Shown here: positions 1 through 64,000 of the stretch, one piece after another | Layout of the letters: every line of letters begins with the position of its first letter | How positions within the stretch are numbered: the first letter of the stretch is position 1 | From: a virus | IMG/VR virus record: IMGVR_UViG_3300045988_149975 | Direction: 5' to 3' (one strand) | Length of the DNA stretch: 64,000 bases | Notes under the pieces: model-generated | Database searches by the model: none | What the model saw: the letters and a program-made list of their open reading frames with translations, nothing else | What the model was told of the DNA's origin: nothing | Translations under genes and position numbers: made by a program

Positions 1-126
1 CTCTATGAATTACAGCTACTTTAGTTAAAGGAAAGTCATCATCCAAACATTCAGAAGTGGAAACTGTAACTTCAGATTTTTCATTATATTGGTCTAAAAT
101 ATCAACCAAATCTTTAATTTTCATCT
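1..126 (-). CDS. hypothetical protein, N-terminal fragment (gene continues past the window start)
   Basis: ATG at 124..126 reads MKIKDLVDILDQYNEKSEV... in the reverse complement and stays open to the window edge. RBS AAGGAGGAG lies 6 nt upstream. Confidence 0.4.
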
Positions 127-146
127 TATCTCCTCCTTATGTATTA

Positions 147-175
147 AGTATAGCATATAATATTTAATTTGTCAA
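147..175 (-). promoter_or_regulatory. sigma-70-like promoter for the 1..126 gene
   Basis: Minus strand TTGACA (170..175), 17-nt spacer, TATACT -10 hexamer (147..152) with a TGn extension (153..155). RBS and ATG lie about 20 nt downstream. Confidence 0.45.
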
Positions 176-408
176 TCTTTTATAAAAATAAAAATCAACA
201 AAAAGATAATGGATATAAGCCCTAAAATAAATGGTGCAATTACAAAAAGCCATCCATAAGGAAAAACGCCCAAAAGTTTTATAATACCTAAAATAATACT
301 TAATAAAGCGCAGATAAGATAAAAGAGTAAAGTTCTTTTAAAAACCTTTTCAAAGAATGTATACATACCTACTTGCACCTCTCCATTAACATCTTTATTA
401 CTATTCAC
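172..408 (-). CDS. small membrane protein (2 predicted TM helices)
   Basis: 78-aa ORF with hydrophobic stretches LLFYLICALLSIILGIIKLLGVF and FVIAPFILGLISIIFLLIFIFI. Confidence 0.4.
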   Translation of the reverse strand: MNSNKDVNGEVQVGMYTFFEKVFKRTLLFYLICALLSIILGIIKLLGVFPYGWLFVIAPFILGLISIIFLLIFIFIKD

Positions 409-410
409 TC

Positions 411-791
411 CTACTCTCCTAAATACTTTTTCCTCAAAACAGGTAAGGCAGCTTCACACTCCTCTTTTGTTTTAAATGCCATACCAGCCTCTTTTAAAGC
501 AAAATCTGACGAATAACCTTCCCAAAAAGCAACATCTACACATTTAAAATAGGCAGAAGGACGGTAATATATGTCACCTTTTCTTGGCTGCCACGGAAGT
601 TTAACAATTTTACATTCACCTTTTATTAAATCAAAGAACTGATATTCGGCGGGCAACCAGGCTCCATCACATTGGAAACACAATCCGTTTTTAAAAAATC
701 TATAAACTTTATCTGAACTATCAATCATAAATTCTTCTTCAAGTTCCACACCAAGCATTTTTGCTACATCTTGCATATAGTTTTTAGCCAT
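411..791 (-). CDS. hypothetical protein
   Basis: 126-aa ORF tightly packed with its neighbours on the same strand. Confidence 0.5.
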   Translation of the reverse strand: MAKNYMQDVAKMLGVELEEEFMIDSSDKVYRFFKNGLCFQCDGAWLPAEYQFFDLIKGECKIVKLPWQPRKGDIYYRPSAYFKCVDVAFWEGYSSDFALKEAGMAFKTKEECEAALPVLRKKYLGE

Positions 792-793
792 AA

Positions 794-955
794 TTACTCC
801 TCCACTATTTCATAATCATAATCAACACTTTCATTAAAAATCTCTTCTGCCATTTGTTCAGCTTCATAATCATCTACTTCATCATCAATTTCAAATTCTA
901 CACTCTTATGAGTTCCACCGAAAGAAGTATAAATATTTACTTTTAATTTTTTCAT
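794..955 (-). CDS. small acidic hypothetical protein (53 aa)
   Basis: Manual translation MKKLKVNIYTSFGGTHKSVEFEIDDEVDDYEAEQ...EIVEE. Fills the gap between annotated ORFs and is not in the track because it is under 60 aa. Confidence 0.3.
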   Translation of the reverse strand: MKKLKVNIYTSFGGTHKSVEFEIDDEVDDYEAEQMAEEIFNESVDYDYEIVEE

Positions 956-956
956 T

Positions 957-1193
957 CTAATCTACCTCAATCTTAAACTGTTTCATTATTTCATTTGTAA
1001 GAATGTATACATTACCAAAATTATCCCTCATCATATAATCAGTATAAGTTGTAATAACTTTCTCCTGTTTAGTATGATTAAAACTTGAAAATGCCTTTGC
1101 TTCATAGATTTTATCCTTTGTAAAGAAAGCAGAATCTACTTTACATTTAAGCGTTAAGTATTTTGTATAATAGGAAAATCTTGAAGGAATCAT
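957..1193 (-). CDS. hypothetical protein
   Basis: 78-aa ORF overlapping the next gene by 4 nt (ATGA). Confidence 0.45.
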   Translation of the reverse strand: MIPSRFSYYTKYLTLKCKVDSAFFTKDKIYEAKAFSSFNHTKQEKVITTYTDYMMRDNFGNVYILTNEIMKQFKIEVD

Positions 1194-1636
1194 AAGTTTT
1201 TCAACTCCCTTGCTGTTTCCACAATAGACTGCATTAAAGTTTGTAATCCACTTTTAGAAATTTCACCTATATAGCTTACACCTCTATCTACTAATGCACC
1301 TGTACTGTCTACTACAGCATTGATGTTGTCAGGGGTAACATAAGAAGCAATAATCATTTTATAAACAGTATCTTGGTCAGGAATAAAAATCATCCCTAAT
1401 CCGCATACTACTAACATGGAAATGCCTGTACAAATCCCTCTCCACTGCATCTTTGCAAGTTTTTCATCTGTTCTTGTTACCCATGTATCATTAGTATAAA
1501 TTTCCTTGTCTTTATCTATCATAAAAGCAAAGAATGTAATCATCATTCCAAGGCAAAATAGTAGTCCGCAAGCTGATTGAATTTTCGGCAATAAATCAAC
1601 AAAATAGAAAAGCCAAGGTGAAATAATAGGCTGCAT
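1190..1636 (-). CDS. membrane protein
   Basis: 148-aa ORF with several hydrophobic segments (LFYFVDLL, CGLLFCLGMMITFFAFMI, GISMLVVCGLGMIFI). Confidence 0.5.
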   Translation of the reverse strand: MQPIISPWLFYFVDLLPKIQSACGLLFCLGMMITFFAFMIDKDKEIYTNDTWVTRTDEKLAKMQWRGICTGISMLVVCGLGMIFIPDQDTVYKMIIASYVTPDNINAVVDSTGALVDRGVSYIGEISKSGLQTLMQSIVETARELKNL

Positions 1637-1639
1637 AAT

Positions 1640-2068
1640 TTATTCTCCTTTCAAGTCCCTTTGTAATGTTTTATAAATTTCCTCTGCTTTCTTAACTATT
1701 TCACTATTTGATAAATGTGAGGTATCTTTAAATACCAACCCCAAAGCAAGCATTAATAAATCTTTTGAATCATTATAACGAAAAGAGCCTTTACTCAATT
1801 CAATATTACCTTTAAACATTCCTGCATATACAACTATCTCACCCTCTTTAGGTTTCCAGTTAGATATTACTTCAATTTCCCCGCTTAAAATTTGTTTAAG
1901 GAAATAGGAAGTCATACTAACCCCTATATTATCTGCTTCAAAAATACCATTACTTTTTAAAACATAAGCACCAAGAGGTCTATCATGTGAAAGAACAGTA
2001 AAAGGTTTATCAAACTCTATATCAAAAGTTCTGCTGAACCACTCTAAAAAGCTACCTAAATAATTCAT
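1640..2068 (-). CDS. hypothetical protein
   Basis: 142-aa ORF. Confidence 0.5.
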   Translation of the reverse strand: MNYLGSFLEWFSRTFDIEFDKPFTVLSHDRPLGAYVLKSNGIFEADNIGVSMTSYFLKQILSGEIEVISNWKPKEGEIVVYAGMFKGNIELSKGSFRYNDSKDLLMLALGLVFKDTSHLSNSEIVKKAEEIYKTLQRDLKGE

Positions 2069-2069
2069 A

Positions 2070-2477
2070 TTAATTCTCCTTATATTTCCTCAAAGTAATA
2101 GAAGTTTTACCATCTGAAAATACATATTCATCATAATTATTAGCAGTGTTCACAGAAATTAAAGGCAAATCAAAATCAATATCTCCCTCAATACAAACAT
2201 TATATTCTGCACCTAATATAAAGGGGTAAAGTGAATCAGCAGGTTCAATCCAATCTTCCTCAATATGCTTACAGTCTTGCCCATTCTCAAATTTAACTCT
2301 GTAAACAAATCTATCATCTTCATAGGCTGTAAATACTACTTCACCTATATCTCCCTTGTTTATTAAAGAATCTTTTACAAAGGTTTTACAAATTCTTACT
2401 TTATCACCATTGTCGAATTTACTTTCTTTAACGATTCTCATTCTTAAACAACTCCTTAAAAATATAATACAGTACAT
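2070..2477 (-). CDS. hypothetical protein
   Basis: 135-aa ORF. Confidence 0.5.
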   Translation of the reverse strand: MYCIIFLRSCLRMRIVKESKFDNGDKVRICKTFVKDSLINKGDIGEVVFTAYEDDRFVYRVKFENGQDCKHIEEDWIEPADSLYPFILGAEYNVCIEGDIDFDLPLISVNTANNYDEYVFSDGKTSITLRKYKEN

Positions 2478-4443
2478 CTACTACAATACTATTACCTGCC
2501 ATTTTATAAAGCTGTGTATTACTTATTCCTTTACATACTTCAATATCCCTATCCTCAAAGCCCATAAGCCTGAAGCACTCTTTAGGAGTAAGTTTACGGA
2601 TTCTATTCTCAATTTTGTAGAGTCCTGTTTTAGCACCTAATCCACCTGCTTCACCTTTAAGAGTAACAGATAAACCGTTTACATCATACACCACCCTTTT
2701 AGCCTGTGGCATACCGCTTGTAAGTTCTGTAAGCTGTGGAACTACAACACCTGTTGCAATTCTATCATCATTTTGTAAGAAATTTGCTTGTGAAGTTTTA
2801 TAATAATTAGCTTTAATAGTTCTACAAGTACCATCCTTTTCAGTACCATAGGGCGTAACAGATTTAAAATGTTTGATGTAATCTTTAACTTTATCATCTC
2901 GCATAAAGTATCTATCCTCTACCTCATTTTCAAGCACATCCTTTAGACTTTTAGTAAGTGGAAACGGCGCAGGAAAGTTAAAACCTTTATCAATATCTTT
3001 CCTAATAGATATTATAAATACTCTTTCTCTCCTTTGAGGTATTCCATAATCTGCGGCATTTAATACCTTCCAATAATTATTATACCCCATCTCACTTAAA
3101 CAGTCAAGTATATAATTAAATTCTTTTGTAAATTTTTTACCAGTGAGATTTTTAACATTCTCACATACTGCATATTTAGGTTTGACAGCATCGATAATCC
3201 TTAAAGCGTCAAACACTAATCCGCTACGAGTTTTTTCACCATTATATTCCAACCCCATTTTCTTACCACTTACAGAAATATCTTGACAATTATGCACTAT
3301 AATGTTATTGACAGTATATGAATTATCATTTTCAACTTCAAGATTGAATACCTCGATAGGCTTTTCAATCATTTCAATAGCTTTAATAGGTACTGCTATT
3401 TTATCTCCTATAACTAATTGATGCAATGCTCTATCAGAAAACTGCGCATTATAACAATCTTTAAAACTATCTTTTTGTCTATCTTTTCTAATACTTGTTG
3501 TAGGTACTACATTATAAAGTTTAATAACAATTCTACACAACTGTAAAAACATCTGCTCATTTATAGTGCTAAACATAAAAGTTGCTCTATCTTTTCTTCT
3601 ATGCCCATCACCACTCATATAACCATCGAAGAATTTAGATAACTGTTCTTTATTTAAAGACACAACCCAATCAGGAATTTTCTTAATACCTGCTCCACTA
3701 CCACAACTATGTATTACAGATTCTAATTTATCATCTATAATTCTGAAGTCAATACACGTTCTTTTACTATGTCCTTCATTATATCTGATATTAGTTAAAT
3801 GTTTTATAAATTCCTCTTTCTTACCTGAACCAATACAAAATATGGGACGTTTCTGATAAAGTTTTTCACAATAACCGTCTGCAAAATATCTACCAAAAAG
3901 CCATAGCCTATCATCATCTAAATCTGTATAGGCAGACTCTGTATTTATATTATAGGTAATGAAATCTGTAAGTTTTAGATCTTTAGCCTTAACCCAAACA
4001 AACTCTCCATCTCTATAAACATATAAAGGATGCTCATTAGTTAAATAAAGATTATAAGCCCCTACCCCTTTAATATGTCTAATACTATTAGAAATTCTTG
4101 ACATCGTTCTTAAAACTTTTTGATAATTATTTGTATGTGTAAGTACATAATCACCTACAATTATATCTTCAATATTTTTATAACCACACTGCACTTTAAT
4201 TTTTGTTCCAGCAGGAACACATGGAAATCCATAAGTTACTAAATCTACTCCAGGAAGTTCGCCTTCATTTACTTTAGTAATATCCCAAAGGTTTAAACTT
4301 TCAGGCACGTTATGGATTAAGGAATATGCTTTACTTGCATACTTATCTACTTCACAATAGTTGACAAGGGTATAATTAATTCCCAATCTTTCAAGGGCTT
4401 TTTCAAAAGCCCCTATACCTCTAAACAAACTTAATAATTTCAT
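2428..4443 (-). CDS. DNA (cytosine-5) methyltransferase interrupted by an intein
   Basis: C5-MTase motifs in order: I (FRGIGAF), IV GFP|C...HN|CQ (PCQ split by the intein), VI VCENVKN, VIII QRRERVFII, X GNSIVV. Without the 311-aa insert the exteins form a roughly 360-aa Dcm-type enzyme. Confidence 0.85.
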   Translation of the reverse strand: MKLLSLFRGIGAFEKALERLGINYTLVNYCEVDKYASKAYSLIHNVPESLNLWDITKVNEGELPGVDLVTYGFPCVPAGTKIKVQCGYKNIEDIIVGDYVLTHTNNYQKVLRTMSRISNSIRHIKGVGAYNLYLTNEHPLYVYRDGEFVWVKAKDLKLTDFITYNINTESAYTDLDDDRLWLFGRYFADGYCEKLYQKRPIFCIGSGKKEEFIKHLTNIRYNEGHSKRTCIDFRIIDDKLESVIHSCGSGAGIKKIPDWVVSLNKEQLSKFFDGYMSGDGHRRKDRATFMFSTINEQMFLQLCRIVIKLYNVVPTTSIRKDRQKDSFKDCYNAQFSDRALHQLVIGDKIAVPIKAIEMIEKPIEVFNLEVENDNSYTVNNIIVHNCQDISVSGKKMGLEYNGEKTRSGLVFDALRIIDAVKPKYAVCENVKNLTGKKFTKEFNYILDCLSEMGYNNYWKVLNAADYGIPQRRERVFIISIRKDIDKGFNFPAPFPLTKSLKDVLENEVEDRYFMRDDKVKDYIKHFKSVTPYGTEKDGTCRTIKANYYKTSQANFLQNDDRIATGVVVPQLTELTSGMPQAKRVVYDVNGLSVTLKGEAGGLGAKTGLYKIENRIRKLTPKECFRLMGFEDRDIEVCKGISNTQLYKMAGNSIVVDVLYYIFKELFKNENR
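3289..4221 (-). mobile_element. intein with LAGLIDADG homing-endonuclease domain inside the C5-MTase
   Basis: Starts with Cys immediately after GFP (residue 75) and ends VHN followed by Cys+1 (residues 384..386). Two LAGLIDADG-like motifs (LFGRYFADGY and FFDGYMSGDG). Splicing would restore GFPCQDIS. Confidence 0.75.
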
Positions 4444-4613
4444 TCGATAACCTCAATTTCATCTACCTGAAAATCTCTAATAATGCTAATGAAATTTAAA
4501 GCGCCGCCGAAGTGGTTATAGAGTTTATCTAATACTTCTTTCTCACTGTCGGCTAATACAATATACTGTTCTAACTTTCCATCATAATAAAATAGAATTA
4601 CACCATAAGTCAT
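4440..4613 (-). CDS. small hypothetical protein (57 aa)
   Basis: Manual translation MTYGVILFYYDGKLEQYIVLADSEKEVLDKLYNHFGG... Strong RBS AAAGGAG upstream. Its stop overlaps the MTase ATG (ATGA). Confidence 0.45.
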   Translation of the reverse strand: MTYGVILFYYDGKLEQYIVLADSEKEVLDKLYNHFGGALNFISIIRDFQVDEIEVIE

Positions 4614-4795
4614 TTATTTTTCTCCTTTAAAATAATATCATAGCCTTTTACTCTTACTTCATTAATTAAATAATTTTCTACAACATCTCCGTATTTCTCA
4701 TTAATGTAATCTCTTACTTCCTTTCTGCTTTTAGCAGCATGGGTCATAATAACTTTATCACCGTAAAAATCCATCTGAACTAAATAGAGTTTCAT
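4610..4795 (-). CDS. hypothetical protein
   Basis: 61-aa ORF, translationally coupled to its neighbours. Confidence 0.45.
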   Translation of the reverse strand: MKLYLVQMDFYGDKVIMTHAAKSRKEVRDYINEKYGDVVENYLINEVRVKGYDIILKEKNK

Positions 4796-5082
4796 TATTC
4801 CTCGCCTCCAATGTTTAACTCTTCTAATGCGTTAAATAAGATGTCATCCATTATTATAAGTCCTTCTTTGAGGAAAAGGTTATCTCCAATCTGACTAAAC
4901 ATTTGTCTTATAAGGTCATAGTCATCTCTTCTGAAAAGCTCTATATCCTCATTATATAACCCATTAATGCCCATTTTAACAGGGGTACTTGCCATAATCA
5001 GATAGTCGCCATTATAGCTATCTCTTACCCAAATTCTTTCAACTTCTACAATATCCTGCTGTTTTAAAAGCTGTACTAACAT
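4795..5082 (-). CDS. hypothetical protein
   Basis: 95-aa ORF. Confidence 0.5.
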   Translation of the reverse strand: MLVQLLKQQDIVEVERIWVRDSYNGDYLIMASTPVKMGINGLYNEDIELFRRDDYDLIRQMFSQIGDNLFLKEGLIIMDDILFNALEELNIGGEE

Positions 5083-5591
5083 TTTACCTGTCCCTCCAAA
5101 ATTTCTTTATAAAAATCATATTTACCATCTTTATCAGTAGTATAACTTCTGCCTGTAAGATGTACACCATCACTTAATAAAAACTTTTTAAAGTAATCAA
5201 TCTTTTTAAGGGTTCTCTTATCAAGTTTTCTATAAACTTCATCAAAATATTTACTGCAATTAAAGTTATAAACAATAGGGATTACTTTACGATTAAACCA
5301 TCTACGCTCTAAAACGTATCTAATAAGCTGTAAACCTTGTGCAACAGCCCTTGCAGCCCTATTAACATGATTACTGTAGTCAATCACTGTAATGTGACGA
5401 CCCATGGCAAGGTTAAGCAGAAAATCATTATCCAAATCCTGAATAACCATATCCCAATTCTTTTGTTCACATTGAGTAGATTGAATACGAATAAATCTTA
5501 CACTGCCAATAGGTTTACAGATTGTTTTTTCCTCATGTAATTCCCAATCCTTTAAGTATTCAATACCATTAGTAAGATTTAAGTAAATCAT
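5076..5591 (-). CDS. hypothetical protein
   Basis: 171-aa ORF immediately downstream of a consensus promoter. Confidence 0.5.
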   Translation of the reverse strand: MIYLNLTNGIEYLKDWELHEEKTICKPIGSVRFIRIQSTQCEQKNWDMVIQDLDNDFLLNLAMGRHITVIDYSNHVNRAARAVAQGLQLIRYVLERRWFNRKVIPIVYNFNCSKYFDEVYRKLDKRTLKKIDYFKKFLLSDGVHLTGRSYTTDKDGKYDFYKEILEGQVKC

Positions 5592-5610
5592 TTTATCACC
5601 TCATTAATAA

Positions 5611-5657
5611 TGCCTTATCTTTGTACTTATTATAGCAAAGATAAGGCATCTTGTCAA
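5611..5657 (-). promoter_or_regulatory. consensus sigma-70 promoter with an operator-like inverted repeat over the -10
   Basis: Minus strand TTGACA (5652..5657), 17-nt spacer, TATAAT (5629..5634). A 13-bp inverted repeat TGCCTTATCTTTG / CAAAGATAAGGCA (5611..5623 and 5636..5648) brackets the -10. Confidence 0.5.
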
Positions 5658-5665
5658 TAGGTAAA

Positions 5666-6130
5666 TTACATATTTTTTACTACACTTACATAATATCTAA
5701 AGGCTTTTCCTGGGGGAACATCTTTATCTGTAAGCCAAAGTTTAGTATAATTTACATAATAATCCGTATTATCACCAAATAAAGGCTTTAAATCACTGTA
5801 AGCCATATTAAGAACATAATACCAATCATAACTATTAAAATGTTCTTTATTAAAATCTATACCTGCTTTTTGTGCAAGTTGAATAGACTGTTCCACAGTC
5901 CAATGTCCACCCCTTGTACCGTCAACATTTTCCATTCCCCTTACAGCTTCGTCAGCAAGCATGGGAGTAAAACATTCACCATAAATAGCAGTATAGATGG
6001 CTTTGAACAGTTTTAAAGATTCTTCTTTATGCTCTTCAAAATAATTTTTAAAAAAAGTCATCATGAGTTTTAAAGCATCAGGATTACTTTCTGCTGCTGT
6101 AATTAAAGATTTAATATCCATAATTTGCAC
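5666..6130 (-). CDS. hypothetical protein
   Basis: 154-aa ORF. Confidence 0.5.
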   Translation of the reverse strand: MQIMDIKSLITAAESNPDALKLMMTFFKNYFEEHKEESLKLFKAIYTAIYGECFTPMLADEAVRGMENVDGTRGGHWTVEQSIQLAQKAGIDFNKEHFNSYDWYYVLNMAYSDLKPLFGDNTDYYVNYTKLWLTDKDVPPGKAFRYYVSVVKNM

Positions 6131-6296
6131 TACCTTTCTTTCCTTCTAAAATATCATCAAAGAAATTCATAAAATTACTACCATAACCCTCAAAACATTC
6201 TTTATATATATCAGGGTCTATAATAGCCTTTTTGAACTTATCACACCCATAAGTATAGTTGAAATTTCTAAAGTATTTACACTCCCTGCACCGCAT
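6111..6296 (-). CDS. small Cys-rich protein
   Basis: 61 aa, reads MRCRECKYF...YGCDKF...YKECFEGYG. Confidence 0.4.
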   Translation of the reverse strand: MRCRECKYFRNFNYTYGCDKFKKAIIDPDIYKECFEGYGSNFMNFFDDILEGKKGSANYGY

Positions 6297-6480
6297 AGAA
6301 CTTTACCTCTTTTCCTGCATATAATTCAACCCAATCCTTTAACTCTACTATACAATCAAGTATATATGTTTTACCGTTTATTACAATATATACATCTTTT
6401 CCTGCCCTTAATCCAAGTAAATCATTGGATTTTAAAGTAATATCAGTATTAGAAGGTTTATAATTCATTTGTTTCTCCAT
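6277..6480 (-). CDS. hypothetical protein
   Basis: 67-aa ORF. Confidence 0.4.
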   Translation of the reverse strand: MEKQMNYKPSNTDITLKSNDLLGLRAGKDVYIVINGKTYILDCIVELKDWVELYAGKEVKFYAVQGV

Positions 6481-6628
6481 ACAAGATTACCTCACCATTA
6501 ATAAAATCTAAATCATCAATGTATGTACAAAAATTTTCATATTTACTATCAATACTAATAAAACATTCTACATTCCCTTGCTTATCTCTTACTTCAATGA
6601 GTGCATCAATAAGTTCATTTAATTTCAT
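6458..6628 (-). CDS. hypothetical protein (start moved to the internal Met)
   Basis: The track ORF 6458..6667 probably starts at MKLNELIDAL (RBS AAAGGAGAGG upstream). That ATG overlaps the stop of the upstream MTase reading frame. Confidence 0.4.
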   Translation of the reverse strand: MKLNELIDALIEVRDKQGNVECFISIDSKYENFCTYIDDLDFINGEVILYGETNEL

Positions 6629-7326
6629 TAGAAATCCTCTCCTTTGCAATGTTGAAATAATTTTCATCTTTTTCTATTCCAATAAACTTACGATTATTCT
6701 TTAAAGCTGCTACACCAGTGCTACCACTACCCATACAATTATCCAATACTACATCACCTTCACTTGTATAAGTCTTAATAAAGTATTCAAGCAATGCAAC
6801 AGGTTTTTGTGTAGGATGTAATCTACATTTATCTTTATTAAAATCTAATACATCTACTGGATAGCGTTTTCCATCATTTACCGTTACTACTGATACTTGC
6901 TCTCCATAATTACTACTACCTCTACCACTTTTGCAGGTATAAGGTTTCCCTTCTCTAAATTGTGGATGGTACGGGGGGGGAGGAATAGAATACTAAAATA
7001 TTTTCATGGTTCTTTAAAGGCATTTTCTTTGCGTTTAAATGTCCTGTTCCCTGTGGTTTACGCCATATCCACTCATACTTGAGATTTTTGATATTGCTTA
7101 CACCTAATACCTTATCAAAAGGAGTCTGTGCAAAGAGTAGGATAGCACCATTATCTTTTATAATACGATTATATTCTTTCCACATTAAGTCCAAATCTAT
7201 AACACTATCCCATTTATTCCTTGTAGTACCAAAAGGCGGATCACAAAGAATTAAATTAACACACTTATCAGGTATATCTTTCATTACCTCTAAACAATCA
7301 CCTAAATACAATTTTAGTTTATCCAT
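6615..7326 (-). pseudogene. beta-class N6-adenine/N4-cytosine DNA methyltransferase, frameshifted in a G8 homopolymer
   Basis: N-terminal frame (6955..7326) carries motif IV DPPF (ILCDPPFGTT). After the G8 tract the -1 frame encodes LHPTQKPVALLEYFIKTYTSEGDVVLDNCMGSGSTGVAALKNNRKFIGIEKDENYFNIAKERI (HPTQKP and motif I FxGxG) and ends at 6615. Removing one G, or adding two, restores a single ORF of about 236 aa. Confidence 0.7.
6973..6980. repeat. G8 homopolymer (C8 on the coding strand) at the methyltransferase frameshift point
   Basis: Direct read: acGGGGGGGGagg in roughly 30 % GC DNA. Confidence 0.9.
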
Positions 7327-7886
7327 CTAACTACAGTTTCTCCTTTAAATCCCTTTTCCCAAATAAACCAAGCATAAGCAATCGCATTGGATGGGTATTT
7401 ATCAAAATCACCATTCTTTGCGCAAGAAAGCCTACCCCTTGCAACATATACATACTTTGGTGGATTTTCTTTATAAAATTCTCCACGCTCTTTGCCTTCT
7501 AAAAATTGAAGGCGTAAAAAGAACGCTACAGAGTTACCTTTAGGAATAATATCTAATGCGTGTTTCACAAATGGAAGTGCTTGTTTGTAAGGAGGATTAG
7601 AAACAATATCTCCGCCCCATTCAGTCACATCAAAGAAATTTTGTACCTTACCATATCCTCTATCATAAAGGTCAATACTTTCTACAATATAGTTAGCTTT
7701 TTCTAACTCTTTACTGATATGCCCCTCACCACAACAACACTCTAAAATTTTCGGAGCAAATTTGTACTCTGCAAGTAGTAATTGTACTGCTTTAGGCTGT
7801 GTAGCATAGTAATCCTCTAATTGCCTTTCTTCCCTTGAATGATTACTTGCACCAAGAGTTACATATACATTATGCTTTCCGTTCAT
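7314..7886 (-). CDS. putative N6-adenine DNA methyltransferase (motif I followed by NPPY)
   Basis: ILECCCGEGHIS (motif I-like) followed by DIVSNPPYK (motif IV NPPY). 190 aa, intact. Confidence 0.6.
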   Translation of the reverse strand: MNGKHNVYVTLGASNHSREERQLEDYYATQPKAVQLLLAEYKFAPKILECCCGEGHISKELEKANYIVESIDLYDRGYGKVQNFFDVTEWGGDIVSNPPYKQALPFVKHALDIIPKGNSVAFFLRLQFLEGKERGEFYKENPPKYVYVARGRLSCAKNGDFDKYPSNAIAYAWFIWEKGFKGETVVRWIN

Positions 7887-8214
7887 ACTTAACCTCCAAT
7901 TTTACTTTAGTGCTAAATTCAGAGTCTTTCAATGCTTCAATTCTTTCTTTCAAATACTTACAGCAATTTTCCTCTGTCATTGTTTTAATAAATTCGCAGT
8001 TCTGTAACAAAACTTTCATTAAATAATCTTCAGTAGGGCAAAAATCGTACATTTTATCACTATGCGCTTTAAGCACATACCTATCGAATGTTACTGTTAA
8101 ATCAGTAATATAGCTACTTCCATAATCACAAGTGGGGCAGCCTTTAAAGGCTTCTTTATCATAATCAATGTTTACAATACCACCGTCTACTAATTTCATT
8201 AAATAATCTTTCAT
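7870..8214 (-). CDS. hypothetical protein
   Basis: 114-aa ORF with several Cys (CPTCDYG, CPTEDY). Confidence 0.45.
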   Translation of the reverse strand: MKDYLMKLVDGGIVNIDYDKEAFKGCPTCDYGSSYITDLTVTFDRYVLKAHSDKMYDFCPTEDYLMKVLLQNCEFIKTMTEENCCKYLKERIEALKDSEFSTKVKLEVKYERKA

Positions 8215-8721
8215 TTTTTAATCTCCTCAAATATAATTTGTTTTGGTAAAATATTATGACATACATATACGCTTGAAAACGGTGGATTAAGAGATGGTTT
8301 TTGTTCTCTATAATCTTTGAAGTATGCAACTCTCTTATTAAAGTACATAATTTCAAAGTCATTATCTTTGAACATATTAAATCTCTTTTGGCTTTCAAAT
8401 AATCCTACAACACCTACAAGCATTGCAAAGGGTTTACCAATCTCAAACAGCCTTTGTAATACCTCGCCCTTTAAAGAATAGGGAGGATTACTTATAATAT
8501 AATCACAATCAGGAATAGGCTCTTTAAAGAAATCTTTACCCTCATTTATATGTGAGTGTATAACCTCATTTCCCCCCCCCTAAAATCTTTACAAAATTCG
8601 ACTCTTCAGTATCAAAGGGACACCAAATTGTAGAACCAGGTTTTAGATATTTAATTAAAGGTTCAATAGCATATACAGGAGTGTAAAATTCATCATTACC
8701 GCTGCTTGCCACTTTATCCAT
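8211..8721 (-). pseudogene. phage Dam-like N6-adenine DNA methyltransferase, frameshifted in a G9 homopolymer
   Basis: N-terminal frame MDKVASSGNDEFYTPVYAIEPLIKYLKPGSTIWCPFDTEESNFVKILGGGK stops right after the tract. In the -1 frame it continues NEVIHSHINEGKDFFKEPIPDCDYIISNPPYSLKGEVLQRLFEIGKPFAMLVGV... (equal to track ORF 8211..8423). The DEFYTP N-terminus plus NPPY is typical of small phage Dam-family MTases. Removing one G gives an ORF of about 169 aa. Confidence 0.7.
8572..8580. repeat. C9 homopolymer (G9 on the coding strand) at the second methyltransferase frameshift
   Basis: Direct read: cattTCCCCCCCCCtaaaa. Confidence 0.9.
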
Positions 8722-8723
8722 TT

Positions 8724-9056
8724 TCATTCCTTATCATACCTTTCTACGTTAGGTTTATCAAAAGTTTCCCACTTATAAGCACGCCAACCAGTTATAATAG
8801 AACCGTTACTCGCTACTACATAACAAAAATCACATTGACGCATTGGTATTCTTACACACACTTTTATAATCTTATCACCACTCATTGCCATTTCAAAAAC
8901 CATATTTTTTGAAAGTTTATCCTTTTGTACAAGCGGTAATCTTTTTTGTCTTGCCCTTACCATAAAATGATGAGTAAAATTTACCCTTTCAAAGCCATCC
9001 CAAAACTTCTGCATATCTACTTTAGGCATAAATATATTTTTGTGATACAGTTTCAT
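8724..9056 (-). CDS. hypothetical protein (start moved to ATG)
   Basis: The track ORF uses a TTG start 5 codons upstream. The ATG (MKLYHKNIF...) lies 8 nt after GGAGG and just downstream of a consensus promoter. Confidence 0.45.
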   Translation of the reverse strand: MKLYHKNIFMPKVDMQKFWDGFERVNFTHHFMVRARQKRLPLVQKDKLSKNMVFEMAMSGDKIIKVCVRIPMRQCDFCYVVASNGSIITGWRAYKWETFDKPNVERYDKE

Positions 9057-9087
9057 AATAACAACCTCCAATCTTTTCTATGGTTTT

Positions 9088-9116
9088 ATTATACACTACT
9101 ATTATCACTATGTCAA
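9088..9116 (-). promoter_or_regulatory. consensus sigma-70 promoter
   Basis: Minus strand TTGACA (9111..9116), 17-nt spacer, TATAAT (9088..9093), immediately after the terminator hairpin. Confidence 0.5.
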
Positions 9117-9120
9117 TACC

Positions 9121-9154
9121 TTTTAATAAAAAAGCCGCCCAAAATCGAGCGGCT
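9121..9154 (-). terminator. rho-independent terminator
   Basis: 6-bp GC-rich stem AGCCGC/GCGGCT (9133..9138 and 9149..9154) followed on the minus strand by TTTTTTATTAAAA. Sits at the 3' end of gene 9153..9464. Confidence 0.55.
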
Positions 9155-9464
9155 ATTTAGTTAAAGTTTCTTTTACATAAATCTTATATTTAGAATTGCC
9201 ATAAGTAGAACTTTCAAATGTATTTGTTGGAATTTTAAAAACACTTTGAAAATTCTCACCAACTGATGATGTGTCTATACAAATAAAATAATCCTTGCTT
9301 ATATAGACAATAAAAGCACAAGTGAGAAAATCCTTTCCCTCATCTATTAATATTCTAACAGGGAAATTGTTACTAACATATATACAACTCATTAAAAATA
9401 ATAAGTTGCCATTATTAGGAACATATTTATCCCCATTCTCACTAATAATATATTCGGGAAACAA
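9153..9464 (-). CDS. hypothetical protein
   Basis: 103-aa ORF ending in the terminator. Confidence 0.45.
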   Translation of the reverse strand: MFPEYIISENGDKYVPNNGNLLFLMSCIYVSNNFPVRILIDEGKDFLTCAFIVYISKDYFICIDTSSVGENFQSVFKIPTNTFESSTYGNSKYKIYVKETLTK

Positions 9465-9477
9465 CTCTACTCACCTC

Positions 9478-9666
9478 TTAATCTTCATCTTCCAAATCAC
9501 TAACATTTATAAAATCAATAGTTTTAACTGTAGCAAGATTTACATATTTTAAAATATAATTATCTTCAAATACTGTTAAATCCTTGTCATTAATCGTAAA
9601 ATCTTCACGATCAGCATAAAGTTCCTCCATGTCATTATTAGCATAAGTAATTAAAATCTGTACCAT
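9478..9666 (-). CDS. small acidic hypothetical protein (62 aa)
   Basis: Internal ATG (MVQILITYANNDMEEL...) preceded by AAGGAGGAA. The longer track ORF (MVWWCCRF...) lacks an RBS and runs into the promoter leader. Confidence 0.4.
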   Translation of the reverse strand: MVQILITYANNDMEELYADREDFTINDKDLTVFEDNYILKYVNLATVKTIDFINVSDLEDED

Positions 9667-9815
9667 TATATATTCCTCCTTAATTAAAACCCATAATAAT
9701 GGTGCATAACACCAAGCGCAAAACCTACAACACCACCAAACCAAAAGTAACCATTCGTAAATACTTCTTTAACTTTATTATATAATTCCACTCTTTTCAC
9801 CTCCATTATGTGCTT

Positions 9816-9844
9816 ATTATAACATATTTTTACTGAAATGTCAA
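9816..9844 (-). promoter_or_regulatory. consensus sigma-70 promoter
   Basis: Minus strand TTGACA (9839..9844), 17-nt spacer, TATAAT (9816..9821). Confidence 0.5.
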
Positions 9845-9850
9845 GTAAAA

Positions 9851-9889
9851 TTTATTCCACACTTTGACGCATTTTTATTCCACACTTTG
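9851..9889. promoter_or_regulatory. two 16-bp direct repeats just upstream of the -35 (candidate regulator-binding sites)
   Basis: TTTATTCCACACTTTG at 9851..9866 and 9874..9889 (23-bp periodicity), 7 and 30 nt upstream of the -35 on the transcribed strand. Confidence 0.4.
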
Positions 9890-9890
9890 G

Positions 9891-10964
9891 CTATTCATTG
9901 TTTTTAAGTAAGAAATCAGGATTAATGACTTTAAAGGATATATCCTCTCTATAATTTCTTACAACAATACCTTCCCTATCTATATCATATAAAAGAGATT
10001 TACCTCTTGCTTTTTCTACAATATCATGAATAGTTGGGGGAAGTATAAAATCATTTGTAAGTACAGGAACATTGTTAAGCCCTAATTTTTTGCAGATAAA
10101 ACTTGCCTTATCTTGTTCAATGCGTAAATCATCTATAATTACATTGTAAACAAAGAAGTCATATCCTGAAACATGATATTTATTTCCTTGTATAGATTTA
10201 CCTATAATCTCACCTTGTATTACTACTTTATTAGCATTATATGTTTTAGCTATATCTTTTAAACAATCTTTTAAACCAAAACGCCTTGCCACTTCCCAAT
10301 ATGGGGAATCATCTTCTTTTCTTAACCATACATTTCTACTGCATACACCAAATTTTCCTTCATTTAAAAAATATGTAGCACTACATCCGTCTAATTTTTC
10401 AGTCATATAGAACTTAACATTGTCCTTATGCCATTTTTCATATTGATTAGGTAAATTTTGTACCCTTTCTTCATCTGTCTTATTACATATATTTACAGGA
10501 AATGAAGCATTTGTAGTTTTAAATTTCGCTAAAAGTTTTCTAAACCACCTGTATTTCATTAAAAACCGTAAAAATCTTGGGTAACTTACACTTTGTTTAA
10601 TAAGTTTTGTTTCAGCTTCAGCCTGCGGGTCATATTTAGTTATACCAAGTTCTTTTGTAACATCATCACCGATTTCATGATAACTGCCCCTTAAATAACT
10701 AATAGGTAATACCAAACCTTGTGAAATTTGCTTCCTTAATTTAATAGTTCTTACCCTGTACTTTCTATCCTTCATAAAAGCAAATTCAGGACGAGGAGGC
10801 AAAATGGAATCTACTTCTACAAAAATAACTTTATCCCCTACATTAAAATTATCAGATTTAGATACAACACATTCCCATCCCCTTACAGTAGCCTTGAGTA
10901 TTCTATCCGCATTGGGAATAGGTTCTAAACTTTCAATTCTTGCTATAGTTGCTAATTTACGCAT
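9891..10964 (-). CDS. ATP-dependent RNA ligase with N-terminal OB-fold, tRNA-binding-like domain (Rnl5/DraRnl-like)
   Basis: Nucleotidyltransferase motif I KLDG (MTEKLDGCSATYF). The N-terminal 60 aa (LATIARIESLEPIPNADRILKATV...VGDKVIFVEVDSILPP) resemble tRNA-binding OB folds. Confidence 0.55.
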   Translation of the reverse strand: MRKLATIARIESLEPIPNADRILKATVRGWECVVSKSDNFNVGDKVIFVEVDSILPPRPEFAFMKDRKYRVRTIKLRKQISQGLVLPISYLRGSYHEIGDDVTKELGITKYDPQAEAETKLIKQSVSYPRFLRFLMKYRWFRKLLAKFKTTNASFPVNICNKTDEERVQNLPNQYEKWHKDNVKFYMTEKLDGCSATYFLNEGKFGVCSRNVWLRKEDDSPYWEVARRFGLKDCLKDIAKTYNANKVVIQGEIIGKSIQGNKYHVSGYDFFVYNVIIDDLRIEQDKASFICKKLGLNNVPVLTNDFILPPTIHDIVEKARGKSLLYDIDREGIVVRNYREDISFKVINPDFLLKNNE

Positions 10965-10974
10965 TTATTATACC

Positions 10975-12840
10975 TCACTTTACTACCTCTGCTTCAATAG
11001 GTTTTTCTTCTGTTAAAAGTGCTTCAAGTATTCCTCCGCTGCGTGGATTACTACCCTTTACAACGGTACTTTCTATAGTTCCACCTTTTACTACCGTTTT
11101 ACTTACTGTTACAGGATTACCATTTACCTCATTCTGTAATTTATGTAGTTTTTCTAAATAACCCCATGCATCTTTCATTAAATCAGAAGTTCTTTCTGTA
11201 GCTATACCACCTTGTTGAGTTTCTTGTAAATATGATTTCTGTACTCTTTCCAAAGCTAAATCGGCTAAAGAAGTCATACCATCTATTACATCATCTTGAT
11301 TACGAGTATTAAACTTACGGAAAAGATTATCGTAAGCACAGATATATCCTGCTTGATATTCAGGACAATTAGTTGCTAATACGCACCTGTCACATGATAA
11401 TCTTGCTATTGCTTTAGTAGAAATTTTCTTTTGTTTTCTTAATTTTTTAATACCTGCCTTAATATTACCGTCTTTATCATATATAGGTGTAATATCATTT
11501 CTAATAAGTTCTTTTTCTACCTCATCCTTATCATAACCTGCTGTAAGCAGCGCAGGAAGAAGTTTTCCACATTCCTCTCTTGATAACTCCACCTCTGTAT
11601 ACTCTTTATCTGTAATATACTGCTGACGCTCTAATGCTTTACGTTCATTATCTAAAGGCTCATGTAAATTCTGTAAAGCCCTCTCCTGTCCATTTAAAGC
11701 GTTTTTAAAAGCCTCTTTTAAGAAGGCTATACATTTATCCTTTGTATTATATTTAACACCCTCTGCGCCAAAATATGCGCAAATTTCAACTAAATCTTCA
11801 AGCTGATAAGCATTTAAGTCTTTATTATTAATAAAGTTATAAAAATCTAATAATAAAGTAGTGCCAAAATCTTTAGGTACTTGTGTATCTATACCTGCTT
11901 CATCTAACTTATCTTCCCAATCGTTCATATCAGTTGAAAACCACTCATAAGAAGGTAACTTATACATCTTTCTATCACTCCAATACTTTTTAGGGAACAT
12001 AACCTGTTTTACATACTCTTCCATTTTCTTAAAAGCAATAGCTGATGCTTTCATAAGTTCAGTTGACGCTTCTATATCCAATAATTTAGGATTAAGTTTA
12101 AGTGCTTCTAACTTTCCACGATATTCCCCATCTTTCCATTGCTCTTTTTTCAACCTTTTAAGTTTACCACCTTCAAAATAGTTTACTTCCCCGAACTGTG
12201 AACCCGTAAGCCAACTTGTCATATCAGCAGAGAAAAAAGGATGTTTGAGTAATAATTTATTACTTCCTACACCAAAACCATGTATTTTAGCTTTATTTTT
12301 GACTGCTATCTCAAAAAGTTTATCAATATACTCAATAGGATTATCTAAACTTGCGTTCATTTCAACAGCAGAAAAACCAACATAAGGATGTTTTCTACAA
12401 AGTTTATCAAAATCCTCAAAGCTATCATCTAAATGATATACATATATTACAGGTATACCCTCTTCTTCTAAAGGCATAAAATATTCTTTACGCCATCTTT
12501 CTACAACATCTTTGCCAACAAGACTTGATAAGTCAAGTTCTACACAAGCAAAGATTAAATCTCTATGCTTTTTAACAAAGCCTATGTATTTCTTTAGATA
12601 ATCTTCCCACCACTCTACGCTTTTATCACGATATTGAGCGTCATTTATGAAAGTATGTGCGCCACTGTCAATAAGAAATTTCATTCCTTTTTTCTTGTAT
12701 AACCGTTCTTCTATCTCCTCTTTACCTCTACGCCTTATATAGTAATAAGACAATAATAAATTTTTAGTGACTGCACTTGCTATATCATAAATTTGTTTAG
12801 GCTCAACACCTGATAAAAATAATGTAAATTCGCTTTTCAT
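10975..12840 (-). CDS. dpdA: tRNA-guanine-transglycosylase-superfamily protein, candidate 7-deazaguanine DNA transglycosylase (DpdA-like)
   Basis: FLIDSGAHTF resembles the TGT DSGGFQ substrate motif. The C-terminal region has a Cys cluster (CDRCVLATNCPEYQAGYIC) like the TGT zinc site. It sits in a block with QueC and QueE. 621 aa. Confidence 0.45.
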   Translation of the reverse strand: MKSEFTLFLSGVEPKQIYDIASAVTKNLLLSYYYIRRRGKEEIEERLYKKKGMKFLIDSGAHTFINDAQYRDKSVEWWEDYLKKYIGFVKKHRDLIFACVELDLSSLVGKDVVERWRKEYFMPLEEEGIPVIYVYHLDDSFEDFDKLCRKHPYVGFSAVEMNASLDNPIEYIDKLFEIAVKNKAKIHGFGVGSNKLLLKHPFFSADMTSWLTGSQFGEVNYFEGGKLKRLKKEQWKDGEYRGKLEALKLNPKLLDIEASTELMKASAIAFKKMEEYVKQVMFPKKYWSDRKMYKLPSYEWFSTDMNDWEDKLDEAGIDTQVPKDFGTTLLLDFYNFINNKDLNAYQLEDLVEICAYFGAEGVKYNTKDKCIAFLKEAFKNALNGQERALQNLHEPLDNERKALERQQYITDKEYTEVELSREECGKLLPALLTAGYDKDEVEKELIRNDITPIYDKDGNIKAGIKKLRKQKKISTKAIARLSCDRCVLATNCPEYQAGYICAYDNLFRKFNTRNQDDVIDGMTSLADLALERVQKSYLQETQQGGIATERTSDLMKDAWGYLEKLHKLQNEVNGNPVTVSKTVVKGGTIESTVVKGSNPRSGGILEALLTEEKPIEAEVVK

Positions 12841-13025
12841 CTATCAAAGGAACGGTATAAAGGATTACGGCGAAGCCTATCTACTCTCGAACTTAACCTA
12901 TTCCATGTTCGCTGATTCCATGTCGGTCGATTTCGGCGTAAACGCCCTGTATCATTACGTTTAATGTCAATAGACACATCATTATTACTATTGCCTAATG
13001 TATTATAATCTTTTCTACTACCCAT
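12837..13025 (-). CDS. small arginine-rich basic protein (questionable)
   Basis: 62 aa, about 25 % Arg, in locally GC-richer DNA. Could be a nucleic-acid-binding peptide or non-coding. Confidence 0.25.
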   Translation of the reverse strand: MGSRKDYNTLGNSNNDVSIDIKRNDTGRLRRNRPTWNQRTWNRLSSRVDRLRRNPLYRSFDR

Positions 13026-13603
13026 TATAATTCCCCCATTTCATTTTTAGTTAAATAGAATTTATATTTCTGTGCTTCTCGCCATTTACAGTCAGTACAT
13101 TGTCCACAAGGCTCTCCTACATTATTTGCAAAATTACAGGAAAAAGTATCTTCTAAATTAACATTTAAAGAGCAGCCTATACGATACACTTCATCTTTAT
13201 CCTTGTCTATAAATGGTGCAATTACTTTATATTTGTCCTCAAATTCCACTCTTAAATAAGCATTTATAGCATCCACCCACTTTTGAGTAGTATCTATAAA
13301 TTCTGTATTAGCAATTAATCCTATATAAATATTAGCGTCCTTTGGATATACCCTATTAATTAATTCTAATACAAATCTTGCATTACGGCAAGGATTAAAA
13401 CCATCTTTTTCAATTTTGGAGCGCATTTTATCAAAATAATCAAACTCTTTATTCTCCAAAATTTCACCTACATTAATAAGTTTACTATCTGTATCTTCCA
13501 TAATAAAGAAAAATGTTTTAGGATTTAAACCTTTATGTTCCATCCATGCCTTCAACACTGTACTGTCATAACCATGACTCCATAATAAAAAATTATCTCT
13601 CAA
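13025..13603 (-). CDS. queC: 7-cyano-7-deazaguanine synthase QueC-like
   Basis: N-terminal PP-loop variant LLWSHGYDSTV (as in SGGxDS). C-terminal zinc motif CGQCTDCKWRE (CxxCxxC), as in QueC. Confidence 0.65.
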   Translation of the reverse strand: MRDNFLLWSHGYDSTVLKAWMEHKGLNPKTFFFIMEDTDSKLINVGEILENKEFDYFDKMRSKIEKDGFNPCRNARFVLELINRVYPKDANIYIGLIANTEFIDTTQKWVDAINAYLRVEFEDKYKVIAPFIDKDKDEVYRIGCSLNVNLEDTFSCNFANNVGEPCGQCTDCKWREAQKYKFYLTKNEMGEL

Positions 13604-13808
13604 TCCAAACTACGCCCCTTTTCTTTCTATATTTTGTAACAAGAGTATATAAACTCTTTGTACCAAATATAAATACCTTATTAAAGTTGAAAGCATTAAG
13701 AATATCTATATCGCCACCATAAAAAATTTCAAAAGGTACATTAAACTTTTTACAGAAATTATAAACTGCCACAATATTTATGTCCCCTATACTGCAAAAG
13801 ATATTCAT
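13593..13808 (-). CDS. hypothetical protein
   Basis: 71-aa ORF. An A9 tract lies immediately 5' of its ATG. Confidence 0.35.
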   Translation of the reverse strand: MNIFCSIGDINIVAVYNFCKKFNVPFEIFYGGDIDILNAFNFNKVFIFGTKSLYTLVTKYRKKRGVVWIER

Positions 13809-13868
13809 TTTTTTTTGCCATTTAAGTGAAATTCAAGCACATCTGATATATCCTCTTCTGTCAAAATC

Positions 13869-14375
13869 TTATTTGACAGGACAAGTGCTTGCTGCATTTA
13901 ATTTTACCTCCAAGTCTGTTAAGTTATCAACAGAACTATCATCTAAATAAACGTGGGCAAATACTTTTCTTGCTCTTAAATTTTCTATCCACCATTTCAT
14001 ACCGTCAGGGAACATTTCTTTTATACGCTCCAAATCATCATTAACAGCGTCAAACTCTAATCCCAACTTTTTACAATAAGAAACTGCCTCATCTAAACTC
14101 TTACCACACCTGCAAGTCCAAAGGATTAATTCGTTCCCTGCTTCTTTTAATTCTATGAGTTTTTCTATTACACATCTACCGCTTTTATCTTCTTTAAGAT
14201 AGCCAATATTCGGAAAAGCATTTTCTACGATAGTTCCATCAAAATCTACTGCTATAATCATTTTATACTCCTTATAAAATAGTGCGCCAAAAGGCGCACC
14301 ATAATTAACATTTACTATAGCCACAATTATTACAATAAGCACACTTACCATCAGGAATAAGAGTATACTCACCAC
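13869..14375 (-). CDS. HAD-superfamily hydrolase (nucleotidase-like)
   Basis: DxDxT motif IIAVDFDGTIV near the start of the soluble part, after an N-terminal hydrophobic segment. Overlaps the 3' end of the RNR gene. Confidence 0.5.
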   Translation of the reverse strand: MVSILLFLMVSVLIVIIVAIVNVNYGAPFGALFYKEYKMIIAVDFDGTIVENAFPNIGYLKEDKSGRCVIEKLIELKEAGNELILWTCRCGKSLDEAVSYCKKLGLEFDAVNDDLERIKEMFPDGMKWWIENLRARKVFAHVYLDDSSVDNLTDLEVKLNAASTCPVK

Positions 14376-17184
14376 ATTCAGGGCATTTCATTTTGCCATT
14401 ATGAATATCATCCTTTACCTCATGAATAGCTTTCTGCGTTTCCTCTGTAAGTGCTTTTTCAAAAGTATTTTTAGCATCCTCTATAGCTGTCTTATTTTCT
14501 TGCAAGTCTTTATAAATATCTCTAATTGCACTTGCAATACAAGAAGCGCAAGATTTAGAAATATCTTTTCTACCGCTACGCATTAAATAACTACAAGCAG
14601 GACAGTTAGCGTTGCTTAACTCATCAGCAATATCTAATGCTTTACCACCAAGCCTTAAAGCATAGCTTGTAAGTCTTGCAATAGTAGAAATATTAGCTTG
14701 ACAGCCTGTTTCTGCACCTACAAAAACCTCAAAAATGTGATTATCTTTTACATTTACTGTTACATAAAAATTTCTTACACAAGCTGTATGGTAAACAAAA
14801 GTGCGCCCCCAAAGGGATTTCACTCCATTACGTTTAACAGGCTCAAGATTATCTAACTGTCTTGCTTGCATATCATCTACTGTAACAGGTTCTTTAATAA
14901 TCTCAACTTTTGGCACATGATTTTTAACTTCTTTATTCTCTACATCAGCACGTTTTACACCATGGTCAGTACCAAGGATATTAATGCGTTTGCAGTTATC
15001 ACGAAAAATAGTAATACCCTTACAACCATTTGACCATGCCTGCAAATAAAGGTTAAAAATATCATCTACAGTTGCACTCTCTTTAAGATTAATAGTAGAA
15101 GAAATTGCATTATCTACATAAGACTGCATAGTAGATTGTAAATCAACCCTATCCTTGGGGTCAATATCATAAGTATCTACAATATAAGGAAACTTTTCTT
15201 TAATCTGTTCAGCAGTAAGTTCATTGGGATTATAACCTCTAAATTTTAAAAGATTTTCCACTGCAAGCATATTAATATGGAAAGATTTACCTTCTTTTTC
15301 AAGAACATGAGTAGTTCTATCATAAGACACTTGATAGTATGGTTCTACACCACCACTTTCTCTAAAGAGCATTGAAATTGAACCGGTAGGTGCAATACTC
15401 AATAAAGTGCCATTACGCATATTTTGAGATAAATCCTTTGCCACTCTTGAAGTAAATCTGTACTGAATATCATGTACCATACCACTTTTATCAAATTTTT
15501 CTTTGTCAAATTTACCAAAACTACCCTTTTCTGCCCCTAATTTTGCAGAAGTGGCATAGGCAGTAGTCTGCATATTGCGCATAATAGATGCTATAAGTTC
15601 AATACTTTTTTGACTGCCATATTTAATACCCATTGCTACAAACATATCTGCCATACCAAATATGCCTAAACCAATGCTACGCCAATCATCAATACATTTC
15701 CTATTCTTATCTAAAGGTTGAAGTTCATAACCATAATCAAGAATTTCATCTAATGCGGTTACAGCATTTTTAACTGTATCACAGAATCGCTCCATATTGA
15801 AATGCGCCGTATCAGTATAAGGATTATCTACGAAGTTATAAAGATTAATACTACCTAAATTACAAGCATTATACTCTGAACCTGCAAATTCACCACAATT
15901 CCCTGTCAAAACACCATTGGCAATGAAGGTATGATTTTTAGGCTCATTCATACAATAAACAGTATCAACTACTTCTGCTTCTTCGATAGCTACAACGCTA
16001 ATTTTAGGGCAGGCATAAGCTGTTACAATAAAATCAAGGTCATTATTAAAAACAGGATGTTTATACCAATCTAAAGTGTCACCAACTTTTAAATCTTTAG
16101 CTTCAACTCTGCCGACATCCCTCAATACCCATTTATGGTAAGGGGTACACTGAACAGTAGCACCATTAGAGAATTTAATCTTTAAAGTCTTTTGGTCATG
16201 CCCTGTTACTTTAGGAGTAACTTTGCTCCACTCATAACCATTCCAAACTTCTACCTCTTTACCTGCTAATTCCCCAATAGGTTTATACCCCTTTTTAGTA
16301 AGAATAAGGGTATCACCAGTTACACAAGGGTTTGTAGTATCAATCCTATATTCATTAATAGGATAGCCACTCAATAAGTTACATTCTCTTACATTATCAA
16401 TAAATAATGCCCCAGGCTCTCCCCAATCATACTGCGCTTCACAAAATTTCCTAAAGAAATCTCTTGCATTAATTTCTTTTTTAACCTCTTCACCATTTTC
16501 TTCATTTTTAAAGTGCAACTCAAAATTCTCATTACTAATTACACTTGTCATAAAATCATCAGTGAAACATATAGAAATGTTCGCACCCTGAATTTTATCA
16601 TTATTCTGTTTAATAGTTAAAAATTCTTCAATATCAGGATGGTCACAATTCAAGGAAATCAGAATTGCTGCCCTTCTTCCGTTATTTCCAATAACTTCAC
16701 CAATTACATTATAGACATCCATGAAGGAAACTGCACCGCTTGAAGTCTTTGCAGAATTATTAACTTTAGCACCCTTTGGGCGAAGGTTACTCAAATTAAT
16801 ACCTGCTCCACCGCCAAAGCTAAAAATTCTTGCCATTTCCTTACCTACATCAAAAATAGATTCAATGTTATCTTTAGGTGAGGGAAGAATATAACAATTA
16901 CTTGTTGTGGCTCTAAATTTTCCTTTACAACCTGCTGCATAAAGTGTTCTGCCCGCAGGTAAGAAAGTACCATCTATAATACTCTCTACCATAAAATCTT
17001 GTAATTCTTTTGTAGAAAAAATACTTGATACTCTTTTAATGAAAGCATTAAATCCTGCATCAAAACCTTCCTGTTCTACAATTTTTAACTCGTCATCGTG
17101 CATATATTTTTTCTTTATAATATTTTGCGGAATTTCATCATCCCACCATACTTTATACATATTTACATTACTAATTCTACCCAA
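14305..17184 (-). CDS. nrdJ: ribonucleotide reductase (class II NrdJ-like) interrupted by a mini-intein
   Basis: Active-site motif TTNP|C...N|CGEF, which restores NPCGE on splicing. C-terminal zinc ribbon CPECGEYTLIPDGKCAYCNNCG. 959 aa including a 143-aa insert. Confidence 0.7.
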   Translation of the reverse strand: MGRISNVNMYKVWWDDEIPQNIIKKKYMHDDELKIVEQEGFDAGFNAFIKRVSSIFSTKELQDFMVESIIDGTFLPAGRTLYAAGCKGKFRATTSNCYILPSPKDNIESIFDVGKEMARIFSFGGGAGINLSNLRPKGAKVNNSAKTSSGAVSFMDVYNVIGEVIGNNGRRAAILISLNCDHPDIEEFLTIKQNNDKIQGANISICFTDDFMTSVISNENFELHFKNEENGEEVKKEINARDFFRKFCEAQYDWGEPGALFIDNVRECNLLSGYPINEYRIDTTNPCVTGDTLILTKKGYKPIGELAGKEVEVWNGYEWSKVTPKVTGHDQKTLKIKFSNGATVQCTPYHKWVLRDVGRVEAKDLKVGDTLDWYKHPVFNNDLDFIVTAYACPKISVVAIEEAEVVDTVYCMNEPKNHTFIANGVLTGNCGEFAGSEYNACNLGSINLYNFVDNPYTDTAHFNMERFCDTVKNAVTALDEILDYGYELQPLDKNRKCIDDWRSIGLGIFGMADMFVAMGIKYGSQKSIELIASIMRNMQTTAYATSAKLGAEKGSFGKFDKEKFDKSGMVHDIQYRFTSRVAKDLSQNMRNGTLLSIAPTGSISMLFRESGGVEPYYQVSYDRTTHVLEKEGKSFHINMLAVENLLKFRGYNPNELTAEQIKEKFPYIVDTYDIDPKDRVDLQSTMQSYVDNAISSTINLKESATVDDIFNLYLQAWSNGCKGITIFRDNCKRINILGTDHGVKRADVENKEVKNHVPKVEIIKEPVTVDDMQARQLDNLEPVKRNGVKSLWGRTFVYHTACVRNFYVTVNVKDNHIFEVFVGAETGCQANISTIARLTSYALRLGGKALDIADELSNANCPACSYLMRSGRKDISKSCASCIASAIRDIYKDLQENKTAIEDAKNTFEKALTEETQKAIHEVKDDIHNGKMKCPECGEYTLIPDGKCAYCNNCGYSKC
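15898..16326 (-). mobile_element. mini-intein (no endonuclease domain) at the RNR active-site Cys
   Basis: Begins CVTGDTLIL (block A) at residue 287 and ends ...FIANGVLTGN followed by Cys+1 at residue 430. Penultimate residue is Gly, not His. 143 aa. Confidence 0.65.
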
Positions 17185-17197
17185 TTCATTCCCTCCA

Positions 17198-17794
17198 TTA
17201 TAATAAAAATTCTTCTGCCATTGGCAACTTCTCTACAAAATCCATGAATACTTTATTCCACGCTTTAAGTCTATGGTTTTTACGCTGCGATACCATAGTT
17301 TTAATTTGCTGATAATTTGTAGAAATACGAGCAGTAAGCTGATAACCCATTGGTACATTAGCAAGTACAGTATCAAAATCACATTCACCTTTATTGTATC
17401 TATCTACATATTCTTCAGCAATAGCGATAACTCTTTCATCTGTACCTTCTACACACATCTTTGCAATATCTGCTTTAAGTAACTTGTGCATTTTACTTGT
17501 GCTACTTACAATCTGCTGAAAATGATACCTTTGCCATTCTGCCCAAAAATATTGTGGCATTTCTAAATCAAACTGAACTATAATACCAGTTAAAAAATTA
17601 TTATGACCGCTTCCGATAGGTGCTTTGGCTAATGCTTCTGCTCTAATAATATGTTTATTTTCATCATCCAATAATGCAATTTTCATTGTCTGTTTATCAA
17701 ATTCTTTAGCATTAGGAGTTTTCAATAACATAGGATAACCCGAAGCCAAAATACTTTCCTCTAAACCATACACATTTACATTACTTATCTCCAT
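17198..17794 (-). CDS. hypothetical protein
   Basis: 198-aa ORF. No confident motif; weak, unconvincing resemblance to the QueF/ThyX signature (STSKMHKLL, WQRYHF). Confidence 0.4.
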   Translation of the reverse strand: MEISNVNVYGLEESILASGYPMLLKTPNAKEFDKQTMKIALLDDENKHIIRAEALAKAPIGSGHNNFLTGIIVQFDLEMPQYFWAEWQRYHFQQIVSSTSKMHKLLKADIAKMCVEGTDERVIAIAEEYVDRYNKGECDFDTVLANVPMGYQLTARISTNYQQIKTMVSQRKNHRLKAWNKVFMDFVEKLPMAEEFLL

Positions 17795-18008
17795 TTTTTA
17801 CCTCCAAATACTGTCCTGTCTTAATAATATAACCTTTTAACCCACATTTTGAACATACTATATCTTTCAACCATAATTTTGTAGGTGCTACAATAATGCC
17901 ACGATATAAACATTTTAAACAGATGCCCTCAAATACTTGATGAGGAATCTTCTGTTCCCTTAATTCATCCATATCAATTACCATCTTGTTCTTCCTCAAA
18001 TAATTCAT
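17781..18008 (-). CDS. small zinc-ribbon protein
   Basis: 75 aa with CLKC...CSKC. Confidence 0.4.
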   Translation of the reverse strand: MNYLRKNKMVIDMDELREQKIPHQVFEGICLKCLYRGIIVAPTKLWLKDIVCSKCGLKGYIIKTGQYLEVKNGDK

Positions 18009-18369
18009 TTAAAACCCTGGGAGCATAAGCACGTCCTTCAGTTTTAGCTAATGCTTTTTTAGTTTCATTGACAATCTTACCCATCCTATTAATAGAATTA
18101 TTATCATATCCATTTGCAAGCGGCGTAAGAATATCAATTAAATCTTTAGCTACCCTACGTTCTTTAGAGTATTCATTAATTAACCTACATATTTTAGTCC
18201 GCATTTTTCTATCAGTAGGATAATTAAATTCACAAAAGTGGCGAATATCACCAAAGGCTTTATCTGCTTCATTAACAGTAGTACTACAAATTGAAATATC
18301 GGATTTTGCATCCTTTAAAACTTCATAAAAATCAGAAATAATTTGACAAATCTCTTCTTTTGTTTTCAT
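17974..18369 (-). CDS. hypothetical protein
   Basis: 131-aa ORF preceded by RBS GAGGTGA and a consensus promoter. Confidence 0.45.
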   Translation of the reverse strand: MKTKEEICQIISDFYEVLKDAKSDISICSTTVNEADKAFGDIRHFCEFNYPTDRKMRTKICRLINEYSKERRVAKDLIDILTPLANGYDNNSINRMGKIVNETKKALAKTEGRAYAPRVLNELFEEEQDGN

Positions 18370-18387
18370 ATAATCACCTCAATAATG

Positions 18388-18416
18388 ATTATACCACAAA
18401 ATATCTAAAATGTCAA
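18388..18416 (-). promoter_or_regulatory. consensus sigma-70 promoter (extended -10)
   Basis: Minus strand TTGACA (18411..18416), 17-nt spacer, TGgTATAAT (18388..18396). Confidence 0.5.
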
Positions 18417-19058
18417 TTACTTTACATTTAAAATTTTATGTAATTGTATACCTATCCTGCCCTTTATACTTCCGTCCAGTAAAGTTTTATTTATAAGTTT
18501 TACAGATTCCTCATTGTTATTAACTGGTGAAAGAATTATTTCTGCTTTTGTAGGATATTTCTTCAAAATCTTTTTAGCAAATTCAATATCCCTCTCATTA
18601 TCAATCACAAACTTAACTTCATCATAGGATTTTAATACAGCTAAATTATTATACTTATTAAGCCCTTCTACACCACTACATGGACATTTTATATCCATTA
18701 CATAATTATAGCTTCTTTTATAGTCATCACTATCTATATCTATAAGTCCGCTTGTTTCAATACTTACAATATATGAAAAAGATAAAAGTTCATAAATAAG
18801 CGGGTAAATATCATTCTGTAATAAAGGCTCTCCACCTGTTAAACAAACATATTTATTACCTAATTTACTTACCTCTAACATAATTTTATCCAAACTCATT
18901 AAACTATAATTCTTACCCTCACAAGCATATATTGAATCACAATATCTACAAAATGGCTTTGCAACACATCCATAAAACCTAATAAAAGTAGTAGGATAGC
19001 CCGTATACTTCCCCTCACCTTGTATTGATGAAAAAATTTCAACTACTTTCATTTTCAT
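18417..19058 (-). CDS. queE: 7-carboxy-7-deazaguanine synthase QueE (radical SAM)
   Basis: EIFSSIQGEGKYTGYPTTFIRFYGCVAKPFCRYCDS matches the QueE signature (IFxSIQGEG...FxRxxGCNLxCxxCD). 213 aa. Confidence 0.75.
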   Translation of the reverse strand: MKMKVVEIFSSIQGEGKYTGYPTTFIRFYGCVAKPFCRYCDSIYACEGKNYSLMSLDKIMLEVSKLGNKYVCLTGGEPLLQNDIYPLIYELLSFSYIVSIETSGLIDIDSDDYKRSYNYVMDIKCPCSGVEGLNKYNNLAVLKSYDEVKFVIDNERDIEFAKKILKKYPTKAEIILSPVNNNEESVKLINKTLLDGSIKGRIGIQLHKILNVK

Positions 19059-19422
19059 ACCCCCAATCTAATTTGACAACATCACCATTCTTTCTTCTTC
19101 CAAAATTTCTTGAAAAACTATCGACTAATAAAAAACGTAACTCTTCTTCAGATTTAACTTTAACTTTAAAATATTCCTTTAAATCTAACTTACTATAGTC
19201 ATATTTATTTAATGGTGTAACACGTTCTGCAATATTGCATAAACCAAACGGTAAGGAAACATACAACTTGGTAAGATACTTACTTCTATTCCTGTTTTGC
19301 CATTCATATTTATTCTGTTTTATGCCTTCACCAACTGTACGATAGTATGGAAATTTTAAAACAAAGTTACCTATAATCAATATAAACCTACTACCACCTC
19401 TTGTAGTATAAAACCATTTCAT
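19039..19422 (-). CDS. hypothetical protein
   Basis: 127-aa ORF. No CxxxHGH, so not an obvious QueD. Confidence 0.4.
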   Translation of the reverse strand: MKWFYTTRGGSRFILIIGNFVLKFPYYRTVGEGIKQNKYEWQNRNRSKYLTKLYVSLPFGLCNIAERVTPLNKYDYSKLDLKEYFKVKVKSEEELRFLLVDSFSRNFGRRKNGDVVKLDWGYENESS

Positions 19423-19445
19423 TACCCCAACTCCAAATTGGAAGC

Positions 19446-19477
19446 CTTAAAAAAGAAGCCCCCATAAGAGGGCTTTT
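19446..19477 (-). terminator. rho-independent terminator after the SpoVS-like gene
   Basis: Stem AAGCCC/GGGCTT (19456..19461 and 19470..19475) with an 8-nt loop, followed on the minus strand by CTTTTTTAA. Confidence 0.5.
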
Positions 19478-19757
19478 AATTTAAACTTGTAAATAATTTA
19501 ATCAAAGTGCGTTCTTCACCTTCAACTACAGTAACATCAAATCCTGGGCGCACAACTATATCCCTACCATTTGAAGCAAGAAAACCTCTTGCAACAGCAA
19601 CTGCTTTTACAGCTTGTGATAAACTTGCAGCACCTATACAATGTAATACTACATTTGAAGCTACTGTATTGCCCTCACCTTTAAGAGTTTTAGCAATACA
19701 GCCTGCAAGAGATTTAACATTACTGCTACCACTTACTTTTAATACTACCTCTTTCAT
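19476..19757 (-). CDS. spoVS: SpoVS-family protein (stage V sporulation protein S homologue)
   Basis: Co-linear similarity to SpoVS over 93 aa: LKVSGSSNVKSLAGCIA, IGAASLSQAVKAVAVARGF, VEGEERTLIKL. Confidence 0.7.
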   Translation of the reverse strand: MKEVVLKVSGSSNVKSLAGCIAKTLKGEGNTVASNVVLHCIGAASLSQAVKAVAVARGFLASNGRDIVVRPGFDVTVVEGEERTLIKLFTSLN

Positions 19758-19847
19758 TGCCTTACCTTCCTATATTTTCTGCTTATTTATTATACTTTTA
19801 ATCTACATTTAAAGCCTCAATTATACATATTTATTTCTATACTTTAT

Positions 19848-19875
19848 ATTATAACATATTTTGATAAAAATTCAA
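19848..19875 (-). promoter_or_regulatory. candidate promoter for the SpoVS-like gene
   Basis: Minus strand TTGAAT (19870..19875), 16-nt spacer, TGtTATAAT (19848..19856). Confidence 0.35.
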
Positions 19876-20405
19876 CATTGATTTATAATTTTTTTCTCAT
19901 CAATAATAGAGAAAAAATCATTAAATTTCAACATTACAAAATCTTGTGACTTAAACTTTCCTTTTACCTGACTTTGGTGCATTATAAGTACAGGTATTTT
20001 TCCATTAATGCAATCATTTTCTGCCTGTTTAAACCATTCCTGAACGGAAGTCCATCCATTCTTATGATTTTTAAGTTCTAAATGTAAGAGAAAATTTACA
20101 TTATCAGTATAACATACTACATCTCCTCGCAAAGCATTATTCTCAATTCCCTTTAAATAACCACCACTTGATGCTGTTCTACCGAATTTAAGTAAAGGAA
20201 AAATTTTATTCAACTCATTGACTATTTTCCTTTCAAAATTTGCACCTTTAGTTTTAGAGGATTTACCTAAATTGCTTTTTTTAATTTGTTTTTCTAATTT
20301 CTCTATTTCAGGACTGTCAGGAGCATTTTCTTTCAAGAAAACTAATTTATCTTTTAATAAATCAACCCTACGCATTAAACTTTCCGCTCCTATTACTATC
20401 TTCAA
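19872..20405 (-). CDS. VRR-NUC-type PD-(D/E)xK nuclease
   Basis: C-terminal half reads GDVVCY...FLLHLELKN...SVQEWF, matching the VRR-NUC G-PD...E-K...Q..W pattern. Confidence 0.45.
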   Translation of the reverse strand: MKIVIGAESLMRRVDLLKDKLVFLKENAPDSPEIEKLEKQIKKSNLGKSSKTKGANFERKIVNELNKIFPLLKFGRTASSGGYLKGIENNALRGDVVCYTDNVNFLLHLELKNHKNGWTSVQEWFKQAENDCINGKIPVLIMHQSQVKGKFKSQDFVMLKFNDFFSIIDEKKIINQC

Positions 20406-20844
20406 AATCTTTCAAGCGGCGGGAAAGTTCACGGCTCACAAGGAAAGTACCATCTTCATAAGATTTAAGAATATCACTTAAATAATCATACTTTTCAAGT
20501 GCATATTCCATTGCTTTCCTACTCCCCTCTGCAAAAGAGTCATTGAATACCCTTAACTCTTTTTCTGTTACACTCATTCGTGGAGGACATTCTGAAAATA
20601 CCCTGCATTTCTCTTTATCAAAAATTGATTTAGCTTCCCTATATACCGCCCTTGCATCACTCATAAGTGTTCTTACATACATTCTCTGCTGCACAATAGC
20701 ATTAAGATATTTACTAATATCTGATGTGGATAAAATAGTTAAATCCTTGGGCAATGTAAGATAATCAATTTCTACATTTTTATTATTAAACAATACTACC
20801 CCATCTTCCTGTAATTCTTTCTTAATTCTTTCTATATTTGTCAT
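20368..20844 (-). CDS. hypothetical protein
   Basis: 158-aa ORF. Confidence 0.45.
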   Translation of the reverse strand: MTNIERIKKELQEDGVVLFNNKNVEIDYLTLPKDLTILSTSDISKYLNAIVQQRMYVRTLMSDARAVYREAKSIFDKEKCRVFSECPPRMSVTEKELRVFNDSFAEGSRKAMEYALEKYDYLSDILKSYEDGTFLVSRELSRRLKDFEDSNRSGKFNA

Positions 20845-20852
20845 AACTTACC

Positions 20853-21368
20853 TCACTTATAATTTGTGGAAAACATTATTCCTACTGCTGATGTTTCACC
20901 ATCTGTCATTCCCCAAGCATGGATAGGAGAATGTCCTAACCTCAAAGTTGCTATTCCTGCAACCTTTTTATTAGTAGATATGCCTACACCCACACCCCAT
21001 GTTGGCTCTAAAGGTTTATTATCAATACTTAAATTATACTTACTTTCCTGCTTTAAACTTACATAATCCCTGCCATACTCAAATGTATCTTTATTTTCAG
21101 GCTTTAAGTTAAACCTTTCACCGTTTAATTCTACATCAAAAGTTTGTTTACTATTATAAACTAAATCAGGGTCAGAAGTGTTCTTTTTAGTTTGAACACT
21201 CACTGACGCTGTATTTTCCGTTCTGACAACTTCAGTTACTACAGGGGTACTAACTACCCTTTCTATAACTTTCTCACTTGTAGGTGGATTTATGTGGATA
21301 TAAACGGCATATATAATGCAAACTATTGCTATTATATAAGGTAACGTGTCTTTAATTTTTTCCCACAT
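20853..21368 (-). CDS. membrane-anchored hypothetical protein
   Basis: N-terminal TM helix LPYIIAIVCIIYAVYI. 171 aa. Confidence 0.45.
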   Translation of the reverse strand: MWEKIKDTLPYIIAIVCIIYAVYIHINPPTSEKVIERVVSTPVVTEVVRTENTASVSVQTKKNTSDPDLVYNSKQTFDVELNGERFNLKPENKDTFEYGRDYVSLKQESKYNLSIDNKPLEPTWGVGVGISTNKKVAGIATLRLGHSPIHAWGMTDGETSAVGIMFSTNYK

Positions 21369-21567
21369 TTACTTTATCCTTAAAATTAAAGAATAAACTA
21401 ACAAGCAGGGTATAGAACACTAAATAAAAGAAGTATAAATTAAGCCCTGTAAAATGTGAAGCACCATAAGCTGCTACTACAGTCCACAAACAAGCTGCCA
21501 CATATACAGTTCCTACTACAATAGCCATTAAAAGTACAATAACTAAACCCATAAGTAAATATTTCAT
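21352..21567 (-). CDS. small membrane protein (2 TM)
   Basis: 71 aa, very hydrophobic. Confidence 0.4.
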   Translation of the reverse strand: MKYLLMGLVIVLLMAIVVGTVYVAACLWTVVAAYGASHFTGLNLYFFYLVFYTLLVSLFFNFKDKVNVGKN

Positions 21568-22434
21568 CTAATTTCCCCTTTCACACAAATCTTTAAATGC
21601 ACACCATTTACAATAACGTGTATTATCCTTTTTAGGAATGATTCCTTCTGCTACATACTTATTAATCTCCTTACAACGATTAAGCAAATCACTAATTAAA
21701 TCTCTATCCCATTCAAAGGGAAATTCCTTCAATTCTTGTGTATCTTTACATTCATAAAGAAAAATAATCTTTCTAATAGGTTTAGGATATTCCTCTAAAA
21801 GTTCAAGAGTTTTATCAAAGATTGCCATTTTCTTTTCCAACTTCTGCTCTTTTGTATATTTTCTACCATCCTCTAAAAAACTCTCTAATTTAGTTTTATA
21901 AAGATTTCTTAACCATTCCCCATCACCTAAAAGAACTTTTTTACGCATTTCATCTAAACAATACATATATAAACTTGCTTGAAGTTTATGTTCAGGTTTT
22001 GCATCAGTTAAAGCATTAAAACCGTTACTATTAATACTCTTAATTTCAAGTATTGATAACCTGTCACTATCTTTAAGTAAACCATCTGTATTACCCATTA
22101 CTTCATATTCCACATTAAATACAGGTGCCTCATCAAGTAAAAGTACGCCTGCTTCTTTTAAATAACCTTGTAATCTCTCATGTACAAAAGTGCCATTATT
22201 TAAAATGCGGAGGGAACGTGGGTCATCATTAGCATTAGTCTTTTTAGCAAAACAACGGTTATAATAAGAAGCCCTCATGCAACCTCCTATACCACTTGGA
22301 CTATTCCATCCATGCCCCCTATCCTCTGTTCCGCTATCCTTCATTAAAAGCATATCAATAGCAGGAATTAACAGGCTGTTCTTTGTAAGTGTATTTAAAG
22401 AGGGAACACTTCCTACTACTTTAAACTTCTTCAA
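21568..22434 (-). CDS. Cas4/RecB-like PD-(D/E)xK exonuclease with Fe-S Cys cluster
   Basis: N-terminal Cys (CMRASYYNRC) and C-terminal CKWCAFKDLC cluster characteristic of Cas4-family phage exonucleases. 288 aa. Confidence 0.55.
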   Translation of the reverse strand: MKKFKVVGSVPSLNTLTKNSLLIPAIDMLLMKDSGTEDRGHGWNSPSGIGGCMRASYYNRCFAKKTNANDDPRSLRILNNGTFVHERLQGYLKEAGVLLLDEAPVFNVEYEVMGNTDGLLKDSDRLSILEIKSINSNGFNALTDAKPEHKLQASLYMYCLDEMRKKVLLGDGEWLRNLYKTKLESFLEDGRKYTKEQKLEKKMAIFDKTLELLEEYPKPIRKIIFLYECKDTQELKEFPFEWDRDLISDLLNRCKEINKYVAEGIIPKKDNTRYCKWCAFKDLCERGN

Positions 22435-22880
22435 ATTACTGCTACCTCCTTAAAATCCTCTAATCTTGTTATCTGCCAAACTGCACCACCGTTGAATCTA
22501 TACAAATATAAATACCCCACATCAATATAATTTAAAATATCAGCAGAAAGTTTAGAACTCTCCTTGCAATCTAATACATCACTCTCATTATAGTAATTAT
22601 AAAAATCATAAGCCCTATAAGCAATATAATCTTTATCTTTAACTCTTATTGCAAGTAAGGGTATTCTATTACATTTAAGTGCCTCATTCTCAATCTTGCT
22701 TAAAATCTTCCCCTTTAAAATGTAATAATCTTTTTCAGTTGCTTTACACTCAATTAAATAATCATCTGTTACTACATCACCTTTTGCAAAATATAATGCG
22801 CCTGAAGCTATTACTGTTTTTCCACCTAAACTTTCTGCTATAAATGTTTCATGCTTATTACTTAACTTCTTCGGTTTCAT
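22431..22880 (-). CDS. putative PD-(D/E)xK nuclease / resolvase-like protein
   Basis: DVVTDDYLIECKATEKD fits a D...E-x-K core. Weak call. Confidence 0.3.
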   Translation of the reverse strand: MKPKKLSNKHETFIAESLGGKTVIASGALYFAKGDVVTDDYLIECKATEKDYYILKGKILSKIENEALKCNRIPLLAIRVKDKDYIAYRAYDFYNYYNESDVLDCKESSKLSADILNYIDVGYLYLYRFNGGAVWQITRLEDFKEVAVI

Positions 22881-23190
22881 CTTTCACATCCTCTGGTTTC
22901 CAAAAACAACAAAATGTTCTACCTTCCTCTGTTACCATATCAAAAGGGGTAACAAAAGAATTTTGGCAGATGTCATTTTCGTCATAATATTTACAACTCT
23001 CACACCTTGAAATGAAATGGGCAGCTTTCATTAAGGCTACATAAAGCCTTGTATCATAGCCTACATGAAAATCCAATACCTCACCTCCTTTATTGTAACT
23101 CTTGATAAGCAAATTCACCAAAATATTTGAGTTCACCTGCTCTCCTTGCTTGTTTAGCCTCTTCCTCTGTTGTATAACACCATAGTTCAC
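22858..23190 (-). CDS. hypothetical protein
   Basis: 110-aa ORF with Cys pairs (CESCKYYDENDIC...CCFW). Confidence 0.4.
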   Translation of the reverse strand: MNYGVIQQRKRLNKQGEQVNSNILVNLLIKSYNKGGEVLDFHVGYDTRLYVALMKAAHFISRCESCKYYDENDICQNSFVTPFDMVTEEGRTFCCFWKPEDVKDETEEVK

Positions 23191-24266
23191 ATTCTTTTCA
23201 CAATTTCAGCAAACAATGATTCATTTTCCCTTAAAAGACGGACTAAATTATCTTGACCTTGTGCAAGCATTTGGGAATCCATGTAATACCACGCTCCCTT
23301 ACGCTCTATAATACCTTTAAGAACAGCTAATACAACTAACTCTTTAGCGGTATCAATAGAACCTTTAGGAAGTAATCCATCATCAGTATATAAATCGTAT
23401 TCACCTGTTGTAAAAGCAGCACCTAATTTATTTTTCTGAATTTTCCATTTAATTACACGCCCTACAATTTTAGCATTAGTACCAGTGCCTTCTTTAATGT
23501 AATCGCCTGCCCTTAAACGGATTTCGATACTATTAGTAAACTTTTGGCTATTTCCTCCAGGAACAGTAGTAGGATCACCATAACCACCAATTTTATCCCT
23601 AAATTGATTTATGGATAAGACAGTAGTAGGCAGTTTACCATTCCTCTCCAAAGTATTATTAAAACTTTGAAATTTACCGTGATAAGTCTGTAATTTCAAT
23701 GGTTTAATACCCATTTGAGCAGTATCAGAAATATCTGTTTCAATATACTTTGTGGGTAACATGGCAGCAATAGAATCTATCACAATAAATTCCACACCCG
23801 CTTTTTGCAATTCTACTGCAATATCTAATGCTTGTTCCATACCTTCAGGTTGACAAAATAGTAATTTATCATTATCAATACCATTCTGCGCTCCCCATTC
23901 CTCACTATAACTACCACTTTCAATTTGAATTAAAGCAGCTTGTAGGGGTATATCACCATCATCAGCTACTACCTCATATTCAAAATTGCCTTTAGTTATT
24001 TTCTTCTTATACATATTCTGTACGGCAGCAATGGCTTTATAAGCAAGTAAAGATTTACCACTACTCTCTTGCCCTGCAAGTGTAATATATCGCCCCGAAG
24101 GTAAGCCACCACCTAATGCGTCATTAAGTGATACACTACCTAAAGGAATTTTGAAATTCATTTCATCATTTATATCTGCGCCCTTACGGATGGCATTTAC
24201 GCCAAAGCGTTTGTTTATATCTTTTATTAGTGTATTTATATCTGCCATAATTTCCTCCTTTATCAT
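23187..24266 (-). CDS. RecA/UvsX-like recombinase
   Basis: Walker A GQESSGKS within a RecA-like core (LPSGRYITLAGQESSGKSLLAY). 359 aa. Confidence 0.7.
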   Translation of the reverse strand: MIKEEIMADINTLIKDINKRFGVNAIRKGADINDEMNFKIPLGSVSLNDALGGGLPSGRYITLAGQESSGKSLLAYKAIAAVQNMYKKKITKGNFEYEVVADDGDIPLQAALIQIESGSYSEEWGAQNGIDNDKLLFCQPEGMEQALDIAVELQKAGVEFIVIDSIAAMLPTKYIETDISDTAQMGIKPLKLQTYHGKFQSFNNTLERNGKLPTTVLSINQFRDKIGGYGDPTTVPGGNSQKFTNSIEIRLRAGDYIKEGTGTNAKIVGRVIKWKIQKNKLGAAFTTGEYDLYTDDGLLPKGSIDTAKELVVLAVLKGIIERKGAWYYMDSQMLAQGQDNLVRLLRENESLFAEIVKRM

Positions 24267-26521
24267 TTTGCGGTGTAATAATCCCTACCGTACCCGGTCT
24301 CTGCCTCCAAAGGAATAGTAAGGTGTATTCCTCTGCGTGGCATACAATGGCTCATAATATATTGCATACGCTCCATACACAAGTGTACAAACTCTGTGGG
24401 GCACATCATTACAACCTCATCGTGTACAGAACTTACTTGATATGCGCCAATAGAATTAAGAATTGTATCATTGTCTAAATCTATCTGTGCAAATGCTACT
24501 GCATCAGCAGCACTACCCTGCGAAAGCACATTCACTGCTACTCTTTCAAGATAAGAACGTACCCTCATATCTTCACTATTTATATCCCAAAGATGTCTTT
24601 TATGTCCACCCAAAGTTTTTACATAGCCATTTTCCCTTGCAAACTTTACTGCTGCTTTATCATAAGCGTGTAAACCGCTGAAACCCTCAAAATATTTATC
24701 AATATATCCTTGTGCTTCTTCTTTACTAATCTCAAGGTTTTTAGATACTGCTATACTCGTGCCCCCATAATCCACAGCGAAGCCTATCTTTTTAGCTATC
24801 TGCCTCTTTTCAGGGGCAATCTTTTTAACATCATTAGGGTTTACATCTTTAAGTTCAGGAAAAACCAAAGTAGCTACTGTTCCGTGGGGGTCAAGATTTT
24901 CTACCATCATTTTAATAAGCATTTTATCTTGAGATAAATGTGCTGTTAAAAATTTTTCCAAGGCATGATAATCGGCTGCCACTACTGAATAACCTTCATC
25001 TGCTATAAAAAGTTTTCTTATTTCAAATCTATCCCAAAAATCAAAATAAGTTCTATCTTCACCCTCTTTAGGCTCTTCTAAAGGATGAGGAAGCTGCTGA
25101 AGATTAGGCTGTTGACAAGATAAACGGAAACTATCTGTACCACACAACCCAAAACTACAATGCACTTTACCATCTTCATAAATTAAATCCCAAAGTCCAT
25201 CCATAAAAGCACTTTTTAATTTTACTAACTTCTTATAATCAGTAAGACAATCTATAAATTTATGTGCTTCTTCTGATACTTTTTGGCGTTTTAATTTCTT
25301 TAACTCATCTTTACCTACCTTCGGCGTTTTTAATTCCTCATAGGCATATTGCCCTCCTGCTGTCCATTCTACCACTTTAAAACCAAAATTTCTACTTACA
25401 AAATCTTTATTATAACTTTCCTTAAAGATTACATTTGCCCTTTCAGACATTAACTGTTTCTTATAGCTTAATTTATCTTTTGTCGCCAAATTCTTTGCTA
25501 CTTCATCATACGCTTTTTGCGCACTCTCATTAAGCTGTACAGCTTTCTTTTTAAAACCGAATAATAACTCATAAAGATTTTGTGAACTTGAAGGATTAAA
25601 TTCTACCCCCGCTAAACTATATAGCTTATATTCAAGATTTTTAATCTCTATCTCTGCTTCTTTAGACATTTTCTCTAAAAGCTGTGTATCAATTCTAAAA
25701 CCTTTTCGCTCCATTTTCCACAACACTTTGAGATAAGGAATACGCACTTTATAATAGTAATCTGTCATTCCCTCATTCTTTAAGCCCTCAATAAGCTGCG
25801 GAAACATCTGTTTCATAAACCATACGTCCTCGGCAGAGTATTGTCCACCAATGGGAATCTGTACTTGCATAAAAGCGGCATTAGCATTGGCTTTTATACC
25901 TACTGATAATTTCTCATCATTTGTAACAGTCTTAATAACATCACTATAATGTGACTTTTCTACGCCATAAATCATTTTAGTTACTGCTTCCAAATTCTTT
26001 TCCACAGTTTCATCTATAGTATGAACCATTACCATTGTATCTTCAATAATATTTTTATTAAAAACTTTTACTATATCTATATCCTCATTAGCAATGGCGT
26101 GTAAGTCAAAATCTATATTATGGGCAATATATGTCTTGCCCTCATTTTCCATTATTAATCTCAATCTCTGTGCAAAATTATAGGCATCTACATTGTAATA
26201 TTCCCCTTCAAACTTTGATTTATCAAAATCAGGAAAATATTTAGGATTAAAAAATTTCGGAGGAACAAGTCTAAAACGATTATTCTCTTTATATAATCCT
26301 TCAAAATCATGCCTCACAGGAACATAAAATACATCTTTAGATACTTCATCTTCAAAAGCAAATGTATAACCTACTACATAATCTTTCCCTGTCCATCTTA
26401 CACTTGTCCCTGAAGTTTCAGTATCAAAATATACCATCTTTGCCTTTTCAAATAAAGCAAAAAAGGAGTCTAAAGAATGTTCCTGCACAATACTTAAATT
26501 AAAATATTTTTGGTGAAACAT
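24263..26521 (-). CDS. family A DNA polymerase (3'-5' exonuclease plus polymerase domains)
   Basis: Exo motif HNIDFDLHA. Pol motif A-like ADYHALEKFLTAHLS. Motif B RQIAKKIGFAVDYGGTS. Motif C VHDEVVM. 752 aa. Confidence 0.85.
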   Translation of the reverse strand: MFHQKYFNLSIVQEHSLDSFFALFEKAKMVYFDTETSGTSVRWTGKDYVVGYTFAFEDEVSKDVFYVPVRHDFEGLYKENNRFRLVPPKFFNPKYFPDFDKSKFEGEYYNVDAYNFAQRLRLIMENEGKTYIAHNIDFDLHAIANEDIDIVKVFNKNIIEDTMVMVHTIDETVEKNLEAVTKMIYGVEKSHYSDVIKTVTNDEKLSVGIKANANAAFMQVQIPIGGQYSAEDVWFMKQMFPQLIEGLKNEGMTDYYYKVRIPYLKVLWKMERKGFRIDTQLLEKMSKEAEIEIKNLEYKLYSLAGVEFNPSSSQNLYELLFGFKKKAVQLNESAQKAYDEVAKNLATKDKLSYKKQLMSERANVIFKESYNKDFVSRNFGFKVVEWTAGGQYAYEELKTPKVGKDELKKLKRQKVSEEAHKFIDCLTDYKKLVKLKSAFMDGLWDLIYEDGKVHCSFGLCGTDSFRLSCQQPNLQQLPHPLEEPKEGEDRTYFDFWDRFEIRKLFIADEGYSVVAADYHALEKFLTAHLSQDKMLIKMMVENLDPHGTVATLVFPELKDVNPNDVKKIAPEKRQIAKKIGFAVDYGGTSIAVSKNLEISKEEAQGYIDKYFEGFSGLHAYDKAAVKFARENGYVKTLGGHKRHLWDINSEDMRVRSYLERVAVNVLSQGSAADAVAFAQIDLDNDTILNSIGAYQVSSVHDEVVMMCPTEFVHLCMERMQYIMSHCMPRRGIHLTIPLEAETGYGRDYYTAK

Positions 26522-26807
26522 CTTTACTCTCCTTTACTACTTTCCTATACCTCTCTGTCATACTTGGCACAATGCGAGTTACTTTAGCATATTCTATCTG
26601 TCCTGTAAGCACGTTATGATATTTTTTGGGCTTTGATTCTGCAATATGGTAATCCATAATAGGGTATAACCTAAAACGCTTATATCCGTCTTTAGTTAAA
26701 TCTTCAATAGCGAGTAATACATTATCTACCATCTTTCTTGCCTCATTAAGTGATACATTCTGCATTGTCCCGATTTTCCTTGCAATAATCTCTCTATTTG
26801 CTAACAT
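26499..26807 (-). CDS. hypothetical protein
   Basis: 102-aa ORF. Confidence 0.45.
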   Translation of the reverse strand: MLANREIIARKIGTMQNVSLNEARKMVDNVLLAIEDLTKDGYKRFRLYPIMDYHIAESKPKKYHNVLTGQIEYAKVTRIVPSMTERYRKVVKESKDVSPKIF

Positions 26808-26827
26808 AACATACTCCTTAATAAACT

Positions 26828-26850
26828 AAAGCCCCATTCACAGGGGCTTT
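26828..26850 (-). terminator. intergenic hairpin (weak terminator or attenuator)
   Basis: 7-bp stem AAGCCCC/GGGGCTT (26829..26835 and 26843..26849). The U-tract on the minus strand is weak. Confidence 0.3.
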
Positions 26851-26861
26851 AGTATTATACC

Positions 26862-27587
26862 TTAAAGTCTTTTAAGTCCAGTAGCTTGCTGTACTTCTTT
26901 AGGCTCTTCTACTTCAGTTTCACCATAAGGTACAAACAAATTCTGTAATACACCCATAAAACCTTCAGTCTTTGCAATCTCCTTATATTTTTCAGGCAGT
27001 GATTCAATAATCTTTTCTTTAGCTTCCTCTGTTAAAGGTGCTTTAGACCAGTACAGAGGGTCTTTACCTGCGGGGCAATCATCTACCCTATCAAAGTTAT
27101 AAGGATTTTTCTTACCATTCTTACTTACATAATATGCTCTATCAAGTAAACCATACTTTTCTTTATTACGCTGAATAGCTGCAACATCAGAAGTACCTCT
27201 CACCATTACTCTTACTTGGTCAGTATACTCAATAACTTTACCAGTAGGTACGCCATTTACTACCTCATCTTTTGTAGTTACAGTACCATCAAGTACAAGG
27301 AAGGCAGATTTAATGGAGCGTTTATTAAGTTTACTTGCGTCAAAACTATCAGGCTGCTGACAACCTTTGCAATCAGGTTCACCAGTGCATACAAATACAC
27401 GAGGTACAGTACCTACCTTAATAGTATGGGCGTAAAAAGAAAGCGGCTCATCAGTTAAGAAACGCATAAGTTTCTCTTCCCCATCTTTTACATAAAAATC
27501 ATAAATACCAGTTCTACCTGAATTTGCTTTTGCTTCTTCACTCATTTTATTAACTGCGTCAAAACCTTTTTGAAAAAAACTTTTCAC
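26862..27587 (-). CDS. possible single-stranded-DNA-binding or annealing protein
   Basis: Sits between primase and polymerase. Has a Cys cluster CTGEPDCKGCQQPD. No firm motif; call is mainly positional. Confidence 0.3.
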   Translation of the reverse strand: MKSFFQKGFDAVNKMSEEAKANSGRTGIYDFYVKDGEEKLMRFLTDEPLSFYAHTIKVGTVPRVFVCTGEPDCKGCQQPDSFDASKLNKRSIKSAFLVLDGTVTTKDEVVNGVPTGKVIEYTDQVRVMVRGTSDVAAIQRNKEKYGLLDRAYYVSKNGKKNPYNFDRVDDCPAGKDPLYWSKAPLTEEAKEKIIESLPEKYKEIAKTEGFMGVLQNLFVPYGETEVEEPKEVQQATGLKRL

Positions 27588-27598
27588 TTTACATTCTC

Positions 27599-28387
27599 CT
27601 ATTCATATAAACTATAATTTCTCTTTGGATAAATTTCCAAATTACTAAACATTACTTTTAATTCATTTTCATTACAATCTTGTATATCTTTTTTACCATC
27701 AGGAAATCTACAACGCATAAAAGTAAAATCATTCTTTAAATACTTATAAATTCTTTTACAACCATCTTCTCCTGCCTTATCATTATCTAAAGCTAAAATA
27801 ATTTTATCCGCTTTAAACATTTTAAGTTTTTCAATTTGTGTCTTACTAATTTGAGCAGATATAATGGAAAGAGTATTAGTATAACCAAATCTATATAACC
27901 AAATTGCATCTAATAAACCCTCCACTAAAATAATCTCATCTTTAGGTTCAAATAAGTTCATGGGGTAGAAATAATCTTTAGCATTAAAATGATTATAAAT
28001 CTTATATTTAGGCTCATTACCATAAATAGAATTATAACCTCTATCCTTTTCGGATAATACTGCCCTACTACTAAACCCTAAAAGATTACCACTATAATCA
28101 AAAAAGGGAATTGTAATACGTTTTAATTCACCATCCCAACCTAATTTAAACTTAACAAAATCTTCCTCACTAAAACCTCTCTTTAATAAATAAGGATGTA
28201 CAATTTCTCCACTTTTAAAAGGCGCAAGCGCACTCATAGACAATACATCTTCTTTAATCTCATCGGATTCTTCGTATAGATTTCTATGTCTACTTACAGC
28301 CATTCTAAAATCTTTATTAAAGTAACTGTTAAGAAATTCATAAGCGTCCATAATTGAAATATCTTTTACAAACGCTACTAAAGACAC
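27599..28387 (-). CDS. DNA primase, TOPRIM domain (DnaG-like); its zinc finger lies upstream in another frame
   Basis: TOPRIM motifs EIILVEGLLD and ILALDNDKAGEDG. The ORF starts at a GTG; the remainder of the zinc finger lies upstream in the same frame with no start codon, and the frameshifted CHC2 N-terminus lies further upstream (next feature). Confidence 0.7.
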   Translation of the reverse strand: MSLVAFVKDISIMDAYEFLNSYFNKDFRMAVSRHRNLYEESDEIKEDVLSMSALAPFKSGEIVHPYLLKRGFSEEDFVKFKLGWDGELKRITIPFFDYSGNLLGFSSRAVLSEKDRGYNSIYGNEPKYKIYNHFNAKDYFYPMNLFEPKDEIILVEGLLDAIWLYRFGYTNTLSIISAQISKTQIEKLKMFKADKIILALDNDKAGEDGCKRIYKYLKNDFTFMRCRFPDGKKDIQDCNENELKVMFSNLEIYPKRNYSLYE

Positions 28388-28463
28388 TAAATTGAATTTT
28401 GCACCACAAGCAAAACAACCACCTACCTCTTTCTCTGCATGAATACCACAAGAGGGATTACGT

Positions 28464-28553
28464 TCACCATGATAGATAAGGACAGCAAAACATAATATTT
28501 TCGCCCCTAACTGTTACTTTTTCAAGCCCCAGTTCATTGCAAAAATTCTTCAT
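28464..28553 (-). pseudogene. N-terminal zinc-finger fragment of the primase, out of frame because of a 4-bp tandem duplication
   Basis: MKNFCNELGLEKVTVRGENIMFCCPY in one frame. The rest of the CHC2 finger, (Y)HGERNPSCGIHAEKEVGGCFACG, runs in the +1 frame into the TOPRIM ORF. The junction reads TATCTATC (plus 28471..28478 gatagata); deleting one TATC gives CCPYHGE. Confidence 0.6.
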
Positions 28554-28564
28554 TTCATCTACTG

Positions 28565-29155
28565 TCACATAACCACCTCCTGTTTTATTCTAAAAAATAC
28601 TTTTACGCCATCAATTACAGAACATCCTCTGTTACTACTAATAGTATGCCCTCTTATCATAGCGTGTACTATTGACTTATCTTTATTAGGAAATAAGGTA
28701 CGAGAAGCAGCCTTACTGCTCTTAAAAGTAGCTAATACCTCATTACTTTCCACAGAAACCATCTCAACTGGTTTTTCAAATAACCTATGTAACTTTTTAG
28801 CGGATATTCTTGCTTTCTCACGAACATTCTCTCTTAAACCGATATTCCACGAATGTAATAAATTATCTTTGTTTTCTATCCACTCTAAATTTTCAACATG
28901 GTTATTTAATTTATTACCGTCTTTATGATTTACTTGTGGTAAATTTTCGGGGTTAGGTATAAATGCTTCTGCTACTAAACGATGTACCCTTTTAGGATAA
29001 CACTTACCATCTTTAGCTAATGCTACCTGTAAATAACCCTTTGTAGTTGTGTTTGCCATCAAACACCTCTCTTTATTATACTTATGAGATATTACTACCC
29101 CTTCATCTGTAACAGTATAATCAGGAAAATCTTTTACAATAGCTTCTATAAGCAT
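28565..29155 (-). CDS. HNH homing endonuclease (free-standing)
   Basis: GYLQVAL...VHRLVAEAFIPNPENLPQVNHKDGNKLNNHVENLEW (HNH_3). Close paralogue of 63128..63658. Confidence 0.8.
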   Translation of the reverse strand: MLIEAIVKDFPDYTVTDEGVVISHKYNKERCLMANTTTKGYLQVALAKDGKCYPKRVHRLVAEAFIPNPENLPQVNHKDGNKLNNHVENLEWIENKDNLLHSWNIGLRENVREKARISAKKLHRLFEKPVEMVSVESNEVLATFKSSKAASRTLFPNKDKSIVHAMIRGHTISSNRGCSVIDGVKVFFRIKQEVVM

Positions 29156-29176
29156 TTCACCTCCATTACTTCATAT

Positions 29177-29205
29177 ATTATATCATAAAATTACCAATTT
29201 GTCAA
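29177..29205 (-). promoter_or_regulatory. consensus sigma-70 promoter driving the HNH gene
   Basis: Minus strand TTGACA (29200..29205), 17-nt spacer, TATAAT (29177..29182), then RBS GGAGGTG and ATG. Confidence 0.5.
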
Positions 29206-30449
29206 GATAATTTTTTCAAAGTTTGTGGTTTATCTACCTTAAATGTTCGCTCTTTCTTATCATCAAAATTTGCATAGACTACATCATAATTCATTTCCCT
29301 AAAATCAAATTGCATTGTAAATTTTGGTGTCCATTCACCATCACGAATTTTAAGAGTTTGAATTTCAACCTCTTTAGCTGCCCTCTGTACTTCATCCTGT
29401 AACATTGCCCACATTCCATCACAATACTGTTTAAGACTTGTAGCATAAGCAATATTACCCTTATCAGTAAGCTGTGTAGTAGTAATAATGGGTATTTTCC
29501 TGTTTAAAGCAATAATTTTAAATGCCTTAAATACTGCTAATACTGCTTTCCAATCTTCAGGGTCTTTACCCTCACTCATAAGATAACCACCATCTATTAA
29601 AACTATATCAGGTTTATAGGCATCTATTTTAGCTGCGCACTCTGCTACACCGTTTATAATAAGTTCAATGCTTAATTTAGAAGCATACTTTGGCGCAATA
29701 TTTTCAAGATAATCTTTATAAATACTTTCTTCATCATTAGTTAAAGCACCATCTTTTAAACGGCTATAACTTACACCACTCATTATAGCATCCACCCTTT
29801 TTAATATTTGATGTGGACTCATTTCCTTTGTAAGAAAAAGTGTCTTATAACCTGCTTTAATTAAATTAGAAGCTATAATACATAACAAAAAAGTTTTACC
29901 TACACCTGACTTTGCAAGGAATGATATTAAATCTACCTCTTTTATGCCACCAGTTTGTTTATCAAGAGGGTAAATCCCAAGGGGTATACCTGTCATACCT
30001 CCTGTAGCTTTATTTACTAAATAATCTTGAAAACGCTTCTCTGTATTTGCCCCTAAATCAACTTTTTCAGTAAAGGTAAAATCACTATTTACTTCTGAAA
30101 TTAAACTCTCCAAAAGGGTATAACATTTATCTACATCCCTATCATTTATAAGATTATCTATCTTTTCTAAAGTAGTTACTAACTTATTATGCCTAATCTT
30201 ACGGCGCAGTTCATCACAATAATAACCTACTGTTTCAGGACTTTCAATGTTAAGATTGACTTCAGGAAAATGCTTTTTAAAAGTTTCCTTATCAGGCAAT
30301 TCACCATACTTAACTTTAAAATCAGATAACCACTTAAAAGCCCTTTTATTTGCACCTGAAAAATAGTCAGCAGTTATATCTTTGTTAAGTACAGTTTCCC
30401 ATTCTTTTGTTTCAATAAGTTTTCTTAAAAAAGAATTTTCTACTGACAT
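29202..30449 (-). CDS. DnaB-like replicative helicase
   Basis: Walker A LAKSGVGKTFLL in a DnaB C-terminal-domain context (GIPLGIYPLDKQTGG). 415 aa. Confidence 0.75.
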   Translation of the reverse strand: MSVENSFLRKLIETKEWETVLNKDITADYFSGANKRAFKWLSDFKVKYGELPDKETFKKHFPEVNLNIESPETVGYYCDELRRKIRHNKLVTTLEKIDNLINDRDVDKCYTLLESLISEVNSDFTFTEKVDLGANTEKRFQDYLVNKATGGMTGIPLGIYPLDKQTGGIKEVDLISFLAKSGVGKTFLLCIIASNLIKAGYKTLFLTKEMSPHQILKRVDAIMSGVSYSRLKDGALTNDEESIYKDYLENIAPKYASKLSIELIINGVAECAAKIDAYKPDIVLIDGGYLMSEGKDPEDWKAVLAVFKAFKIIALNRKIPIITTTQLTDKGNIAYATSLKQYCDGMWAMLQDEVQRAAKEVEIQTLKIRDGEWTPKFTMQFDFREMNYDVVYANFDDKKERTFKVDKPQTLKKLS

Positions 30450-30838
30450 TAATACATCTCCTTAAATTTCTCTAAACTGATAGCATTTTCCACAAATTCC
30501 GTGGTATGTGTTTCATCTATATAATACTTGTACAAATATATGCAATTACTGTATAATTCATTAAGAGAAATCTTTTCAATTTGATTAAAAAATAAATATT
30601 TACCAAACAACTCATCCTCATATACACTTATATCCTCTTTTGTTGATATAATATGTATGTTAAATTTATCAAAAAGTTTTAAAGTTAAATCTCTATATTC
30701 AGGATTAAACTTATATTTAAAACTATCACCAAATATACCTTTCAATCTTTGCATTGTAGTAGGTTTTCTGTTAAAAATTGTTTCAAAATTTATAGCAATT
30801 ATTGGAGCAGTTTTATTGCTAATATCACCGTTTTTCAT
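30449..30838 (-). CDS. hypothetical protein
   Basis: 129-aa ORF. Confidence 0.45.
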   Translation of the reverse strand: MKNGDISNKTAPIIAINFETIFNRKPTTMQRLKGIFGDSFKYKFNPEYRDLTLKLFDKFNIHIISTKEDISVYEDELFGKYLFFNQIEKISLNELYSNCIYLYKYYIDETHTTEFVENAISLEKFKEMY

Positions 30839-30995
30839 GATACTTCTTATCCAATTCCGCTACTGATAAATCACCATTTAAAACAGCCAGTGTATGATAA
30901 TCACATAACGGTACTGCATTTTCTCCTGCTTTACTACGAATTGTATAATTATCCTTACCTTCTAACAAACAAGCAAAACATTTTTCTTTTACCAT
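30825..30995 (-). CDS. small zinc-ribbon protein (56 aa)
   Basis: Manual translation MVKEKCFACLLEGKDNYTIRSKAGENAVPLCDYHTLAV... RBS GGAGGG upstream. Its stop overlaps the next ATG (ATGA). Confidence 0.4.
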   Translation of the reverse strand: MVKEKCFACLLEGKDNYTIRSKAGENAVPLCDYHTLAVLNGDLSVAELDKKYHEKR

Positions 30996-31005
30996 TTTAA
31001 CCCTC

Positions 31006-31620
31006 CTATTTCAAATACTGTAATGCGGATTTACTTCTTAAAGTTGTTTTCCGCACATCTTCACCTGTAATATCAATCTTGATATACTCACTTAACATAG
31101 AAAATACTGTATTTCCATACCTTGTCTTAATAGTATTCAAATCTAAATTTGTACAAATTATTGTAGGTAAACCTTTTGAAAATCTTTGTTTTAAAAGTTC
31201 CTCTAATAATGATTTTTCAGAGGAACTTTTAAGATTGACCTCTGCTCCTAATTCATCTAATACTAAAAAATCGACATTATAATAAATATCTACATCCTCA
31301 TTATTAAAAGTCTTTGAAATTAAATCCTTAAAGGTCAAAAGTCTTGCAGTATAATAACAGGAATAAACATATTGTAAGATAATAGAAGAAGCATAAGTTT
31401 TTCCAACACCATTACTACCACTTAAAAGAATACAAATGTTATCTCTATACATTTCATCACAATGACTTGTATAACCAGTCAATACCTTTTTGAGTCCCTC
31501 ATTTGTAAACCTAAAATCTTTCCATGTCAAACCTTGATAAGTAACAGGAATACCCATTAAAGTAAGTGCTTCACTACTAATAACATCTCTTGTTCCTCGT
31601 TTAAAATTCAATAGTAACAC
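31006..31620 (-). CDS. DnaC/IstB-like AAA+ helicase loader
   Basis: Walker A LSGSNGVGKTYA, Walker B FLVLDELG. 204 aa. Confidence 0.65.
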   Translation of the reverse strand: MLLLNFKRGTRDVISSEALTLMGIPVTYQGLTWKDFRFTNEGLKKVLTGYTSHCDEMYRDNICILLSGSNGVGKTYASSIILQYVYSCYYTARLLTFKDLISKTFNNEDVDIYYNVDFLVLDELGAEVNLKSSSEKSLLEELLKQRFSKGLPTIICTNLDLNTIKTRYGNTVFSMLSEYIKIDITGEDVRKTTLRSKSALQYLK

Positions 31621-32041
31621 CTTCCTTAACTGCTTCCCTACCCCTTACAGGGGTTTCTTTATAGTTATTATACCACCTAATTGCCTTATTGTAAATACCA
31701 TTTAACCATTTATTGGATAAAAGAAAAAGCCCATAAGATGTATAATTTAATACACCATCTTTAGTATAAATTCTCTCATCACTATCCCAAAGATAATCCA
31801 TCATTATTTTAATCTCACTACTCTTAAAATTCTTCATAAGACTCTTAATAATTGCTCGGTCACTGTATTTAACAGGAACATAAATAATATCTTTTTCCTT
31901 TGCTTTAGTTTTCCAGTATTTCATAAAATCATCAGCAGTATAGTTTTCTACATCTAAAGCAGATTTTAAAACACCCTCTGCTTTAGATGTAACTACTGCT
32001 TTACCAAATAAAACTTTGCTCATTGCTTTATTATAAAACAT
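31601..32041 (-). CDS. hypothetical protein
   Basis: 146-aa ORF. Confidence 0.45.
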   Translation of the reverse strand: MFYNKAMSKVLFGKAVVTSKAEGVLKSALDVENYTADDFMKYWKTKAKEKDIIYVPVKYSDRAIIKSLMKNFKSSEIKIMMDYLWDSDERIYTKDGVLNYTSYGLFLLSNKWLNGIYNKAIRWYNNYKETPVRGREAVKEGVTIEF

Positions 32042-32232
32042 TAGCCTTGCAGCCCCTTAAATTCTTCCTCTAATACATTATCAATTTGAATAGAAAGTCT
32101 TTGAATTTCTTTTTCCCAATCCTTCTCATCTACAATAGTTTCAAAACCACATTCAACTCTTGCACTTTCATAATTACCCATATTTACTGTTTGACTTTTT
32201 ACTAATCTAATTAATCTTTCACCTTTATTCAT
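32041..32232 (-). CDS. hypothetical protein
   Basis: 63-aa ORF. Confidence 0.35.
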   Translation of the reverse strand: MNKGERLIRLVKSQTVNMGNYESARVECGFETIVDEKDWEKEIQRLSIQIDNVLEEEFKGLQG

Positions 32233-32629
32233 CTAATAACTCCCTTTCTAATGCTTCTTTAATTGCTAATTGTAATCTGCTCTTTAATACATCATTCCAA
32301 GAACTTTTCTTATCTGCTCCACACTCAATAAATGTGAGTACAATAGCTTCAATCATTGCCCTTGTATAATAAGATTTTCTATTAATAATAATAGGACTTT
32401 CAGGTAAAATACCATTTTTACGCCATAAATTAATAGTTTGATAAGTTCGTGGAATACCATAAGCAGAAAAGGCTTCTACTAATTTAGCTGTAGTATAAAC
32501 CCTTAATTCTTTTCCATTAACCTTAATAATTCTGCCAATAGTTGCCCAATCTTTAAAATGCTGTGCGCAAAACTCCTTATTCGATTTCTTCTTCCTGCGT
32601 TTCCGCTTTTTCGACTGCATAAAGTGCAT
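32225..32629 (-). CDS. hypothetical protein
   Basis: 134-aa ORF with a basic N-terminus. Confidence 0.4.
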   Translation of the reverse strand: MHFMQSKKRKRRKKKSNKEFCAQHFKDWATIGRIIKVNGKELRVYTTAKLVEAFSAYGIPRTYQTINLWRKNGILPESPIIINRKSYYTRAMIEAIVLTFIECGADKKSSWNDVLKSRLQLAIKEALERELLDE

Positions 32630-33020
32630 AACTCTCCTTTTGCTTAAACATTTTACTCAAATCTTCTTTATTTATTGTACCATCTTTTATATAATTTGTC
32701 AAGACATTTAAGTCATACTGTGGTACAAAAGTTACTACCTTATCATAAATGTGCAAGCGTTTAAGAATAGGGTCAGCCATAATTGGGTCAATTTCTTTAG
32801 TAATTCTTAAAGCATTTTTAAAGTTACCATTAGAAGTTTCAATCCAATAGTTGCCACTACCATCCCTATTTACAAACTTGTCCTTTAATAACTCTTTAAT
32901 CTCCTTGCGTCTTTTCTCTGCCATTGAAATAGTTTTTGTATACATTACATATTCATCGTACAAAGTATCTAAATCAATTTTCTTTTCTTCCTCCACTACA
33001 ACCACATCTATTTTTTTCAC
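32577..33020 (-). CDS. hypothetical protein
   Basis: 147-aa ORF. Confidence 0.4.
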   Translation of the reverse strand: MKKIDVVVVEEEKKIDLDTLYDEYVMYTKTISMAEKRRKEIKELLKDKFVNRDGSGNYWIETSNGNFKNALRITKEIDPIMADPILKRLHIYDKVVTFVPQYDLNVLTNYIKDGTINKEDLSKMFKQKESYALYAVEKAETQEEEIE

Positions 33021-34528
33021 TATTCTACCTCCATATTAAATATACCCATGTTTTTATAAAAAATATCTCTCTTATAACCATGATAACAAATACCTGATAC
33101 AAAAGGATGACGATAATCATAAAAGATTATTTTTTCTTTTCCTTCCTTTGTACGTCTTAATCTGCCTATTATTTGAATTAAATCTTTTTCGTTAGCTACA
33201 CTTGATACTAAAAATCCTACTTCCCATGACTTAACATTAGTACCTTCAGTAGCTATTGCAACAGTAGCTAATGTTACTAATACTTCTTTACTCTCTGCCT
33301 TTCTCAAAACCTCTTCTTTAGAGTCGCCCATATTACCATAAAATTTTTGAATTTTGGGGCAGGAAGGTAAGAGCATTTCATATAGATTATCTAACTGCTC
33401 AATAGTCTTACAGAATACTACACAGGATTTTCCCTCATTATAGTTCTTTTTAATATCAGCACATATCATCCTATTAAAGTTATCATCATTAGCAATTTTA
33501 GCGTATGCTTCATGTAATCTTAAAGGATAGGCTTTTATCTTACCTAACGCTTCAAGTTCTATACACATATCACGCCATTCAGGAGTCCCTTCTACAAATT
33601 GATTACCTTTATACACAAAACTATGTACGTCCTTCAAAGTTTTAACATCATAATAATATTTCTTATAATACCATTTCACATTACTCTTTCTTACCTTTAT
33701 GAGTATGTTTTCAGGGGCTATTATAGCGTCAGATTTTAGTTTTGAGCCGTCAAAAACGGTTGCCCCACAGATTATATCTACCACATCAACAAGCCCGTCA
33801 TTTCGCATTTTTGTAGCTGTAAGCCCTAACCTGAACATTGCAGGAAAATTAAATAATACTTTATAACTTGCTGCGCCAACATGATGTACCTCATCACAAA
33901 TAATAAAACCAATATGCTCATAAAGCTGTTTAAGTTTAACTTCACCTAAACGAGAGAGAGTTTGTATTGTAGTAAGTGTAAAATGCTTACCAAGTTTAAA
34001 TACTTTTCCTTTTACAAGTCCTACATCAGCTTCTCCATTATATGCAAGTTCAATATCCTTTTTCCACCCTTCAATTAAATCATCTTTATTAACAACTATA
34101 AGAGTGCTTTCAGACATTCGCCCTGCAAGATAAATGCCACAAAGACTTTTTCCGCTACCAGTTGGTAATACAAGAGTTCCGTATGGATAATTACTATTTA
34201 ACCACGCTTCAGTAGCTTGCTTTTGTATATCCCTTAACTCTAAAACAAATTTAGGAAATCCCACAGTATTTACTACCCTTGAATCATTTACTACCTCAAA
34301 ATCATCTACTTTAAGAACATAACCCATAGGCACTTCAATAAATGCTTTATTATCCTTATAGTAATGCAAATATGGAGGTACTTTTGTTTTAGCATATTTA
34401 CTATATTTTAGTACACTTTCATAGGCAGGATTTTTAAAAGTTAAATCTTTTCTTATCTGCATTTTTTGTTCTTCTGTTAAACAAAATATTCTTTTACAAT
34501 TACTGTATGCTACTTTTATCAATACCAA
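33020..34528 (-). CDS. superfamily-2 DEAD/DEAH-box DNA helicase
   Basis: Motif I LPTGSGKSL, motif II DEVHH, helicase C-terminal region (IIGRLRR). 502 aa. Confidence 0.7.
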   Translation of the reverse strand: MVLIKVAYSNCKRIFCLTEEQKMQIRKDLTFKNPAYESVLKYSKYAKTKVPPYLHYYKDNKAFIEVPMGYVLKVDDFEVVNDSRVVNTVGFPKFVLELRDIQKQATEAWLNSNYPYGTLVLPTGSGKSLCGIYLAGRMSESTLIVVNKDDLIEGWKKDIELAYNGEADVGLVKGKVFKLGKHFTLTTIQTLSRLGEVKLKQLYEHIGFIICDEVHHVGAASYKVLFNFPAMFRLGLTATKMRNDGLVDVVDIICGATVFDGSKLKSDAIIAPENILIKVRKSNVKWYYKKYYYDVKTLKDVHSFVYKGNQFVEGTPEWRDMCIELEALGKIKAYPLRLHEAYAKIANDDNFNRMICADIKKNYNEGKSCVVFCKTIEQLDNLYEMLLPSCPKIQKFYGNMGDSKEEVLRKAESKEVLVTLATVAIATEGTNVKSWEVGFLVSSVANEKDLIQIIGRLRRTKEGKEKIIFYDYRHPFVSGICYHGYKRDIFYKNMGIFNMEVE

Positions 34529-34748
34529 AAAACTCCTTCCTTACTTTAAAAATCAAATCCCAAAGTTTATCACTATCTTTATGTGGTAACATAATTGCCC
34601 TTAAAGAAAAATAAACATCACCCTTATCAGAAAAACTTACAAGTAATCCATCACTATCTTTAATACAAAGCCTTAAATTGTTATTTTCCTCTATAACCAA
34701 CTTTATCACCTCTGTACATATATTACCATACTTTCTACATTTTGTCAA
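34500..34748 (-). CDS. hypothetical protein (true start probably internal)
   Basis: 82-aa track ORF, but its ATG lies inside the promoter spacer. A TTG 6 nt after GAGGTG is a candidate start. Confidence 0.35.
   Translation of the reverse strand: MTKCRKYGNICTEVIKLVIEENNNLRLCIKDSDGLLVSFSDKGDVYFSLRAIMLPHKDSDKLWDLIFKVRKEFFGIDKSSIQ
34720..34748 (-). promoter_or_regulatory. candidate sigma-70 promoter
   Basis: Minus strand TTGACA (34743..34748), 17-nt spacer, TAATAT (34720..34725), right after the terminator. Confidence 0.35.
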
Positions 34749-34754
34749 GTCTTA

Positions 34755-34791
34755 TAAATAAAAAAAGTAACAAGAGATAACTCTTGTTACT
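34755..34791 (-). terminator. rho-independent terminator after the amidase gene
   Basis: 11-bp stem AGTAACAAGAG/CTCTTGTTACT (34766..34776 and 34781..34791), loop ATAA, then TTTTTTTATTT on the minus strand. Confidence 0.55.
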
Positions 34792-35320
34792 GTAAATAAT
34801 CTGTTACACCTCTTGCAATGGCTCTTGCAATATCATCTTTTTTATTTACTAAAATATTTGCATCGTCCATATTATCAATAAAGGCAATTTCTACTAAAAC
34901 GGCAGGCATTGAAGTAGAATTTAATACCACTAAACCTGTTCGTTCTTTTAAACCTCTATCTACTGTGCCAATAGTGCTTACAAGCTGATTTTGTATACAT
35001 TGCCCTAATTTTGCACCTGCACCATATAAACTATAAACACAAGTTTCAGTGCCTTTAGCTTCTGTATTAAAAGCATTACAATGTAAACTAATAAATAAAT
35101 CAGCATAACTATTGGCAGATTCTACAACACATTCCCCTATACCATCATAATTAAGATTATCAGACTGCAAAAGTTTTACCTCAAAACCTGCATTTTCAAG
35201 ATAACCTTTTAACAAATTACCTATTTCAAGAACTGTATCAGCTTCAGTAATACCTAAAATATGATTTACTGCACCTGAATCGATACCAGGGCAATGCCCA
35301 GGATTTATAAAAATCCTCAT
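34787..35320 (-). CDS. N-acetylmuramoyl-L-alanine amidase (Amidase_3-type endolysin)
   Basis: MRIFINPGHCPGIDSGAV...CNAF...E pattern of zinc MurNAc-LAA amidases. 177 aa. Followed by holin-like genes. Confidence 0.7.
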   Translation of the reverse strand: MRIFINPGHCPGIDSGAVNHILGITEADTVLEIGNLLKGYLENAGFEVKLLQSDNLNYDGIGECVVESANSYADLFISLHCNAFNTEAKGTETCVYSLYGAGAKLGQCIQNQLVSTIGTVDRGLKERTGLVVLNSTSMPAVLVEIAFIDNMDDANILVNKKDDIARAIARGVTDYLQ

Positions 35321-35643
35321 TTCTTATCCTCACCTTCCTCTAAAGCGTCAGGAGTACCATTGTTATTAGTATCTACAAGCATACCTAAAATAAAAGTTAC
35401 GAAACCTACCATAGAACCGTCAATTAATATTCTCAAGTATGCTAAAAGTTCTGATAACATCACTTTGTCTAATACAAATAGATATATCCAACAACCTAAA
35501 TATAATAATAAAACAACGGCAACTATTAATATATACCCTATAAGTACATACTTCACAGGTTTAGGCATATTCTCTAAACCTACCCTTAACTTATTAAGAA
35601 GTTCAGGTATTTTAGATTTAATAGTATTTAATAAATTATTCAC
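35317..35643 (-). CDS. holin-like membrane protein
   Basis: 108 aa with 2 to 3 TM helices and a charged C-terminus, adjacent to the amidase. Confidence 0.4.
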   Translation of the reverse strand: MNNLLNTIKSKIPELLNKLRVGLENMPKPVKYVLIGYILIVAVVLLLYLGCWIYLFVLDKVMLSELLAYLRILIDGSMVGFVTFILGMLVDTNNNGTPDALEEGEDKK

Positions 35644-35651
35644 TTTCTCAC

Positions 35652-35972
35652 CTACTTTAAAATACCTAATAAAATTGAACTTATTAAAGATATAATAAAA
35701 GCAATTATAGAAGCCATTCTATATATATTTTCCATTTTATCGTCTAATAATTTAGAAAAATCTACTTGCCTATCCCTATTTAACTTCTTTTCCGTTTCAA
35801 GCCCTCTATCAACACTTTTTAAAGAAACTTCAAGCACGGCAATATCTTTGCCGTGCTTTTCAAGTTCTTTTGCTTTCTCTTTTAAATCTTCAGCAAGTGC
35901 TTTCTGTGCTTGATTTACCTCTGCCAATTTAGAAGTGGCATCTAAAAGAAGTTCTAAAATTTCTTTCTCCAT
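35652..35972 (-). CDS. coiled-coil protein with C-terminal TM anchor
   Basis: 106 aa: KE-rich helix, then IIAFIISLISSILLGIL. Confidence 0.35.
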   Translation of the reverse strand: MEKEILELLLDATSKLAEVNQAQKALAEDLKEKAKELEKHGKDIAVLEVSLKSVDRGLETEKKLNRDRQVDFSKLLDDKMENIYRMASIIAFIISLISSILLGILK

Positions 35973-36002
35973 AAAATCACCACTTTAAATATGGTAAGAA
36001 AA

Positions 36003-36494
36003 TTATGCTACTTTAACAACAGTCATGGAAGCATTAGTAAGTGTTACCGCAGTATCTACCTGTACTTGTAAACTTGCGCCCACATTAGGATTACAAGCAC
36101 ATGGTTTAGCAACCCTAATTAAAGTTGTAAAACTTAAATTATCAGTATCACCTGCTACACCTGTTACAGACGCTTCTGCACCATTTACATCTACACCATT
36201 ATTTACTAATCTAATAGAATATAAACCTGCAACAGTAGGTACTGCATCTACATTTACCTCTACTAAATATATACCTTCTCCACACAAATTAATAGTTGTA
36301 TCAATACCTCTTTGTTGGCACAAATTTTGTACCATTCCTTGTAACTGCTGCTCATTCATTCCCTTATACTGATTCATAATTCCTTGTACTTCGGGATTAT
36401 TACCAAACATCCTCATAAACATTTGTTCAGGATTAGGATTGTTTCTTATTTGAGCCGCCATTTGCAGAACCTGCATTAGTGATTGGTCTAACAT
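36003..36494 (-). CDS. hypothetical protein
   Basis: 163-aa ORF. Confidence 0.35.
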   Translation of the reverse strand: MLDQSLMQVLQMAAQIRNNPNPEQMFMRMFGNNPEVQGIMNQYKGMNEQQLQGMVQNLCQQRGIDTTINLCGEGIYLVEVNVDAVPTVAGLYSIRLVNNGVDVNGAEASVTGVAGDTDNLSFTTLIRVAKPCACNPNVGASLQVQVDTAVTLTNASMTVVKVA

Positions 36495-36909
36495 TGCCCA
36501 TCTCTCCTTTCAGCTTTTCAACATCATTTACAAGTTTTCTCAAAGTATCATCATACTTCTTAAAATACTCTTCAGGTTGAACATTTGTAGGCTGATACAA
36601 TTTATAGGTTAAGAAATCTGATGTACCATTTGCTAAATTATACTGTTTAGTATAAATCTCTCCTTGAGATACATTAACAAATACATACATACTACCATCT
36701 AAATCTACTATTGCCGCCTTTGCCTCTTCAAGAGATGTTACAGGCAATGCCTTTAAGTACACTCTTGCAGATTGATTATTAGGAACATAATTAGACAAAC
36801 TGTTTAGACCAGGACTTGTTTGTCTATTCATATCCCAATTATTATAATTAACGCCATTATTAGGCGCAGGGTAACTAAAACCATTTCCATAATTATTATT
36901 ATATAGCAT
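36433..36909 (-). CDS. hypothetical protein (N/G/Y-rich N-terminus)
   Basis: 158-aa ORF overlapping the previous one by about 60 nt. Confidence 0.35.
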   Translation of the reverse strand: MLYNNNYGNGFSYPAPNNGVNYNNWDMNRQTSPGLNSLSNYVPNNQSARVYLKALPVTSLEEAKAAIVDLDGSMYVFVNVSQGEIYTKQYNLANGTSDFLTYKLYQPTNVQPEEYFKKYDDTLRKLVNDVEKLKGEMGNVRPITNAGSANGGSNKKQS

Positions 36910-36974
36910 AATTTCTTACCTCCATAATACTATTATACCACACTTTGGCAAAATTGCCACACTCATTTTCAATA

Positions 36975-37259
36975 CTATTTTAACATCTTATCAATAAGAA
37001 TTTGTATCTCTTTAGGATATAACTCATAGTCATCATTCATAAGGCGTTTCATTTCAAGCCTTGAAGTGCTTAATAAATTACTTGCGGATTCATAGGTAAG
37101 AACCATCTTTTCTGATATATCCCAAAGACTATCTTGATTTACATATTTTAACATTAATATTTCTTCATTTCTTCTATGTAAACCAAGAGCAGGTATTAAT
37201 GTTTTTAAGGTATTTACATTAGCCAACTTTAACTTTCTACTAAACTCCTTCTTATCCAA
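36975..37259 (-). CDS. small HTH protein resembling sigma-70 region 4
   Basis: LHRRNEEILMLKYVNQDSLWDISEKMVLTYESASNLLSTSRLEMKRL matches the region-4 HTH pattern. Immediately downstream of the RT gene. Confidence 0.4.
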   Translation of the reverse strand: MDKKEFSRKLKLANVNTLKTLIPALGLHRRNEEILMLKYVNQDSLWDISEKMVLTYESASNLLSTSRLEMKRLMNDDYELYPKEIQILIDKMLK

Positions 37260-37261
37260 TC

Positions 37262-38551
37262 TTATGCCCCTAATTTTTCCACAATCTCATCTTTTGTAAA
37301 ACCAAGGTTTTTATAAAGACTCCGTGGATTTTCTACATATTCGTATTTTAAAATGGTAGTCTTACCATTTTCTTCCATTGTTTCATATTTAACTGTATCT
37401 GTATTCTTGCCTGCTTTTTCTACCTCACCTGCATAAATCCAAATATAATCATCAAATAATAGATTACCCCATAAAGGCTTCCAAACTTCCTCGTTGAAAT
37501 TTTCTGCCATATAATAGTAATCCTCTTTAGAACTTAATACTTTTGGTATACCTCTCATTAATAACTCAATCCTTTCTTTAACAGAATCTAATTTTATACT
37601 TTTACGAAAATTATAGGTATTTGCCCACTTCATCCAACCTTCTATACTGGCTACCATACCTCTTGCATAGTCCAAATCTAAATCAGCAGTCTTTAATAGA
37701 CTATCCAATTTTCTAAACCTGCGTTTTATCCTTTTTGCTGTACTCTTTCTTAATAAAACACAGTTGTTAGGAAATGTCCTATAACCAAGAAAGTCTACAC
37801 CTTGCGTTATAGGAAATACATTACTTTTACTTAATAACAGGTTTAACTTATCATAAGCAAATACCTTCGCTTTTTCAGCTACCTCATGTAACTCCTTCTT
37901 ATCATTACCGAAAATTATAAAATCATCACAATACCTTATATATGCACTACATTTTAAATCATACTTTATATAAGTGTCTAATTCATTCATGTATAGATTA
38001 CCAAACCACTGTGAAAGATAATTTCCAATAGGTACGCCCGCCTTTCTATGACCAAATTCCTCTACATATCTTTCAAGTTTTCCACGCATTATATCAGCAT
38101 CTTTACGCCCTTCAAAATTCTTCAAATAACCTATATTAGCTTCTCTTGTTGCAAGGCTATCTATTATTATATCAAGAATACTTAATAAATCTTTATCTTT
38201 AATCTTTTTACGCAATATTATTTTCAATATTTCATGGTCAATATTTACATAAAATTGTGAAATATCAAGTTTAGCACAATACTTATACTTTCTTACATAT
38301 TCAGAGCATTTTATCATTCCCTTATGCTGCCCCTTACCTTTACGACAAGCATAACTATCATATATAAATAAACTATCCCAAATAGGCTCTAACACATTCA
38401 TTATAGCATGATGTACTATTCTATCAGGATAATATGGAAGTACATAAATTAAACGCAATTTAGGCTCATACATTGAATAAATCCTATAAACGGAGTTCTT
38501 ATAATTTCCATCCATTAAATCTTTTTGTAATGATAATAGGTTAGCTTCCAA
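37262..38551 (-). CDS. reverse transcriptase of a diversity-generating retroelement
   Basis: RT motifs in order: RIYSMYEPKLRLIYVLPYYPDRIVHHAIMNVLEP (1/2), LDISQFYVNIDH (A), KAGVPIGNYLSQWFGNLYMNELD (B'), YIRYCDDFIIFG (YxDD). 429 aa. Lies 3' of a TR/VR pair. Confidence 0.8.
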   Translation of the reverse strand: MEANLLSLQKDLMDGNYKNSVYRIYSMYEPKLRLIYVLPYYPDRIVHHAIMNVLEPIWDSLFIYDSYACRKGKGQHKGMIKCSEYVRKYKYCAKLDISQFYVNIDHEILKIILRKKIKDKDLLSILDIIIDSLATREANIGYLKNFEGRKDADIMRGKLERYVEEFGHRKAGVPIGNYLSQWFGNLYMNELDTYIKYDLKCSAYIRYCDDFIIFGNDKKELHEVAEKAKVFAYDKLNLLLSKSNVFPITQGVDFLGYRTFPNNCVLLRKSTAKRIKRRFRKLDSLLKTADLDLDYARGMVASIEGWMKWANTYNFRKSIKLDSVKERIELLMRGIPKVLSSKEDYYYMAENFNEEVWKPLWGNLLFDDYIWIYAGEVEKAGKNTDTVKYETMEENGKTTILKYEYVENPRSLYKNLGFTKDEIVEKLGA

Positions 38552-38604
38552 ATTTTCTCTTACTTTAATAACCTCTGATAAATTTCCTTTACCTTTTCCT
38601 GCTT

Positions 38605-38910
38605 TTAATTCAGCAATTTTAAGATTTTCAATATCAATAATTCTATTCCAAAGATTTCCATATCTTCGTATTTGAAAAACACCCTCTCTATTAAAAAGTT
38701 TAACAAATTGGCACTCTTTATAAAGAGTGCCAAAATGCTATTTAGGTATTTAGGTAAATTGATTTTCGCCTTAACTACTAACCCCTTTACCATCCTGTAA
38801 TGTGTTTCTGCTTTCGCAGAGGATAGAGATTCAGCCGAAGGATTAGCTTTATACCTATTGTATGATACCTTCGTATCACTACAGCTACGCTCGCCGTTGT
38901 TAGAGTTCAC
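38605..38910 (-). CDS. questionable ORF in the DGR spacer
   Basis: 101-aa ORF overlapping the TR 3' end and a 12-bp-stem hairpin (38707..38732). This region is normally a structured non-coding RNA in DGRs. Confidence 0.2.
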   Translation of the reverse strand: MNSNNGERSCSDTKVSYNRYKANPSAESLSSAKAETHYRMVKGLVVKAKINLPKYLNSILALFIKSANLLNFLIERVFFKYEDMEIFGIELLILKILKLLN

Positions 38911-38992
38911 ATTCGCTGAAGCATTATTGACATTAACTGAACGAGAACTGCAACTCGAACTGTTATTCCAGTTACTGCCGAGTTTCGCCTTT
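38877..38992 (-). repeat. DGR template repeat (TR)
   Basis: 116 bp aligning with 39151..39266. About 32 mismatches, every one at a plus-strand T of the TR, which is an A on the transcribed minus strand, changed to C, A or G in the VR. Confidence 0.8.
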
Positions 38993-39124
38993 ATAACCTC
39001 TACCCTTTTAGTTGCAACTATTTATATATATAAATTGGGGGTACGAGATGGTTGTCTACATTACCTCTCCAAGTTTATATCAACTTAAACACCACATTAA
39101 CTTGAATTAATGGGCTACGCCAAC

Positions 39125-40186
39125 TCAATTCCCAAGTTTATGGAGCGGCTCACCACAGCCACGCCCGCCGCTGAAAGAGTCCACAAGCGCCGAAGCACCA
39201 TTGACATCAACCGAACGAGAACCGCAACCCGAACCGCCACCCCAGAGACCGCCGAGCCTCGCCCTGTACAAAGTACCATAGCTTCTACCATAAGACTGGT
39301 CATCTACACCACTATTATATACAGAATCATTCCAACCACTTGAACCGTTTACACCAACATCACTTGCCCATTGCCATAAGAAACCACAAGCATCTTCAAG
39401 CCCATAATTACTTATCATTCTTCTGCCCGCTGTATCAACGTGTCCACCAGTTGTATTGGCATCTGTACTACCTTGTATATTAGTACCTTCATTACTTCCT
39501 TTTGCCGCCACCTGAAACTCATATCTCCACGGCAATCTTTTCTTTATATCAGCAAGTCTTTCTACAAACTGTTCACCATGAAATTTCTTTGTAGAAGCAC
39601 CATCTGCTGTTGTTCCACCATTTACACTCACAAGTTTACTTCCATTCCACGAGTTTAAGTAAATGTCCATCCATATATCTACTTCAGGAATATAAACCAT
39701 TCCTTCAGGTGAACATTTTGGGCGATGAATTAAATCCCATACTGATTGTGGTAATATATCACCTGCTACATAACCACTTAATGTATGCCCGCTTATCGTA
39801 CCCACATTTGTACATAAACAATGGAAACCACCTATTTTTCTACTATTATCTGCATTATAACCATTAGGTACAGTAGAATTTAAAGATAATACAAAATCTA
39901 ATCCATTATTTTCTACTGCATACACATAAACATCTTTACCGTTTCTATTTGCCAAACTTAAAGACAATGTTTTATCCATATCAGTAGAGTATACATTATC
40001 ATTTATTCTTAAAACCATCCCCGCAGGTATTGTTACAGTAGTCTTATTTGTAGTCATTAAACTTTTTCTATTAAAATAAGTATCAATATACTTTGCCAAA
40101 ATTTCTTCACTAAAATTTTCACCATCTATTAAAGAGTTTAAATATGCTCTAATTGTTTCTACCCTTAAATTATTTAATTTATCCAT
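39125..40186 (-). CDS. DGR target (variable) protein, probable receptor-binding tail protein with a C-type-lectin/FGE-like C-terminus
   Basis: 353-aa ORF in the tail-fibre region. The C-terminal Gly/Cys-rich segment (GGLWGGGSGCGSRSVDVNG...GGRGCGEPLHKLGN) carries the VR. Confidence 0.65.
   Translation of the reverse strand: MDKLNNLRVETIRAYLNSLIDGENFSEEILAKYIDTYFNRKSLMTTNKTTVTIPAGMVLRINDNVYSTDMDKTLSLSLANRNGKDVYVYAVENNGLDFVLSLNSTVPNGYNADNSRKIGGFHCLCTNVGTISGHTLSGYVAGDILPQSVWDLIHRPKCSPEGMVYIPEVDIWMDIYLNSWNGSKLVSVNGGTTADGASTKKFHGEQFVERLADIKKRLPWRYEFQVAAKGSNEGTNIQGSTDANTTGGHVDTAGRRMISNYGLEDACGFLWQWASDVGVNGSSGWNDSVYNSGVDDQSYGRSYGTLYRARLGGLWGGGSGCGSRSVDVNGASALVDSFSGGRGCGEPLHKLGN
39151..39266 (-). repeat. 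DGR variable repeat (VR) at the 3' end of the target gene
   Basis: See TR. Lies inside the last 50 codons of ORF 39125..40186, ending about 25 nt before its stop. Confidence 0.8.
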
Positions 40187-40197
40187 TATCTCACTCC

Positions 40198-40470
40198 TTA
40201 AACTTTCAATTTATAGTAATACTTACCACTTATAGGCTCTTCCAAAACAATATTATTGCTGCTTGTATCATATAAAACAGAATTATTATTACTATCTACT
40301 ACTGCAAGCGGTAATCTTTCTGCCGTTACTGCTAAAGTATATACATCCCCACTTTGTGTAAAATCATCGGCAGAAAAAGACTGTGACTCTGCTGTACTTC
40401 CACTACTGCCGCTATTTGCTACATTTATAAGTTCCCAAGTTACAGAACCATCTACAATTAAACTACTCAT
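40198..40470 (-). CDS. hypothetical protein
   Basis: 90-aa ORF. Confidence 0.4.
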   Translation of the reverse strand: MSSLIVDGSVTWELINVANSGSSGSTAESQSFSADDFTQSGDVYTLAVTAERLPLAVVDSNNNSVLYDTSSNNIVLEEPISGKYYYKLKV

Positions 40471-40482
40471 TTTATTTCCTCC

Positions 40483-40710
40483 TTATATAATTAAGAATAA
40501 ATACCATACCCCTAAAACCGCACCTAATATTATAAAATACTTTATGTATATTAAAATATAAAGCGCAATTAAATCATACATGGTCATTACATGGGCAGAG
40601 GTACGATTACTAATACAATAACTAAATACTATACAAACTATTACTGCTAATACAAACCATACTGCTAATGCTATCTCTAAAACCCCAATCATTCTTCTAC
40701 CTCTTTCCAT
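40483..40710 (-). CDS. small membrane protein (2 TM)
   Basis: 75 aa, hydrophobic. Confidence 0.4.
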   Translation of the reverse strand: MERGRRMIGVLEIALAVWFVLAVIVCIVFSYCISNRTSAHVMTMYDLIALYILIYIKYFIILGAVLGVWYLFLII

Positions 40711-41399
40711 CCTTGCGGATATGCTTCAGGACTCCATACATTATTATCTATTACACTTTCATAAATTTTTCCATTGAATTTTACTTTGTCACCTTTCATA
40801 TAAGGATTAGTTGAAGATGGTTGCTCCCAATCTAATATTTCTCCCTCACTTGTCAGCACTTTTGCAAATAAAGAGGGCGCAGAAGTTGGTGTCCATCCTT
40901 CTTGAGATGTATGATTTTGTAATACTTTGTATAATACATTATTATATAATACTTTATCACCTACTACATATTCTTTACTATTACCATTCCAGTGAGGGAA
41001 TACTTCGGTCATTTTTAACGCCGCTCCATCACTAATAGAACGCAGTTTAGTTTGATAAGTATTCTTTGTTTCTACTAAATCATCATCTGCTAATGACATC
41101 ATCATAGCATTTATGGCTAAAGTTTGTAATTCATTTTTTGCTGCCGCTGCTTCTTGTTCATCTAACTCATCTTGTGTTGGCACATAAGGTGGCTCTTCTT
41201 CATAAACTACTTCACCATCTACTTCCTTGCGTATATACACTTTACCATCCGTATTACCTATAAGTAATTGATAATCTTCCTCATTAATCTCTATATAACC
41301 TTCATCTAAAAGTTCTTGTATTCTTTCTTCTGTCATTTCTTCTTTTACATAAGTTTCTTGACGATTTCCATTTTCATCGAACTTAATAATATATGTCAT
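40689..41399 (-). CDS. hypothetical protein (possible tail-fibre assembly or accessory protein)
   Basis: 236-aa acidic ORF immediately downstream of the tail-fibre cassette region. Confidence 0.4.
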   Translation of the reverse strand: MTYIIKFDENGNRQETYVKEEMTEERIQELLDEGYIEINEEDYQLLIGNTDGKVYIRKEVDGEVVYEEEPPYVPTQDELDEQEAAAAKNELQTLAINAMMMSLADDDLVETKNTYQTKLRSISDGAALKMTEVFPHWNGNSKEYVVGDKVLYNNVLYKVLQNHTSQEGWTPTSAPSLFAKVLTSEGEILDWEQPSSTNPYMKGDKVKFNGKIYESVIDNNVWSPEAYPQGWKEVEE

Positions 41400-41460
41400 A
41401 TTATCATTCCTTTCTTTCAGTTTTCATAATTTATATGCCCATCATCAGAAAGTATATCTT

Positions 41461-41529
41461 TGGACAATCTCCAAAGGTACTAATGGTTGGGCGAGGGAGA
41501 GTAGCACAGGATTCACAATTCAATGGGGG
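41461..41529 (+). repeat. inverted copy of the tail-fibre junction (encodes WTISKGTNGWARESSTGFTIQWG)
   Basis: 31 bp (41462..41492) identical to the reverse complement of 42572..42602 in gene 42322..43755. The next 37 bp encode the same peptide with different codons (version 1: GGATTCACAATTCAATGGGGG). Confidence 0.7.
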
Positions 41530-41750
41530 AGAGGCACAACATCTTCAAATTGGAATACAAAAATTTTTTTAATAGAAGTTTTAGTAGTATTTATACTATA
41601 AATTTAGATATTTATAATCCTAATGGTAGTCCTGCAAGTGGGGTTTATCAGGACAGCGGCGGTATTACGTATTTTGATAATGATGGTTTTTACGGCGGTT
41701 TTTCACGAGTTGGTTACACGTTTTTTTGGATAGCAGTAGGTATATCTTAA
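41530..41750 (+). other. silent tail-fibre C-terminal cassette D (promoterless, +1 frameshift in an A5T7 run)
   Basis: Encodes ...FNRSFSSIYTINLDIYNPNGSP...GYTFFWIAVGIS*, homologous to the A, B and C tails (FPRxFxT motif, W-x-A-x-G-I-S end). The reading frame changes between the junction copy and the cassette at AAAAATTTTTTT (41559..41570). Confidence 0.55.
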
Positions 41751-41751
41751 T

Positions 41752-41801
41752 GTTTGCTGAAATGCAATTTTTAAAAATTTAAAAATTGCATTTCAGCAAA
41801 C
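41752..41801. repeat. 50-bp perfect palindrome (23-bp stem, 4-nt loop)
   Basis: GTTTGCTGAAATGCAATTTTTAA-AAAT-TTAAAAATTGCATTTCAGCAAAC. Sits between the convergent ends of cassettes D and B. No flanking U-tract. Confidence 0.9.
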
Positions 41802-41821
41802 AAATTAGCTTATTCCAATGG

Positions 41822-42070
41822 CTATCCAATTACATCTATTAAACCACGGGCTACCCCCATATCTTGTTGATATAAGTAAAATCCACTTTTATCTACAGTT
41901 CTTACTTGAAATTCTCCATCATATCTTGAGGGATTATTAGTATCAGTATTTACTAAACTTACCATCATAGTATAATAAGTAGTAAAAGTTCGAGGAAAAT
42001 TGAATTTACCAATTTGTTGTTCAGATGCACTATTAGTGCCTACTACTTGCCCCCATTGAATTGTGAATCC
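41822..42070 (-). other. silent tail-fibre C-terminal cassette B (no start codon, preceded by an in-frame stop)
   Basis: Reverse complement encodes *GFTIQWGQVVGTNSASEQQIGKFNFPRTFTTYYTMMVSLVNTDTNNPSRYDGEFQVRTVDKSGFYLYQQDMGVARGLIDVIG*. The junction uses DNA version 1 (plus 42050..42070). Confidence 0.65.
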
Positions 42071-42101
42071 TTAAAAATTCACTTTATAAACCCCATTTTA
42101 T

Positions 42102-42329
42102 ACTGGTTTTACTATACAATGGGGTTCAACTGGTACTTTAAGCGGCACTGCAACAATTTCTTTTCCTCGCACATTTTCTACTGTTTATCAAGTTATACCT
42201 GTCGGAAATGTAGAAGAAACAAATGAAAACTGGGGTTTCCCATTAAATGAACGTCCTACAACAAAGAATTTTAAAGCTGCACATTGGTATAGTGGTCAGT
42301 GGAGATACATTGCAGTAGGAATTAGCTAA
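42102..42329 (+). other. silent tail-fibre C-terminal cassette C (no start codon, preceded by an in-frame stop)
   Basis: Encodes TGFTIQWGSTGTLSGTATISFPRTFSTVYQVIPVGNVEETNENWGFPLNERPTTKNFKAAHWYSGQWRYIAVGIS*. The junction uses DNA version 2 (GGTTTTACTATACAATGGGG, 42105..42124). Its stop lies in the palindrome GGAATTAGCTAATTCC shared with gene A. Confidence 0.65.
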
Positions 42330-43755
42330 TTCCAATAGCATACCATAATAAATATCCTCCTGTAGTATACATTTGACCCCAAAGCCAATTAAAATTTGTT
42401 GTAGAAAAAGATTTTATACGGGAAGTATATTTTTCGTCATTAGTATTTAAACCTGTTTGTGTTAAATATACTCCATATAAAGTTGTAAACTTTCTGGGAA
42501 AAGTTGTAGTACCGGCTACTGCTTTGCCTGTAGTTCCCCATTGTATAGTAAAACCAGTAGATGATTCACGTGCCCAACCATTAGTACCTTTGGAGATTGT
42601 CCATCCATTATTAGTAATACTACCACTTCCGCCGCCGATTCCTGCACCATCAGCAGGGTCAGGTGAAGGCTGTGTACTTCCTGTTGTACCTGCTACTTTA
42701 CATACCAAAAAACAACCTGCATATTGCTTACCTACAAGTTTACGCACTGTATCTCTTGTAACAGTTTCATTAGGCTGCCAATATCCAGTATCTACATCTG
42801 TTAAAACTCTTTTCCATACATAATTAGTATCTTCACTTGCTGTATCAATAGAAAATTGCAATACATAATTTACTGCATACCCATTTCCACTCTCTGTTGT
42901 AATCTCATAAAAAACATGATTAGTATGCGCTCTTACTACTGTCAAATTACCAGTTTGAGAAGGATAATTATATGTATTACCTTCCCCACCAATTCCCACT
43001 ATGAGCATTGAATTTGCAGGTAAAGCATTACCTATTGCATAAGGTGAATTATCTAATACTCCCCCGCTTAACCCTATTTGACTTAATTGACTATAAGTCT
43101 TAATATTTGTTAAATCATTAAGCGATTTTTTATTTACCACATCATAATCATTTACAGGGCTTTTATCTGTCTGTAAACTTTTAAATAATGTAGGGATTAC
43201 ATTCATATCACTACCTAAAGTTACTAAATTCGTAACAGATGTATTTACCACAGGGGCAATCCACTCTTCTGTTGTATAACCACTTACCCATAAAGTATCT
43301 GCATTACCAGTTGTTAGTTTTAAGCCCGCATATTTTATATTATTATATGTAAAAGTACAAGGCTCTGCTTTGGCATCATCACTATTTGTAGTATTAAAAT
43401 TTACATTACATTCATTAGAATTGTGTACTTTTTGTAAATTAATGTCACAATTTACCGCTGCTGTACTACCATTTTTAGTAGACATTACTACCTTCAATGA
43501 GCAAGCAGAGAATTTTGCAATATCTATATTATCTAATACTGCTAAAGGCAATACCTGTGTAGTACCTGTTCCTAAAGTTGTTTCATGAATTAAGAATTTA
43601 GCATTAGTTCCTTTAAACTGTACAGGCATTACCTGCCAACGAGAAGCATCATCTACATATTCTTTTAAAGAATTAAAATTCTCATTTAATAAAGGGGCAA
43701 GTTCTGTATCTACATATTCTTCCCCTGTAAAAATGTGTAAATCTCCTAAAGCCAT
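42322..43755 (-). CDS. tail fibre / receptor-binding protein with an exchangeable C-terminal domain (expressed copy, cassette A)
   Basis: 477 aa. C-terminus ...WTISKGTNGWARESSTGFTIQWG-TTGKAVAGTTTFPRKFTT...GGYLLWYAIGIS*. The junction peptide and 31 bp of DNA recur in inverted orientation at 41461..41529 and 42102..42124. Confidence 0.7.
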   Translation of the reverse strand: MALGDLHIFTGEEYVDTELAPLLNENFNSLKEYVDDASRWQVMPVQFKGTNAKFLIHETTLGTGTTQVLPLAVLDNIDIAKFSACSLKVVMSTKNGSTAAVNCDINLQKVHNSNECNVNFNTTNSDDAKAEPCTFTYNNIKYAGLKLTTGNADTLWVSGYTTEEWIAPVVNTSVTNLVTLGSDMNVIPTLFKSLQTDKSPVNDYDVVNKKSLNDLTNIKTYSQLSQIGLSGGVLDNSPYAIGNALPANSMLIVGIGGEGNTYNYPSQTGNLTVVRAHTNHVFYEITTESGNGYAVNYVLQFSIDTASEDTNYVWKRVLTDVDTGYWQPNETVTRDTVRKLVGKQYAGCFLVCKVAGTTGSTQPSPDPADGAGIGGGSGSITNNGWTISKGTNGWARESSTGFTIQWGTTGKAVAGTTTFPRKFTTLYGVYLTQTGLNTNDEKYTSRIKSFSTTNFNWLWGQMYTTGGYLLWYAIGIS

Positions 43756-43767
43756 TCATTTACCTCC

Positions 43768-44961
43768 TTAATCATTATATCTCAATATAATCCATCCGTC
43801 TTGTCCTGGACTTGCACCACCTGCATAAGAAATGCCATTTGCACCATCATGTCCTTTAACCCAAGTCCAACCATCATCACTTTTTCGTGAAACATAACCA
43901 CCACTACCTGCACCACCGCCTCTTGCAGTAGCACCAAAAGCAGTAGTATTTCCACCTGCTGTACCACTTCCTGCACTTACAGGAGTTTCACCTTTTCTTG
44001 TAGCATCACTACCATTAGTGCCACCTTTACCTACTACAAGACTATACTTTTGACCCGCTGTAACATTTACAGTACCACTTACTAATTCGCCAGTACCGCC
44101 ATCACCACCATAACCTACTCCATGGTAGACATCATCTTGGTCATCATAATCGGCTCTTGCAGTACCACCTGCACCACCACCTGCACCATAAAGTGAATAG
44201 TTTACAGTTTTTACATTTGCAGGGCAAGTCCATTGCTGACTACTTGTAATTTTTAAATAATTTTTATAACCACTATATGTAACCTCTACTTGAAAAGGGT
44301 CAATATACAATGCTGCGTGTTTATTATTATTCTCATACATTCTAATCCACAAATCAAAAGTATTAACGCCGCCTTTTAAGCCAACTTCAATATTCTCACC
44401 TAAAGTCATCCATTTAATAACGCCTGGCATATTACTCTCATCTGCTCTACCTGTACTATAAGGATAGAAAATACTTTCAGCTAATGTATGCTGTCCTGTA
44501 TCTGTTAAAATATCGTTACCAAAACGTGTTTGAAACTGATAAGCAGAGTTTCTTCTATAATTATGATAATCATTGTAACTACCTGCCCATTTAACTTTAG
44601 AAGTTATAGTATATAAACCATCTTCAGGAACATTAACAGTACAACTTAAAACCTTGGCTAAACCATAACTTGCACTCCCGCCTGATATATACTTGTAAAA
44701 ATGTCCTGTAGAAACAAACGGTTCACCTTGTTCAAATGCAGATGTTAAAAAATAGTACCTTATACCGTCTACTATTACACCTGCATTTACACTCATATCA
44801 GAACGTGTTGTAGTAAGAGGAGCATAAAGATCTTTATTAAATGTTTTTATCCGTACATATTTTCCATTATAAAAATCTCTATAATCATCATATAAAGGGA
44901 GGCTATGTTTTGCTGAACCTATTGTTAAATTTAATCTTGTTTTTGTATCTATATTAGCCAT
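43768..44961 (-). CDS. glycine-rich tail fibre protein
   Basis: 397 aa with long G-rich runs (GAGGGAGGT..., GYGGDGGTGE, GGGAGSGG) typical of fibre shafts. Confidence 0.5.
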   Translation of the reverse strand: MANIDTKTRLNLTIGSAKHSLPLYDDYRDFYNGKYVRIKTFNKDLYAPLTTTRSDMSVNAGVIVDGIRYYFLTSAFEQGEPFVSTGHFYKYISGGSASYGLAKVLSCTVNVPEDGLYTITSKVKWAGSYNDYHNYRRNSAYQFQTRFGNDILTDTGQHTLAESIFYPYSTGRADESNMPGVIKWMTLGENIEVGLKGGVNTFDLWIRMYENNNKHAALYIDPFQVEVTYSGYKNYLKITSSQQWTCPANVKTVNYSLYGAGGGAGGTARADYDDQDDVYHGVGYGGDGGTGELVSGTVNVTAGQKYSLVVGKGGTNGSDATRKGETPVSAGSGTAGGNTTAFGATARGGGAGSGGYVSRKSDDGWTWVKGHDGANGISYAGGASPGQDGWIILRYND

Positions 44962-44965
44962 AACC

Positions 44966-45574
44966 TTAACTCCCTATAAAAATAGTATTACCATTAGTAG
45001 AGGTAAGTGAACCATCATCATTAAATACAGCCACATTATCAGGAATTACAGAATCATTGAGTTTCCCTTTTGATACCAAAACAGGAATCTGCCCTTCCTT
45101 TACGCCTAAATTTAATACACCTGTAGGAATTTTTCCATCTGCCCCTACCTGTACTATTTGATTAGCCTTTGTACCAGTATCAATTAAAGATGTAGCTATA
45201 TGGTTATTATCACCTACAGCTACTAATTGCCCATTTTCAACACCAGTATACATTAATGACATTTTAACTTTTTTAGTAAGAGGGTCTATCAAATTATCTA
45301 CCCTACTAATATCAATGTGCATACTATCAACATATTCTTTATCTACATAAGTTAAAGTAAGCTGCGCTATCTTAACCCATAATCTATCATGTACATTCGC
45401 TAAAACATATAATGCTAACTCATCTGTCCTAAAACACGCTTGCCCTAATTCCAAATTAGAAACTGGAAAGCTAATACCACTATTCTGTGATAAAAGACTT
45501 TGCCAGTTTTCATTCATTGGTGCAAGAGAATTAGCTATTGTCCATTCCTCTTGTATTGTCTGAACATTTTGCAA
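44966..45574 (-). CDS. tail fibre or baseplate-associated protein
   Basis: 202-aa ORF in the fibre cluster. Confidence 0.4.
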   Translation of the reverse strand: MQNVQTIQEEWTIANSLAPMNENWQSLLSQNSGISFPVSNLELGQACFRTDELALYVLANVHDRLWVKIAQLTLTYVDKEYVDSMHIDISRVDNLIDPLTKKVKMSLMYTGVENGQLVAVGDNNHIATSLIDTGTKANQIVQVGADGKIPTGVLNLGVKEGQIPVLVSKGKLNDSVIPDNVAVFNDDGSLTSTNGNTIFIGS

Positions 45575-45577
45575 TTC

Positions 45578-46249
45578 TTACTCCCCCTTATACGCAAATT
45601 CACCAAACAACTCTTCTCTTAACTCTTTAGCGACTTTTGCTGCTTCCTCTTCAGTGTCATAACTGCCACCATAAAAACGCTTACCATCTTTGCTACAATA
45701 CGCTTTCCATTTACCCGTTTCCTTATTATAAGAATAACCCTTACGCCTATGATTCATATTGTTTTGCCTTACTGTACAAATTCTTAAATTGCACTTCCTA
45801 TTATCTGCTTTATCGTGGCTAATATGGTCAACTATCATTCCTTCAGGGCAATCCATAATAAACCTGTTTAAACGAATATGTGTATGTGTAGTTTGCCAAT
45901 AACCTTTAGAACCTAATGTAAAATAATGCGGTTTTACTTTCTCAATATCCTCCGTATCTATTAAAGTATAATTTCCCTTATTATCATACATTTTTGTAAC
46001 TTCACCATCTATATAATATGTGTTATAAGCCCTGTTCTTTAAAGAAATTGCCTTTCTCATATTACAACCACAAGAAGTTGTACTACCTTGTCTTAAAGAA
46101 CGATATATAACAGGTTTTACATTTCCACAATCACATTGACATAAAACCTGCGCTTCAGTATTGCCTGACTTTGTAATCTTGTCAGGCAATAATCCAATAA
46201 TTTCCATTCTACCATATCTTTCCCCAATTTGAGGAATAATCTTTCTCAT
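45578..46249 (-). CDS. HNH homing endonuclease with AP2 DNA-binding domain (free-standing, inside the tail cluster)
   Basis: HNH core VDHISHDKADNRKCNLRICTVRQN. AP2-like C-terminus GYSYNKETGKWKAYCSKDGKRFYGGSYDTEEEAAKVAKELR. Confidence 0.7.
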   Translation of the reverse strand: MRKIIPQIGERYGRMEIIGLLPDKITKSGNTEAQVLCQCDCGNVKPVIYRSLRQGSTTSCGCNMRKAISLKNRAYNTYYIDGEVTKMYDNKGNYTLIDTEDIEKVKPHYFTLGSKGYWQTTHTHIRLNRFIMDCPEGMIVDHISHDKADNRKCNLRICTVRQNNMNHRRKGYSYNKETGKWKAYCSKDGKRFYGGSYDTEEEAAKVAKELREELFGEFAYKGE

Positions 46250-46262
46250 ACCTACACCTCCA

Positions 46263-46991
46263 TTAGTAACCTCTACTTGCCCAAGAAATCGTGCCCGCTA
46301 CATATTCACTACCCATTTTCATTGTCACATCAAATGATTTAGTAGTAATATTATAAACAATTATTGTAGGCGTTCCATCAATTCCACTATAAGATTTAAT
46401 AGTAGTATTTACATCAGGCACAATATGTAAAGGTCTTGTAAATTCTACTGTATATGGCTGATTATCTTCCGTAAGTTCTGCAATGCCTGTTTCATAAGTA
46501 TCTGGGCAGTCTATTTTATGAATATAAGTTCTTGCATTAGGTCTATCAGCATTTAAACTTGCTTGCATTACAAACTTACAAAGACATTTTTGATAAATAT
46601 AATCACCTGTAATTAATTCTTTCCATTTACCATAACCAAATGGAGTAATTGTTTCATCCCAATTAGTTTCATTTAATACCTTGTTATAAAATCTAATGTC
46701 ACCAATTACTTGCCCCGCATTTGATACCTTCAAGAAACCTACATCTAAATTAATAGGCACATTTTTAGTAAAATTATTTACTACTGTGGTATCCATATTA
46801 ACATTAATATTAAAATTTCTTATAAAAGCGTTAGTTGTAGTAAATGGTAATTCTACATCTAAAGTATCTAACCATGTATTTAAATATTCTATACCATTTA
46901 CATCTTTAATCTTATAGTGTAATTCATTCATTTTAAAAGGCAATTCAATCATTTTATAACTTCTCGCCTTTTGACTGATTACAACACTCAT
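46263..46991 (-). CDS. tail-associated structural protein
   Basis: 242-aa ORF. Confidence 0.4.
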   Translation of the reverse strand: MSVVISQKARSYKMIELPFKMNELHYKIKDVNGIEYLNTWLDTLDVELPFTTTNAFIRNFNINVNMDTTVVNNFTKNVPINLDVGFLKVSNAGQVIGDIRFYNKVLNETNWDETITPFGYGKWKELITGDYIYQKCLCKFVMQASLNADRPNARTYIHKIDCPDTYETGIAELTEDNQPYTVEFTRPLHIVPDVNTTIKSYSGIDGTPTIIVYNITTKSFDVTMKMGSEYVAGTISWASRGY

Positions 46992-47446
46992 ACCGTTTCT
47001 ACCTCATTAAATAATAATGTAAAACTAATTATATAAGTATCTAATTCCTCTTTATTTATAACAGGATAAGTTACCCTGTCAAACATTGTTCCTTCTGTCG
47101 CCGCATTAAATATACCTGCCTCTGTTAAAGCCCCTGTTGCTACGCCTGCGCCAAAAGTTGCACTCAATGTTAAAAACTTATCGGCAGAAGTATGACTATA
47201 ACCCGCTTTAAGCCTTTCTATTTCTGCAACAAGTGTAGTATCAGTTAAAGCAGGTGCTGTAGTACCTGTTCCTACTGCTATATATTCCATAGGGTCAGGG
47301 CGTGTTGCATTTGCAAAACAATTACATAAAAAATCATAACCCACATTAGTTATAAGATTATGTTTTATAAATTTTTGTTTTAAATTTCCTTCCCCATCTA
47401 ATAACTCACCTGTTACAATAACTTTTATTGCACTTTTTGTATTCAT
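46988..47446 (-). CDS. tail-associated structural protein
   Basis: 152-aa ORF. Confidence 0.4.
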   Translation of the reverse strand: MNTKSAIKVIVTGELLDGEGNLKQKFIKHNLITNVGYDFLCNCFANATRPDPMEYIAVGTGTTAPALTDTTLVAEIERLKAGYSHTSADKFLTLSATFGAGVATGALTEAGIFNAATEGTMFDRVTYPVINKEELDTYIISFTLLFNEVETV

Positions 47447-47457
47447 TTTATACCTCC

Positions 47458-50400
47458 TTATAAATCACCGTATAAAGCAAACTGATTATATACTTTCGGC
47501 GTTTCATAACGCTCCCTGCTTATTTCAAAAGAATCGTAAGTAAGACTATACATTACAAAAGTAAAATAACCATCGCCCTGTGATATTACAAAACTCAAAA
47601 AGTCTGCTTTACCTGAAAAATCTTTCAATGTATATTCTTTTCCATCTGATAATGTTACTACAAATCTATCATCTGTTTCCCTATAATGTAGCCATATATA
47701 ATCGCCCTCATCATTTTTCATTGTAAAAACAGTATAATTATTTGTACTATCAAACGGTACATACATTGTAAAACTGATTGAAAACTTCTCTGTTAAATCA
47801 ATATCTGTCCACTTTGGTCGACATTTTCCATCTATTAGTAAACCTTTTTCATACCTATTTTCTGCATAAGATGGTACACCATAACCACTTAAAGGATTAT
47901 TCCCTTCATCTGATACAAGTGTTTCATTTAAAGATAACCTATCCTGCACAGATTCCTTATTAGCCTCACTATAAGTAGTTATCTCTGTCCAAGAATTATA
48001 CATATCGTCTACACCTAATGGAAACCATAACCTACGGCGTGCATCTTCACTATTCCATACAAAATGTGCATCTTTCCATTTTAATTCCAACGCTTCATTT
48101 GCAGGTTTAATTACCTTTTCAATCCAGTTCCTCGCACAATATTCTTGGTCAAGTTCTATCTCATAAGTGTAATCACCATATACCTTTGCAGTATCAAGCT
48201 GTAAACCTTCAGCATTAACATGGGTATTATAGAATCTGCCATTCCAATCTTCTGCAACAGCGTCATACTCCTTAATCATATTTCTATTAGGTATAGAAGC
48301 TACTGTTAAAGTACAATATGCAGGATTTTCACAGGAAACACCTTTATCTGTATAAGCCTTTAACCAAAACATTGTACTTTGCGCCCACGCATAAGGATAA
48401 CTGAAGAATTGACCTGCACTTGTAGCAAGTATATTACCATATTCCCAATTATCGCCCTCTTTTAATACATAATAGGCTGCACCTTCTACTTTATCCCAAT
48501 GGAACTCAATATTACGTTCATTCTGAACACAGTCAAAACCACCAACATCTCTTGGTCTTGCAATTTCCATTTCCAATACAGCAGGAGTAGAACGATTACC
48601 CACAGTATCTACTGCAATAAGTAAAAATCTATACTCACCAACATCTGCACTATAATAAAAATTATCAGCGTGTATATCTCTTGCAATAGCTGTTTCATCT
48701 GATACAACACCTAAATATAATTCATAATGGTCTACATCTAACTCACCTTTATCCCAATATAACTGGAAACCACCAACTACTTCTTCCCCTCTAAAATTCA
48801 AGGGCATTGCAGGTGCTACATTATTTCCTGTTATATAAATTTCAGGTGAATAAGTATAGGCTGATACTTTACCATATTTACTTGTATTTTGAAATCTAAA
48901 AATATAAGTTTCAAAAATCTCCATATCACCTACAATAGCAGTATATTGTCCATCATCAACAAAGCCGCCGTCTACCCACTCGTCACTACCAACTTTTCTG
49001 TAACTTACGTTAAATCCTTTATTGTAAGTAAATTCAGCATAAGAAACATTTAACTTAACATTACTTACCACCACCTTATCAGGTAAGATATAATATTCTT
49101 GCTCATTAGATATATAAACAATTTCAGGCGGCGCTTCTTGTGGGTCTGCCAAATTTGACACATTAATGATTGGATTACTTGCACCACGTTGTTCAGAATA
49201 TATATCTTCATTATATTCTCTACAAGTAAGTTTAATGCTGCCATCTTGAGTATCTTCTATTTTTTGAATACGGAATTTCTTATCAATGAACTCTGTAACA
49301 TAATCTGTTACAGATATTACATCACCTACTGTTCTATTTAAAGCACGCCTATCTGTTTCAAATTCTATATAAGTCTGACAAGTAAGTGCTTGGTTCAAAT
49401 AAAACCATGCTAATCTACTTGCCTGGTCAAAATTAGTTACACCATACAACTCCATTGTTTCTACTAAAGGCTGTTTTCTAATATAACTTTCAGGACTTAA
49501 CGATGCTTCAGCATTTACTTTTACCCATTCATTATTAGGGTCAACATAGACTACCCTATAAATATCGGGAACATCCTGTAATGGCGCAAAACTAATAGAT
49601 AAACCACTCTTTATTTCAGCAGGAGTATAACTCTGTACTACCTCGTCTGCCTTTTCTACAAATAGACTATATTTACCCGCTCTATATACAAGCATTGAAC
49701 GGCAGCAATTAAGCATATACTGTACCCACTCTAACCTACTACGCTGTTCATCCAAACATAAGTTCAAAGTATAATCCTTTTCATCAAAAAACTTTGCACC
49801 GTCTATAAAACTTTGTACATCAATTTCGTCTAAATCCATACCGCACCCGTTATAACGTGTCATGAAATCAAGTACACACCATGCAGGATTATCTGACCAT
49901 TCTTCCGTATAATCTGTTAAATCTTCAGCATTATTATATTTTTTAACAATAGAACCATCTACTATACAAGTAAAATTAAAACTACCATTCAAATTTTCAT
50001 TGGCATTTGCTTGCAAAGCTGCATAGGCTAAATGCCTTAAACCACCTACTGTTTCAGCTTTAGTTTCTTGGTCACCACCAGTAACACGCCCATCAATTTG
50101 TTGAGTACCGTCACCTACATAAGTATTCCACGATACACCTTCAAATTTATCTGAATTAATAGGTAAATCATCTAATTCCAACTCTCTGATTTCTTTAATT
50201 TTACCATCACACAAAGCGATAATCTTATAAATTGTTTTTTTATCACTACTTAAACGAGAATAAATTAAATTACCTGCTACTTTTACAGTACCATAAATAA
50301 TTGGTATAGGACTTGTATTGCTTACACTTGTTTGTAGTGCGCCGTCACTATATGTATAAGACTGCCTTTTTTTAGATAACTCTTTTTGCTTTCTTAAACC

Positions 50401-50469
50401 TACAAACGTACTTACAAGAGTAAGTGCTATACCAATCCAACCAAAAACTGAACCTAATACTTTGGACAT
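47458..50469 (-). CDS. central tail fibre / host-specificity protein (lambda gpJ-like, FN3-containing)
   Basis: 1003 aa with an N-terminal TM helix, following M/L/K-like tail-tip genes. Internal FN3-like repeats. Confidence 0.55.
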   Translation of the reverse strand: MSKVLGSVFGWIGIALTLVSTFVGLRKQKELSKKRQSYTYSDGALQTSVSNTSPIPIIYGTVKVAGNLIYSRLSSDKKTIYKIIALCDGKIKEIRELELDDLPINSDKFEGVSWNTYVGDGTQQIDGRVTGGDQETKAETVGGLRHLAYAALQANANENLNGSFNFTCIVDGSIVKKYNNAEDLTDYTEEWSDNPAWCVLDFMTRYNGCGMDLDEIDVQSFIDGAKFFDEKDYTLNLCLDEQRSRLEWVQYMLNCCRSMLVYRAGKYSLFVEKADEVVQSYTPAEIKSGLSISFAPLQDVPDIYRVVYVDPNNEWVKVNAEASLSPESYIRKQPLVETMELYGVTNFDQASRLAWFYLNQALTCQTYIEFETDRRALNRTVGDVISVTDYVTEFIDKKFRIQKIEDTQDGSIKLTCREYNEDIYSEQRGASNPIINVSNLADPQEAPPEIVYISNEQEYYILPDKVVVSNVKLNVSYAEFTYNKGFNVSYRKVGSDEWVDGGFVDDGQYTAIVGDMEIFETYIFRFQNTSKYGKVSAYTYSPEIYITGNNVAPAMPLNFRGEEVVGGFQLYWDKGELDVDHYELYLGVVSDETAIARDIHADNFYYSADVGEYRFLLIAVDTVGNRSTPAVLEMEIARPRDVGGFDCVQNERNIEFHWDKVEGAAYYVLKEGDNWEYGNILATSAGQFFSYPYAWAQSTMFWLKAYTDKGVSCENPAYCTLTVASIPNRNMIKEYDAVAEDWNGRFYNTHVNAEGLQLDTAKVYGDYTYEIELDQEYCARNWIEKVIKPANEALELKWKDAHFVWNSEDARRRLWFPLGVDDMYNSWTEITTYSEANKESVQDRLSLNETLVSDEGNNPLSGYGVPSYAENRYEKGLLIDGKCRPKWTDIDLTEKFSISFTMYVPFDSTNNYTVFTMKNDEGDYIWLHYRETDDRFVVTLSDGKEYTLKDFSGKADFLSFVISQGDGYFTFVMYSLTYDSFEISRERYETPKVYNQFALYGDL

Positions 50470-50756
50470 TATTTATCACCTACATATCTAAAAATACCTT
50501 TTACACGGTCTTTATACCTTGCATAAGAGATTATCTCGGTTTTAATATGCCCTGTACAGTGAATCGCCTTTCCATCACCTAAACAAACCATTAAATGCCA
50601 TTTATTTAACGGTAATTTTACAACCAAAATATCACCATACTGAATATCTTTAAATTCTTTTATTTCTTCACAATGCTCTTTAAAATATTGTAACATATTA
50701 ACTTCTTCACTTACTGGATATTTGAACTTCCATGTTTCAGGAATTATTTCATACAT
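50469..50756 (-). CDS. NlpC/P60-like tail-tip protein (lambda gpK-like, short)
   Basis: Cys/His pair MVCLGDGKAIHCTGHI. Position matches gpK. Confidence 0.35.
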   Translation of the reverse strand: MYEIIPETWKFKYPVSEEVNMLQYFKEHCEEIKEFKDIQYGDILVVKLPLNKWHLMVCLGDGKAIHCTGHIKTEIISYARYKDRVKGIFRYVGDK

Positions 50757-50860
50757 AGGTGCAAGCTAAAGACAACCCCAAGCAAAGCCGTCCTTTTCGT
50801 CAATAAATGGCTGTCCTACCAGTTTTACAGCTTCATTTCGAGTCAACATTAAACCACCTC

Positions 50861-51478
50861 CTATTTATTAATCAAATATTCTCTCGGCACACTTGGATAA
50901 CCACCAAAATTTAACTGATTATGCCTTTGAATACAATCATTTAAAGTTTTACCGCAAGAATAATACTCTAATCCATTATAGCCACATCTATCACTCTTAA
51001 ATACAAGTTGACAATTTACATCATAAGTCATTAAGGGGGCTTCTTGTTCATAATCCCCTAAAACCCTTACTACCGAAAGTGAAAATGTTTCGGCAGTCAT
51101 TTTAATATCATCAAGTATTCCTGAATACATTGCAACTGGTTCATCTTCAGGATAGTCAGGAAACCATTCATATAAAGTGCATTTTTTACCTAAAAACTCA
51201 TTACCATGATTAGCTACTATTGCTGCCCATTCTTGCCATTTATTGCTTAATTCAAGTGAAATACTTTCGATAGAGTTATCAGAATTTTCCTCTCTTGTAC
51301 CCCTTACAATCGGCGCAGATTGATATACATTGCCATCTATTTCTACACTCTCTACACTATCGTCAGCTATAAATCTATAAATATTATTTTCATCATACCA
51401 TATTACTACTAATAATCTTGTCTGTACCTCATCAGTTTCTAAATACTCTGCTATCTCATTTTTAATACCAACAGTCAT
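50861..51478 (-). CDS. tail-tip assembly protein (lambda gpL-like)
   Basis: 205 aa with a C-terminal Cys cluster (CQLVFKSDRCGY...YSCGKTLNDC), as in the gpL Fe-S C-terminus. Confidence 0.45.
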   Translation of the reverse strand: MTVGIKNEIAEYLETDEVQTRLLVVIWYDENNIYRFIADDSVESVEIDGNVYQSAPIVRGTREENSDNSIESISLELSNKWQEWAAIVANHGNEFLGKKCTLYEWFPDYPEDEPVAMYSGILDDIKMTAETFSLSVVRVLGDYEQEAPLMTYDVNCQLVFKSDRCGYNGLEYYSCGKTLNDCIQRHNQLNFGGYPSVPREYLINK

Positions 51479-51510
51479 TTAGTCACCTCCAATAATTTAA
51501 GGGGCATATT

Positions 51511-51939
51511 TTATGCCCCATTTCTGACCTCCAATAAGTCGATTGTTACAACTCGATAGCCCATTTCATTAATTTGAAACTGCAAATCATCTGAAGCGAA
51601 CCTTACATAATACCATTGGTCATCTCCGCCCATATCAGTACCATCCTCATAAGTCTTTGACCACTTGAACTTAAAGGCTTTGAACTGACCTCTAACCTCT
51701 TTAAAGAAGTTTTCAAGTTTTCTACCACCATCAGGTGTCTTTCTAAACTCTAAAGTCCATTTTCTGCGTGGATAAGTCCACTGCTGTCTACGCTGTTCAT
51801 TCCCTGTCCACTTCTCATCAACAAGTGTATTATAACTTAAAGTATAGGAATAAACCTGTAATGCCATAATCCCCCACGCTTCTACGCCATTAGCTACATC
51901 TTTATAGTCGCTATTACTTGTTACATCAAGTCCTATCAA
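51511..51939 (-). CDS. minor tail protein (gpM-like)
   Basis: 142-aa ORF directly after the tape measure gene. Confidence 0.4.
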   Translation of the reverse strand: MIGLDVTSNSDYKDVANGVEAWGIMALQVYSYTLSYNTLVDEKWTGNEQRRQQWTYPRRKWTLEFRKTPDGGRKLENFFKEVRGQFKAFKFKWSKTYEDGTDMGGDDQWYYVRFASDDLQFQINEMGYRVVTIDLLEVRNGA

Positions 51940-51951
51940 GTTGTCACCTCC

Positions 51952-54900
51952 TTACTTTGTTGCACCTTTTGCAGCGTTCCTCATACTTGAATTAGTCTGC
52001 AAATCCTTTATAATCTGTGAACGAATCATAGGATATTGCTGTTTCCACATATCCATATTAGCTTTAGGGTCTACAGATTGGAAGTTATTATTTATCGCTA
52101 ATTGAATAGGCTGTCCACCCACTGCCCCACTATTACTTGCAAGGTCAGCACTTGTGTCTGCCGTTACATAACCACCTTCAGCATAACGGAATTTAGGTAA
52201 CTTACCTTTACCACTTAATCCACTACCTGCTGTATTTAACCTATCTAAAAAGTCTGTTCCTAAAGCCCTTACTGCTTTTGCCCTTACTACATATTCACCA
52301 TCTGACAATCTTGCAGGTATACTATCACTTGTAGATGTTCCTGCACCACTTACATAACCGCCTCCTGCAAAACCAAATCCCAATAAACTTGAAGATTGTG
52401 CTTTGGCTGCCTGCATTTGCATCCACATTTGCCAAATCTGCATTACTGCCATTAAAATCATCATTGCATTAGATAATTTTTCCGAATTAGCAGAAGCACC
52501 TATTAAGGCTGCCCCCATACTAATTGCATTTGCTGCGGCGATTTCATTAGCATAGTTATAACCAGTCTGTGCTGTATCACCAAATTTAACAGCAGAACCT
52601 AAACTTGTCATTTTCTCGCCTGTAGCTGTTACAACATCACCTAACTCAAGGAAATCATTATCTAACTGCATACTGCCATTTACACCGTTTACAGTAGTTG
52701 AACTACCCCTGCCCATATTATAACCTGTATTTGTAAAGCCACCTGTTACAGTAGTTGTAGTACCACCACCTAAAGATGTTGTAGTTCCACCAGTAGTATC
52801 AGATACCTGAATACCTACTGCACCGCCTATCTTCTGTGCCGCCTGTGTTACCACATCACCTAACTGCCTAATTGGAGGAATAGCAGTATTTACAATGGCA
52901 TTTTGGAAATCCAAAGAAGCCTGTTTAAACTTATCTTGAAATTCTTTAGAATCTACATCTATTATCTTTAACTTACTCTGTACAGTAGAATCAATTTCCA
53001 CCTCTCTATTACCGACCTGTTCATTAGAGGGTAGTATTGCACTGAATAAGCTGTCTGTAATATTTGTAGCCATCCTATCAAATATCTTCTTACTCCACGT
53101 TTGCAGTACAGATTTTGCAAAATCTTGTAATGCTTCTTTAGCTGTTTTTTCACCCCAAAGCATACTTTGGAAAGCATCTGATAAACTACCAATAAACTCT
53201 TCCTTAATAACTCTTTGGAATGGAGGTACAGCGTCAGTAAGTTCAAGCAATGCTTGTTTAGCATCTAATGCCTGTTGCCTAAAATTATTTGCCTGTGTTA
53301 AACTACCTCTTTGGGCAGCAACCTGTGACATTTTAGTATATAAAGCAATCATATCTGTATATGCGTCTATATACTCATCCATGTGTTCTTTACGGAAATC
53401 GAATAAATCACCTTCAGCGTCTGCTTCTGTATAAGCTAATCTATTAGCTTGATTTTTCTTACTAATATATTGCTCTTGTACATCAAGATTTATTCTCTCT
53501 ATCTGTGCATTAGCTTGCTGTGCTTGCTTCTCAAGGTTTCTTAATCTAATAATATCTTCTAAATTATTTATTGTCCCCTCTAAAGCAGTTTTACGGATTC
53601 CCCATGCATCTATCTCTGCTTGCTTACCACTCTCTACTGCCTGTGCATAACGTTCTTGAGCAGTAGTCATTTCAGCAAGTAATCTTGAATAATCACCTGC
53701 AAATTCTCTAATTAAATTCTGTTCAAATGCTTGCCTTGACTCGCCTGCTATATCTTGATATTTCTTATTTATCTCATCTAATCTATCGTCTAACTTTTTA
53801 TATTCTTCAATCAGCTTTCTTGTATATTCAGCTTCTAAATTCATTGCCTTCTGTCTTGCTTCAGCAATTTTATTATCAAACTGCTCTACATCAGAAGTTT
53901 GTCCCAAGGACTGTGCAATTTCTTTACGCTTTTCATAATTTGCAATTTCCTCATCAAGCTGTTGCTTTGATAATTCCATTGATGCTTCTATATAATTTTG
54001 AGTAGATACTAAATCATTTTTATATGCAGAATCTAACGCCTTTTGCTGTTCCTTTAAAGATGTTAAAGCAAGTTTTAACTCTGCCTCTAATGCTTTATAA
54101 GCACTTTTAGCTAATTTACCTGCCCCTTTTCCTGCACTTCCTGCATCAGCACTATCACCTGCTGTAAACAAAGCCTTAATATTATCAGGTAACAAACTGC
54201 TATCTGCAAAATCCTTCATAAGATTATCAGGATTTAAAGTATCTTTAACTTTATTTGCCGCCGCTTTAGCATCTGCTACAAACTCATCCATTATGTCACC
54301 CATAGTGGTTGAGTCATAAGCGTTCCACGCATTATTTACGGCATTGGTTAAAGTATCAATTTCACCCTGCATTGCATTAGCAGCGTCTTTATCTGTTAAG
54401 GAATACCAAAATTGCTCTATTTTCTTTTTAGCTAAATCTACTTCGAGTCCGATAGCGTTCCACAATTTATTCCATTTCTGTCCTAATGCACTTGAAGCGT
54501 CAGACACTTTGTAAACTGCATATACAACAGTTCCTATTGCCGCAACTATTGCCGCTATGGAAGCCACTGTTGCCGCTGACGCAACTAAAAATGCCGCTAT
54601 TCTTGCAACTAATAATGCAACTTGTTTTGCCGCATTTTTTAAACCAATGGATAAGGTATTAGTAATAACTGACCATATAGCTGTCGCACCTGAAGCCGCT
54701 GTCTGTGCTACTGTAGAAAGTGTAACTTGTCCTGTAAATAAACCTATAATAGTTCTTCCAGTTGCCAATACACCATTAAAAATAGCTTGTGCTGCTGACC
54801 ATGCTGTTGTAGCTATCCTACCTGCTATTGTTGAATCTGCAAATGCTTTAGTTGCATTTGCCATAGCTGTTATAGCACCTGTAAATGTTGTACTTTGTGA

Positions 54901-56745
54901 GATAGCGACACCCAACAATCTCCATTGATTAACTAAATTAGCTAATGTTGTAGAAATTCCTGCTAATTTAGTTAAGCCACTTGCAGAACTAAACATATTT
55001 GCAAATTCACTTACTAAACCTATAATACTATTTTTAGCTGTTACTACTATTGCACTTGTTGTAGCTATTACAGCTAACAAAGCACCATATTCACTTACAA
55101 ATCTGCCAATAGAAGTATCAGAGAATGAGGCTATAAAATTATACATCTCTGCTGCCGCATTACTTATAATACTTATTAACGGCTGTAACATAGTCAATGC
55201 ACCATTTAAAGTTACAACTAATATATTTATAACATTTAATGCACCATTAAAAGCCGCATTAAAAGCAGGCATCGCAGTTTTACCAATAGTCCAAATCAAA
55301 TCAAGTAGATTAGATAATGTATTATAAAACTTTGTCATTGTACTCAAAGTTTGCTGATTCAAATTTATATCCGTTACTACTTCTCTTGTCTGCTGTTGAC
55401 CATTACTATCAGTATAAGTAAAATCCTCTTTCTGCAAAGTAAACAACATATCTGTTATTTCTTTTAATTTACTTTTAGTATTCTGATAAAGATTTTCTAC
55501 TGCTACACTTGCAATCTTATTTACACCATCAGCAAAGTTGTTTAACATACCTTCCCAAGTGGTACTTAAATCATAAGAGGCTGCTTCAAAACCCGCCATA
55601 CGTTTCCTAATATCTTCATACAGCGTTCCCTCTTCACGCAGTTTATTTACAGTTGCAGTAGTATAGCCCAAAACTGTAGCCATCATATCTACACCTGGGC
55701 GGATTGCATCACCGCTAATTAAACCACGAATTTCCTGTATTACCTGCTGTTTCGGTAAACCGAATGATTTAACTGCATTTGCAGAAGCTACTACTAAATC
55801 CATTATTTGATTTAAGTCCATACCTGCATTTAAACCACCTGCTAATGCAGATTGATACGCTTCTGATAATTCAGAAACGGTTAAAGTAGTGCGCATTGCT
55901 TCTATCTGCATACGTTTAAGTATTTGTTCAGATATTTGTAAACCTTGTGCATAACTTGTCTGCTGCCCATTTATTTCAGTAGTAGATGCTAAAATACCTG
56001 CCATGCCTATCCTCATAGTTTCCATTGAGGAAGCAAATTGGAAACCTGGGGCTACAAGACTTTGTACTGTCCCTGCAATCATTTGAAAAGACTGTTCCAA
56101 AATAAATGCCTGGAAAGAAATCTTACTAATCATCTGCCAACTACTACTTAAACTACCAAAGAATGAATTTGCGCTCTTTGCTGCCCCATCCATACTACCC
56201 GCTAAATTGGTATTCCTTGTAGGGGTAGTAGACTGTTTACTTGTTGGCGTTTTTACATTTGCTCCGCTTGCTAAAGCCTTATTTGTAGCTTCTGCTTGCT
56301 TTTGTATAGCTTGTAAATTAGATACTACTGTTTTAGTATTCTTTGTACTTGCAGTAGCTAATTTATTCAAACCTGTTGTAAAATCCTTATTTGTCGCCTT
56401 TTGTAGATTAGCAAACTCTTTAGACAACTTTTGTAATTCTTTTACAACATCTGCTCTCATTTTATTAATTGCTTTTGTAGTTGTTACTGTATTTGAAGCC
56501 ATAGAATCATTTAATACTTTAAAACTATTCTGTAACTTCTTTGTTTGTGAAATTACAGAGTTTGTATTTTCATTAACTGATTTATTTATAGCTACTAAAT
56601 GCGTATTAATATTCTTACTTGCTTGCTGAAATGATTTAGAAAGCTGGTTTAAATCTTTTTCGGCAGTTTTTACACCTTTTTCAAGGTCAGTAGTATCTAA
56701 TGTAATATCAGCAGATACACTACCTACTTTAAAATCGTCTGCCAT
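51952..56745 (-). CDS. tail tape measure protein
   Basis: 1597 aa, coiled-coil-rich, with long Ala/Gly-rich hydrophobic segments and a C-terminal Gly-rich region. Largest gene in the tail operon. Confidence 0.8.
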   Translation of the reverse strand: MADDFKVGSVSADITLDTTDLEKGVKTAEKDLNQLSKSFQQASKNINTHLVAINKSVNENTNSVISQTKKLQNSFKVLNDSMASNTVTTTKAINKMRADVVKELQKLSKEFANLQKATNKDFTTGLNKLATASTKNTKTVVSNLQAIQKQAEATNKALASGANVKTPTSKQSTTPTRNTNLAGSMDGAAKSANSFFGSLSSSWQMISKISFQAFILEQSFQMIAGTVQSLVAPGFQFASSMETMRIGMAGILASTTEINGQQTSYAQGLQISEQILKRMQIEAMRTTLTVSELSEAYQSALAGGLNAGMDLNQIMDLVVASANAVKSFGLPKQQVIQEIRGLISGDAIRPGVDMMATVLGYTTATVNKLREEGTLYEDIRKRMAGFEAASYDLSTTWEGMLNNFADGVNKIASVAVENLYQNTKSKLKEITDMLFTLQKEDFTYTDSNGQQQTREVVTDINLNQQTLSTMTKFYNTLSNLLDLIWTIGKTAMPAFNAAFNGALNVINILVVTLNGALTMLQPLISIISNAAAEMYNFIASFSDTSIGRFVSEYGALLAVIATTSAIVVTAKNSIIGLVSEFANMFSSASGLTKLAGISTTLANLVNQWRLLGVAISQSTTFTGAITAMANATKAFADSTIAGRIATTAWSAAQAIFNGVLATGRTIIGLFTGQVTLSTVAQTAASGATAIWSVITNTLSIGLKNAAKQVALLVARIAAFLVASAATVASIAAIVAAIGTVVYAVYKVSDASSALGQKWNKLWNAIGLEVDLAKKKIEQFWYSLTDKDAANAMQGEIDTLTNAVNNAWNAYDSTTMGDIMDEFVADAKAAANKVKDTLNPDNLMKDFADSSLLPDNIKALFTAGDSADAGSAGKGAGKLAKSAYKALEAELKLALTSLKEQQKALDSAYKNDLVSTQNYIEASMELSKQQLDEEIANYEKRKEIAQSLGQTSDVEQFDNKIAEARQKAMNLEAEYTRKLIEEYKKLDDRLDEINKKYQDIAGESRQAFEQNLIREFAGDYSRLLAEMTTAQERYAQAVESGKQAEIDAWGIRKTALEGTINNLEDIIRLRNLEKQAQQANAQIERINLDVQEQYISKKNQANRLAYTEADAEGDLFDFRKEHMDEYIDAYTDMIALYTKMSQVAAQRGSLTQANNFRQQALDAKQALLELTDAVPPFQRVIKEEFIGSLSDAFQSMLWGEKTAKEALQDFAKSVLQTWSKKIFDRMATNITDSLFSAILPSNEQVGNREVEIDSTVQSKLKIIDVDSKEFQDKFKQASLDFQNAIVNTAIPPIRQLGDVVTQAAQKIGGAVGIQVSDTTGGTTTSLGGGTTTTVTGGFTNTGYNMGRGSSTTVNGVNGSMQLDNDFLELGDVVTATGEKMTSLGSAVKFGDTAQTGYNYANEIAAANAISMGAALIGASANSEKLSNAMMILMAVMQIWQMWMQMQAAKAQSSSLLGFGFAGGGYVSGAGTSTSDSIPARLSDGEYVVRAKAVRALGTDFLDRLNTAGSGLSGKGKLPKFRYAEGGYVTADTSADLASNSGAVGGQPIQLAINNNFQSVDPKANMDMWKQQYPMIRSQIIKDLQTNSSMRNAAKGATK

Positions 56746-56760
56746 TTAAACTCCCCTTTC

Positions 56761-56799
56761 TTTTATAAAAAAAGTCGAGATAGTAACACTACCTCGACT
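56761..56799 (-). terminator. hairpin plus U-tract (partial terminator or attenuator before the tape measure gene)
   Basis: Stem GTCGAG/CTCGAC (56774..56779 and 56794..56799) followed on the minus strand by TTTTTTTATAAAA. Confidence 0.35.
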
Positions 56800-56802
56800 G
56801 TC

Positions 56803-57062
56803 TTATTTTCCTTTTATCATCTTACCTGACCATAATTTAAAAAGTTCAGGTGTCATCTTTGGTAAATCGGAAACATCCTTATTAGGTTTTTTAGATGGAT
56901 TTTCTACACTCAAATGGTAGTCCAATAATGCGAAAATCTTTGCAGGAGAACTACTCCAAAATTCAATATCTGACATTTTAAGCACCCTCTTTGCAAAATA
57001 ATAAAATGCTACCCAATCCCACTCACCATCATCATTGGAAAGAGTTTTCTTTAGTTTTTTCC
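56803..57062 (-). CDS. -1 frameshift extension of the tail assembly chaperone (gpGT-like)
   Basis: Slippery heptamer A_AAA_AAC (plus 57054..57060) at the end of the G ORF. The -1 frame stays open through track ORF 56803..56985. Confidence 0.5.
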
Positions 57063-57443
57063 GCTTTTAGGTGCTTTTTCTGTATTTTCAGGTAATGAAG
57101 AAGTAAGAGCATCTGTGATTACCTCTACAAGTTGTGTAATGTTTCGTGGTGTAAGATAAGAACCCAACTCTTTAGTTGAAATATCAACATCACTTGAAGC
57201 CATACCTGCCTTAATAATATTAAGAATATCTATCATTCTTGCATTAACTGACATTGCTTCAAATGCTTTTTGAACAGACCCAAACTTCTCCTCTAACTCT
57301 GCAAAAGCGTTAAAATCATAAACTAATTCAATATCTTTACCACCCAAGCTAATAGTAACACCTTTAGCCTTAACAAGATTTAATTTACTCATATATTTAT
57401 TACTCCATTCTTTTCTAACTTTTATACATATATTATACCACAA
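57051..57443 (-). CDS. tail assembly chaperone (gpG-like)
   Basis: 130-aa ORF upstream of the tape measure gene, ending at a slippery AAAAAAC. Confidence 0.55.
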   Translation of the reverse strand: MWYNICIKVRKEWSNKYMSKLNLVKAKGVTISLGGKDIELVYDFNAFAELEEKFGSVQKAFEAMSVNARMIDILNIIKAGMASSDVDISTKELGSYLTPRNITQLVEVITDALTSSLPENTEKAPKSGKN

Positions 57444-57469
57444 AAATTACATTTTGTCAAGTAAAATTT

Positions 57470-57501
57470 TAAAAAAATAAGGGGTAAATTAATTTACCCC
57501 T
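57470..57501 (-). terminator. rho-independent terminator after the Ig-like tail protein gene
   Basis: Perfect 22-nt palindrome AGGGGTAAATTAATTTACCCCT (57480..57501) followed on the minus strand by TATTTTTTTAA. Confidence 0.55.
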
Positions 57502-57889
57502 CTGGCTCATAAGACAGTTCAAAAGCATAATTCTTTGTTACTTCCCTTGAACCTGTGGCATTTACTTTAATCTGTAAGGATTTTTTCTTTGCTTCTGTAT
57601 CAGTATTACCCAGGAAAACAATTCCAATGAAATCTTCATCAAAATTTACTGCACCTTTCTTACCATTAACAACTTGGAAAGAAGCTACACCTCTTGACTC
57701 ATCCCAATCTTCGGGTTTTTCAAGTTTAAAAGGTAAGAAATAACCTTCTTGTTCAGTAGGCTCTGATGCATTAAAACCTGTATAACCTGTTACATATTTC
57801 AAACTACCACTAATTACGCCATTAACACCGTCATTACCTATGTTAAAGGCTATATTGGAAGCTAAATCAGAAGTTTGTTTCCCTAACAA
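57494..57889 (-). CDS. Ig-like-domain tail protein (paralogue of 60771..61388)
   Basis: Shares the GKxTSDL...V.G..K.VTG.T.F...E..GY.LPF.LE.P pattern with 60771..61388. 131 aa. Confidence 0.45.
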   Translation of the reverse strand: MLGKQTSDLASNIAFNIGNDGVNGVISGSLKYVTGYTGFNASEPTEQEGYFLPFKLEKPEDWDESRGVASFQVVNGKKGAVNFDEDFIGIVFLGNTDTEAKKKSLQIKVNATGSREVTKNYAFELSYEPEG

Positions 57890-57930
57890 ATCCTGTTCAG
57901 CAACAGCGGTTAAGGTAATCTCACCGCTAT

Positions 57931-58524
57931 CTACTTCCCCGCACCAATTTCCTCCGCAGTAGCATTAAGTACCATATCCCACCATTTACCGCTAAAGTTA
58001 GTAGGTACGGCAGAACCAGTGAAGGAACATTCACCGAAGTCACCGCTTGCATCATTAATATCAAAGTCAGGTGCTTCAGTCATACGGCACTTATAAAGTG
58101 TAACATGGGCATCGGCTACCGTACCGTCTGTTGACGGATAATTCCACTTACCTTCAATTTTAAAGTAAGGAGGTGTAGCTGCATCTGCTGTCATACTATA
58201 AGTAACTTTTTCAGTTAAATCAGTACCACCTCTTGAAACTTTACCGCCCATAATAACTTCCAAACCACTAAAACTCAATACACTGTTAGTAACTGTAAAA
58301 TTAATACCAGTAATACGAGAATAAGTGTCCATAATAATGGAATCGCCCTGTAAATTCTTTGTTTCCATTTCAGGGGAAATCTGTAAAGTTAAAATACCTG
58401 CTAAATCTACCCATTCACTATAAGTAGGCTCGGCAGTTGATGGGTCAGTTAAAAGTTTAGCAACTTTAACATCCTGCAACTCCATAAGTACAACTTTTGT
58501 ATCGTCAATACTTGCTGCCATCAA
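57931..58524 (-). CDS. major tail protein
   Basis: 197 aa, Thr/Ser/Gly-rich beta-protein in the canonical position upstream of the chaperones. Confidence 0.5.
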   Translation of the reverse strand: MMAASIDDTKVVLMELQDVKVAKLLTDPSTAEPTYSEWVDLAGILTLQISPEMETKNLQGDSIIMDTYSRITGINFTVTNSVLSFSGLEVIMGGKVSRGGTDLTEKVTYSMTADAATPPYFKIEGKWNYPSTDGTVADAHVTLYKCRMTEAPDFDINDASGDFGECSFTGSAVPTNFSGKWWDMVLNATAEEIGAGK

Positions 58525-58922
58525 TAATCAATCCTTTCATAATTTAAAGCTAATCCAGTTACATTTAATATCCAGTTAGCCCTGTTTGAATCATCATACA
58601 TAAGAAATGTAGGAGGATTTAAAGGTCTTATACAAAACCTTTTATCATTCCCATCCCTAATTTCTCCTTTATTTAACAATAAATAAATATCATGTGCAAT
58701 CTTTACTGCCATATCATTTTGTTGATTTCTAACTCTAATCTGACAAGTAAAATCTACACTATTTCTTTCTCGCCCTCTTATTGCATAAGAAGCGGTATCG
58801 TATACACATATTGAATTATCTGCTTCCCCACGCCTTGAAGGAAACCTATTAATAAAAATATCTTTATCAATAGTACCAAAATTTGATTTTTCTAAAAAAG
58901 TCGCCATACTCTTTGCAAACAT
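58521..58922 (-). CDS. head-tail joining / tail completion protein
   Basis: 133-aa ORF, positional. Confidence 0.4.
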   Translation of the reverse strand: MFAKSMATFLEKSNFGTIDKDIFINRFPSRRGEADNSICVYDTASYAIRGRERNSVDFTCQIRVRNQQNDMAVKIAHDIYLLLNKGEIRDGNDKRFCIRPLNPPTFLMYDDSNRANWILNVTGLALNYERIDY

Positions 58923-59335
58923 TATTTTCTCATTTCCTCTCTCACTATACTAATTAATTTATCAGCATTACGCCTTAAAGGCTCTTCCAAATACTTCGCT
59001 TGCCCTACTTCATGATGGTATTCAAGATTTTCATGCTGTATCATAGCATAGTTATAACCAGTTTCAGGATTTTCAGTAGAATATACCACACTATAACCTT
59101 TTGGAATCTCTACTACTTTCCCCGATTCTTTCAATCTACCAGTATCAACAGGAACTAAAGGCTGTGATTCTTCTAACAAATATTCAGCAGCTTTTTTGCA
59201 ACCTCTCATAGCTTTTTGCTTTGTAGTATTTGCAAATTCCTGTATAAATTTAGGGTTTAAATCAAGATACAGTTTGACACTGCCACCATATTTAAACTTA
59301 CCTAATGTTGCTAATGCCATTATCTGCCCATTCAA
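58922..59335 (-). CDS. head-tail joining protein
   Basis: 137-aa ORF, positional. Confidence 0.4.
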   Translation of the reverse strand: MNGQIMALATLGKFKYGGSVKLYLDLNPKFIQEFANTTKQKAMRGCKKAAEYLLEESQPLVPVDTGRLKESGKVVEIPKGYSVVYSTENPETGYNYAMIQHENLEYHHEVGQAKYLEEPLRRNADKLISIVREEMRK

Positions 59336-59804
59336 AATCAGTAAAAGTAGAAGTCATTTCAAAGGCTCTCACACTTACATAAACACCTTGTAACAGAACG
59401 CCATTATCTATGCCTACAATTAAATAATTAGCTGTTCTTCCATCAACAAACTCTATGTAAATTCTATCTAAAACCTGTACTTTATGAGGGGCAATACTAT
59501 CTAATGTAAATTGTATAGTGACAATCTTTTTATTTGTTGTAAGCTGCGCAGTAGTGGTTTCTAAATCAACATCACTTGTTTGAGTAGAGTTTATAGTAGC
59601 ATTAATAGGGATTTTATTCTCAAAATCATAATCTATATAATCAAGACTATTTTTAAAACCCCTTGACAATATAGGCACATAATAGTATTTCATGCCTATA
59701 CCACCTAACCAACTATAAACTTCATCAAAAGATTTACTCAAATATTCTAAATCATTCATAAGGCAATGTCTTTCCTGTAATTTCAGATGCTGTAAAAGAA
59801 CCAT
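59298..59804 (-). CDS. head-tail joining protein
   Basis: 168-aa ORF, positional. Confidence 0.4.
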   Translation of the reverse strand: MVLLQHLKLQERHCLMNDLEYLSKSFDEVYSWLGGIGMKYYYVPILSRGFKNSLDYIDYDFENKIPINATINSTQTSDVDLETTTAQLTTNKKIVTIQFTLDSIAPHKVQVLDRIYIEFVDGRTANYLIVGIDNGVLLQGVYVSVRAFEMTSTFTDFEWADNGISNIR

Positions 59805-60504
59805 CTCTACTGTAAAAAACTATTACAATATAATAGCTTGTATCAGCTTCTAAATCTGTTAAACGGTATTTCAAACGCTTAATATCATAAAAATCAAATT
59901 TTGTTATATCTAAACCATCCCGCAACTTTGTTTCGGCGTATTCATCATAAATAGGTTCTTTACTATACATTAAAGTGTACTTATAAAAGTTACCCTTCGA
60001 CATATCATATCTATTCCATTCTAACTCGAAAGAATAAACATTTGTACTATTTATTTTGAATTTAATTGTTTGTTCTTGGGATAATTTATAGTTCCGTAAA
60101 GAACCATCTCTTGCCCTCAATATAATATCTTTTACTTCAACAGGTGAATTGGAGATTGCCTCATCTAATTCCTCTTTAATTTTATCGGCTAAAGAGGTAT
60201 AATGATAAACCCTATCACCTTTTTTAAATGTCACCTGTTCAGTGCTTGCATCATATTCAGGTGCTACAGCAAGTGCTAATCTTAAATAAATTGTATGTAA
60301 ACACTTTAAAATTACAATGTTTATTTCCTCTGATGTCAACTCTTCCGCATTATCTTTACCTATGCTTACCATTGACATTTTAATTATGGTAGGAATACTC
60401 TTTTCAACACTTGCAAAAGCGGGGTCATTTTCAATAGAAGGTGTAGATAACATTAAGCTATCTATCAAATATTGAGTAATTAACTCTAAATTTGAATCCG
60501 CCAT
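59752..60504 (-). CDS. structural protein with C-terminal FN3-like domain
   Basis: 250 aa. C-terminal segment ...YKYTLMYSKEP...TSYYIVIVFYSRDGSFTASEITGKTLPYE. Confidence 0.4.
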   Translation of the reverse strand: MADSNLELITQYLIDSLMLSTPSIENDPAFASVEKSIPTIIKMSMVSIGKDNAEELTSEEINIVILKCLHTIYLRLALAVAPEYDASTEQVTFKKGDRVYHYTSLADKIKEELDEAISNSPVEVKDIILRARDGSLRNYKLSQEQTIKFKINSTNVYSFELEWNRYDMSKGNFYKYTLMYSKEPIYDEYAETKLRDGLDITKFDFYDIKRLKYRLTDLEADTSYYIVIVFYSRDGSFTASEITGKTLPYE

Positions 60505-60522
60505 TTTACACCTCCAAATCTA

Positions 60523-60771
60523 TTAAAGAACTGCTAATGCTCCCTGTAAACGAAGATACTCTTTAATTTCAGGAATAACAGATACTTTCTCACCTTTATT
60601 GAAGAAATACCATCTATCCCCATAATAAATTTTTAAATCCTCATTAGTAGCTACTTCTACTTTCTTTTCCACAGGGGCTTTTTTAGTTTCAACCTTGGTT
60701 TCAACTTCTACTGTTGGCATTGTTACTTCAATTGCTTTATCTTCTTTCTTAATTGCCATAATTTCCTCCAT
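60523..60771 (-). CDS. small KE-rich structural protein
   Basis: 82 aa with VE(T)K repeats. Confidence 0.35.
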   Translation of the reverse strand: MEEIMAIKKEDKAIEVTMPTVEVETKVETKKAPVEKKVEVATNEDLKIYYGDRWYFFNKGEKVSVIPEIKEYLRLQGALAVL

Positions 60772-61388
60772 TATTCATTAAATGTAGCTGTCGCAACTGA
60801 TAATGTTAAAGTTACATTATCATTCGTTTTAAGCTGTACAGTTACAGCCCTTGCAGTTGTAGAATCTGCACCTAAAAATACAACAGCAGTTTTATCAGAA
60901 TCATCTATAGTACGCCATTCTTGTAAACGTGAGGAGTACATTTGAATCGAAGTAGAACCTTTAGGTAATTCTACTGTAAATGGTAAATAATAACCATTCT
61001 GTTCATCTTCTTTACTACTAAAATCTGTCCAACCTGTTATTTTTTTAAATGTACCAGTTACTACACCTGTTTCACCATATACAGGACTCTCTACTAAATC
61101 AGAAGTATTCTTTCCTAATAATGTAATAGTAGGTGCTTTAACTACAATTTTCCTTTCTACTGGCGGCTCACTACCACCATCAACTGCTTTTACAAAAGCA
61201 CTACTACCTGCTTCAGCATAAAATACTTGTGAGGGTTTAACGCCTAATTTTGTGGCTACTTTATAAGGGTCTTGCTCCATATAAAACACCTCATTTGCTG
61301 TTACATTTTTACCTAATGCTTTTGCTAACTTTTGTGGAGATTGTTTTGCGTACAGTACATCATTTGCTGTTATACTCATGTTCAACAC
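60771..61388 (-). CDS. Ig-like-domain structural protein (possible head decoration)
   Basis: 205 aa, paralogous motif with 57494..57889. Confidence 0.4.
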   Translation of the reverse strand: MLNMSITANDVLYAKQSPQKLAKALGKNVTANEVFYMEQDPYKVATKLGVKPSQVFYAEAGSSAFVKAVDGGSEPPVERKIVVKAPTITLLGKNTSDLVESPVYGETGVVTGTFKKITGWTDFSSKEDEQNGYYLPFTVELPKGSTSIQMYSSRLQEWRTIDDSDKTAVVFLGADSTTARAVTVQLKTNDNVTLTLSVATATFNE

Positions 61389-61406
61389 TCCTAAATATAA
61401 ATGGAA

Positions 61407-61426
61407 GGGAAACCTAACGGTTTCCC
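61407..61426 (-). terminator. hairpin downstream of the capsid-like exon
   Basis: 8-bp stem GGGAAACC/GGTTTCCC with a 4-nt loop. The U-tract is modest. Confidence 0.3.
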
Positions 61427-61435
61427 TAAAATTAA

Positions 61436-61771
61436 TTACGCAGTTTCAATTATTACGCCATGTGTAGGATTAAGAACTGCTGTACCCCAAATGCCATACC
61501 AAGCAATCTTAACTTCACGCCCAAAATCTTCAGTATCATCTGTACGAATTTCAGGGGCTAAAGATTCTGCAAGTGCATAATAATCTTCGCCAAAGATTAC
61601 TGCCTGATATACGTTAGCACTGGAAGCACCTGCGGCTTTAAGTTCTGCTACATAGCCTAAATCGCTTTCAGCAGCAGCACCATTAGGCATAATGGTTGTT
61701 TCAATAAAACGAACATCGTCAATTCTACCGATTTCCAATCTGTTACTATGGGCGGTAAATACCCATTTCAC
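61436..61771 (-). CDS. probable 3' exon of a capsid-like structural gene
   Basis: Starts with GTG immediately after an in-frame stop, directly 3' of a group I intron core ending ...GUAAG. 111 aa ending AVLNPTHGVIIETA. Confidence 0.4.
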   Translation of the reverse strand: MKWVFTAHSNRLEIGRIDDVRFIETTIMPNGAAAESDLGYVAELKAAGASSANVYQAVIFGEDYYALAESLAPEIRTDDTEDFGREVKIAWYGIWGTAVLNPTHGVIIETA

Positions 61772-62975
61772 TTACTTTATGTAAGCGGGGGCGTACTTCT
61801 ATGAGTGTCTTTACACTCGACTGCCCCTCTTATGTTCACACATAAGGTCTGACTATCTCTTTACCCCTTTCTTATGTTCGAGGTATCTCGTGTATAGTCG
61901 ATAGACTTTTTTCAGATAATTTATAACTCATTGATTTTGGTATAAATTCTTTTATGTAGTCGCAAAACTTTGTAAAACTTTTTGAAGGTATTCTTATCAT
62001 CGGATAACCACATTCAAGCTGAACATAGGTTTCAATTTTAATAATTTCATTTAAAGAATTGCTCAATAACTGACACTCCTCAATAGTAAAACAACAAGTT
62101 GCTATCTTACCCCAATTTCCTTTACCTTTACTACCATCATCTGCATACCATATAGCGATTGATAAAGGATTGAGCATTTCCTTAATGTTATTAGGAATAA
62201 TCTTTGTTTTACCTTTATAGAACATTTCCCTTAACTGTTTTATATCTCCAAAGGCTTTTGTCCTTTTCCTAACCGATTGATAACCTTCTTTAGTTTTTCT
62301 ATAATAACTACTGCTTATATCATTGCCAAAGAAACTTGCCTTATAGTTTAAGTAATCTTCTTGTTTAAGCGAATGACTTAAATAAAGTACCCTTCCATCA
62401 AGATAACCGTCACCTAAAATGCTACCAATTACAACACTTCTTTGATTATCTGTTAAGTGCTTATAATCACTTTGTACAGCAGATATGCCATAATGTGTTA
62501 GCCATTTTGTAACTGTACTATTCTTTACATTAAACTTTTCGCCGACATCTTTCTTCCTACCACCATTTTGAAAAACCTCTAATATCTCCTCTTTCGGTGG
62601 TATATAAGCAAAATGTTCAAAAGTTCCTAACTTATACTCTTTAACAAGTCTTTTTATAACTTTTAAACTTACACTAAAATGTTTTGCAACTAATTTCTGA
62701 CTTTTTAAGTCATTATATACTTTTTGTAAATCTTCTTTTGCAATATAAATCTTTTTCATTATAAATTACCTTCCTTTAGTACGGTATTACCCCTCTGGGG
62801 TTCACTTTCTATATACATAGTATTATAGGCTTTTTAAAGCCAACCGTTTAGCGAGATGCTTTGTACTTGTTTTTATTCAAGCACAACGGCAAAATCTACC
62901 GTTAAATAACTGTTCAGGCGCACCATAGTTGCTCGCATTACAGCACTATTACTTTCACCCACTATGGTAAGGGTT
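61772..62975 (-). mobile_element. group I intron (B) carrying a LAGLIDADG ORF; boundaries approximate
   Basis: Minus-strand RNA 61930..61800 contains R-like CGACUAUAC, a P8 hairpin, S-like GAGAUAGUC (P7 GACUA/UAGUC) and a P9 hairpin CCUUAUGUGUGAACAUAAGAGGGG. 54-nt block 61808..61861 repeated at 63018..63072. Confidence 0.5.
61872..62759 (-). CDS. LAGLIDADG homing endonuclease (intron-encoded)
   Basis: Two LAGLIDADG motifs (IGSILGDGYLDG and IAIWYADDGSKG). 295 aa. Confidence 0.75.
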   Translation of the reverse strand: MKKIYIAKEDLQKVYNDLKSQKLVAKHFSVSLKVIKRLVKEYKLGTFEHFAYIPPKEEILEVFQNGGRKKDVGEKFNVKNSTVTKWLTHYGISAVQSDYKHLTDNQRSVVIGSILGDGYLDGRVLYLSHSLKQEDYLNYKASFFGNDISSSYYRKTKEGYQSVRKRTKAFGDIKQLREMFYKGKTKIIPNNIKEMLNPLSIAIWYADDGSKGKGNWGKIATCCFTIEECQLLSNSLNEIIKIETYVQLECGYPMIRIPSKSFTKFCDYIKEFIPKSMSYKLSEKSLSTIHEIPRT

Positions 62976-62979
62976 ACTG

Positions 62980-63795
62980 ACTAATATCTCTATTAGCGGG
63001 GCAACTGCTTCTCTAAAGTGTCTTTACACTTGAGTCACCCTCTTATGGTTTCCCATAAGGTTAGACTATCTCATCCCCCGATTTTTTACATCGGGGGCTT
63101 CGTCCATAGTCGTTGCAAGGGTATCAATTAAACATATTCAAACCTATACGTTCCTAATAATACATTATTTCTTAACAATGCAGAAGTTATTGATGGGTAT
63201 TTAAGATTGAGTTTCTCTGACGCTTCTCTCGTACTATTAAACTCAAACTTTTCTCCTGTTTTTATATTCTCACATTTAATTTTGCGACTTCTATGTTTTA
63301 TACCATTTTCTCTCGCCGCTTTGCTATGTGCTTCTGTCATAACATTTATCAGACCATGTGCATAAGCGTGTCTAATATTATAACTTGAATCACACCATTC
63401 TAAATTCTCAACGTGGTTATTTAACTTGTTACCATCTATATGATTTACTTGCGGTAAATTATCAGGGTTAGGTATAAAATTCATTGCTACAAGCCTATGA
63501 ATTTTCTTTGAATGTTTACCATCCTTATCATATAAGTTTACATATAAATAACCGCCTTTGTTGACAGTTTGAACTAAAAACTTTTGTGTAAATGTGGAAT
63601 ATACCCTTCCATCATCATAAATATAATAATTTTCAAAACCTTTAATTTTTCGTTTCACTTACGTTACTCCTCTCTTTATGTTTAATCTTAACCTTCTCAC
63701 AGGATTGGCATGACTTTTCAGTTTTAGCTTTCCCTGTTTTCACGAAGTTTAATCGAGTACATTACTGTACAAGTGGACTAATGCTAATGGCTTTA
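62980..63795 (-). mobile_element. group I intron (A) carrying an HNH ORF; boundaries approximate
   Basis: Minus RNA 5' part has P4/Q-like ACAGGGAAAGCU...AAUCCUGUG (63700..63660). 3' part (63127..63010) has R CAACGACUAUGG, P8 CCCCCGAUGUAAAAAAUCGGGGG, S GAUGAGAUAGUCUAACC and P9 CCUUAUGGGAAACCAUAAGAGGG. Confidence 0.5.
63128..63658 (-). CDS. HNH homing endonuclease with NUMOD4-like N-terminus (intron-encoded)
   Basis: GFENYYIYDDGRVYS (NUMOD4-like) plus HRLVAMNFIPNPDNLPQVNHIDGNKLNNHVENLEW. GTG start after RBS GAGAGGAG. Paralogue of 28565..29155. Confidence 0.8.
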   Translation of the reverse strand: MKRKIKGFENYYIYDDGRVYSTFTQKFLVQTVNKGGYLYVNLYDKDGKHSKKIHRLVAMNFIPNPDNLPQVNHIDGNKLNNHVENLEWCDSSYNIRHAYAHGLINVMTEAHSKAARENGIKHRSRKIKCENIKTGEKFEFNSTREASEKLNLKYPSITSALLRNNVLLGTYRFEYV

Positions 63796-64000
63796 TGCCA
63801 CTCTTTCAATCCATTCAGGGCAATCTCTCAAATCACGGCTCTGATGAGGATGAACAAATGCGATATAATAACTACCATCAATTTTCGGTGCATTATTAGT
63901 AGAAAGAATTTCTACTGCATCTTTAATAGTAGCTACTGTAAGGGTATTTACACCTGCTGCTAATTGATTACGCTGTGTAACTTTAGCACCGTCTTTCTGT
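63796..64000 (-). CDS. 3' part of a capsid-like structural gene (5' exon, partial)
   Basis: Reverse complement reads ...KIDGSYYIAFVHPHQSRDLRDCPEWIERVA* and stays open to the window edge. The stop is immediately followed by intron-like sequence. Confidence 0.35.

Follow-up and report, generated by a model that had tools for sequence, protein, structure and literature searches.

A DNA-modification gene cluster with constitutive and putatively phase-variable methyltransferases in an uncultured human-gut phage

Introduction

In the phasevarions of Haemophilus, Neisseria, Helicobacter, and Campylobacter, mod genes that contain simple-sequence repeats (SSRs) encode phase-variable DNA methyltransferases. 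A change in the length of a repeat within the methyltransferase ORF moves the gene between ON and OFF frames, the gene remains under selection though it is often OFF, and the result is gene regulation or defense. Homopolymeric G/C runs in coding sequence likewise produce frameshift subpopulations in phages. Campylobacter Fletchervirus phages carry polyG tracts in receptor-binding genes (Sorensen 2021), T-even phages possess contingency loci, of which rII-type genes are targets, and Bordetella phage BPP-1 has been mentioned as carrying a polyG run in a methylase gene (both in preprint 10.1101/2025.10.21.683753). Our search of the literature found no analysis of phage methyltransferases switched by SSRs.

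Phages may also carry 7-deazaguanines in their DNA, for which the transglycosylase DpdA is a signature in all phages tested; the share of G that enzymes of the DpdA1 type replace there is 0.1-30% (PMC10516641). A role in restriction evasion is presumed for phage DpdA systems, and some phages are documented to have partial pathways that draw on intermediates from the host (PMC6884629). The described systems closest to the one reported here are the DpdA1-type systems of Enterobacteria phage 9g (dG+) and Escherichia phage CAjan (dPreQ0), together with one predicted for Bacillus phage BCD7, a protein of which has been listed as DpdA (Hutinet 2019). Each of these three phages encodes FolE and QueD.

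Here we analyze 64,000 nucleotides (the window) of an uncultured, widespread human-gut phage with a genome of ~91-101 kb and a GC content of 31%. The window probably contains a DNA-modification (anti-restriction) module made up of a constitutive layer and a switchable one. If this is correct, the phage population hedges its bets against bacterial restriction through switchable methylases.

Results and Discussion

Predicted genes for 7-deazaguanine synthesis and insertion

All seven genes listed in an earlier note on this DNA, four for methyltransferases and three for 7-deazaguanine enzymes, are present, each on the minus strand. The note's core idea of a DNA-modification gene cluster, probably anti-restriction, that joins a DNA-type transglycosylase to 7-deazaguanine synthesis genes also holds. 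The enzymatic activities named below are those predicted for each family.

The gene proposed to be TGT/DpdA-like (10975..12840, minus strand) indeed encodes a long-form DpdA-type guanine transglycosylase of 621 aa (phrog_887, 1.4e-65). A TGT-like TIM barrel makes up its N-terminal ~285 aa (AF2 N-domain pLDDT 85-95), and its C-terminal extension of ~330 aa carries a conserved 4-Cys cluster. The closest isolate is BCD7, whose gp021 is homologous over its full length, long C-terminal extension included (33% identity across 97% of length; tblastn). The protein also matches the validated DpdA of 9g (E 6e-9, tblastn), with which it has in common the TGT-like barrel and the residues D58-S59-G60, H187, and D206 (DSG/HGF/Asp in 9g), all invariant, but it is twice as long as 9g DpdA (317 aa). 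The top PDB matches of the structural model are Z. mobilis TGT, and its top viral folds are phage proteins named 'queuine tRNA-ribosyltransferase', which are of the DpdA type.

As in other phage DpdA systems, a QueC-like gene adjoins dpdA and a QueE gene lies in the same module. The QueC-like gene (13025..13603, minus strand, TTG start) encodes a compact PP-loop/zinc protein of 192 aa. Its assignment as QueC stands as far as the match to PF06508 (56 bits; gathering score 22), but this is not a typical QueC, since the good match to the QueC model is confined to the model's C-terminal two-thirds, the TIGR00364 score is 47.8 (cut-off 150), and the PP-loop is altered, reading SGGYDS in distant family members and SHGYDS in this phage's lineage. 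Cys156, Cys166, Cys169, and Cys172 are invariant in the family alignment. Relative to BCD7 QueC the protein is ~25 aa shorter, with an alignment that begins at residue 7 and with SHGYDS instead of SGGxDS. A conserved Arg-rich ORF of 62 aa (12837..13025, minus strand) lies between this gene and dpdA and overlaps each of them; it is also a 62-aa gene in the relatives covering the region, and it gave no family hit in profile searches. Located 5 kb upstream of the dpdA/queC-like pair, the gene at 18417..19058 (minus strand) encodes, as claimed, a QueE-type radical-SAM enzyme (7-carboxy-7-deazaguanine synthase). Its top three NCBIfam matches are all QueE models (among them TIGR04349, 2.6e-52, and TIGR03963, 2.9e-45, both with scores under the equivalog cut-offs), and it also matches phrog_2076 (2.1e-36) and is 49% identical to BCD7 QueE.

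Unlike in BCD7, 9g, and CAjan, neither FolE nor QueD was found in the sampled genome of this phage. The two are not recognizable in the window, as had been noted, and they were not found in the sampled remainder of the ~91-kb genome in relatives, so the suggestion that they lie elsewhere is unsupported, though a small stretch may have escaped sampling. Given this lack, the QueE substrate CPH4, which FolE and QueD make, would be supplied by the host. We propose that phage QueE and the QueC-like enzyme would convert host CPH4 into a 7-deazaguanine base for which DpdA would exchange guanines of the phage DNA as part of the constitutive layer. Since the QueC-like enzyme is atypical, the inserted base may be preQ0, ADG, or something else.

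Could these three proteins instead act on tRNA, boost host queuosine metabolism, or be inactive, given the missing FolE and QueD and the mutated PP-loop? Sequence by itself is no proof that DNA is the substrate, and the scores of the QueC-like protein and QueE below the equivalog cut-offs fit such a role as well. We nevertheless judge it unlikely, because the DpdA-like protein has no TGT hit in a Pfam search and groups with phage DpdA, including those of 9g and BCD7, and away from tRNA TGT; because DpdA has marked DNA 7-deazaguanines in every phage tested (PMC10516641); because all three genes are kept wherever the locus of a relative extends over them; and because phages with partial pathways are known to use host intermediates (PMC6884629). 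DNA rather than tRNA is thus the predicted substrate of the DpdA-like protein. On these grounds 7-deazaguanine modification of the phage DNA is likely, in a system known from its genes and with a chemistry that is predicted. The modification is probably partial; the range of replacement reported for DpdA1-type enzymes (PMC10516641) does not imply the hypermodified genome that the earlier note had envisaged.

Tract-free methyltransferases and an intein

The gene at 2428..4443 (minus strand) encodes the C5-cytosine DNA methyltransferase that had been claimed for it (PF00145, E 3.9e-66, in two stretches), but the ORF also holds an intein. The translation displays the motifs FxGxG, PC, ENV, and QRR in a 360-aa extein, which is interrupted by a 311-aa intein with a LAGLIDADG homing endonuclease (C75..N385; 3289..4221, minus strand; Intein_splicing 4.7e-11, Hint_2, LAGLIDADG_3). 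The intein immediately precedes the motif IV catalytic Cys (GFP|C...HN|CQDIS). Some relatives have intein-free alleles (327-420 aa), and one of them, L001, is missing precisely window positions 3290..4218 and thereby reads GFPCQDIS. This intein resembles phage LAGLIDADG inteins in its Cys1...His-Asn/Cys+1 junctions, in its insertion at a catalytic residue, and in its presence/absence polymorphism with clean empty sites. Those inteins, however, sit in phage replication and nucleotide-metabolism genes, whereas the host protein here is a C5-cytosine DNA methyltransferase. Because the +1 nucleophile of the intein is the methyltransferase's own catalytic cysteine, methylation by this enzyme would depend on splicing; the enzyme would belong to the constitutive layer but be active only once the intein is spliced out. 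This intein and the two hypermutable tracts described below, the most informative features of the locus, were absent from the earlier note.

An NPPY amino-methyltransferase, NPPY-1, lies where it had been placed, at 7314..7886 on the minus strand (phrog_799, 2e-60; weak Pfam Dam match). It is intact, free of tracts, and 190 aa long, as it is in about 175 of the 187 contigs listed (~94%). This adenine methyltransferase would always be available to the phage as part of the constitutive layer.

Two methyltransferase genes interrupted at homopolymeric tracts

Although genes for four methyltransferases are present, expression of four is not expected from the window, since two of them are frameshifted and OFF. 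The first (6615..7326, minus strand) is, as claimed, a beta-class N6A/N4C DNA methyltransferase with a DPPF motif, but it is not a single ORF. One piece (6955..7326) and a second (6615..6794 plus upstream codons) match PF01555 positions 1-107 and 170-221, the N- and C-halves of the family, and the frameshift lies at a C8 tract on the coding strand (6973..6980, minus strand; G8 on the plus strand). Intact alleles in relatives encode 237 or 238 aa, match PF01555 with an E of 8.4e-33, and match CcrM/DpnA/RsrI in the PDB. The second gene, NPPY-2 (8211..8727, minus strand), had been described as a single Dam-like ORF at 8211..8721. A G9 tract on the coding strand (8572..8580, minus strand; C9 on the plus strand) divides it into two pieces (8566..8727 and 8211..8564), and three-frame translation reconstitutes a single protein of ~171 aa. 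The family differs as well: the intact allele matches PF13651 EcoRI_methylase with 30.6 bits (gathering score 26.4) and Dam weakly (E 0.008), making NPPY-2 an EcoRI-methylase-like gamma-class NPPY adenine methyltransferase.

The C8 and G9 tracts are the only G/C runs of at least 6 nt in the 64 kb, and both are located at frameshifts. The chance expectation is 0.3 matches. In a census of 22 related gut-metagenome contigs, the runs span C7-C13 and G7-G12, and the frame state is that predicted from tract length and flank in every case. With the flanks of the window, the predicted ON lengths are C7, C10, and C13 for the beta-class gene and G8 or G11 for NPPY-2. The beta-class tract occurs as C7, C8, C9, C10, and C13 and the gene is ON in 6 of 17 tract-bearing copies; NPPY-2, in which a neighboring AAA/AA change accompanies the variation in its tract, is ON in 3 of 19 (L086, L133, and L136). 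Exact-sequence counts in public assemblies give 17-31 ON versus 61 OFF contigs for the beta-class gene and ~36 ON versus ~164 OFF for NPPY-2. The ON fraction is thus roughly 20-30%, compared to ~94% intact for the tract-free neighbor NPPY-1. Tract length varies within groups of contigs whose 685-bp flanks are 100% identical, and 14 of 22 contig pairs with no more than 2 flank substitutions differ in tract length, while an A7 run close by is unchanged in 20 of the 22 contigs. Switching of NPPY-2 may be slow, in that its tract is invariant (G9) in the most frequent haplotype and, of the three ON alleles, two originated by deletion of an adjacent A. The segments downstream of the frameshifts have pN/pS values of 0.03-0.08, the same as an intact control gene (~0.03 for both halves of the beta-class gene; 0.08 past the frameshift in NPPY-2).

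From this pattern across assemblies, we think it probable that both genes are contingency (phase-variable) loci rather than pseudogenes. Polymerase slippage at the long C or G run within each coding sequence would change the run length and move the gene into or out of frame, presumably reversibly within a clone. A phage population would then be a mix of up to four methylation genotypes, of which the window, with both genes OFF, would represent one. Such switching could be a form of bet-hedging, since added methylation would guard against cognate restriction enzymes but would expose the DNA to methylation-dependent nucleases, and the nuclease repertoire would vary between hosts.

The resemblance to bacterial phasevarions lies in the repeat within the ORF and in selection on a gene that is often OFF. 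In contrast to phasevarions, these are orphan phage methyltransferases outside any cellular R-M system, they presumably pay off by protecting the phage genome, and switching within a clone is a prediction from population data. The targets are two anti-restriction methyltransferases rather than the receptor-binding or rII-type genes of Fletchervirus and T-even phages, and the evidence, unlike that for known phage tracts, is population-genomic and drawn from many human-gut metagenomes. BPP-1 is similar in that it has a DGR in addition to its polyG-bearing methylase gene, and the window also contains a DGR.

RNA polymerase can slip on runs of 8-13 identical bases, and the codons CCC_C and GGG_G are prone to +1 shifts. 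Thus, all alleles might be expressed through transcriptional slippage or ribosomal frameshifting, with tract length tuning the level of expression and no ON/OFF state. This would also account for purifying selection despite consensus states that are mostly OFF, and the window allele has a UGA stop two codons past the G run. However, the required shift is +1 in some alleles and -1 or +2 in others, so there is no single conserved programmed frameshift, and in-frame alleles are common enough to explain the selection. We consider expression of all alleles quite improbable.

We give still less credence to the idea that the long homopolymers were misread or misassembled and that the real genomes all carry intact methyltransferases. 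Long G/C homopolymers are error-prone, many of the contigs are automated short-read assemblies, and one (L091) stops within a C13 run, but a span of 7-13 nt goes well past ±1 miscalls, many independent contigs carry identical alleles (41, 11, 8, and 7 for individual exact products), and neither the nearly constant A7 run nor the intact tract-free methyltransferase in ~94% of contigs fits with general error. Even noisy calls would leave unexplained why long tracts in a 31% GC genome are confined to two methyltransferase genes. Decay of the split genes as pseudogenes that broke at the tracts by chance, to which we assign equally little weight, would suit their OFF state in most copies and the deletions described below, but it conflicts with strong purifying selection on out-of-frame downstream segments, with halves that are free of further stops and indels in both haplogroups, with ON alleles among identical-flank backgrounds, and with uninterrupted tracts kept across haplogroups ~20% diverged at synonymous sites.

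The putatively phase-variable loci are themselves dispensable at times: one or both have been lost in some contigs, and L002 carries an additional 110-bp deletion inside the beta-class gene, which shows a relaxed need for them in some lineages. The association of tracts with methyltransferases recurs in numerous unrelated phage loci from the gut and rumen. Among NPPY-methyltransferase homologs at 78 other phage loci, 12 G/C runs of at least 8 nt were observed versus 1.8 expected, and other beta-class methyltransferases are broken at a G8/G9 run in a different position.

The window's only two long G/C runs each coincide with a break in a methyltransferase gene

Phages are known to counter restriction with methyltransferases (MTases) and 7-deazaguanines, and an earlier note on this DNA had proposed four MTases beside a 7-deazaguanine pathway. 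Two of the MTase assignments stand as proposed: the C5-cytosine MTase at 2428..4443 matches PF00145 (3.9e-66) and presents the motif IV catalytic Pro-Cys once an intein is removed, and the NPPY MTase at 7314..7886, which we call NPPY-1, matches phrog_799 (2e-60). The beta-class N6A/N4C MTase at 6615..7326 was assigned to the correct family but is not a single ORF here. Two ORFs match the N- and C-terminal halves of PF01555, and the frame breaks between the DPPF and GSGST motifs at a coding-strand C8 run, 6973..6980. The alleles of relatives that are in frame (ON) form a continuous ORF of 237 or 238 aa (PF01555, 8.4e-33). The gene described as Dam-like at 8211..8721 is something else, its intact allele scoring 16.3 bits on Dam (PF05869; cut-off 28.1) and passing EcoRI_methylase with 30.6 bits (cut-off 26.4). 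The stretch 8211..8727 comprises two pieces of a single NPPY MTase, NPPY-2, and its frameshift lies at a coding-strand G9 run, 8572..8580. Both sites were located by three-frame translation, in which a one-base frame change at the tract restores each split MTase; we therefore reject introns and small insertions as the origin of the splits.

No other run of G or C in the 64 kb reaches 6 nt, and runs of 6 or 7 nt are absent. G8 is matched 3 times, against an average of 0.3 in dinucleotide-preserving shuffles, and the two tract-bearing genes together occupy about 2% of the window. An exact-pattern scan of viral contigs for the flanks of the C tract returned no match because the flank in the IMG/VR relatives differs by one base.

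Tract length varies among close relatives and sets the reading frame

The window is a segment of a tailed-phage genome with 31% GC and all genes on the minus strand. A megablast search of deposited phages with 11 kb of the window returned no match; the lineage is uncultured. Near-identical sequence is found on many contigs from human-gut metagenomes, about 90-101 kb in length, and the lineage is abundant in public human-gut data, with hundreds of contigs.

We tabulated tract length, flank and reading frame in 22 distinct related contigs, in which the beta-class tract ranges from C7 to C13 and the NPPY-2 tract from G7 to G12. For beta-class genes with a GTAC flank, C7, C10 and C13 are predicted to be ON. 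C8 (five contigs) and C9 (three) were out of frame (OFF), while C10 (one contig, 237 aa) and C13 (two contigs, 238 aa, one of which stops inside the tract) were ON. With an AATAT flank the predicted ON lengths are C6, C9 and C12; here C7 (two contigs), C8 (one) and C10 (one) were OFF and C9 (three) was ON. The NPPY-2 alleles that are ON combine G8 with AAATGAG (one contig) or G9 with AATGAG (two contigs), all other combinations being OFF. Frame state agreed with prediction in every contig of the census, and each 15-23 kb locus lacks any other G/C run of at least 7 nt. C-tract lengths vary even among contigs whose 685-bp flanks are 100% identical (C8/C10/C8 and C8/C9/C8/C9), and length differs in 14 of the 22 contig pairs separated by at most two flank substitutions. 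The NPPY-2 tract is less volatile, being G9 in all seven contigs of the commonest haplotype.

Allele counts were obtained by exact-sequence look-ups in a collection of 15 billion proteins. For the beta-class products queried, OFF N-terminal fragments occur on 61 contigs (3 + 11 + 6 + 41) and ON products on 17 (8 + 7 + 2), with 31 ON among all listed members. Listed members of NPPY-2 include ON forms of 168-172 aa on about 36 contigs and OFF fragments on about 164, and those of NPPY-1, which is tract-free, are full length on about 175 of 187 contigs. ON fractions are about 20-30%, compared with 94% intact for NPPY-1, and values near one fifth to one third match the expectation for unselected drift of tract length. 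When the intact beta-class allele served as the query for truncated forms, only full-length homologues were returned.

Length polymorphism of a simple sequence repeat (SSR) within an ORF, among close relatives, is a hallmark of contingency loci, and it is what we observe. Likewise, tract length sets the ON or OFF frame of genes that selection otherwise maintains, as the substitution patterns described below indicate.

Leaky expression, programmed frameshifting, gene decay and assembly error

OFF alleles may be expressed leakily if transcription slips or ribosomes shift frame on the runs. As the sole explanation of the split genes, a conserved programmed frameshift is rejected, since the direction of the shift that would be needed differs among alleles. 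We evaluated pseudogene decay by comparing the window with a haplogroup diverged by about 5% (contigs L001, L002 and L004). Downstream of the frameshifts, pN and pS are 0.007 and 0.214 for the C-terminal half of the beta-class gene and 0.035 and 0.457 for the C-terminal part of NPPY-2; the intact control NPPY-1 gives 0.011 and 0.165. The pN/pS ratios of 0.03-0.08 beyond the frameshift, in the correct frame, indicate purifying selection, and together with the presence of ON alleles in identical backgrounds they lead us to reject decay. We also discount assembly noise, because the same alleles recur in many independent samples and the span of lengths exceeds that of miscalls.

The longest A/T run of the window, an A9 run on the coding strand (T9 on the plus strand) at 13808..13816, was considered as a third switch. 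Shortly upstream of the QueC-like gene, it breaks the frame of a conserved 100-aa ORF and leaves pieces of 30 and 71 aa. Of 22 contigs, 20 have A7 at this run with the ORF in frame, and A9 is confined to the window and contig L090, which are probably the same strain. We therefore rejected it as a switch; it is a lineage-specific frameshift that serves as a stability control. Since NPPY-1 is mostly intact and 20 of 22 contigs have kept the A7 run, the breakage is a specific property of the G/C tracts.

Gene content varies as well. NPPY-2 is missing from L137, L140 and L142, and the beta-class gene from L004, L133, L142 and L144. L143 carries a mosaic beta-class allele that differs in its N-terminal and central parts and has no tract, L144 has an NPPY-1 broken by a G4-to-G3 deletion, and L002 has an additional 110-bp deletion within the beta-class gene. 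These losses, deletions and the mosaic allele make the MTase repertoire the most plastic part of the module.

G/C tracts in the MTase genes of other phage loci

We examined 78 other metagenome loci, retrieved solely because they encode an NPPY-1 homologue. Of their 37 G/C runs of at least 8 nt, 12 lie inside the NPPY-1 homologue, where 1.8 would be expected (binomial P about 1e-7). The 12 are in frame without exception, in part an effect of ascertainment. At three unrelated gut-phage loci, L045 (about 2500), L046 (about 11214) and L054 (about 11211), the neighbouring beta-class MTase is broken at a G8 or G9 run, and the site of the break is another one, lying between TQKP and DNCMGSGTT motifs. 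In-frame G8 runs also occur in another type of MTase, which has a DIPY motif (L040, L041, L053, L054 and L057, about 12150). Given the enrichment of runs in these loci and the broken beta-class genes elsewhere, the association between G/C tracts and phage MTase genes is not peculiar to the lineage of the window.

A switching model and its precedents

Contingency loci are established in bacteria, where SSR-switched MTases are a classic example; here, the SSR tracts instead sit in orphan MTase genes of a phage. In the model that we propose, polymerase slippage during phage replication would change tract length. In a cell with ON genomes, all phage DNA would become methylated, and progeny would therefore carry the parental pattern. 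Mixed populations would then hedge between restriction enzymes, which the methyl mark blocks, and modification-dependent nucleases, which the mark triggers. In the lineage studied here, up to four methylation combinations would be available on top of constitutive m5C, m6A and 7-deazaguanine marks. We regard the chances as evenly balanced that hypermutable G/C tracts in orphan MTase genes serve human-gut phages as contingency loci, such that a single lineage continuously yields progeny with differing methylation patterns. Tracts of this kind recur in MTase genes across many unrelated phage loci, which suggests that such switching is a general and hitherto undescribed strategy among phages.

For phages, contingency loci are a very recent claim, made for receptor-binding genes and for T-even genes. 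Hypermutable polyG tracts have been shown in the receptor-binding genes of Campylobacter phages (Sorensen 2021), whereas the tracts of the window lie in MTase genes. Contingency loci have been claimed for T-even phages in a 2025 preprint, which also mentions in passing an unstudied polyG tract in the methylase gene of the Bordetella phage BPP-1 (10.1101/2025.10.21.683753). We found no analysis of SSR-switched phage MTases in the literature that we searched.

If the model holds, it describes a viral mirror image of bacterial phase-variable restriction-modification and a hedge between hosts with classical and hosts with modification-dependent restriction enzymes. It would open a new dimension in the arms race between phages and hosts, with the "epigenotype" diversified rather than fixed, and could explain how one phage species persists across hosts with differing restriction repertoires. 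Linking of phages to hosts by methylation motifs could be confounded by switching, and a frameshift in an MTase gene of a viral metagenome assembly is no reason to dismiss the gene as a pseudogene or an error. Since the lineage is abundant in public human-gut data, tract switching can be tested at once with public reads.

A long-form DpdA-like transglycosylase

The product of 10975..12840 (621 aa), which the earlier note had called TGT/DpdA-like, matches phrog_887 (1.4e-65). Grouping with tRNA-modifying TGTs would have counted against the reading in the note; we saw no such grouping, and the protein relates to phage DpdA. It has no sequence match in Pfam, NCBIfam or PDB, with no Pfam TGT at E <=0.01, and the informative searches were those against PHROGs, tblastn against phages, and fold comparison. 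By tblastn it matches gp021 of Bacillus phage BCD7 over 97% of its length (33% identity, 3e-51), and residues 49-259 match the validated DpdA of Enterobacteria phage 9g (E 6e-9). The matches also included many proteins of actinophages and Pseudomonas phages that bear the annotation "queuine tRNA-ribosyltransferase" or DpdA-like. BCD7 gp021 is listed in the DpdA column of Supplementary Data 1 of Hutinet 2019, beside the FolE, QueD, QueE and QueC of that phage. The 621-aa protein belongs to a protein cluster of 175 sequences, of which none bears a functional name.

In an alignment of 21 family members, D58-S59-G60, E101, D103, H187 and D206 are invariant, and D58-S59-G60-A61 (DSGA), H187-G188-F189 (HGF) and D206 align with the same residues of 9g DpdA. 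These include the catalytic Asp of the DSG(A) motif and the second Asp conserved in DpdA. The conserved histidine, H187 here, is one that the DpdA2 subfamily lacks (PMC6884629). An AlphaFold (AF2) model has a pLDDT of 85-95 over residues 1-285. Its 15 best PDB fold matches are all Zymomonas mobilis TGT (E 1.7e-4, target TM about 0.5), and its best viral fold matches are phage DpdA-type "queuine tRNA-ribosyltransferase" proteins of about 300 aa (target TM 0.65-0.80). The predicted structure contains a TGT-like (beta/alpha)8 barrel, the fold of DpdA, and we file the protein as a predicted long-form DpdA1-like enzyme. A C-terminal extension of about 330 aa (residues about 290-621; 10975..11970, minus strand) is common to BCD7 DpdA. 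This extension bears an invariant Cys cluster (C483, C486, C492 and C501), is modeled with low confidence, and weakly resembles PHROGs whose annotation is small terminase subunit (E 1.3e-7), a faint hint that the C-terminal half may be small-terminase-like.

A reduced set of 7-deazaguanine synthesis genes

Both synthesis genes named in the earlier note are recognisable as QueC-like and QueE-type, with qualifications. The QueC-like protein (13025..13603) scores 56 bits on PF06508, against a gathering score of 22. On the NCBIfam QueC equivalog it reaches 47.8, far below the cut-off of 150.3, and only profile positions 83-204 align well. Its PP-loop, and that of the two closest clusters, reads SHGYDS and departs from SGGxDS; family members at 46-57% identity have SGGYDS, and BCD7 QueC has SGGFDS. 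The zinc cysteines C156, C166, C169 and C172 (C...CxxCxxC) are invariant in the alignment of this compact family (about 190-205 aa), BCD7 QueC included. For the QueE-type radical-SAM protein (18417..19058), which is 49% identical to BCD7 QueE, the top three NCBIfam models are QueE models. The best score is 177.6 bits and all three fall below their cut-offs of 206-300, and the Cys cluster is C-x5-C-x2-C rather than CxxxCxxC. The end-to-end overlap of the QueC-like gene, a conserved 62-aa ORF and dpdA suggests that the three are co-expressed.

The earlier note had recognised no FolE or QueD. We probed the window, all relatives and the DNA walked on both sides with the BCD7 proteins by tblastn, and searched 93 ORFs with Pfam. 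Neither protein was found in the window or in the sampled rest of the genome of about 91 kb, between whose sampled stretches a short piece may lie uncovered. A second Pfam scan listed the best 25 of 43 families, beyond which a weak match (E above about 6e-5) could lie. Of the full preQ0 pathway (FolE, QueD, QueE and QueC), the phage was found to encode QueE and a QueC-like protein. A complete pathway is not obligatory, as phages with dpdA alone exist (PMC6884629). In the most economical model, the host would supply CPH4 through FolE and QueD, the phage QueE would convert CPH4 to CDG, the QueC-like enzyme would convert CDG to ADG or preQ0, and DpdA would insert the resulting base into DNA, the sequence leaving the choice of base undecided. 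The description of the genome as probably hypermodified is not warranted, since DpdA1-type enzymes replaced 0.1-30% of G in the phages tested and complete replacement is a property of DpdA3 (PMC10516641).

Both 7-deazaguanine systems and multi-MTase phages are already known, and what is unusual here is the reduced gene set. A cassette of DpdA, QueC-like protein and QueE without FolE or QueD, and with an altered PP-loop, lends itself to asking which pathway steps have to be encoded by a phage and what base ends up in the DNA.

Between NrdJ and QueE lies a gene for a conserved 198-aa protein (17198..17794, minus strand; phrog_6721) with no relative in Pfam, NCBIfam or PDB, and these databases give no support to a ThyX-like identity. 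Because the protein occurs in every examined relative that covers the position, it is a candidate for an extra component of the pathway or of nucleotide metabolism. Separately, some relatives carry a variable accessory radical-SAM gene just past the low end of the window (L083 16542..17441 and L086 17146..17841; 226-299 aa, PF04055, 5.5e-7). Judged by gene order only, it is apparently missing from L001 and from the part of the lineage that the window covers.

Inteins and homing endonucleases

An intein with a LAGLIDADG endonuclease occupies residues 75-385 of the C5-MTase ORF and brings it to 671 aa. Its junctions read TYGFP/CVPAGT and IIVHN/CQDISV, and it matches Intein_splicing, Hint_2 and LAGLIDADG_3 in Pfam. 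L001 lacks exactly this 933-bp insert (about 3290..4218 in the window) and reads TYGFPCQDISV. By sequence, the element has Cys1, a terminal His-Asn, a +1 Cys, a Hint domain and a precise empty-site allele, as expected of an intein. Since the +1 nucleophile is the motif IV catalytic cysteine, C5 methylation would require splicing.

Such elements are polymorphic across the genome, in NrdJ, RNA ligase, the large terminase and the capsid region. A mini-intein lies at about 15895..16326 in the class II ribonucleotide reductase (RNR) NrdJ (14305..17184, minus strand); relatives have a 1132-aa form, in which the intein includes a LAGLIDADG domain, or an intein-free 816-aa form. In L086 and L136, a free-standing LAGLIDADG ORF lies between two RNR pieces, an arrangement that looks like an intron. 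The RNA ligase of the DRB0094 family (9891..10964, minus strand) is intein-free with 357 aa in the window, and in many relatives it has 720 aa with an intein and a LAGLIDADG_2 endonuclease (L083 5834..7996). Relatives have an RtcB ligase past the window's low end. Among the capsid genes lie interrupting ORFs for LAGLIDADG_2 homing endonucleases (61872..62759, minus strand; also L093-L095), and the large terminase has an intein in some relatives (803 versus 543 aa). Selfish elements are unusually numerous in this genome.

A diversity-generating retroelement and a possible host group

A complete diversity-generating retroelement (DGR) occupies 37262..40186 on the minus strand. It comprises a reverse transcriptase (37262..38551, minus strand; RVT_1, 4.6e-16), a template repeat (38876..38989) and a variable repeat (39150..39263) at the 3' end of the ORF 39125..40186; mismatches between the repeats fall almost exclusively at template adenines. 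The DGR is a second diversification system in this genome, paralleled in BPP-1, which combines a DGR with its polyG tract.

As to the host, the phage encodes an Amidase_3 endolysin, detected by Pfam scan, and a homologue of SpoVS, stage V sporulation protein S (19476..19757, minus strand; PF04232, 8.3e-24). Together these suggest a host among the Firmicutes, and the SpoVS homologue hints that it is a spore-forming one.

Follow-up and report, generated by a model that had tools for sequence, protein, structure and literature searches.

The window, a stretch of 64,000 nucleotides from a virus, carries on its minus strand a gene for a C5 DNA methyltransferase precursor with an in-frame insert in motif IV. 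The gene and its parts are the following:

2428 to 4443, minus strand: C5 DNA methyltransferase precursor gene, read as intein-containing; 671 amino acids plus stop, about 77.1 kDa (open reading frame list, Pfam, TIGR00675).
4222 to 4443, minus strand: N-extein, residues 1-74, from motif I (LFRGIGAF) to ...VTYGFP, the first half of motif IV; aligns with M.HhaI from residue 13 on.
3289 to 4221, minus strand: insert of 311 amino acids, about 36.1 kDa, very likely a class 1 intein with an embedded LAGLIDADG homing endonuclease (profiles, alignments, predicted fold); absent as a clean indel in L004, L005 and L006.
3286 to 3288, minus strand: codon TGT of the +1 Cys, the putative C-extein splice nucleophile and the motif IV (PCQ) Cys of the methyltransferase.
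2431 to 3288, minus strand: C-extein, residues 386-671; the Pfam stretch 386-667 corresponds to profile positions 71-324, in line with the M.HhaI alignment; contains CQDIS, ENV (motif VI), QRRER (motif VIII), the target-recognition region and GNS (motif X).

Judged by its sequence, the gene product is a C5 DNA methyltransferase (PF00145 / TIGR00675) with the conserved motif set, including PC in motif IV and ENV in motif VI. In the precursor, the PF00145 match (3.9e-66) was divided into two stretches, intein families matched as well, and TIGR00675 dcm gave 1.2e-67 and 228.9 bits against a cut-off of 100.65. Upon deletion of the insert in silico, PF00145 gave a single end-to-end match over profile positions 1-324 of 324 (242.7 bits, gathering threshold 22), and the sequence across the junction then read ...TYGFPCQDISVSGK.... 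The mature methyltransferase without the insert would have 360 amino acids and is M.HhaI-like (E 2.7e-53). The first-pass annotation had predicted that removal of the insert regenerates GFPCQ, and in silico this is indeed the outcome: GFPCQ aligned with M.HhaI, with the +1 Cys facing the Cys of GFPCQAFS, the catalytic Cys81 of M.HhaI. An exact-sequence look-up of the 671-residue precursor returned no record, and megablast of window positions 1-12000 against GenBank phages yielded a single 95-nt match, located in the methyltransferase of an unrelated Bacillus phage. The neighbouring N6/N4 methyltransferase gene has a frameshift at a poly-C tract.

The insert was located through GFPC and VHNC in the translation and spans residues 75-385 (933 nt, 311 codons); it lies in frame, directly after Pro74 and before the motif IV Cys. 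Its junctions are GFP/CVPAGT...IIVHN/CQDIS (slashes mark insertion points throughout), and the coordinates 3289 to 4221 proposed earlier, from the Cys after GFP to VHN followed by C, were reproduced exactly. An open frame of 311 codons at 29% GC has a chance of about 4e-14 by base composition; together with profile scores above threshold, this argues against a chance reading frame. Pfam Intein_splicing gave 45.8 bits on the insert (gathering threshold 35.8) and Hint_2 29.9 bits (28.4), and TIGR01443 intein_Cterm scored 18.8 on the whole precursor (cut-off 15.6). A group I intron with an endonuclease ORF was rejected. Such introns are structured RNAs, and their ORF need not be in frame with both exons; here, the frame is continuous through both junctions, and Rfam gave no intron match at E <= 1 within window positions 2300-4700.

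Four intein blocks can be assigned within the insert:

4183 to 4221, minus strand: block A (CVPAGTKIKVQCG), with Cys1 as predicted N-terminal nucleophile; neither C1 nor G5 varies in alignments A2 and A3.
4018 to 4062, minus strand: block B (GAYNLYLTNEHPLYV), with TxxH as T61-N-E-H64; T61, H64 and P65 are invariant in relatives.
3310 to 3351, minus strand: block F (VFNLEVENDNSYTV); V291, N293, E295, D299, N300, S301 and Y302 are invariant in A3.
3289 to 3309, minus strand: block G (NNIIVHN), with penultimate His310 and terminal Asn311.

A search for blocks A, B, F and G had been named as a check on the intein reading, and all four are present and invariant across relatives. Cys1 is kept in 100 of 100 loci with an intein at the motif IV site, and 99 of the 100 end in HN. 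In 12-24 relatives at 30-58% identity, Cys1, T61/H64, D115, K180, D205, block F, H310/N311 and the +1 Cys do not vary. The AlphaFold (AF2) model of the intein has a pLDDT of 93.5 and a pTM of 0.91. Its best Foldseek matches were the TliVMA intein (7qsu; E 1e-17, query-normalised TM-score 0.77), PI-SceI, PI-PfuI and PI-PkoII, followed by free LAGLIDADG enzymes, e.g., I-DmoI; a further match to the hedgehog HINT domain points to the HINT fold. Hence, the earlier reading of an intein in the methyltransferase PCQ motif is supported both by the Pfam scores and by a predicted fold of HINT plus LAGLIDADG.

The solved inteins TliVMA/PhoVMA (7qsu, 7qst), PI-SceI (1vde, 1lws), PI-PfuI (1dq3) and PI-PkoII (2cw7) show the same HINT fold interrupted by LAGLIDADG, with E values of 1e-17 to 1e-11 and query-normalised TM-scores of 0.57-0.77 at only 12-16% identity to the model of the window intein. 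They also share the Cys1 / His-Asn / +1 Cys chemistry, although the hosts of solved inteins are V-ATPase, RNR and DNA polymerase and not a C5 methyltransferase. Compared with PI-SceI chains of about 430-450 residues, the model has 311, and by this length difference alone the window intein probably lacks the extra DNA-recognition region of PI-SceI.

One might also regard the insert as a bacterial intein-like (BIL) or PT-HINT autoprocessing domain and not as a true intein, given that the best sequence-only PDB match was the C. thermocellum BIL domain 2lwy (E 2.9e-5) and that P0031-P0035, which matched weakly, are C-terminal PT-HINT domains of unrelated proteins. However, the PT-HINT profile reached 26.8 bits, under its threshold of 27.7. 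BIL and PT-HINT domains occur at variable, non-conserved positions and have no canonical +1 nucleophile, extein ligation or homing endonuclease, whereas the insert ends in HN before a +1 Cys, contains an endonuclease and occupies a site in a conserved motif for which empty alleles exist, all of which is typical of inteins. We thus hold this assignment to be hardly tenable. A class 3 intein was likewise rejected: in this class, a block F Cys within a Trp-Cys-Thr triplet is the nucleophile and residue 1 is usually unused, while the window intein has no Cys in block F and keeps an invariant Cys1.

Intein-free alleles, which the first-pass annotation had suggested looking for, are found in close phages on syntenic contigs, with 97%, 95% and 89% amino-acid identity to the window gene; in DNA, the closest are about 94-96% identical. 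The difference is a precise 933-nt indel, since L004 positions 1-1277 correspond to window positions 5495-4219 and L004 positions 1275-3370 to window positions 3288-1190. The empty-allele junction reads CCC/TGTCAA, and the L004 motif IV region lies around GGCTTCCCC/TGTCAAGATATT. The existence of near-identical genes that function without the insert speaks against an ordinary domain insertion that does not splice and is retained in the mature methyltransferase. Furthermore, the two residues of the invariant motif IV dipeptide PC are separated by the insert, every splicing residue is conserved, and solved inteins match the predicted fold over its full length, which leaves a retained domain with next to no probability. 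That the insert is an intein can be considered almost certain.

The predicted endonuclease part of the intein is composed as follows:

3502 to 3930, minus strand: putative homing-endonuclease domain, intein residues 98-240 approximately, with bounds from the secondary structure of the predicted model.
3868 to 3906, minus strand: LAGLIDADG motif 1 (LWLFGRYFADGYC), with Asp115; G110, R111, D115 and G116 are invariant in A3.
3601 to 3642, minus strand: LAGLIDADG motif 2 (LSKFFDGYMSGDGH), with Asp205; G200, Y201, D205 and G206 are invariant in relatives.

In the AF2 model, the domain has helices at 103-115, 191-205 and 222-236 with strands between them; LAGLIDADG helix 1 is LWLFGRYFADGY, ending in D115, and helix 2 is FFDGYMSGDGH (D205). 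The resulting alpha-beta-beta-alpha-beta-beta-alpha fold matched I-Tsp061I, I-DmoI, I-WcaI, I-AniI and I-SceI in Foldseek (E 3e-6 to 6e-4), and also the endonuclease domains of PI-SceI and PI-PfuI. Pfam LAGLIDADG_3 gave 17.2 bits, under its gathering threshold of 22.5, and the endonuclease assignment is hence based on the motifs and the predicted fold. Taken as a whole, a class 1 intein with a single-chain, two-motif LAGLIDADG homing endonuclease at GFP/CQ explains the locus best and is very likely correct.

It is conceivable that this intein splices with an endonuclease that is already inactive, i.e., that it is a post-fixation element on its way to a mini-intein, inherited vertically and immobile. 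This would agree with the low LAGLIDADG_3 score, with mini-inteins or decayed forms at the same site (P0027-P0030, P0016) and with the ribonucleotide reductase intein of the same phage, which is a mini-intein already. Moreover, the closest copy, in L092, carries D205G in the second catalytic motif, indicating that endonuclease decay is under way in this lineage. In the window copy, however, both catalytic Asp residues and Lys180 are intact, and they are invariant in relatives. A comparison of the window with L092 yielded dN/dS values of 0.24 (intein) and 0.23 (endonuclease part), based on only 8 synonymous and 8 nonsynonymous differences, and such low values point to purifying selection. Intein-less targets also persist in the same phage lineage, so that selection for homing can still act. 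We lean slightly towards an endonuclease of the window intein that may still be active; an inactive one remains a serious, if doubtful, possibility.

The comparison with L092 may further reflect the recent history of the element. DNA identity between both copies is 98.3% in the intein and 94.6% in the exteins (Fisher p 8e-6), and dS is 0.045 in the intein versus 0.27 in the N-extein. These sequence differences are consistent with an intein that spread more recently than its host gene. Alternatively, the higher similarity of the intein could result from ordinary mosaic recombination, as other segments of the two genomes are likewise 98-99% identical. In each of the three intein-less alleles, identity is lower close to the junction (up to about 150 nt away), in a region that is a variable loop of the enzyme. 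The flanking codons, synonymous positions included, showed no clean co-conversion signature that divides intein-plus from intein-minus alleles. Among 14 relatives, intein and extein identity mostly co-varied and no strong incongruence was found, so that frequent jumps from one methyltransferase subfamily to another are not clearly indicated.

For the window intein, we infer the following course of splicing and homing. With 311 residues between the two halves of motif IV, the 77-kDa precursor would be unable to methylate DNA. Splicing would start with an N-to-S acyl shift at Cys1, aided by Thr61/His64 of block B, and continue with thioester transfer to the +1 Cys, i.e., the methyltransferase's own motif IV Cys. 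Asn311 would then cyclise with the help of His310 and free the 36-kDa intein, and an S-to-N shift would create the native GFP-CQDIS peptide bond of the active 41-kDa enzyme, with GFPCQDISVSGK as the junction peptide. In a co-infection with a related phage, the free intein might cut the intein-less allele at motif IV, at approximately ...TATGGCTTCCCC/TGTCAAGATATTTCT..., and recombinational repair would copy the intein into the cut allele. The window intein is likely splicing-competent.

The locus might instead be decaying, with an intein that no longer splices or a methyltransferase that is inactive. In motif I (LFRGIGAF, position Arg8), the window gene uniquely has Arg where 4 of 4 relatives have Ser; the adjacent N6/N4 methyltransferase gene is frameshifted, and decay is seen elsewhere, in Mannheimia phage 587AP2 (broken C-extein), P0016 (motifs lost, +1 Tyr) and L157 (+1 Ser). 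Nevertheless, the 671-codon frame is fully open, the motifs of intein and methyltransferase are intact save this motif I position, and dN/dS is low, as expected under purifying selection, and we regard a dead precursor as unlikely.

One may also speculate that splicing of the intein controls phage DNA methylation as a post-translational switch. In the precursor, a reversible disulfide might link Cys1 with the +1 Cys on the other side of the intein, or the two might bind metal; the methyltransferase would then become active only when redox or ionic conditions permit, or with a delay in infection. If so, the maintenance of inteins at this Cys across phages, bacteria and archaea would reflect a host benefit and not selfish persistence alone. 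We give this idea very little credence.

The first-pass annotation had considered the insertion site uncommon, a view that did not hold. Related inteins occupy the same Pro/Cys site in at least 68 of the best 80 IMG/VR loci and in 32 GTDB genomes, archaea included, and in at least 100 loci in all; their median length is about 340 amino acids. The GTDB count was obtained with an alignment as the query, as a single intein sequence as the query confirmed 0 relatives. Among GenBank phages, Lactobacillus phage Nyseid (gp072), Propionibacterium phage B22 (gp50), Escherichia phage RCS47 (Dmt) and Escherichia phage ph0011 (Asteriusvirus) have the same xxP/C...HN/CQ site, annotated as an intein in none of them. 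Like the IMG/VR and GTDB loci, they have blocks A, B, F and G and both LAGLIDADG motifs in common with the window intein. The Nyseid intein is 43.9% identical to it over all 311 residues; the IMG/VR contig L092 carries the closest copy (98%), and the next nearest relatives are at 55-58%. Host methyltransferase subfamilies differ among same-site relatives (GFPC, YSFPC, GGSPC, GGTPC), some of which are mini-inteins or decayed. Such relatives being common in public phage and bacterial sequences, the window intein belongs to a known type and is not exceptional within it.

C-5 methylase (IPR001525) appears in the list of intein hosts given by a 2025 preprint (bioRxiv 10.1101/2025.01.02.630785). In our literature search, no paper was found that describes an intein at the C5 methyltransferase motif IV or catalytic site itself, and matches concerning CASP14, a B. 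thuringiensis phage, a jumbo-phage review, Pectobacterium phage CB7, Azotobacter and Novikova 2015 were discarded as off topic for a C5-site intein. The motif IV insertion site is thus under-described in the literature and not rare in nature; in gut-phage metagenomes, it ranks among the more densely occupied intein sites, though barely mentioned. This is modestly useful to know, would not surprise a specialist and opens no long-standing question. For annotation, it follows that the appropriate label for the 671-residue product is intein-containing C5 methyltransferase precursor; many GenBank phage records of the same architecture carry no intein annotation. The intein-plus and intein-minus alleles, about 96% identical in DNA, provide a natural pair for the study of homing.

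The window case compactly illustrates two known rules, namely that inteins insert at the most highly conserved catalytic codons in nucleic-acid enzymes and that the host's catalytic Cys serves them as +1 splice nucleophile. Ribonucleotide reductase inteins (NPCGE) similarly sit right before the catalytic Cys, which becomes the +1 nucleophile; the one in the same window resides in this other host enzyme and, with 143 amino acids, is a mini-intein that has lost its endonuclease. Actinobacteriophage DNA-methylase inteins are LAGLIDADG inteins in orphan methylases with a patchy distribution (Kelley et al. 2016, PMC5050341; Gosselin et al. 2023, PMC9957025; bioRxiv 10.1101/2025.01.02.630785), and thus resemble the window case as phage orphan methylases invaded by a LAGLIDADG intein. 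The well-described cases, however, are N6/N4 methylases (PF01555) with another insertion site and a Lys-Asn C-terminus, e.g., ...VVKN/CPLQFD in phage Doug.

The insert in the C5 DNA methyltransferase gene of the window is a genuine class-1 LAGLIDADG intein that interrupts a phage enzyme immediately before its catalytic cysteine. The ORF at 2428..4443 (-) encodes a 671-aa precursor. Locating GFPC and VHNC in its translation placed the insert exactly at the coordinates and junctions proposed by the first-pass annotation:

3289..4221, (-) strand: intein insert, 311 residues, precursor residues 75-385

The N-terminal junction reads ...VTYGFP/CVPAGTKIKV... and the C-terminal junction ...NNIIVHN/CQDISVSGK... 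(slashes mark junctions throughout); taking the insert out in silico yields ...GFPCQDIS.... From base composition alone, the chance of an open frame of 311 codons in 29% GC DNA is about 4e-14. Taken as a whole, the window represents a phage genome; its genes include those for a family A DNA polymerase, DnaB-like helicase, ribonucleotide reductase (RNR) and RNA ligase as well as tail proteins and a tail fibre.

In the precursor, the PF00145 match is broken into two pieces, the second placing residues 386-667 on profile positions 71-324, and the 360-aa protein spliced in silico gives a single match over profile positions 1-324 of 324 (242.7 bits). Furthermore, the spliced protein aligns to M.HhaI (E 2.7e-53), with ...DLVTYGFPCQDISVSGKK over ...DILCAGFPCQAFSISGKQ. 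The +1 Cys is aligned with the motif IV Cys of M.HhaI, Cys81, the catalytic nucleophile of that enzyme; hence, the splice nucleophile and the methyltransferase motif IV cysteine are one residue. In the target-recognition region of the C-extein (2431..3288, -), query residues 271-352 lie over HhaI 239-316, and GGLGAKTG of the spliced enzyme lies over GGIFAKTG, part of the variable region. As the alignment thus extends through part of this region, we may speculate that the spliced enzyme methylates a GCGC-like site. The window has LFRGIGAF as motif I, against LFSGIGAF in 4/4 close relatives (L092, L004, L005 and L006); the Arg at codon 8 (4420..4422, -) is unusual in an AdoMet-binding FxGxG motif.

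Profile searches with the insert alone scored above the curated thresholds for Pfam Intein_splicing (45.8 versus 35.8 bits) and Hint_2 (29.9 versus 28.4) and below that for LAGLIDADG_3 (17.2 versus 22.5); on the precursor, the NCBIfam intein C-terminal model reached 18.8 at a cut-off of 15.6. In alignments with 12-24 relatives of 30-58% identity, the intein blocks sought in the first-pass annotation were present and invariant, namely block B (Thr61/His64), block F and the terminal His310-Asn311. Cys1, Lys180 and the +1 Cys were likewise invariant, as were Gly110-Arg111-Asp115-Gly116 of the first LAGLIDADG motif, LWLFGRYFADGY, and Gly200-Tyr201-Asp205-Gly206 of the second, FFDGYMSGDGH. Cys1, together with the lack of a Cys in block F, assigns the intein to class 1 and rules out class 3. 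A confident AlphaFold2 model based on the alignment (mean pLDDT 93.5, pTM 0.91) matched the folds of solved inteins in a Foldseek search of the PDB, with the homing-endonuclease-containing TliVMA intein on top (7qsu, E 9.7e-18, TM 0.77), followed by PI-SceI, PhoVMA, PI-PfuI and PI-PkoII. Further down came the free LAGLIDADG enzymes I-Tsp061I, I-DmoI, I-WcaI, I-AniI and I-SceI, plus mini-inteins. At the level of the predicted fold, these matches settle the LAGLIDADG assignment that Pfam alone had left open. A group I intron is excluded, as Rfam found none in the methyltransferase/intein region. We also rejected a BIL or PT-HINT domain: PT-HINT scored below threshold, and the +1 Cys, terminal HN, endonuclease and conserved-motif site are all present.

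Intein-free alleles, which the first-pass annotation had proposed to look for in relatives, do exist. The spliced sequence retrieved intein-less proteins (P0036-P0039) at 97%, 95%, 89% and 89% identity, and the contigs retrieved for the first three share synteny with the window, with matching small genes both upstream and downstream. In blastn, positions 1-1277 of one such contig, L004, correspond to window 5495-4219 (96.2%) and 1275-3370 to window 3288-1190 (91.1%). The 933-nt intein is the sole segment missing, a clean indel that leaves the empty-site junction GGCTTCCCC/TGTCAAGAT. Such sporadic presence among near-identical host genes is the pattern expected of a mobile intein. Architecture, key residues, predicted fold, restored host gene and empty alleles are shown directly, and that the insert is an intein we regard as nearly certain.

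A sister copy, 98% identical in amino acids, is found in L092, a 91-kb IMG/VR contig (UViG_3300045988_142217). Its DNA is 98.3% identical to the window in the intein and 94.6% in the exteins (Fisher p 8e-6), and dS rises from 0.045 in the intein to 0.27 in the N-extein; a one-codon indel inflated the C-extein value, which was left out. This is consistent with the intein having spread later than its host gene diverged. Ordinary mosaic recombination could possibly produce the same excess of similarity, given that other segments of the two genomes are equally similar. Apart from late spread, the divergence is consistent with purifying selection on the intein (dN/dS 0.24; endonuclease part 0.23), with only 16 substitutions underlying these ratios. 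In L092, Gly replaces the catalytic Asp205 of the second LAGLIDADG motif, which has probably inactivated the homing endonuclease of that copy; in the window, Asp205 is retained and the copy appears intact.

We infer that the intein follows the standard class-1 route, and it is likely to be splicing-competent. An N-to-S acyl shift at Cys1 would be followed by passage of the thioester to the +1 Cys, cyclisation of Asn311 and a final S-to-N shift, releasing a 36-kDa intein from the 77-kDa precursor and leaving a 41-kDa methyltransferase whose GFPCQ motif is native. With Pro and Cys of motif IV lying 311 residues apart, the precursor should have no catalytic activity. The free intein would then cut the motif IV coding sequence of intein-less alleles in co-infecting relatives and be copied into them by repair; we lean slightly toward the window endonuclease still being active. 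We consider it very improbable that splicing at the shared cysteine serves as a conditional switch for methylation, an idea that finds no support here.

The first-pass annotation had implied an uncommon insertion site, which our surveys contradict. In GenBank phages, tblastn with the intein found full-length relatives in genes annotated merely as DNA (cytosine) methyltransferase, and junctions showed the same site in each of six phages.

GenBank phages with an intein at the motif IV site
Lactobacillus phage Nyseid: GFP/C...VHN/CQDIS; 43.9% identity
Escherichia jumbo phage ph0011: GGFP/C...VHN/CQAWS
Propionibacterium phage B22: GGSP/C.../CQDLS
P1-like phage RCS47 Dmt: GGTP/C.../CQAFS
Mannheimia phage 587AP2: GGTP/C...VHN/CQS; C-extein broken
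Pseudomonas phage Lana: SPD/C.../CTHFS

Nearly all of 35 matches in a large protein collection combine PF00145 with intein domains at this site. Pattern scans with a strict junction-plus-ENV criterion found it occupied in 68 of the 80 best IMG/VR loci, with 3 further loci having truncated or broken C-exteins, and in 32/72 complete loci from GTDB genomes (many Lachnospiraceae; Neisseria, Campylobacterota, Paenibacillus, cyanobacteria and two archaea). All 100 of these loci have Cys at position 1; HN closes the intein in 99 and CQ follows it in 91. The shared cysteine is lost in the relative locus L157 (+1 Ser, ...VVHN/SQGFS) and in the protein match P0016 (+1 Tyr, LAGLIDADG motifs degenerate); any spliced product would lack the methyltransferase nucleophile, and both hence look like decaying loci.

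In print, C-5 methylase (IPR001525) appears among intein hosts in a 2025 actinobacteriophage-intein preprint (bioRxiv 10.1101/2025.01.02.630785). Kelley 2016 (PMC5050341) and Gosselin 2023 (PMC9957025) describe only N6/N4 methylase inteins, whose insertion site differs from the C5 motif IV site, and methylases are absent from the main text of Novikova 2015. Our literature searches turned up no dedicated study of the C5 motif IV site, which is common in sequence data and under-described in print. The window copy, no surprise for the specialist, points to a widely populated yet poorly annotated intein site and offers a clean example with a ready pair of filled and empty alleles.

Two further features of the window concern inteins or methylation:

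15898..16326, (-) strand: second intein, in the RNR large subunit, inside ORF 14305..17184 (-)
~6615..7326, (-) strand: frameshift-split N6/N4 DNA methyltransferase gene, poly-C at ~6966..6973

The former is a 143-aa mini-intein without endonuclease (TTNP/CVTGDTL...VLTGN/CGEFAG) at the NPCGE catalytic-Cys site, with an Intein_splicing score of 35.1 bits, marginally below the gathering score of 35.8. As the RNR of the syntenic contig L005 has 1144 aa with LAGLIDADG_3, the window RNR intein appears to have lost its endonuclease. The frameshift lies at the C8 homopolymer TTCCTCCCCCCCCGTACC; the intact 237-aa homolog in L005 reads TTCCTGCCCCCCCCCGTACC, 2 nt longer than the window. Possible explanations are pseudogenization, slipped-strand phase variation, and an error in sequencing or assembly. 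Outside the window, RtcB has 701 aa in L005 (18299..20404) versus 387 aa in L004 (8808..9971), a length difference suggesting that this lineage of phages has a third intein site.

Follow-up and report, generated by a model that had tools for sequence, protein, structure and literature searches.

A probable poly-G contingency locus in an orphan DNA methyltransferase gene of an uncultivated gut phage

Repeat-driven phase variation of bacterial DNA methyltransferases is well established (PMC5909438, PMC4889913, PMC13076061). It affects, for example, the Type III mod genes of Haemophilus, Neisseria and Moraxella (the "phasevarions") and the poly-G-containing Type IIG gene cj0031 of Campylobacter jejuni (PMC5909438, PMC4889913). 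The gene that is the subject of this work, named here methyltransferase B, belongs to an uncultivated gut phage and resembles these systems in carrying the repeat inside its coding sequence, where slippage would produce stochastic and reversible ON/OFF states, and in being OFF in many natural isolates while its ORF is conserved. The bacterial genes differ in that they are chromosomal, are usually part of Type I, III or IIG restriction-modification systems and have a described role in host gene regulation, whereas the phage has several consecutive genes for small orphan methyltransferases, each carrying a separate tract, and the likely target of these enzymes is the phage's own DNA.

Slippage switches have precedents in phages, and B, as a putative switch of this type, joins them. 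A poly-G tract in the methylase gene bpm of Bordetella phage BPP-1 goes back to Liu et al. 2004 (J Bacteriol 186:1503), as cited in a recent preprint (bioRxiv 10.1101/2025.10.21.683753) whose citing passage presents this tract as one that was not studied further. In the 42.5-kb BPP-1 genome (NC_005357) the sole G/C run of at least 7 is that of bpm, a coding-strand G8 located just upstream of VVLDPFAGSGTT. BPP-1 shares with the phage studied here a phage-encoded methyltransferase with a single long G run and a diversity-generating retroelement. Its bpm product is however a beta-class N6_N4 enzyme, resembling the neighbouring gene A of our phage and not gene B, and bpm stands alone in the genome of a temperate podovirus that infects a proteobacterium and has 65% GC. 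Hypermutable poly-G sequences are also found in receptor-binding protein genes of the Campylobacter Fletchervirus phages (Sorensen et al. 2021, Cell Rep 35:109214). These phage-borne G7–G11 tracts create ON/OFF subpopulations and bet-hedging, as proposed here, but they switch host-recognition proteins and not DNA-modification enzymes. Coliphages T2 and T4 carry contingency loci (Gomez, Barrick and Waters, bioRxiv 10.1101/2025.10.21.683753) in which homopolymer slippage likewise gives reversible frameshifts that aid escape from host defence, for example in agt, whose function in glucosylation is a DNA modification. The T2/T4 loci are defined solely by homopolymers of at least 6, which are shorter and found across all gene classes, while those described below are long G/C runs, concentrated in modification genes of an AT-rich genome that otherwise avoids them. 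The only word in "methyl-" found in the text of this preprint is "methylase", in the BPP-1 citation.

Methyltransferase B was identified in a 64 kb stretch of viral DNA (IMG/VR record IMGVR_UViG_3300045988_149975), which we call the window. It derives from an uncultivated gut phage of roughly 98 kb that encodes a tape-measure protein, J-like tail proteins, a family A DNA polymerase and a ribonucleotide reductase, as well as a DpdA-like transglycosylase, a diversity-generating retroelement and at least four DNA methyltransferases. To judge by its sequence, the phage is without a close sequenced relative; megablast of positions 6800..9100 against 50,697 GenBank phage records gave no match and the nearest isolate by its helicase is Bacillus phage BCD7 (42%). 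The closest bacterial copies of B are found in prophages of gut Clostridia (among them Flintibacter, Dysosmobacter, Hominicoprocola and Lachnospiraceae). Two features of the phage were considered as possible origins of its tracts and discarded. An artefact of 7-deazaguanine modification, for which the DpdA-like gene could be responsible, does not fit the presence of the same tracts in prophages of sequenced isolates, and the retroelement diversifies by a mechanism directed at adenines, which acts on a defined variable repeat located elsewhere.

All long ORFs of the window are encoded by the minus strand, including the four genes of the region of interest (B, a 114-aa ORF, methyltransferase C and methyltransferase A), which overlap by 4–17 nt. 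The ATG of B is at 8727, where it overlaps the stop codon of the ORF upstream by 4 nt (ATGA), and a second possible start is found at 8721. The 5′ segment of the gene (8566..8727) has 49 codons (MKMDK...FVKIL), with a DEFYTP motif at 8677..8694; it reads MKMDKVASSGNDEFYTP...NFVKIL and then enters the homopolymer GGGGGGGGG (8580..8572; C9 in the plus strand), followed by AAA (8569..8571) and by the premature termination codon TGA (8566..8568). The window allele, G9 followed by AAA, thereby yields a 53-aa fragment ending with three glycines and one lysine. The 3′ segment (8211..8571; NEVIHSH...NPPY...EEIKK) is found in the +1 frame, which is open from the AAT codon (8570) at the tract through to the TGA at 8211..8213, a stop sharing 4 nt with the start of the following gene. 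The NPPY motif (8478..8489) lies in this second frame. The initial annotation had described a methyltransferase gene broken at the G9 run, its second frame remaining open through NPPY to position 8211, and this description holds. It had placed the continuation in the −1 frame, which needs correction since one base is skipped relative to the amino-terminal frame (+1). The ORF 8211..8423 that it listed does exist, but is merely the ATG-started tail of the continuing frame. This ORF starts 3′ of NPPY and its product would lack the catalytic motif; the idea of a split enzyme made of two fragments was discarded on this ground. A role of the tract as a G-quadruplex or other DNA signal was equally discarded because a single G run forms no intramolecular quadruplex and because tracts are also found as C on the coding strand.

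Deletion of one G in silico (G8), or addition of two (G11), gives an uninterrupted B of 171 or 172 aa, respectively. A similar organization is found in methyltransferase A (start at 7326), a beta-class enzyme of the Pfam N6_N4_Mtase family. Its 5′ segment (6955..7326), with a DPPF motif at 7231..7242, ends by ...SSPPVPSTI* past a coding-strand C8 tract (6973..6980; G8 in the plus strand), and its 3′ segment (6615..6972; HPQF...HPTQKP...DNCMGSGST...) follows in the +1 frame up to the stop at 6615..6617. Deletion of one base at C8 restores an A protein of 237 aa, so that the claim of the initial annotation that both genes are repaired by removal of a single base stands. Comparison of alleles, presented below, identifies C8 as a second hypermutable tract. 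Between B and A are found the 114-aa ORF (7870..8214), which matches phrog_20043 (function not assigned) and overlaps both of its neighbours, and methyltransferase C (7314..7886), a 190-aa protein of phrog_799 with an NPPY motif. Gene C is intact and tract-free here; its homologues in other phages have tracts.

The repaired B is best read as a full-length predicted N6-adenine methyltransferase of the NPPY type, belonging to the EcoRI-methylase/PHROG 799 family and not to Pfam Dam. It matches phrog_799 (DNA methyltransferase) end-to-end (residues 3–169, E 7.7e-33) and passes the cut-off of Pfam EcoRI_methylase (PF13651; 30.8 bits against a cut-off of 26.4). The score for Pfam Dam (PF05869) is 14.3 bits, below the cut-off of 28.1, and the NCBIfam search gave no family match, including to the Phage Dam family TIGR01712; the label "Dam-like" initially given to B is therefore a loose description, an approximate resemblance. 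The PDB sequence search gave chance matches alone, and no solved structure or characterised close relative of B was found in the NCBIfam and PDB searches. The repaired protein has 4342 homologues, the best 120 of which are mostly 168–178 aa long, and an alignment of 25 of its homologues shows that NPPY and ~70 further positions are invariant. Its AlphaFold model (pLDDT 76.7) has a Rossmann-like order of strands and helices, the best fold matches in the PDB being the m6A tRNA methyltransferase TrmM and the Type I subunit HsdM, with modest TM scores of 0.42–0.56. Enzyme B probably methylates DNA. In the model G9 codes for a Gly-Gly-Gly loop between a helix and the following strand of the Rossmann fold, and the alignment shows that homologues have unrelated residues at this position.

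The two tracts are exceptional in their genome context. The 64-kb window has a G+C content of 32.7% and only two G/C runs of at least 6, both inside methyltransferase genes (A and B). The initial annotation had proposed to check for other genes with a G run of 7 or more; no other gene of the window has even a G/C run of 6. A first-order Markov model predicts for the window 0.07 plus-strand C runs of at least 9 and 0.014 G runs of at least 8. It also predicts ~6.6 G/C runs of 6 or more against the two observed, both of them long, and the genome therefore avoids short G/C runs and keeps two long ones. The codon usage of the long ORFs in the window shows GGG at 9.8% of the glycine codons and CCC at 9.2% of the proline codons. 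A contingency locus of this type is expected to have, within an ORF or promoter, a G/C run of a length that is hypermutable (~7 or more), as is the case in B.

Independent assemblies of the locus were retrieved using its intact neighbours (methyltransferase C and the 114-aa ORF), which are neutral to the state of the tracts, and further alleles were obtained by look-up of individual ON and OFF products. All tract variation recorded here corresponds to differences between assemblies. The window allele of B, G9A3, was found in five other samples and one of these assemblies is 100% identical to the window across 5573 nt. The other alleles with AAA following the G run are G7A3 (six samples), G10A3 (two samples) and G12A3 (two samples), all of them OFF, while G9A2, found in at least nine samples, is in frame (ON). 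The presence of AA in place of AAA in these in-frame alleles implies that the G/A boundary belongs to the switch. Sister lineages have the OFF alleles G7-AATAGG and G9-AGAATARG and the ON allele G10-AGAATAGG. The comparison with related phage genomes that had been suggested at the outset revealed variants in tract length at A as well as at B: the tract of A has lengths of C7, C8, C9, C10, C11 and C13, of which C10 and C13 are in frame, and each of the four ON/OFF combinations of A and B is seen in nature. Exact look-up found OFF fragments of B on 24, 14, 6 and 2 contigs. Roughly three quarters of the natural B copies are OFF in this sampling, which is not an unbiased census.

An identical 351-nt haplotype downstream of the tract of B carries G7A3, G9A3 or G10A3, and another identical haplotype is associated both with G9A2 (ON) and with G7A3 (OFF). 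The tract therefore changes much faster than its flanks, and ON and OFF states interconvert on the same background. B thus shows the variation in tract length between close genomes, with toggling of the reading frame, that is characteristic of contingency loci, and hypermutability of tract length is supported for both B and A by these sequence comparisons. The tract occupies the same codon position in a lineage with 77% protein identity, where it is in frame (CGT-G9-TAT) and flanked by differing residues; the adjacent D12-class methyltransferase of that lineage has its own G7/G8 tract, found ON and OFF. Gapped pattern scans of IMG/VR and JGI metagenomes for the tract of the window lineage gave no match, and a looser pattern retrieved only five loci, all from sister lineages. 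Recombination between co-circulating phages could likewise place different tract alleles on identical flanks.

Given these observations, we consider it likely that B is a contingency locus of the simple-sequence type, by which an orphan methyltransferase of the phage is switched, and that the window carries a genuine OFF allele. The most immediate alternative is an error of sequencing or assembly: the true tract would be in frame and the additional base a homopolymer miscall, as might be thought from the fact that removal of one base repairs both A and B and that several platforms are error-prone at long homopolymers. Such errors would not account for the recurrence of the G9A3 and C8 alleles in independent assemblies, for the presence of the OFF fragment on 24 contigs, or for tract lengths that differ elsewhere by up to 5 bases. 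Moreover, the natural in-frame alleles are G9A2 and C10/C13, and not the G8 and C7 that a correction by one base would predict. Indels relative to genomes 98–99% identical are found at the two tracts only, and a repair scan of the A/T runs of the window revealed no gene clearly broken at one of them (its candidates are mostly gene junctions and the slip site of the tail chaperone, with two others, 17794..17799 and 59814..59819, that were not classed). The recurring alleles, the restriction of indels to the tracts and the A/T scan rule out a systematic miscalling of homopolymers, and an artefact is essentially excluded. Of the two explanations that the initial annotation had left side by side, phase variation is the one supported, as alleles differ on identical flanks; homopolymer over-calling is not, as the alleles of the window recur in other samples. 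It is also unlikely that B is a decaying pseudogene, its AAA-type alleles being dead, their tract drifting, and the phage being in the course of losing a dispensable methyltransferase. This reading draws on the majority of natural B copies being OFF and on the AAA-type alleles, which are out of frame in 16 of 16 cases, every ON allele examined being G9A2. The lengths G7, G9, G10 and G12 are all present among these 16 alleles while in-frame G8A3 or G11A3 is absent, in a sample that is biased because half of it was retrieved through OFF fragments; for the eight unbiased AAA-type alleles the probability of finding no in-frame length by chance is ~0.04. In addition, gene A was lost from one relative (L095) and damaged in another (L002) by a 108-nt deletion that removes motif I, from which it follows that these enzymes are dispensable. 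A dead gene is nevertheless difficult to reconcile with the fact that the downstream frame of B is intact in every OFF copy, repair of which always gives a full-length protein. Three OFF alleles from diverged lineages differ downstream of the tract by 30 synonymous and 10 non-synonymous changes (dN/dS 0.05), and the pooled dN/dS of this part is 0.09 for comparisons within OFF alleles and 0.07 for those within ON alleles, out-of-frame copies being under the same constraint as those in frame (the value for gene A is 0.03). Strong purifying selection on the out-of-frame part of B and the haplotypes shared by ON and OFF alleles argue against a dead gene, as does the conserved position of the tract across diverged lineages. 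As expected of a contingency locus, the gene appears to be kept functional despite its OFF states.

Purifying selection on an out-of-frame sequence, and the scarcity of in-frame AAA-type alleles, would also be explained if the "broken" allele produced full-length B by programmed recoding, either through a +1 frameshift at GGGGGGGGG-AAA-UGA-G or through slippage of the RNA polymerase. The window sequence, GGGGGGGGG AAA TGA G, is similar to the site of prfB (release factor 2) in having a G-rich SD-like element, a slippery codon (Lys) and an in-frame UGA, with a required shift of +1 that would yield ...GGGK-EVIHSH.... RNA polymerase slippage can occur on G runs, but the documented cases of efficient transcriptional slippage mostly involve A/T runs. 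The OFF alleles of B are found in both wrong frames at comparable frequency (G7/G10 versus G9/G12) and their sequence context differs between lineages, so that no frameshift-competent configuration is conserved; the alleles are distributed over all three frames and many homologues are simply in frame. In-frame alleles not only exist but are common, and the same pattern is seen at tracts of many unrelated genes and positions. We take the relation of B to the prfB site as a resemblance only, and regard recoding as very unlikely.

The putative contingency locus of the window belongs to a broader picture, in which such tracts are enriched in DNA-modification genes of related phages and prophages. 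A set of 80 IMG/VR loci, each built around a homologue of methyltransferase C and together covering 425 kb, contains 74 G/C runs of at least 7, against one in 90 kb in a control made of the regions around the DNA polymerase of four relatives. Virtual repair of relatives identified ON and OFF alleles at the same sites, such as G7 (ON) versus G8 (OFF) in two genes, one coding for a PAPS-reductase-like protein of 295 aa and the other for an N6_N4 methyltransferase of 257 aa. Five of the eight tract-bearing ORFs of these loci that were compared with Pfam belong to DNA-modification families (N6_N4, D12-class and PAPS-reductase-like), the remaining three being a homologue of methyltransferase C without Pfam assignment, an ADP-ribosylglycohydrolase and a terminase small subunit. 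The prophages of bacterial genomes that carry a B homologue contain 49 runs of this length across 422 kb, and as many as seven can lie within 6.5 kb. The six tract ORFs of Flintibacter muris DSM 110149 comprise Dam (PF05869), N6_N4, C5 DNA_methylase, PAPS_reduct, the B homologue and one ORF without Pfam match, whose DIPY motif suggests a D12-class methyltransferase; those examined in Dysosmobacter segnis BX15 are the B homologue and segments of a C5 methylase. Every tract ORF that is annotated in these two prophages is a DNA-modification gene. The tract of the prophage B homologues is placed differently, in a Pro-Pro-Pro stretch near residue 30, and is in frame in Dysosmobacter segnis (C9) and out of frame in Hominicoprocola fusiformis (C8). 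The difference in tract sites between B homologues shows that tracts arose at several positions within one family. It is quite possible, if short of probable, that gut Clostridia have phages and prophages in which as many as six or seven modification genes form an array, each with its own poly-G/C switch, that would continually provide a combinatorial epigenetic library per genotype. The genes of such arrays would code for N6-adenine, C5-cytosine and Dam-type methyltransferases and for PAPS-reductase-like enzymes. Full-text searches of the literature outside subscription journals gave no account of switchable arrays of this kind from gut phages or prophages, and the presence of many independently switchable modification genes per phage is the part of our observations that may be new.

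We propose that switching of B would result from slippage of the polymerase during replication, by which G9 would gain or lose bases far faster than ordinary substitutions occur. The change in length would shift the catalytic two-thirds of the gene, including NPPY, in or out of frame: tract lengths that keep the frame would lead to synthesis of the enzyme, while with other lengths translation would end after about 51–60 residues. The beta-class methyltransferase A, with its own C tract, would switch independently of B, so that the phage population would be a mixture of up to four methylation types whose progeny differ in their methylated sites. We infer that this switching takes place inside a single population. 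Its likeliest benefit would be bet-hedging between different hosts, as a methyl mark that blocks the cognate restriction enzymes of some is a target for the modification-dependent (Type IV-like) nucleases of others and may have other costs. It might be speculated, considering the gene overlaps, that a premature stop in B also cuts translation of the genes behind.

Orphan methyltransferases of phages are usually taken as fixed anti-restriction equipment; if they are switchable, the methyl mark is a gamble. The possible arrays of switches in phages and prophages of gut Clostridia would be the viral counterpart of the bacterial phasevarion. They could serve as a hedge against both restriction-modification and modification-dependent defences, and a lysogen might in addition have its own methylation reprogrammed by them. 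A methyltransferase gene that is frameshifted in the assembly of a phage or prophage should neither be "corrected" nor dismissed as a pseudogene, and such switches could confound the linking of phages to hosts by methylation in metagenomes. The tract lengths present in public read sets would offer a ready-made record of selection on the epigenotypes of gut phages.

Among the gene B alleles of this phage lineage, taken from the window and from loci of other samples (L082-L096, L181-L195), those in which the G tract is followed by AAA carry G7, G9, G10 or G12 and are all out of frame. No G8 or G11 was found among these AAA-type alleles, and every in-frame allele of the gene in the same set has G9 followed by AA. 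The absence of AAA-type G8 and G11 may reflect a sampling bias, counter-selection of the ON state in that background, or it may be a sign of recoding.

The 90-kb control regions surrounding the DNA polymerase gene of relatives hold a single G7 run (L103, 3112..3118). The DNA-modification modules of prophages in cultured gut Clostridia carry 6-7 G/C runs of 7-10 nucleotides within 6.5 kb; these prophage loci are L107 (Flintibacter muris DSM 110149), L111, L117 (Dysosmobacter segnis BX15), L125 and L126. The tract-bearing ORFs of the two annotated prophages (L107 and L117) code Dam, N6_N4, C5 and B-type methyltransferases and PAPS-reductase-like proteins; one further tract-bearing ORF has no Pfam hit. 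ON lengths in some strains and OFF lengths in others were found at the same prophage tract sites.

Shorter runs are found at ORF junctions in the window. The A6 slippery run at 57055..57060 (minus strand) joins ORFs of 128 and 83 codons directly upstream from the tape-measure gene, which is where tail assembly chaperone genes usually have their programmed frameshift. Comparable ORF junctions, likewise at short runs, lie at 59814..59819 and 17794..17799.

A diversity-generating retroelement of the window (37262..40186) comprises a reverse transcriptase gene (37262..38551; phrog_1423, E 9e-104), a template repeat (38876..38989) and a variable repeat (39150..39263) that is 77% identical to the template and lies at the 3′ end of a 353-aa ORF (39125..40186). 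Further along, a perfect 32-nt inverted repeat (41461..41492 and 42572..42603) connects the 3′ part of a 477-aa tail-fibre-like gene (42322..43755, minus strand) with a plus-strand cassette. The two share the same TISKGTNGWARESSTGFTIQWG segment but differ in their C-termini (...WIAVGIS in the cassette alternative against ...WYAIGIS in the gene), an arrangement suggestive of an invertible system of tail-fibre cassettes. This region, with its A5T7 run, is the “cassette D” of the initial annotation.

The DNA-modification genes of the phage number at least five, counting those for a 671-aa methyltransferase (2428..4443) and a 621-aa queuine tRNA-ribosyltransferase-like (DpdA-type) protein (10975..12840). 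The latter suggests that the phage DNA carries 7-deazaguanine modifications. The RNA ligase gene (9891..10964) codes 357 aa in the window and 720 aa, with Intein_splicing and LAGLIDADG domains, in loci of this phage from other samples (L082, L083, L084), thus revealing an intein presence/absence polymorphism. In the relative L002 (IMGVR_UViG_3300045988_142217), gene A lacks its SAM-binding motif (VLDNCMGSGST) through a deletion of 108 nt that keeps the reading frame; in L095 (SRR32147859) the gene is entirely missing. The methyltransferases are therefore dispensable and occasionally lost.
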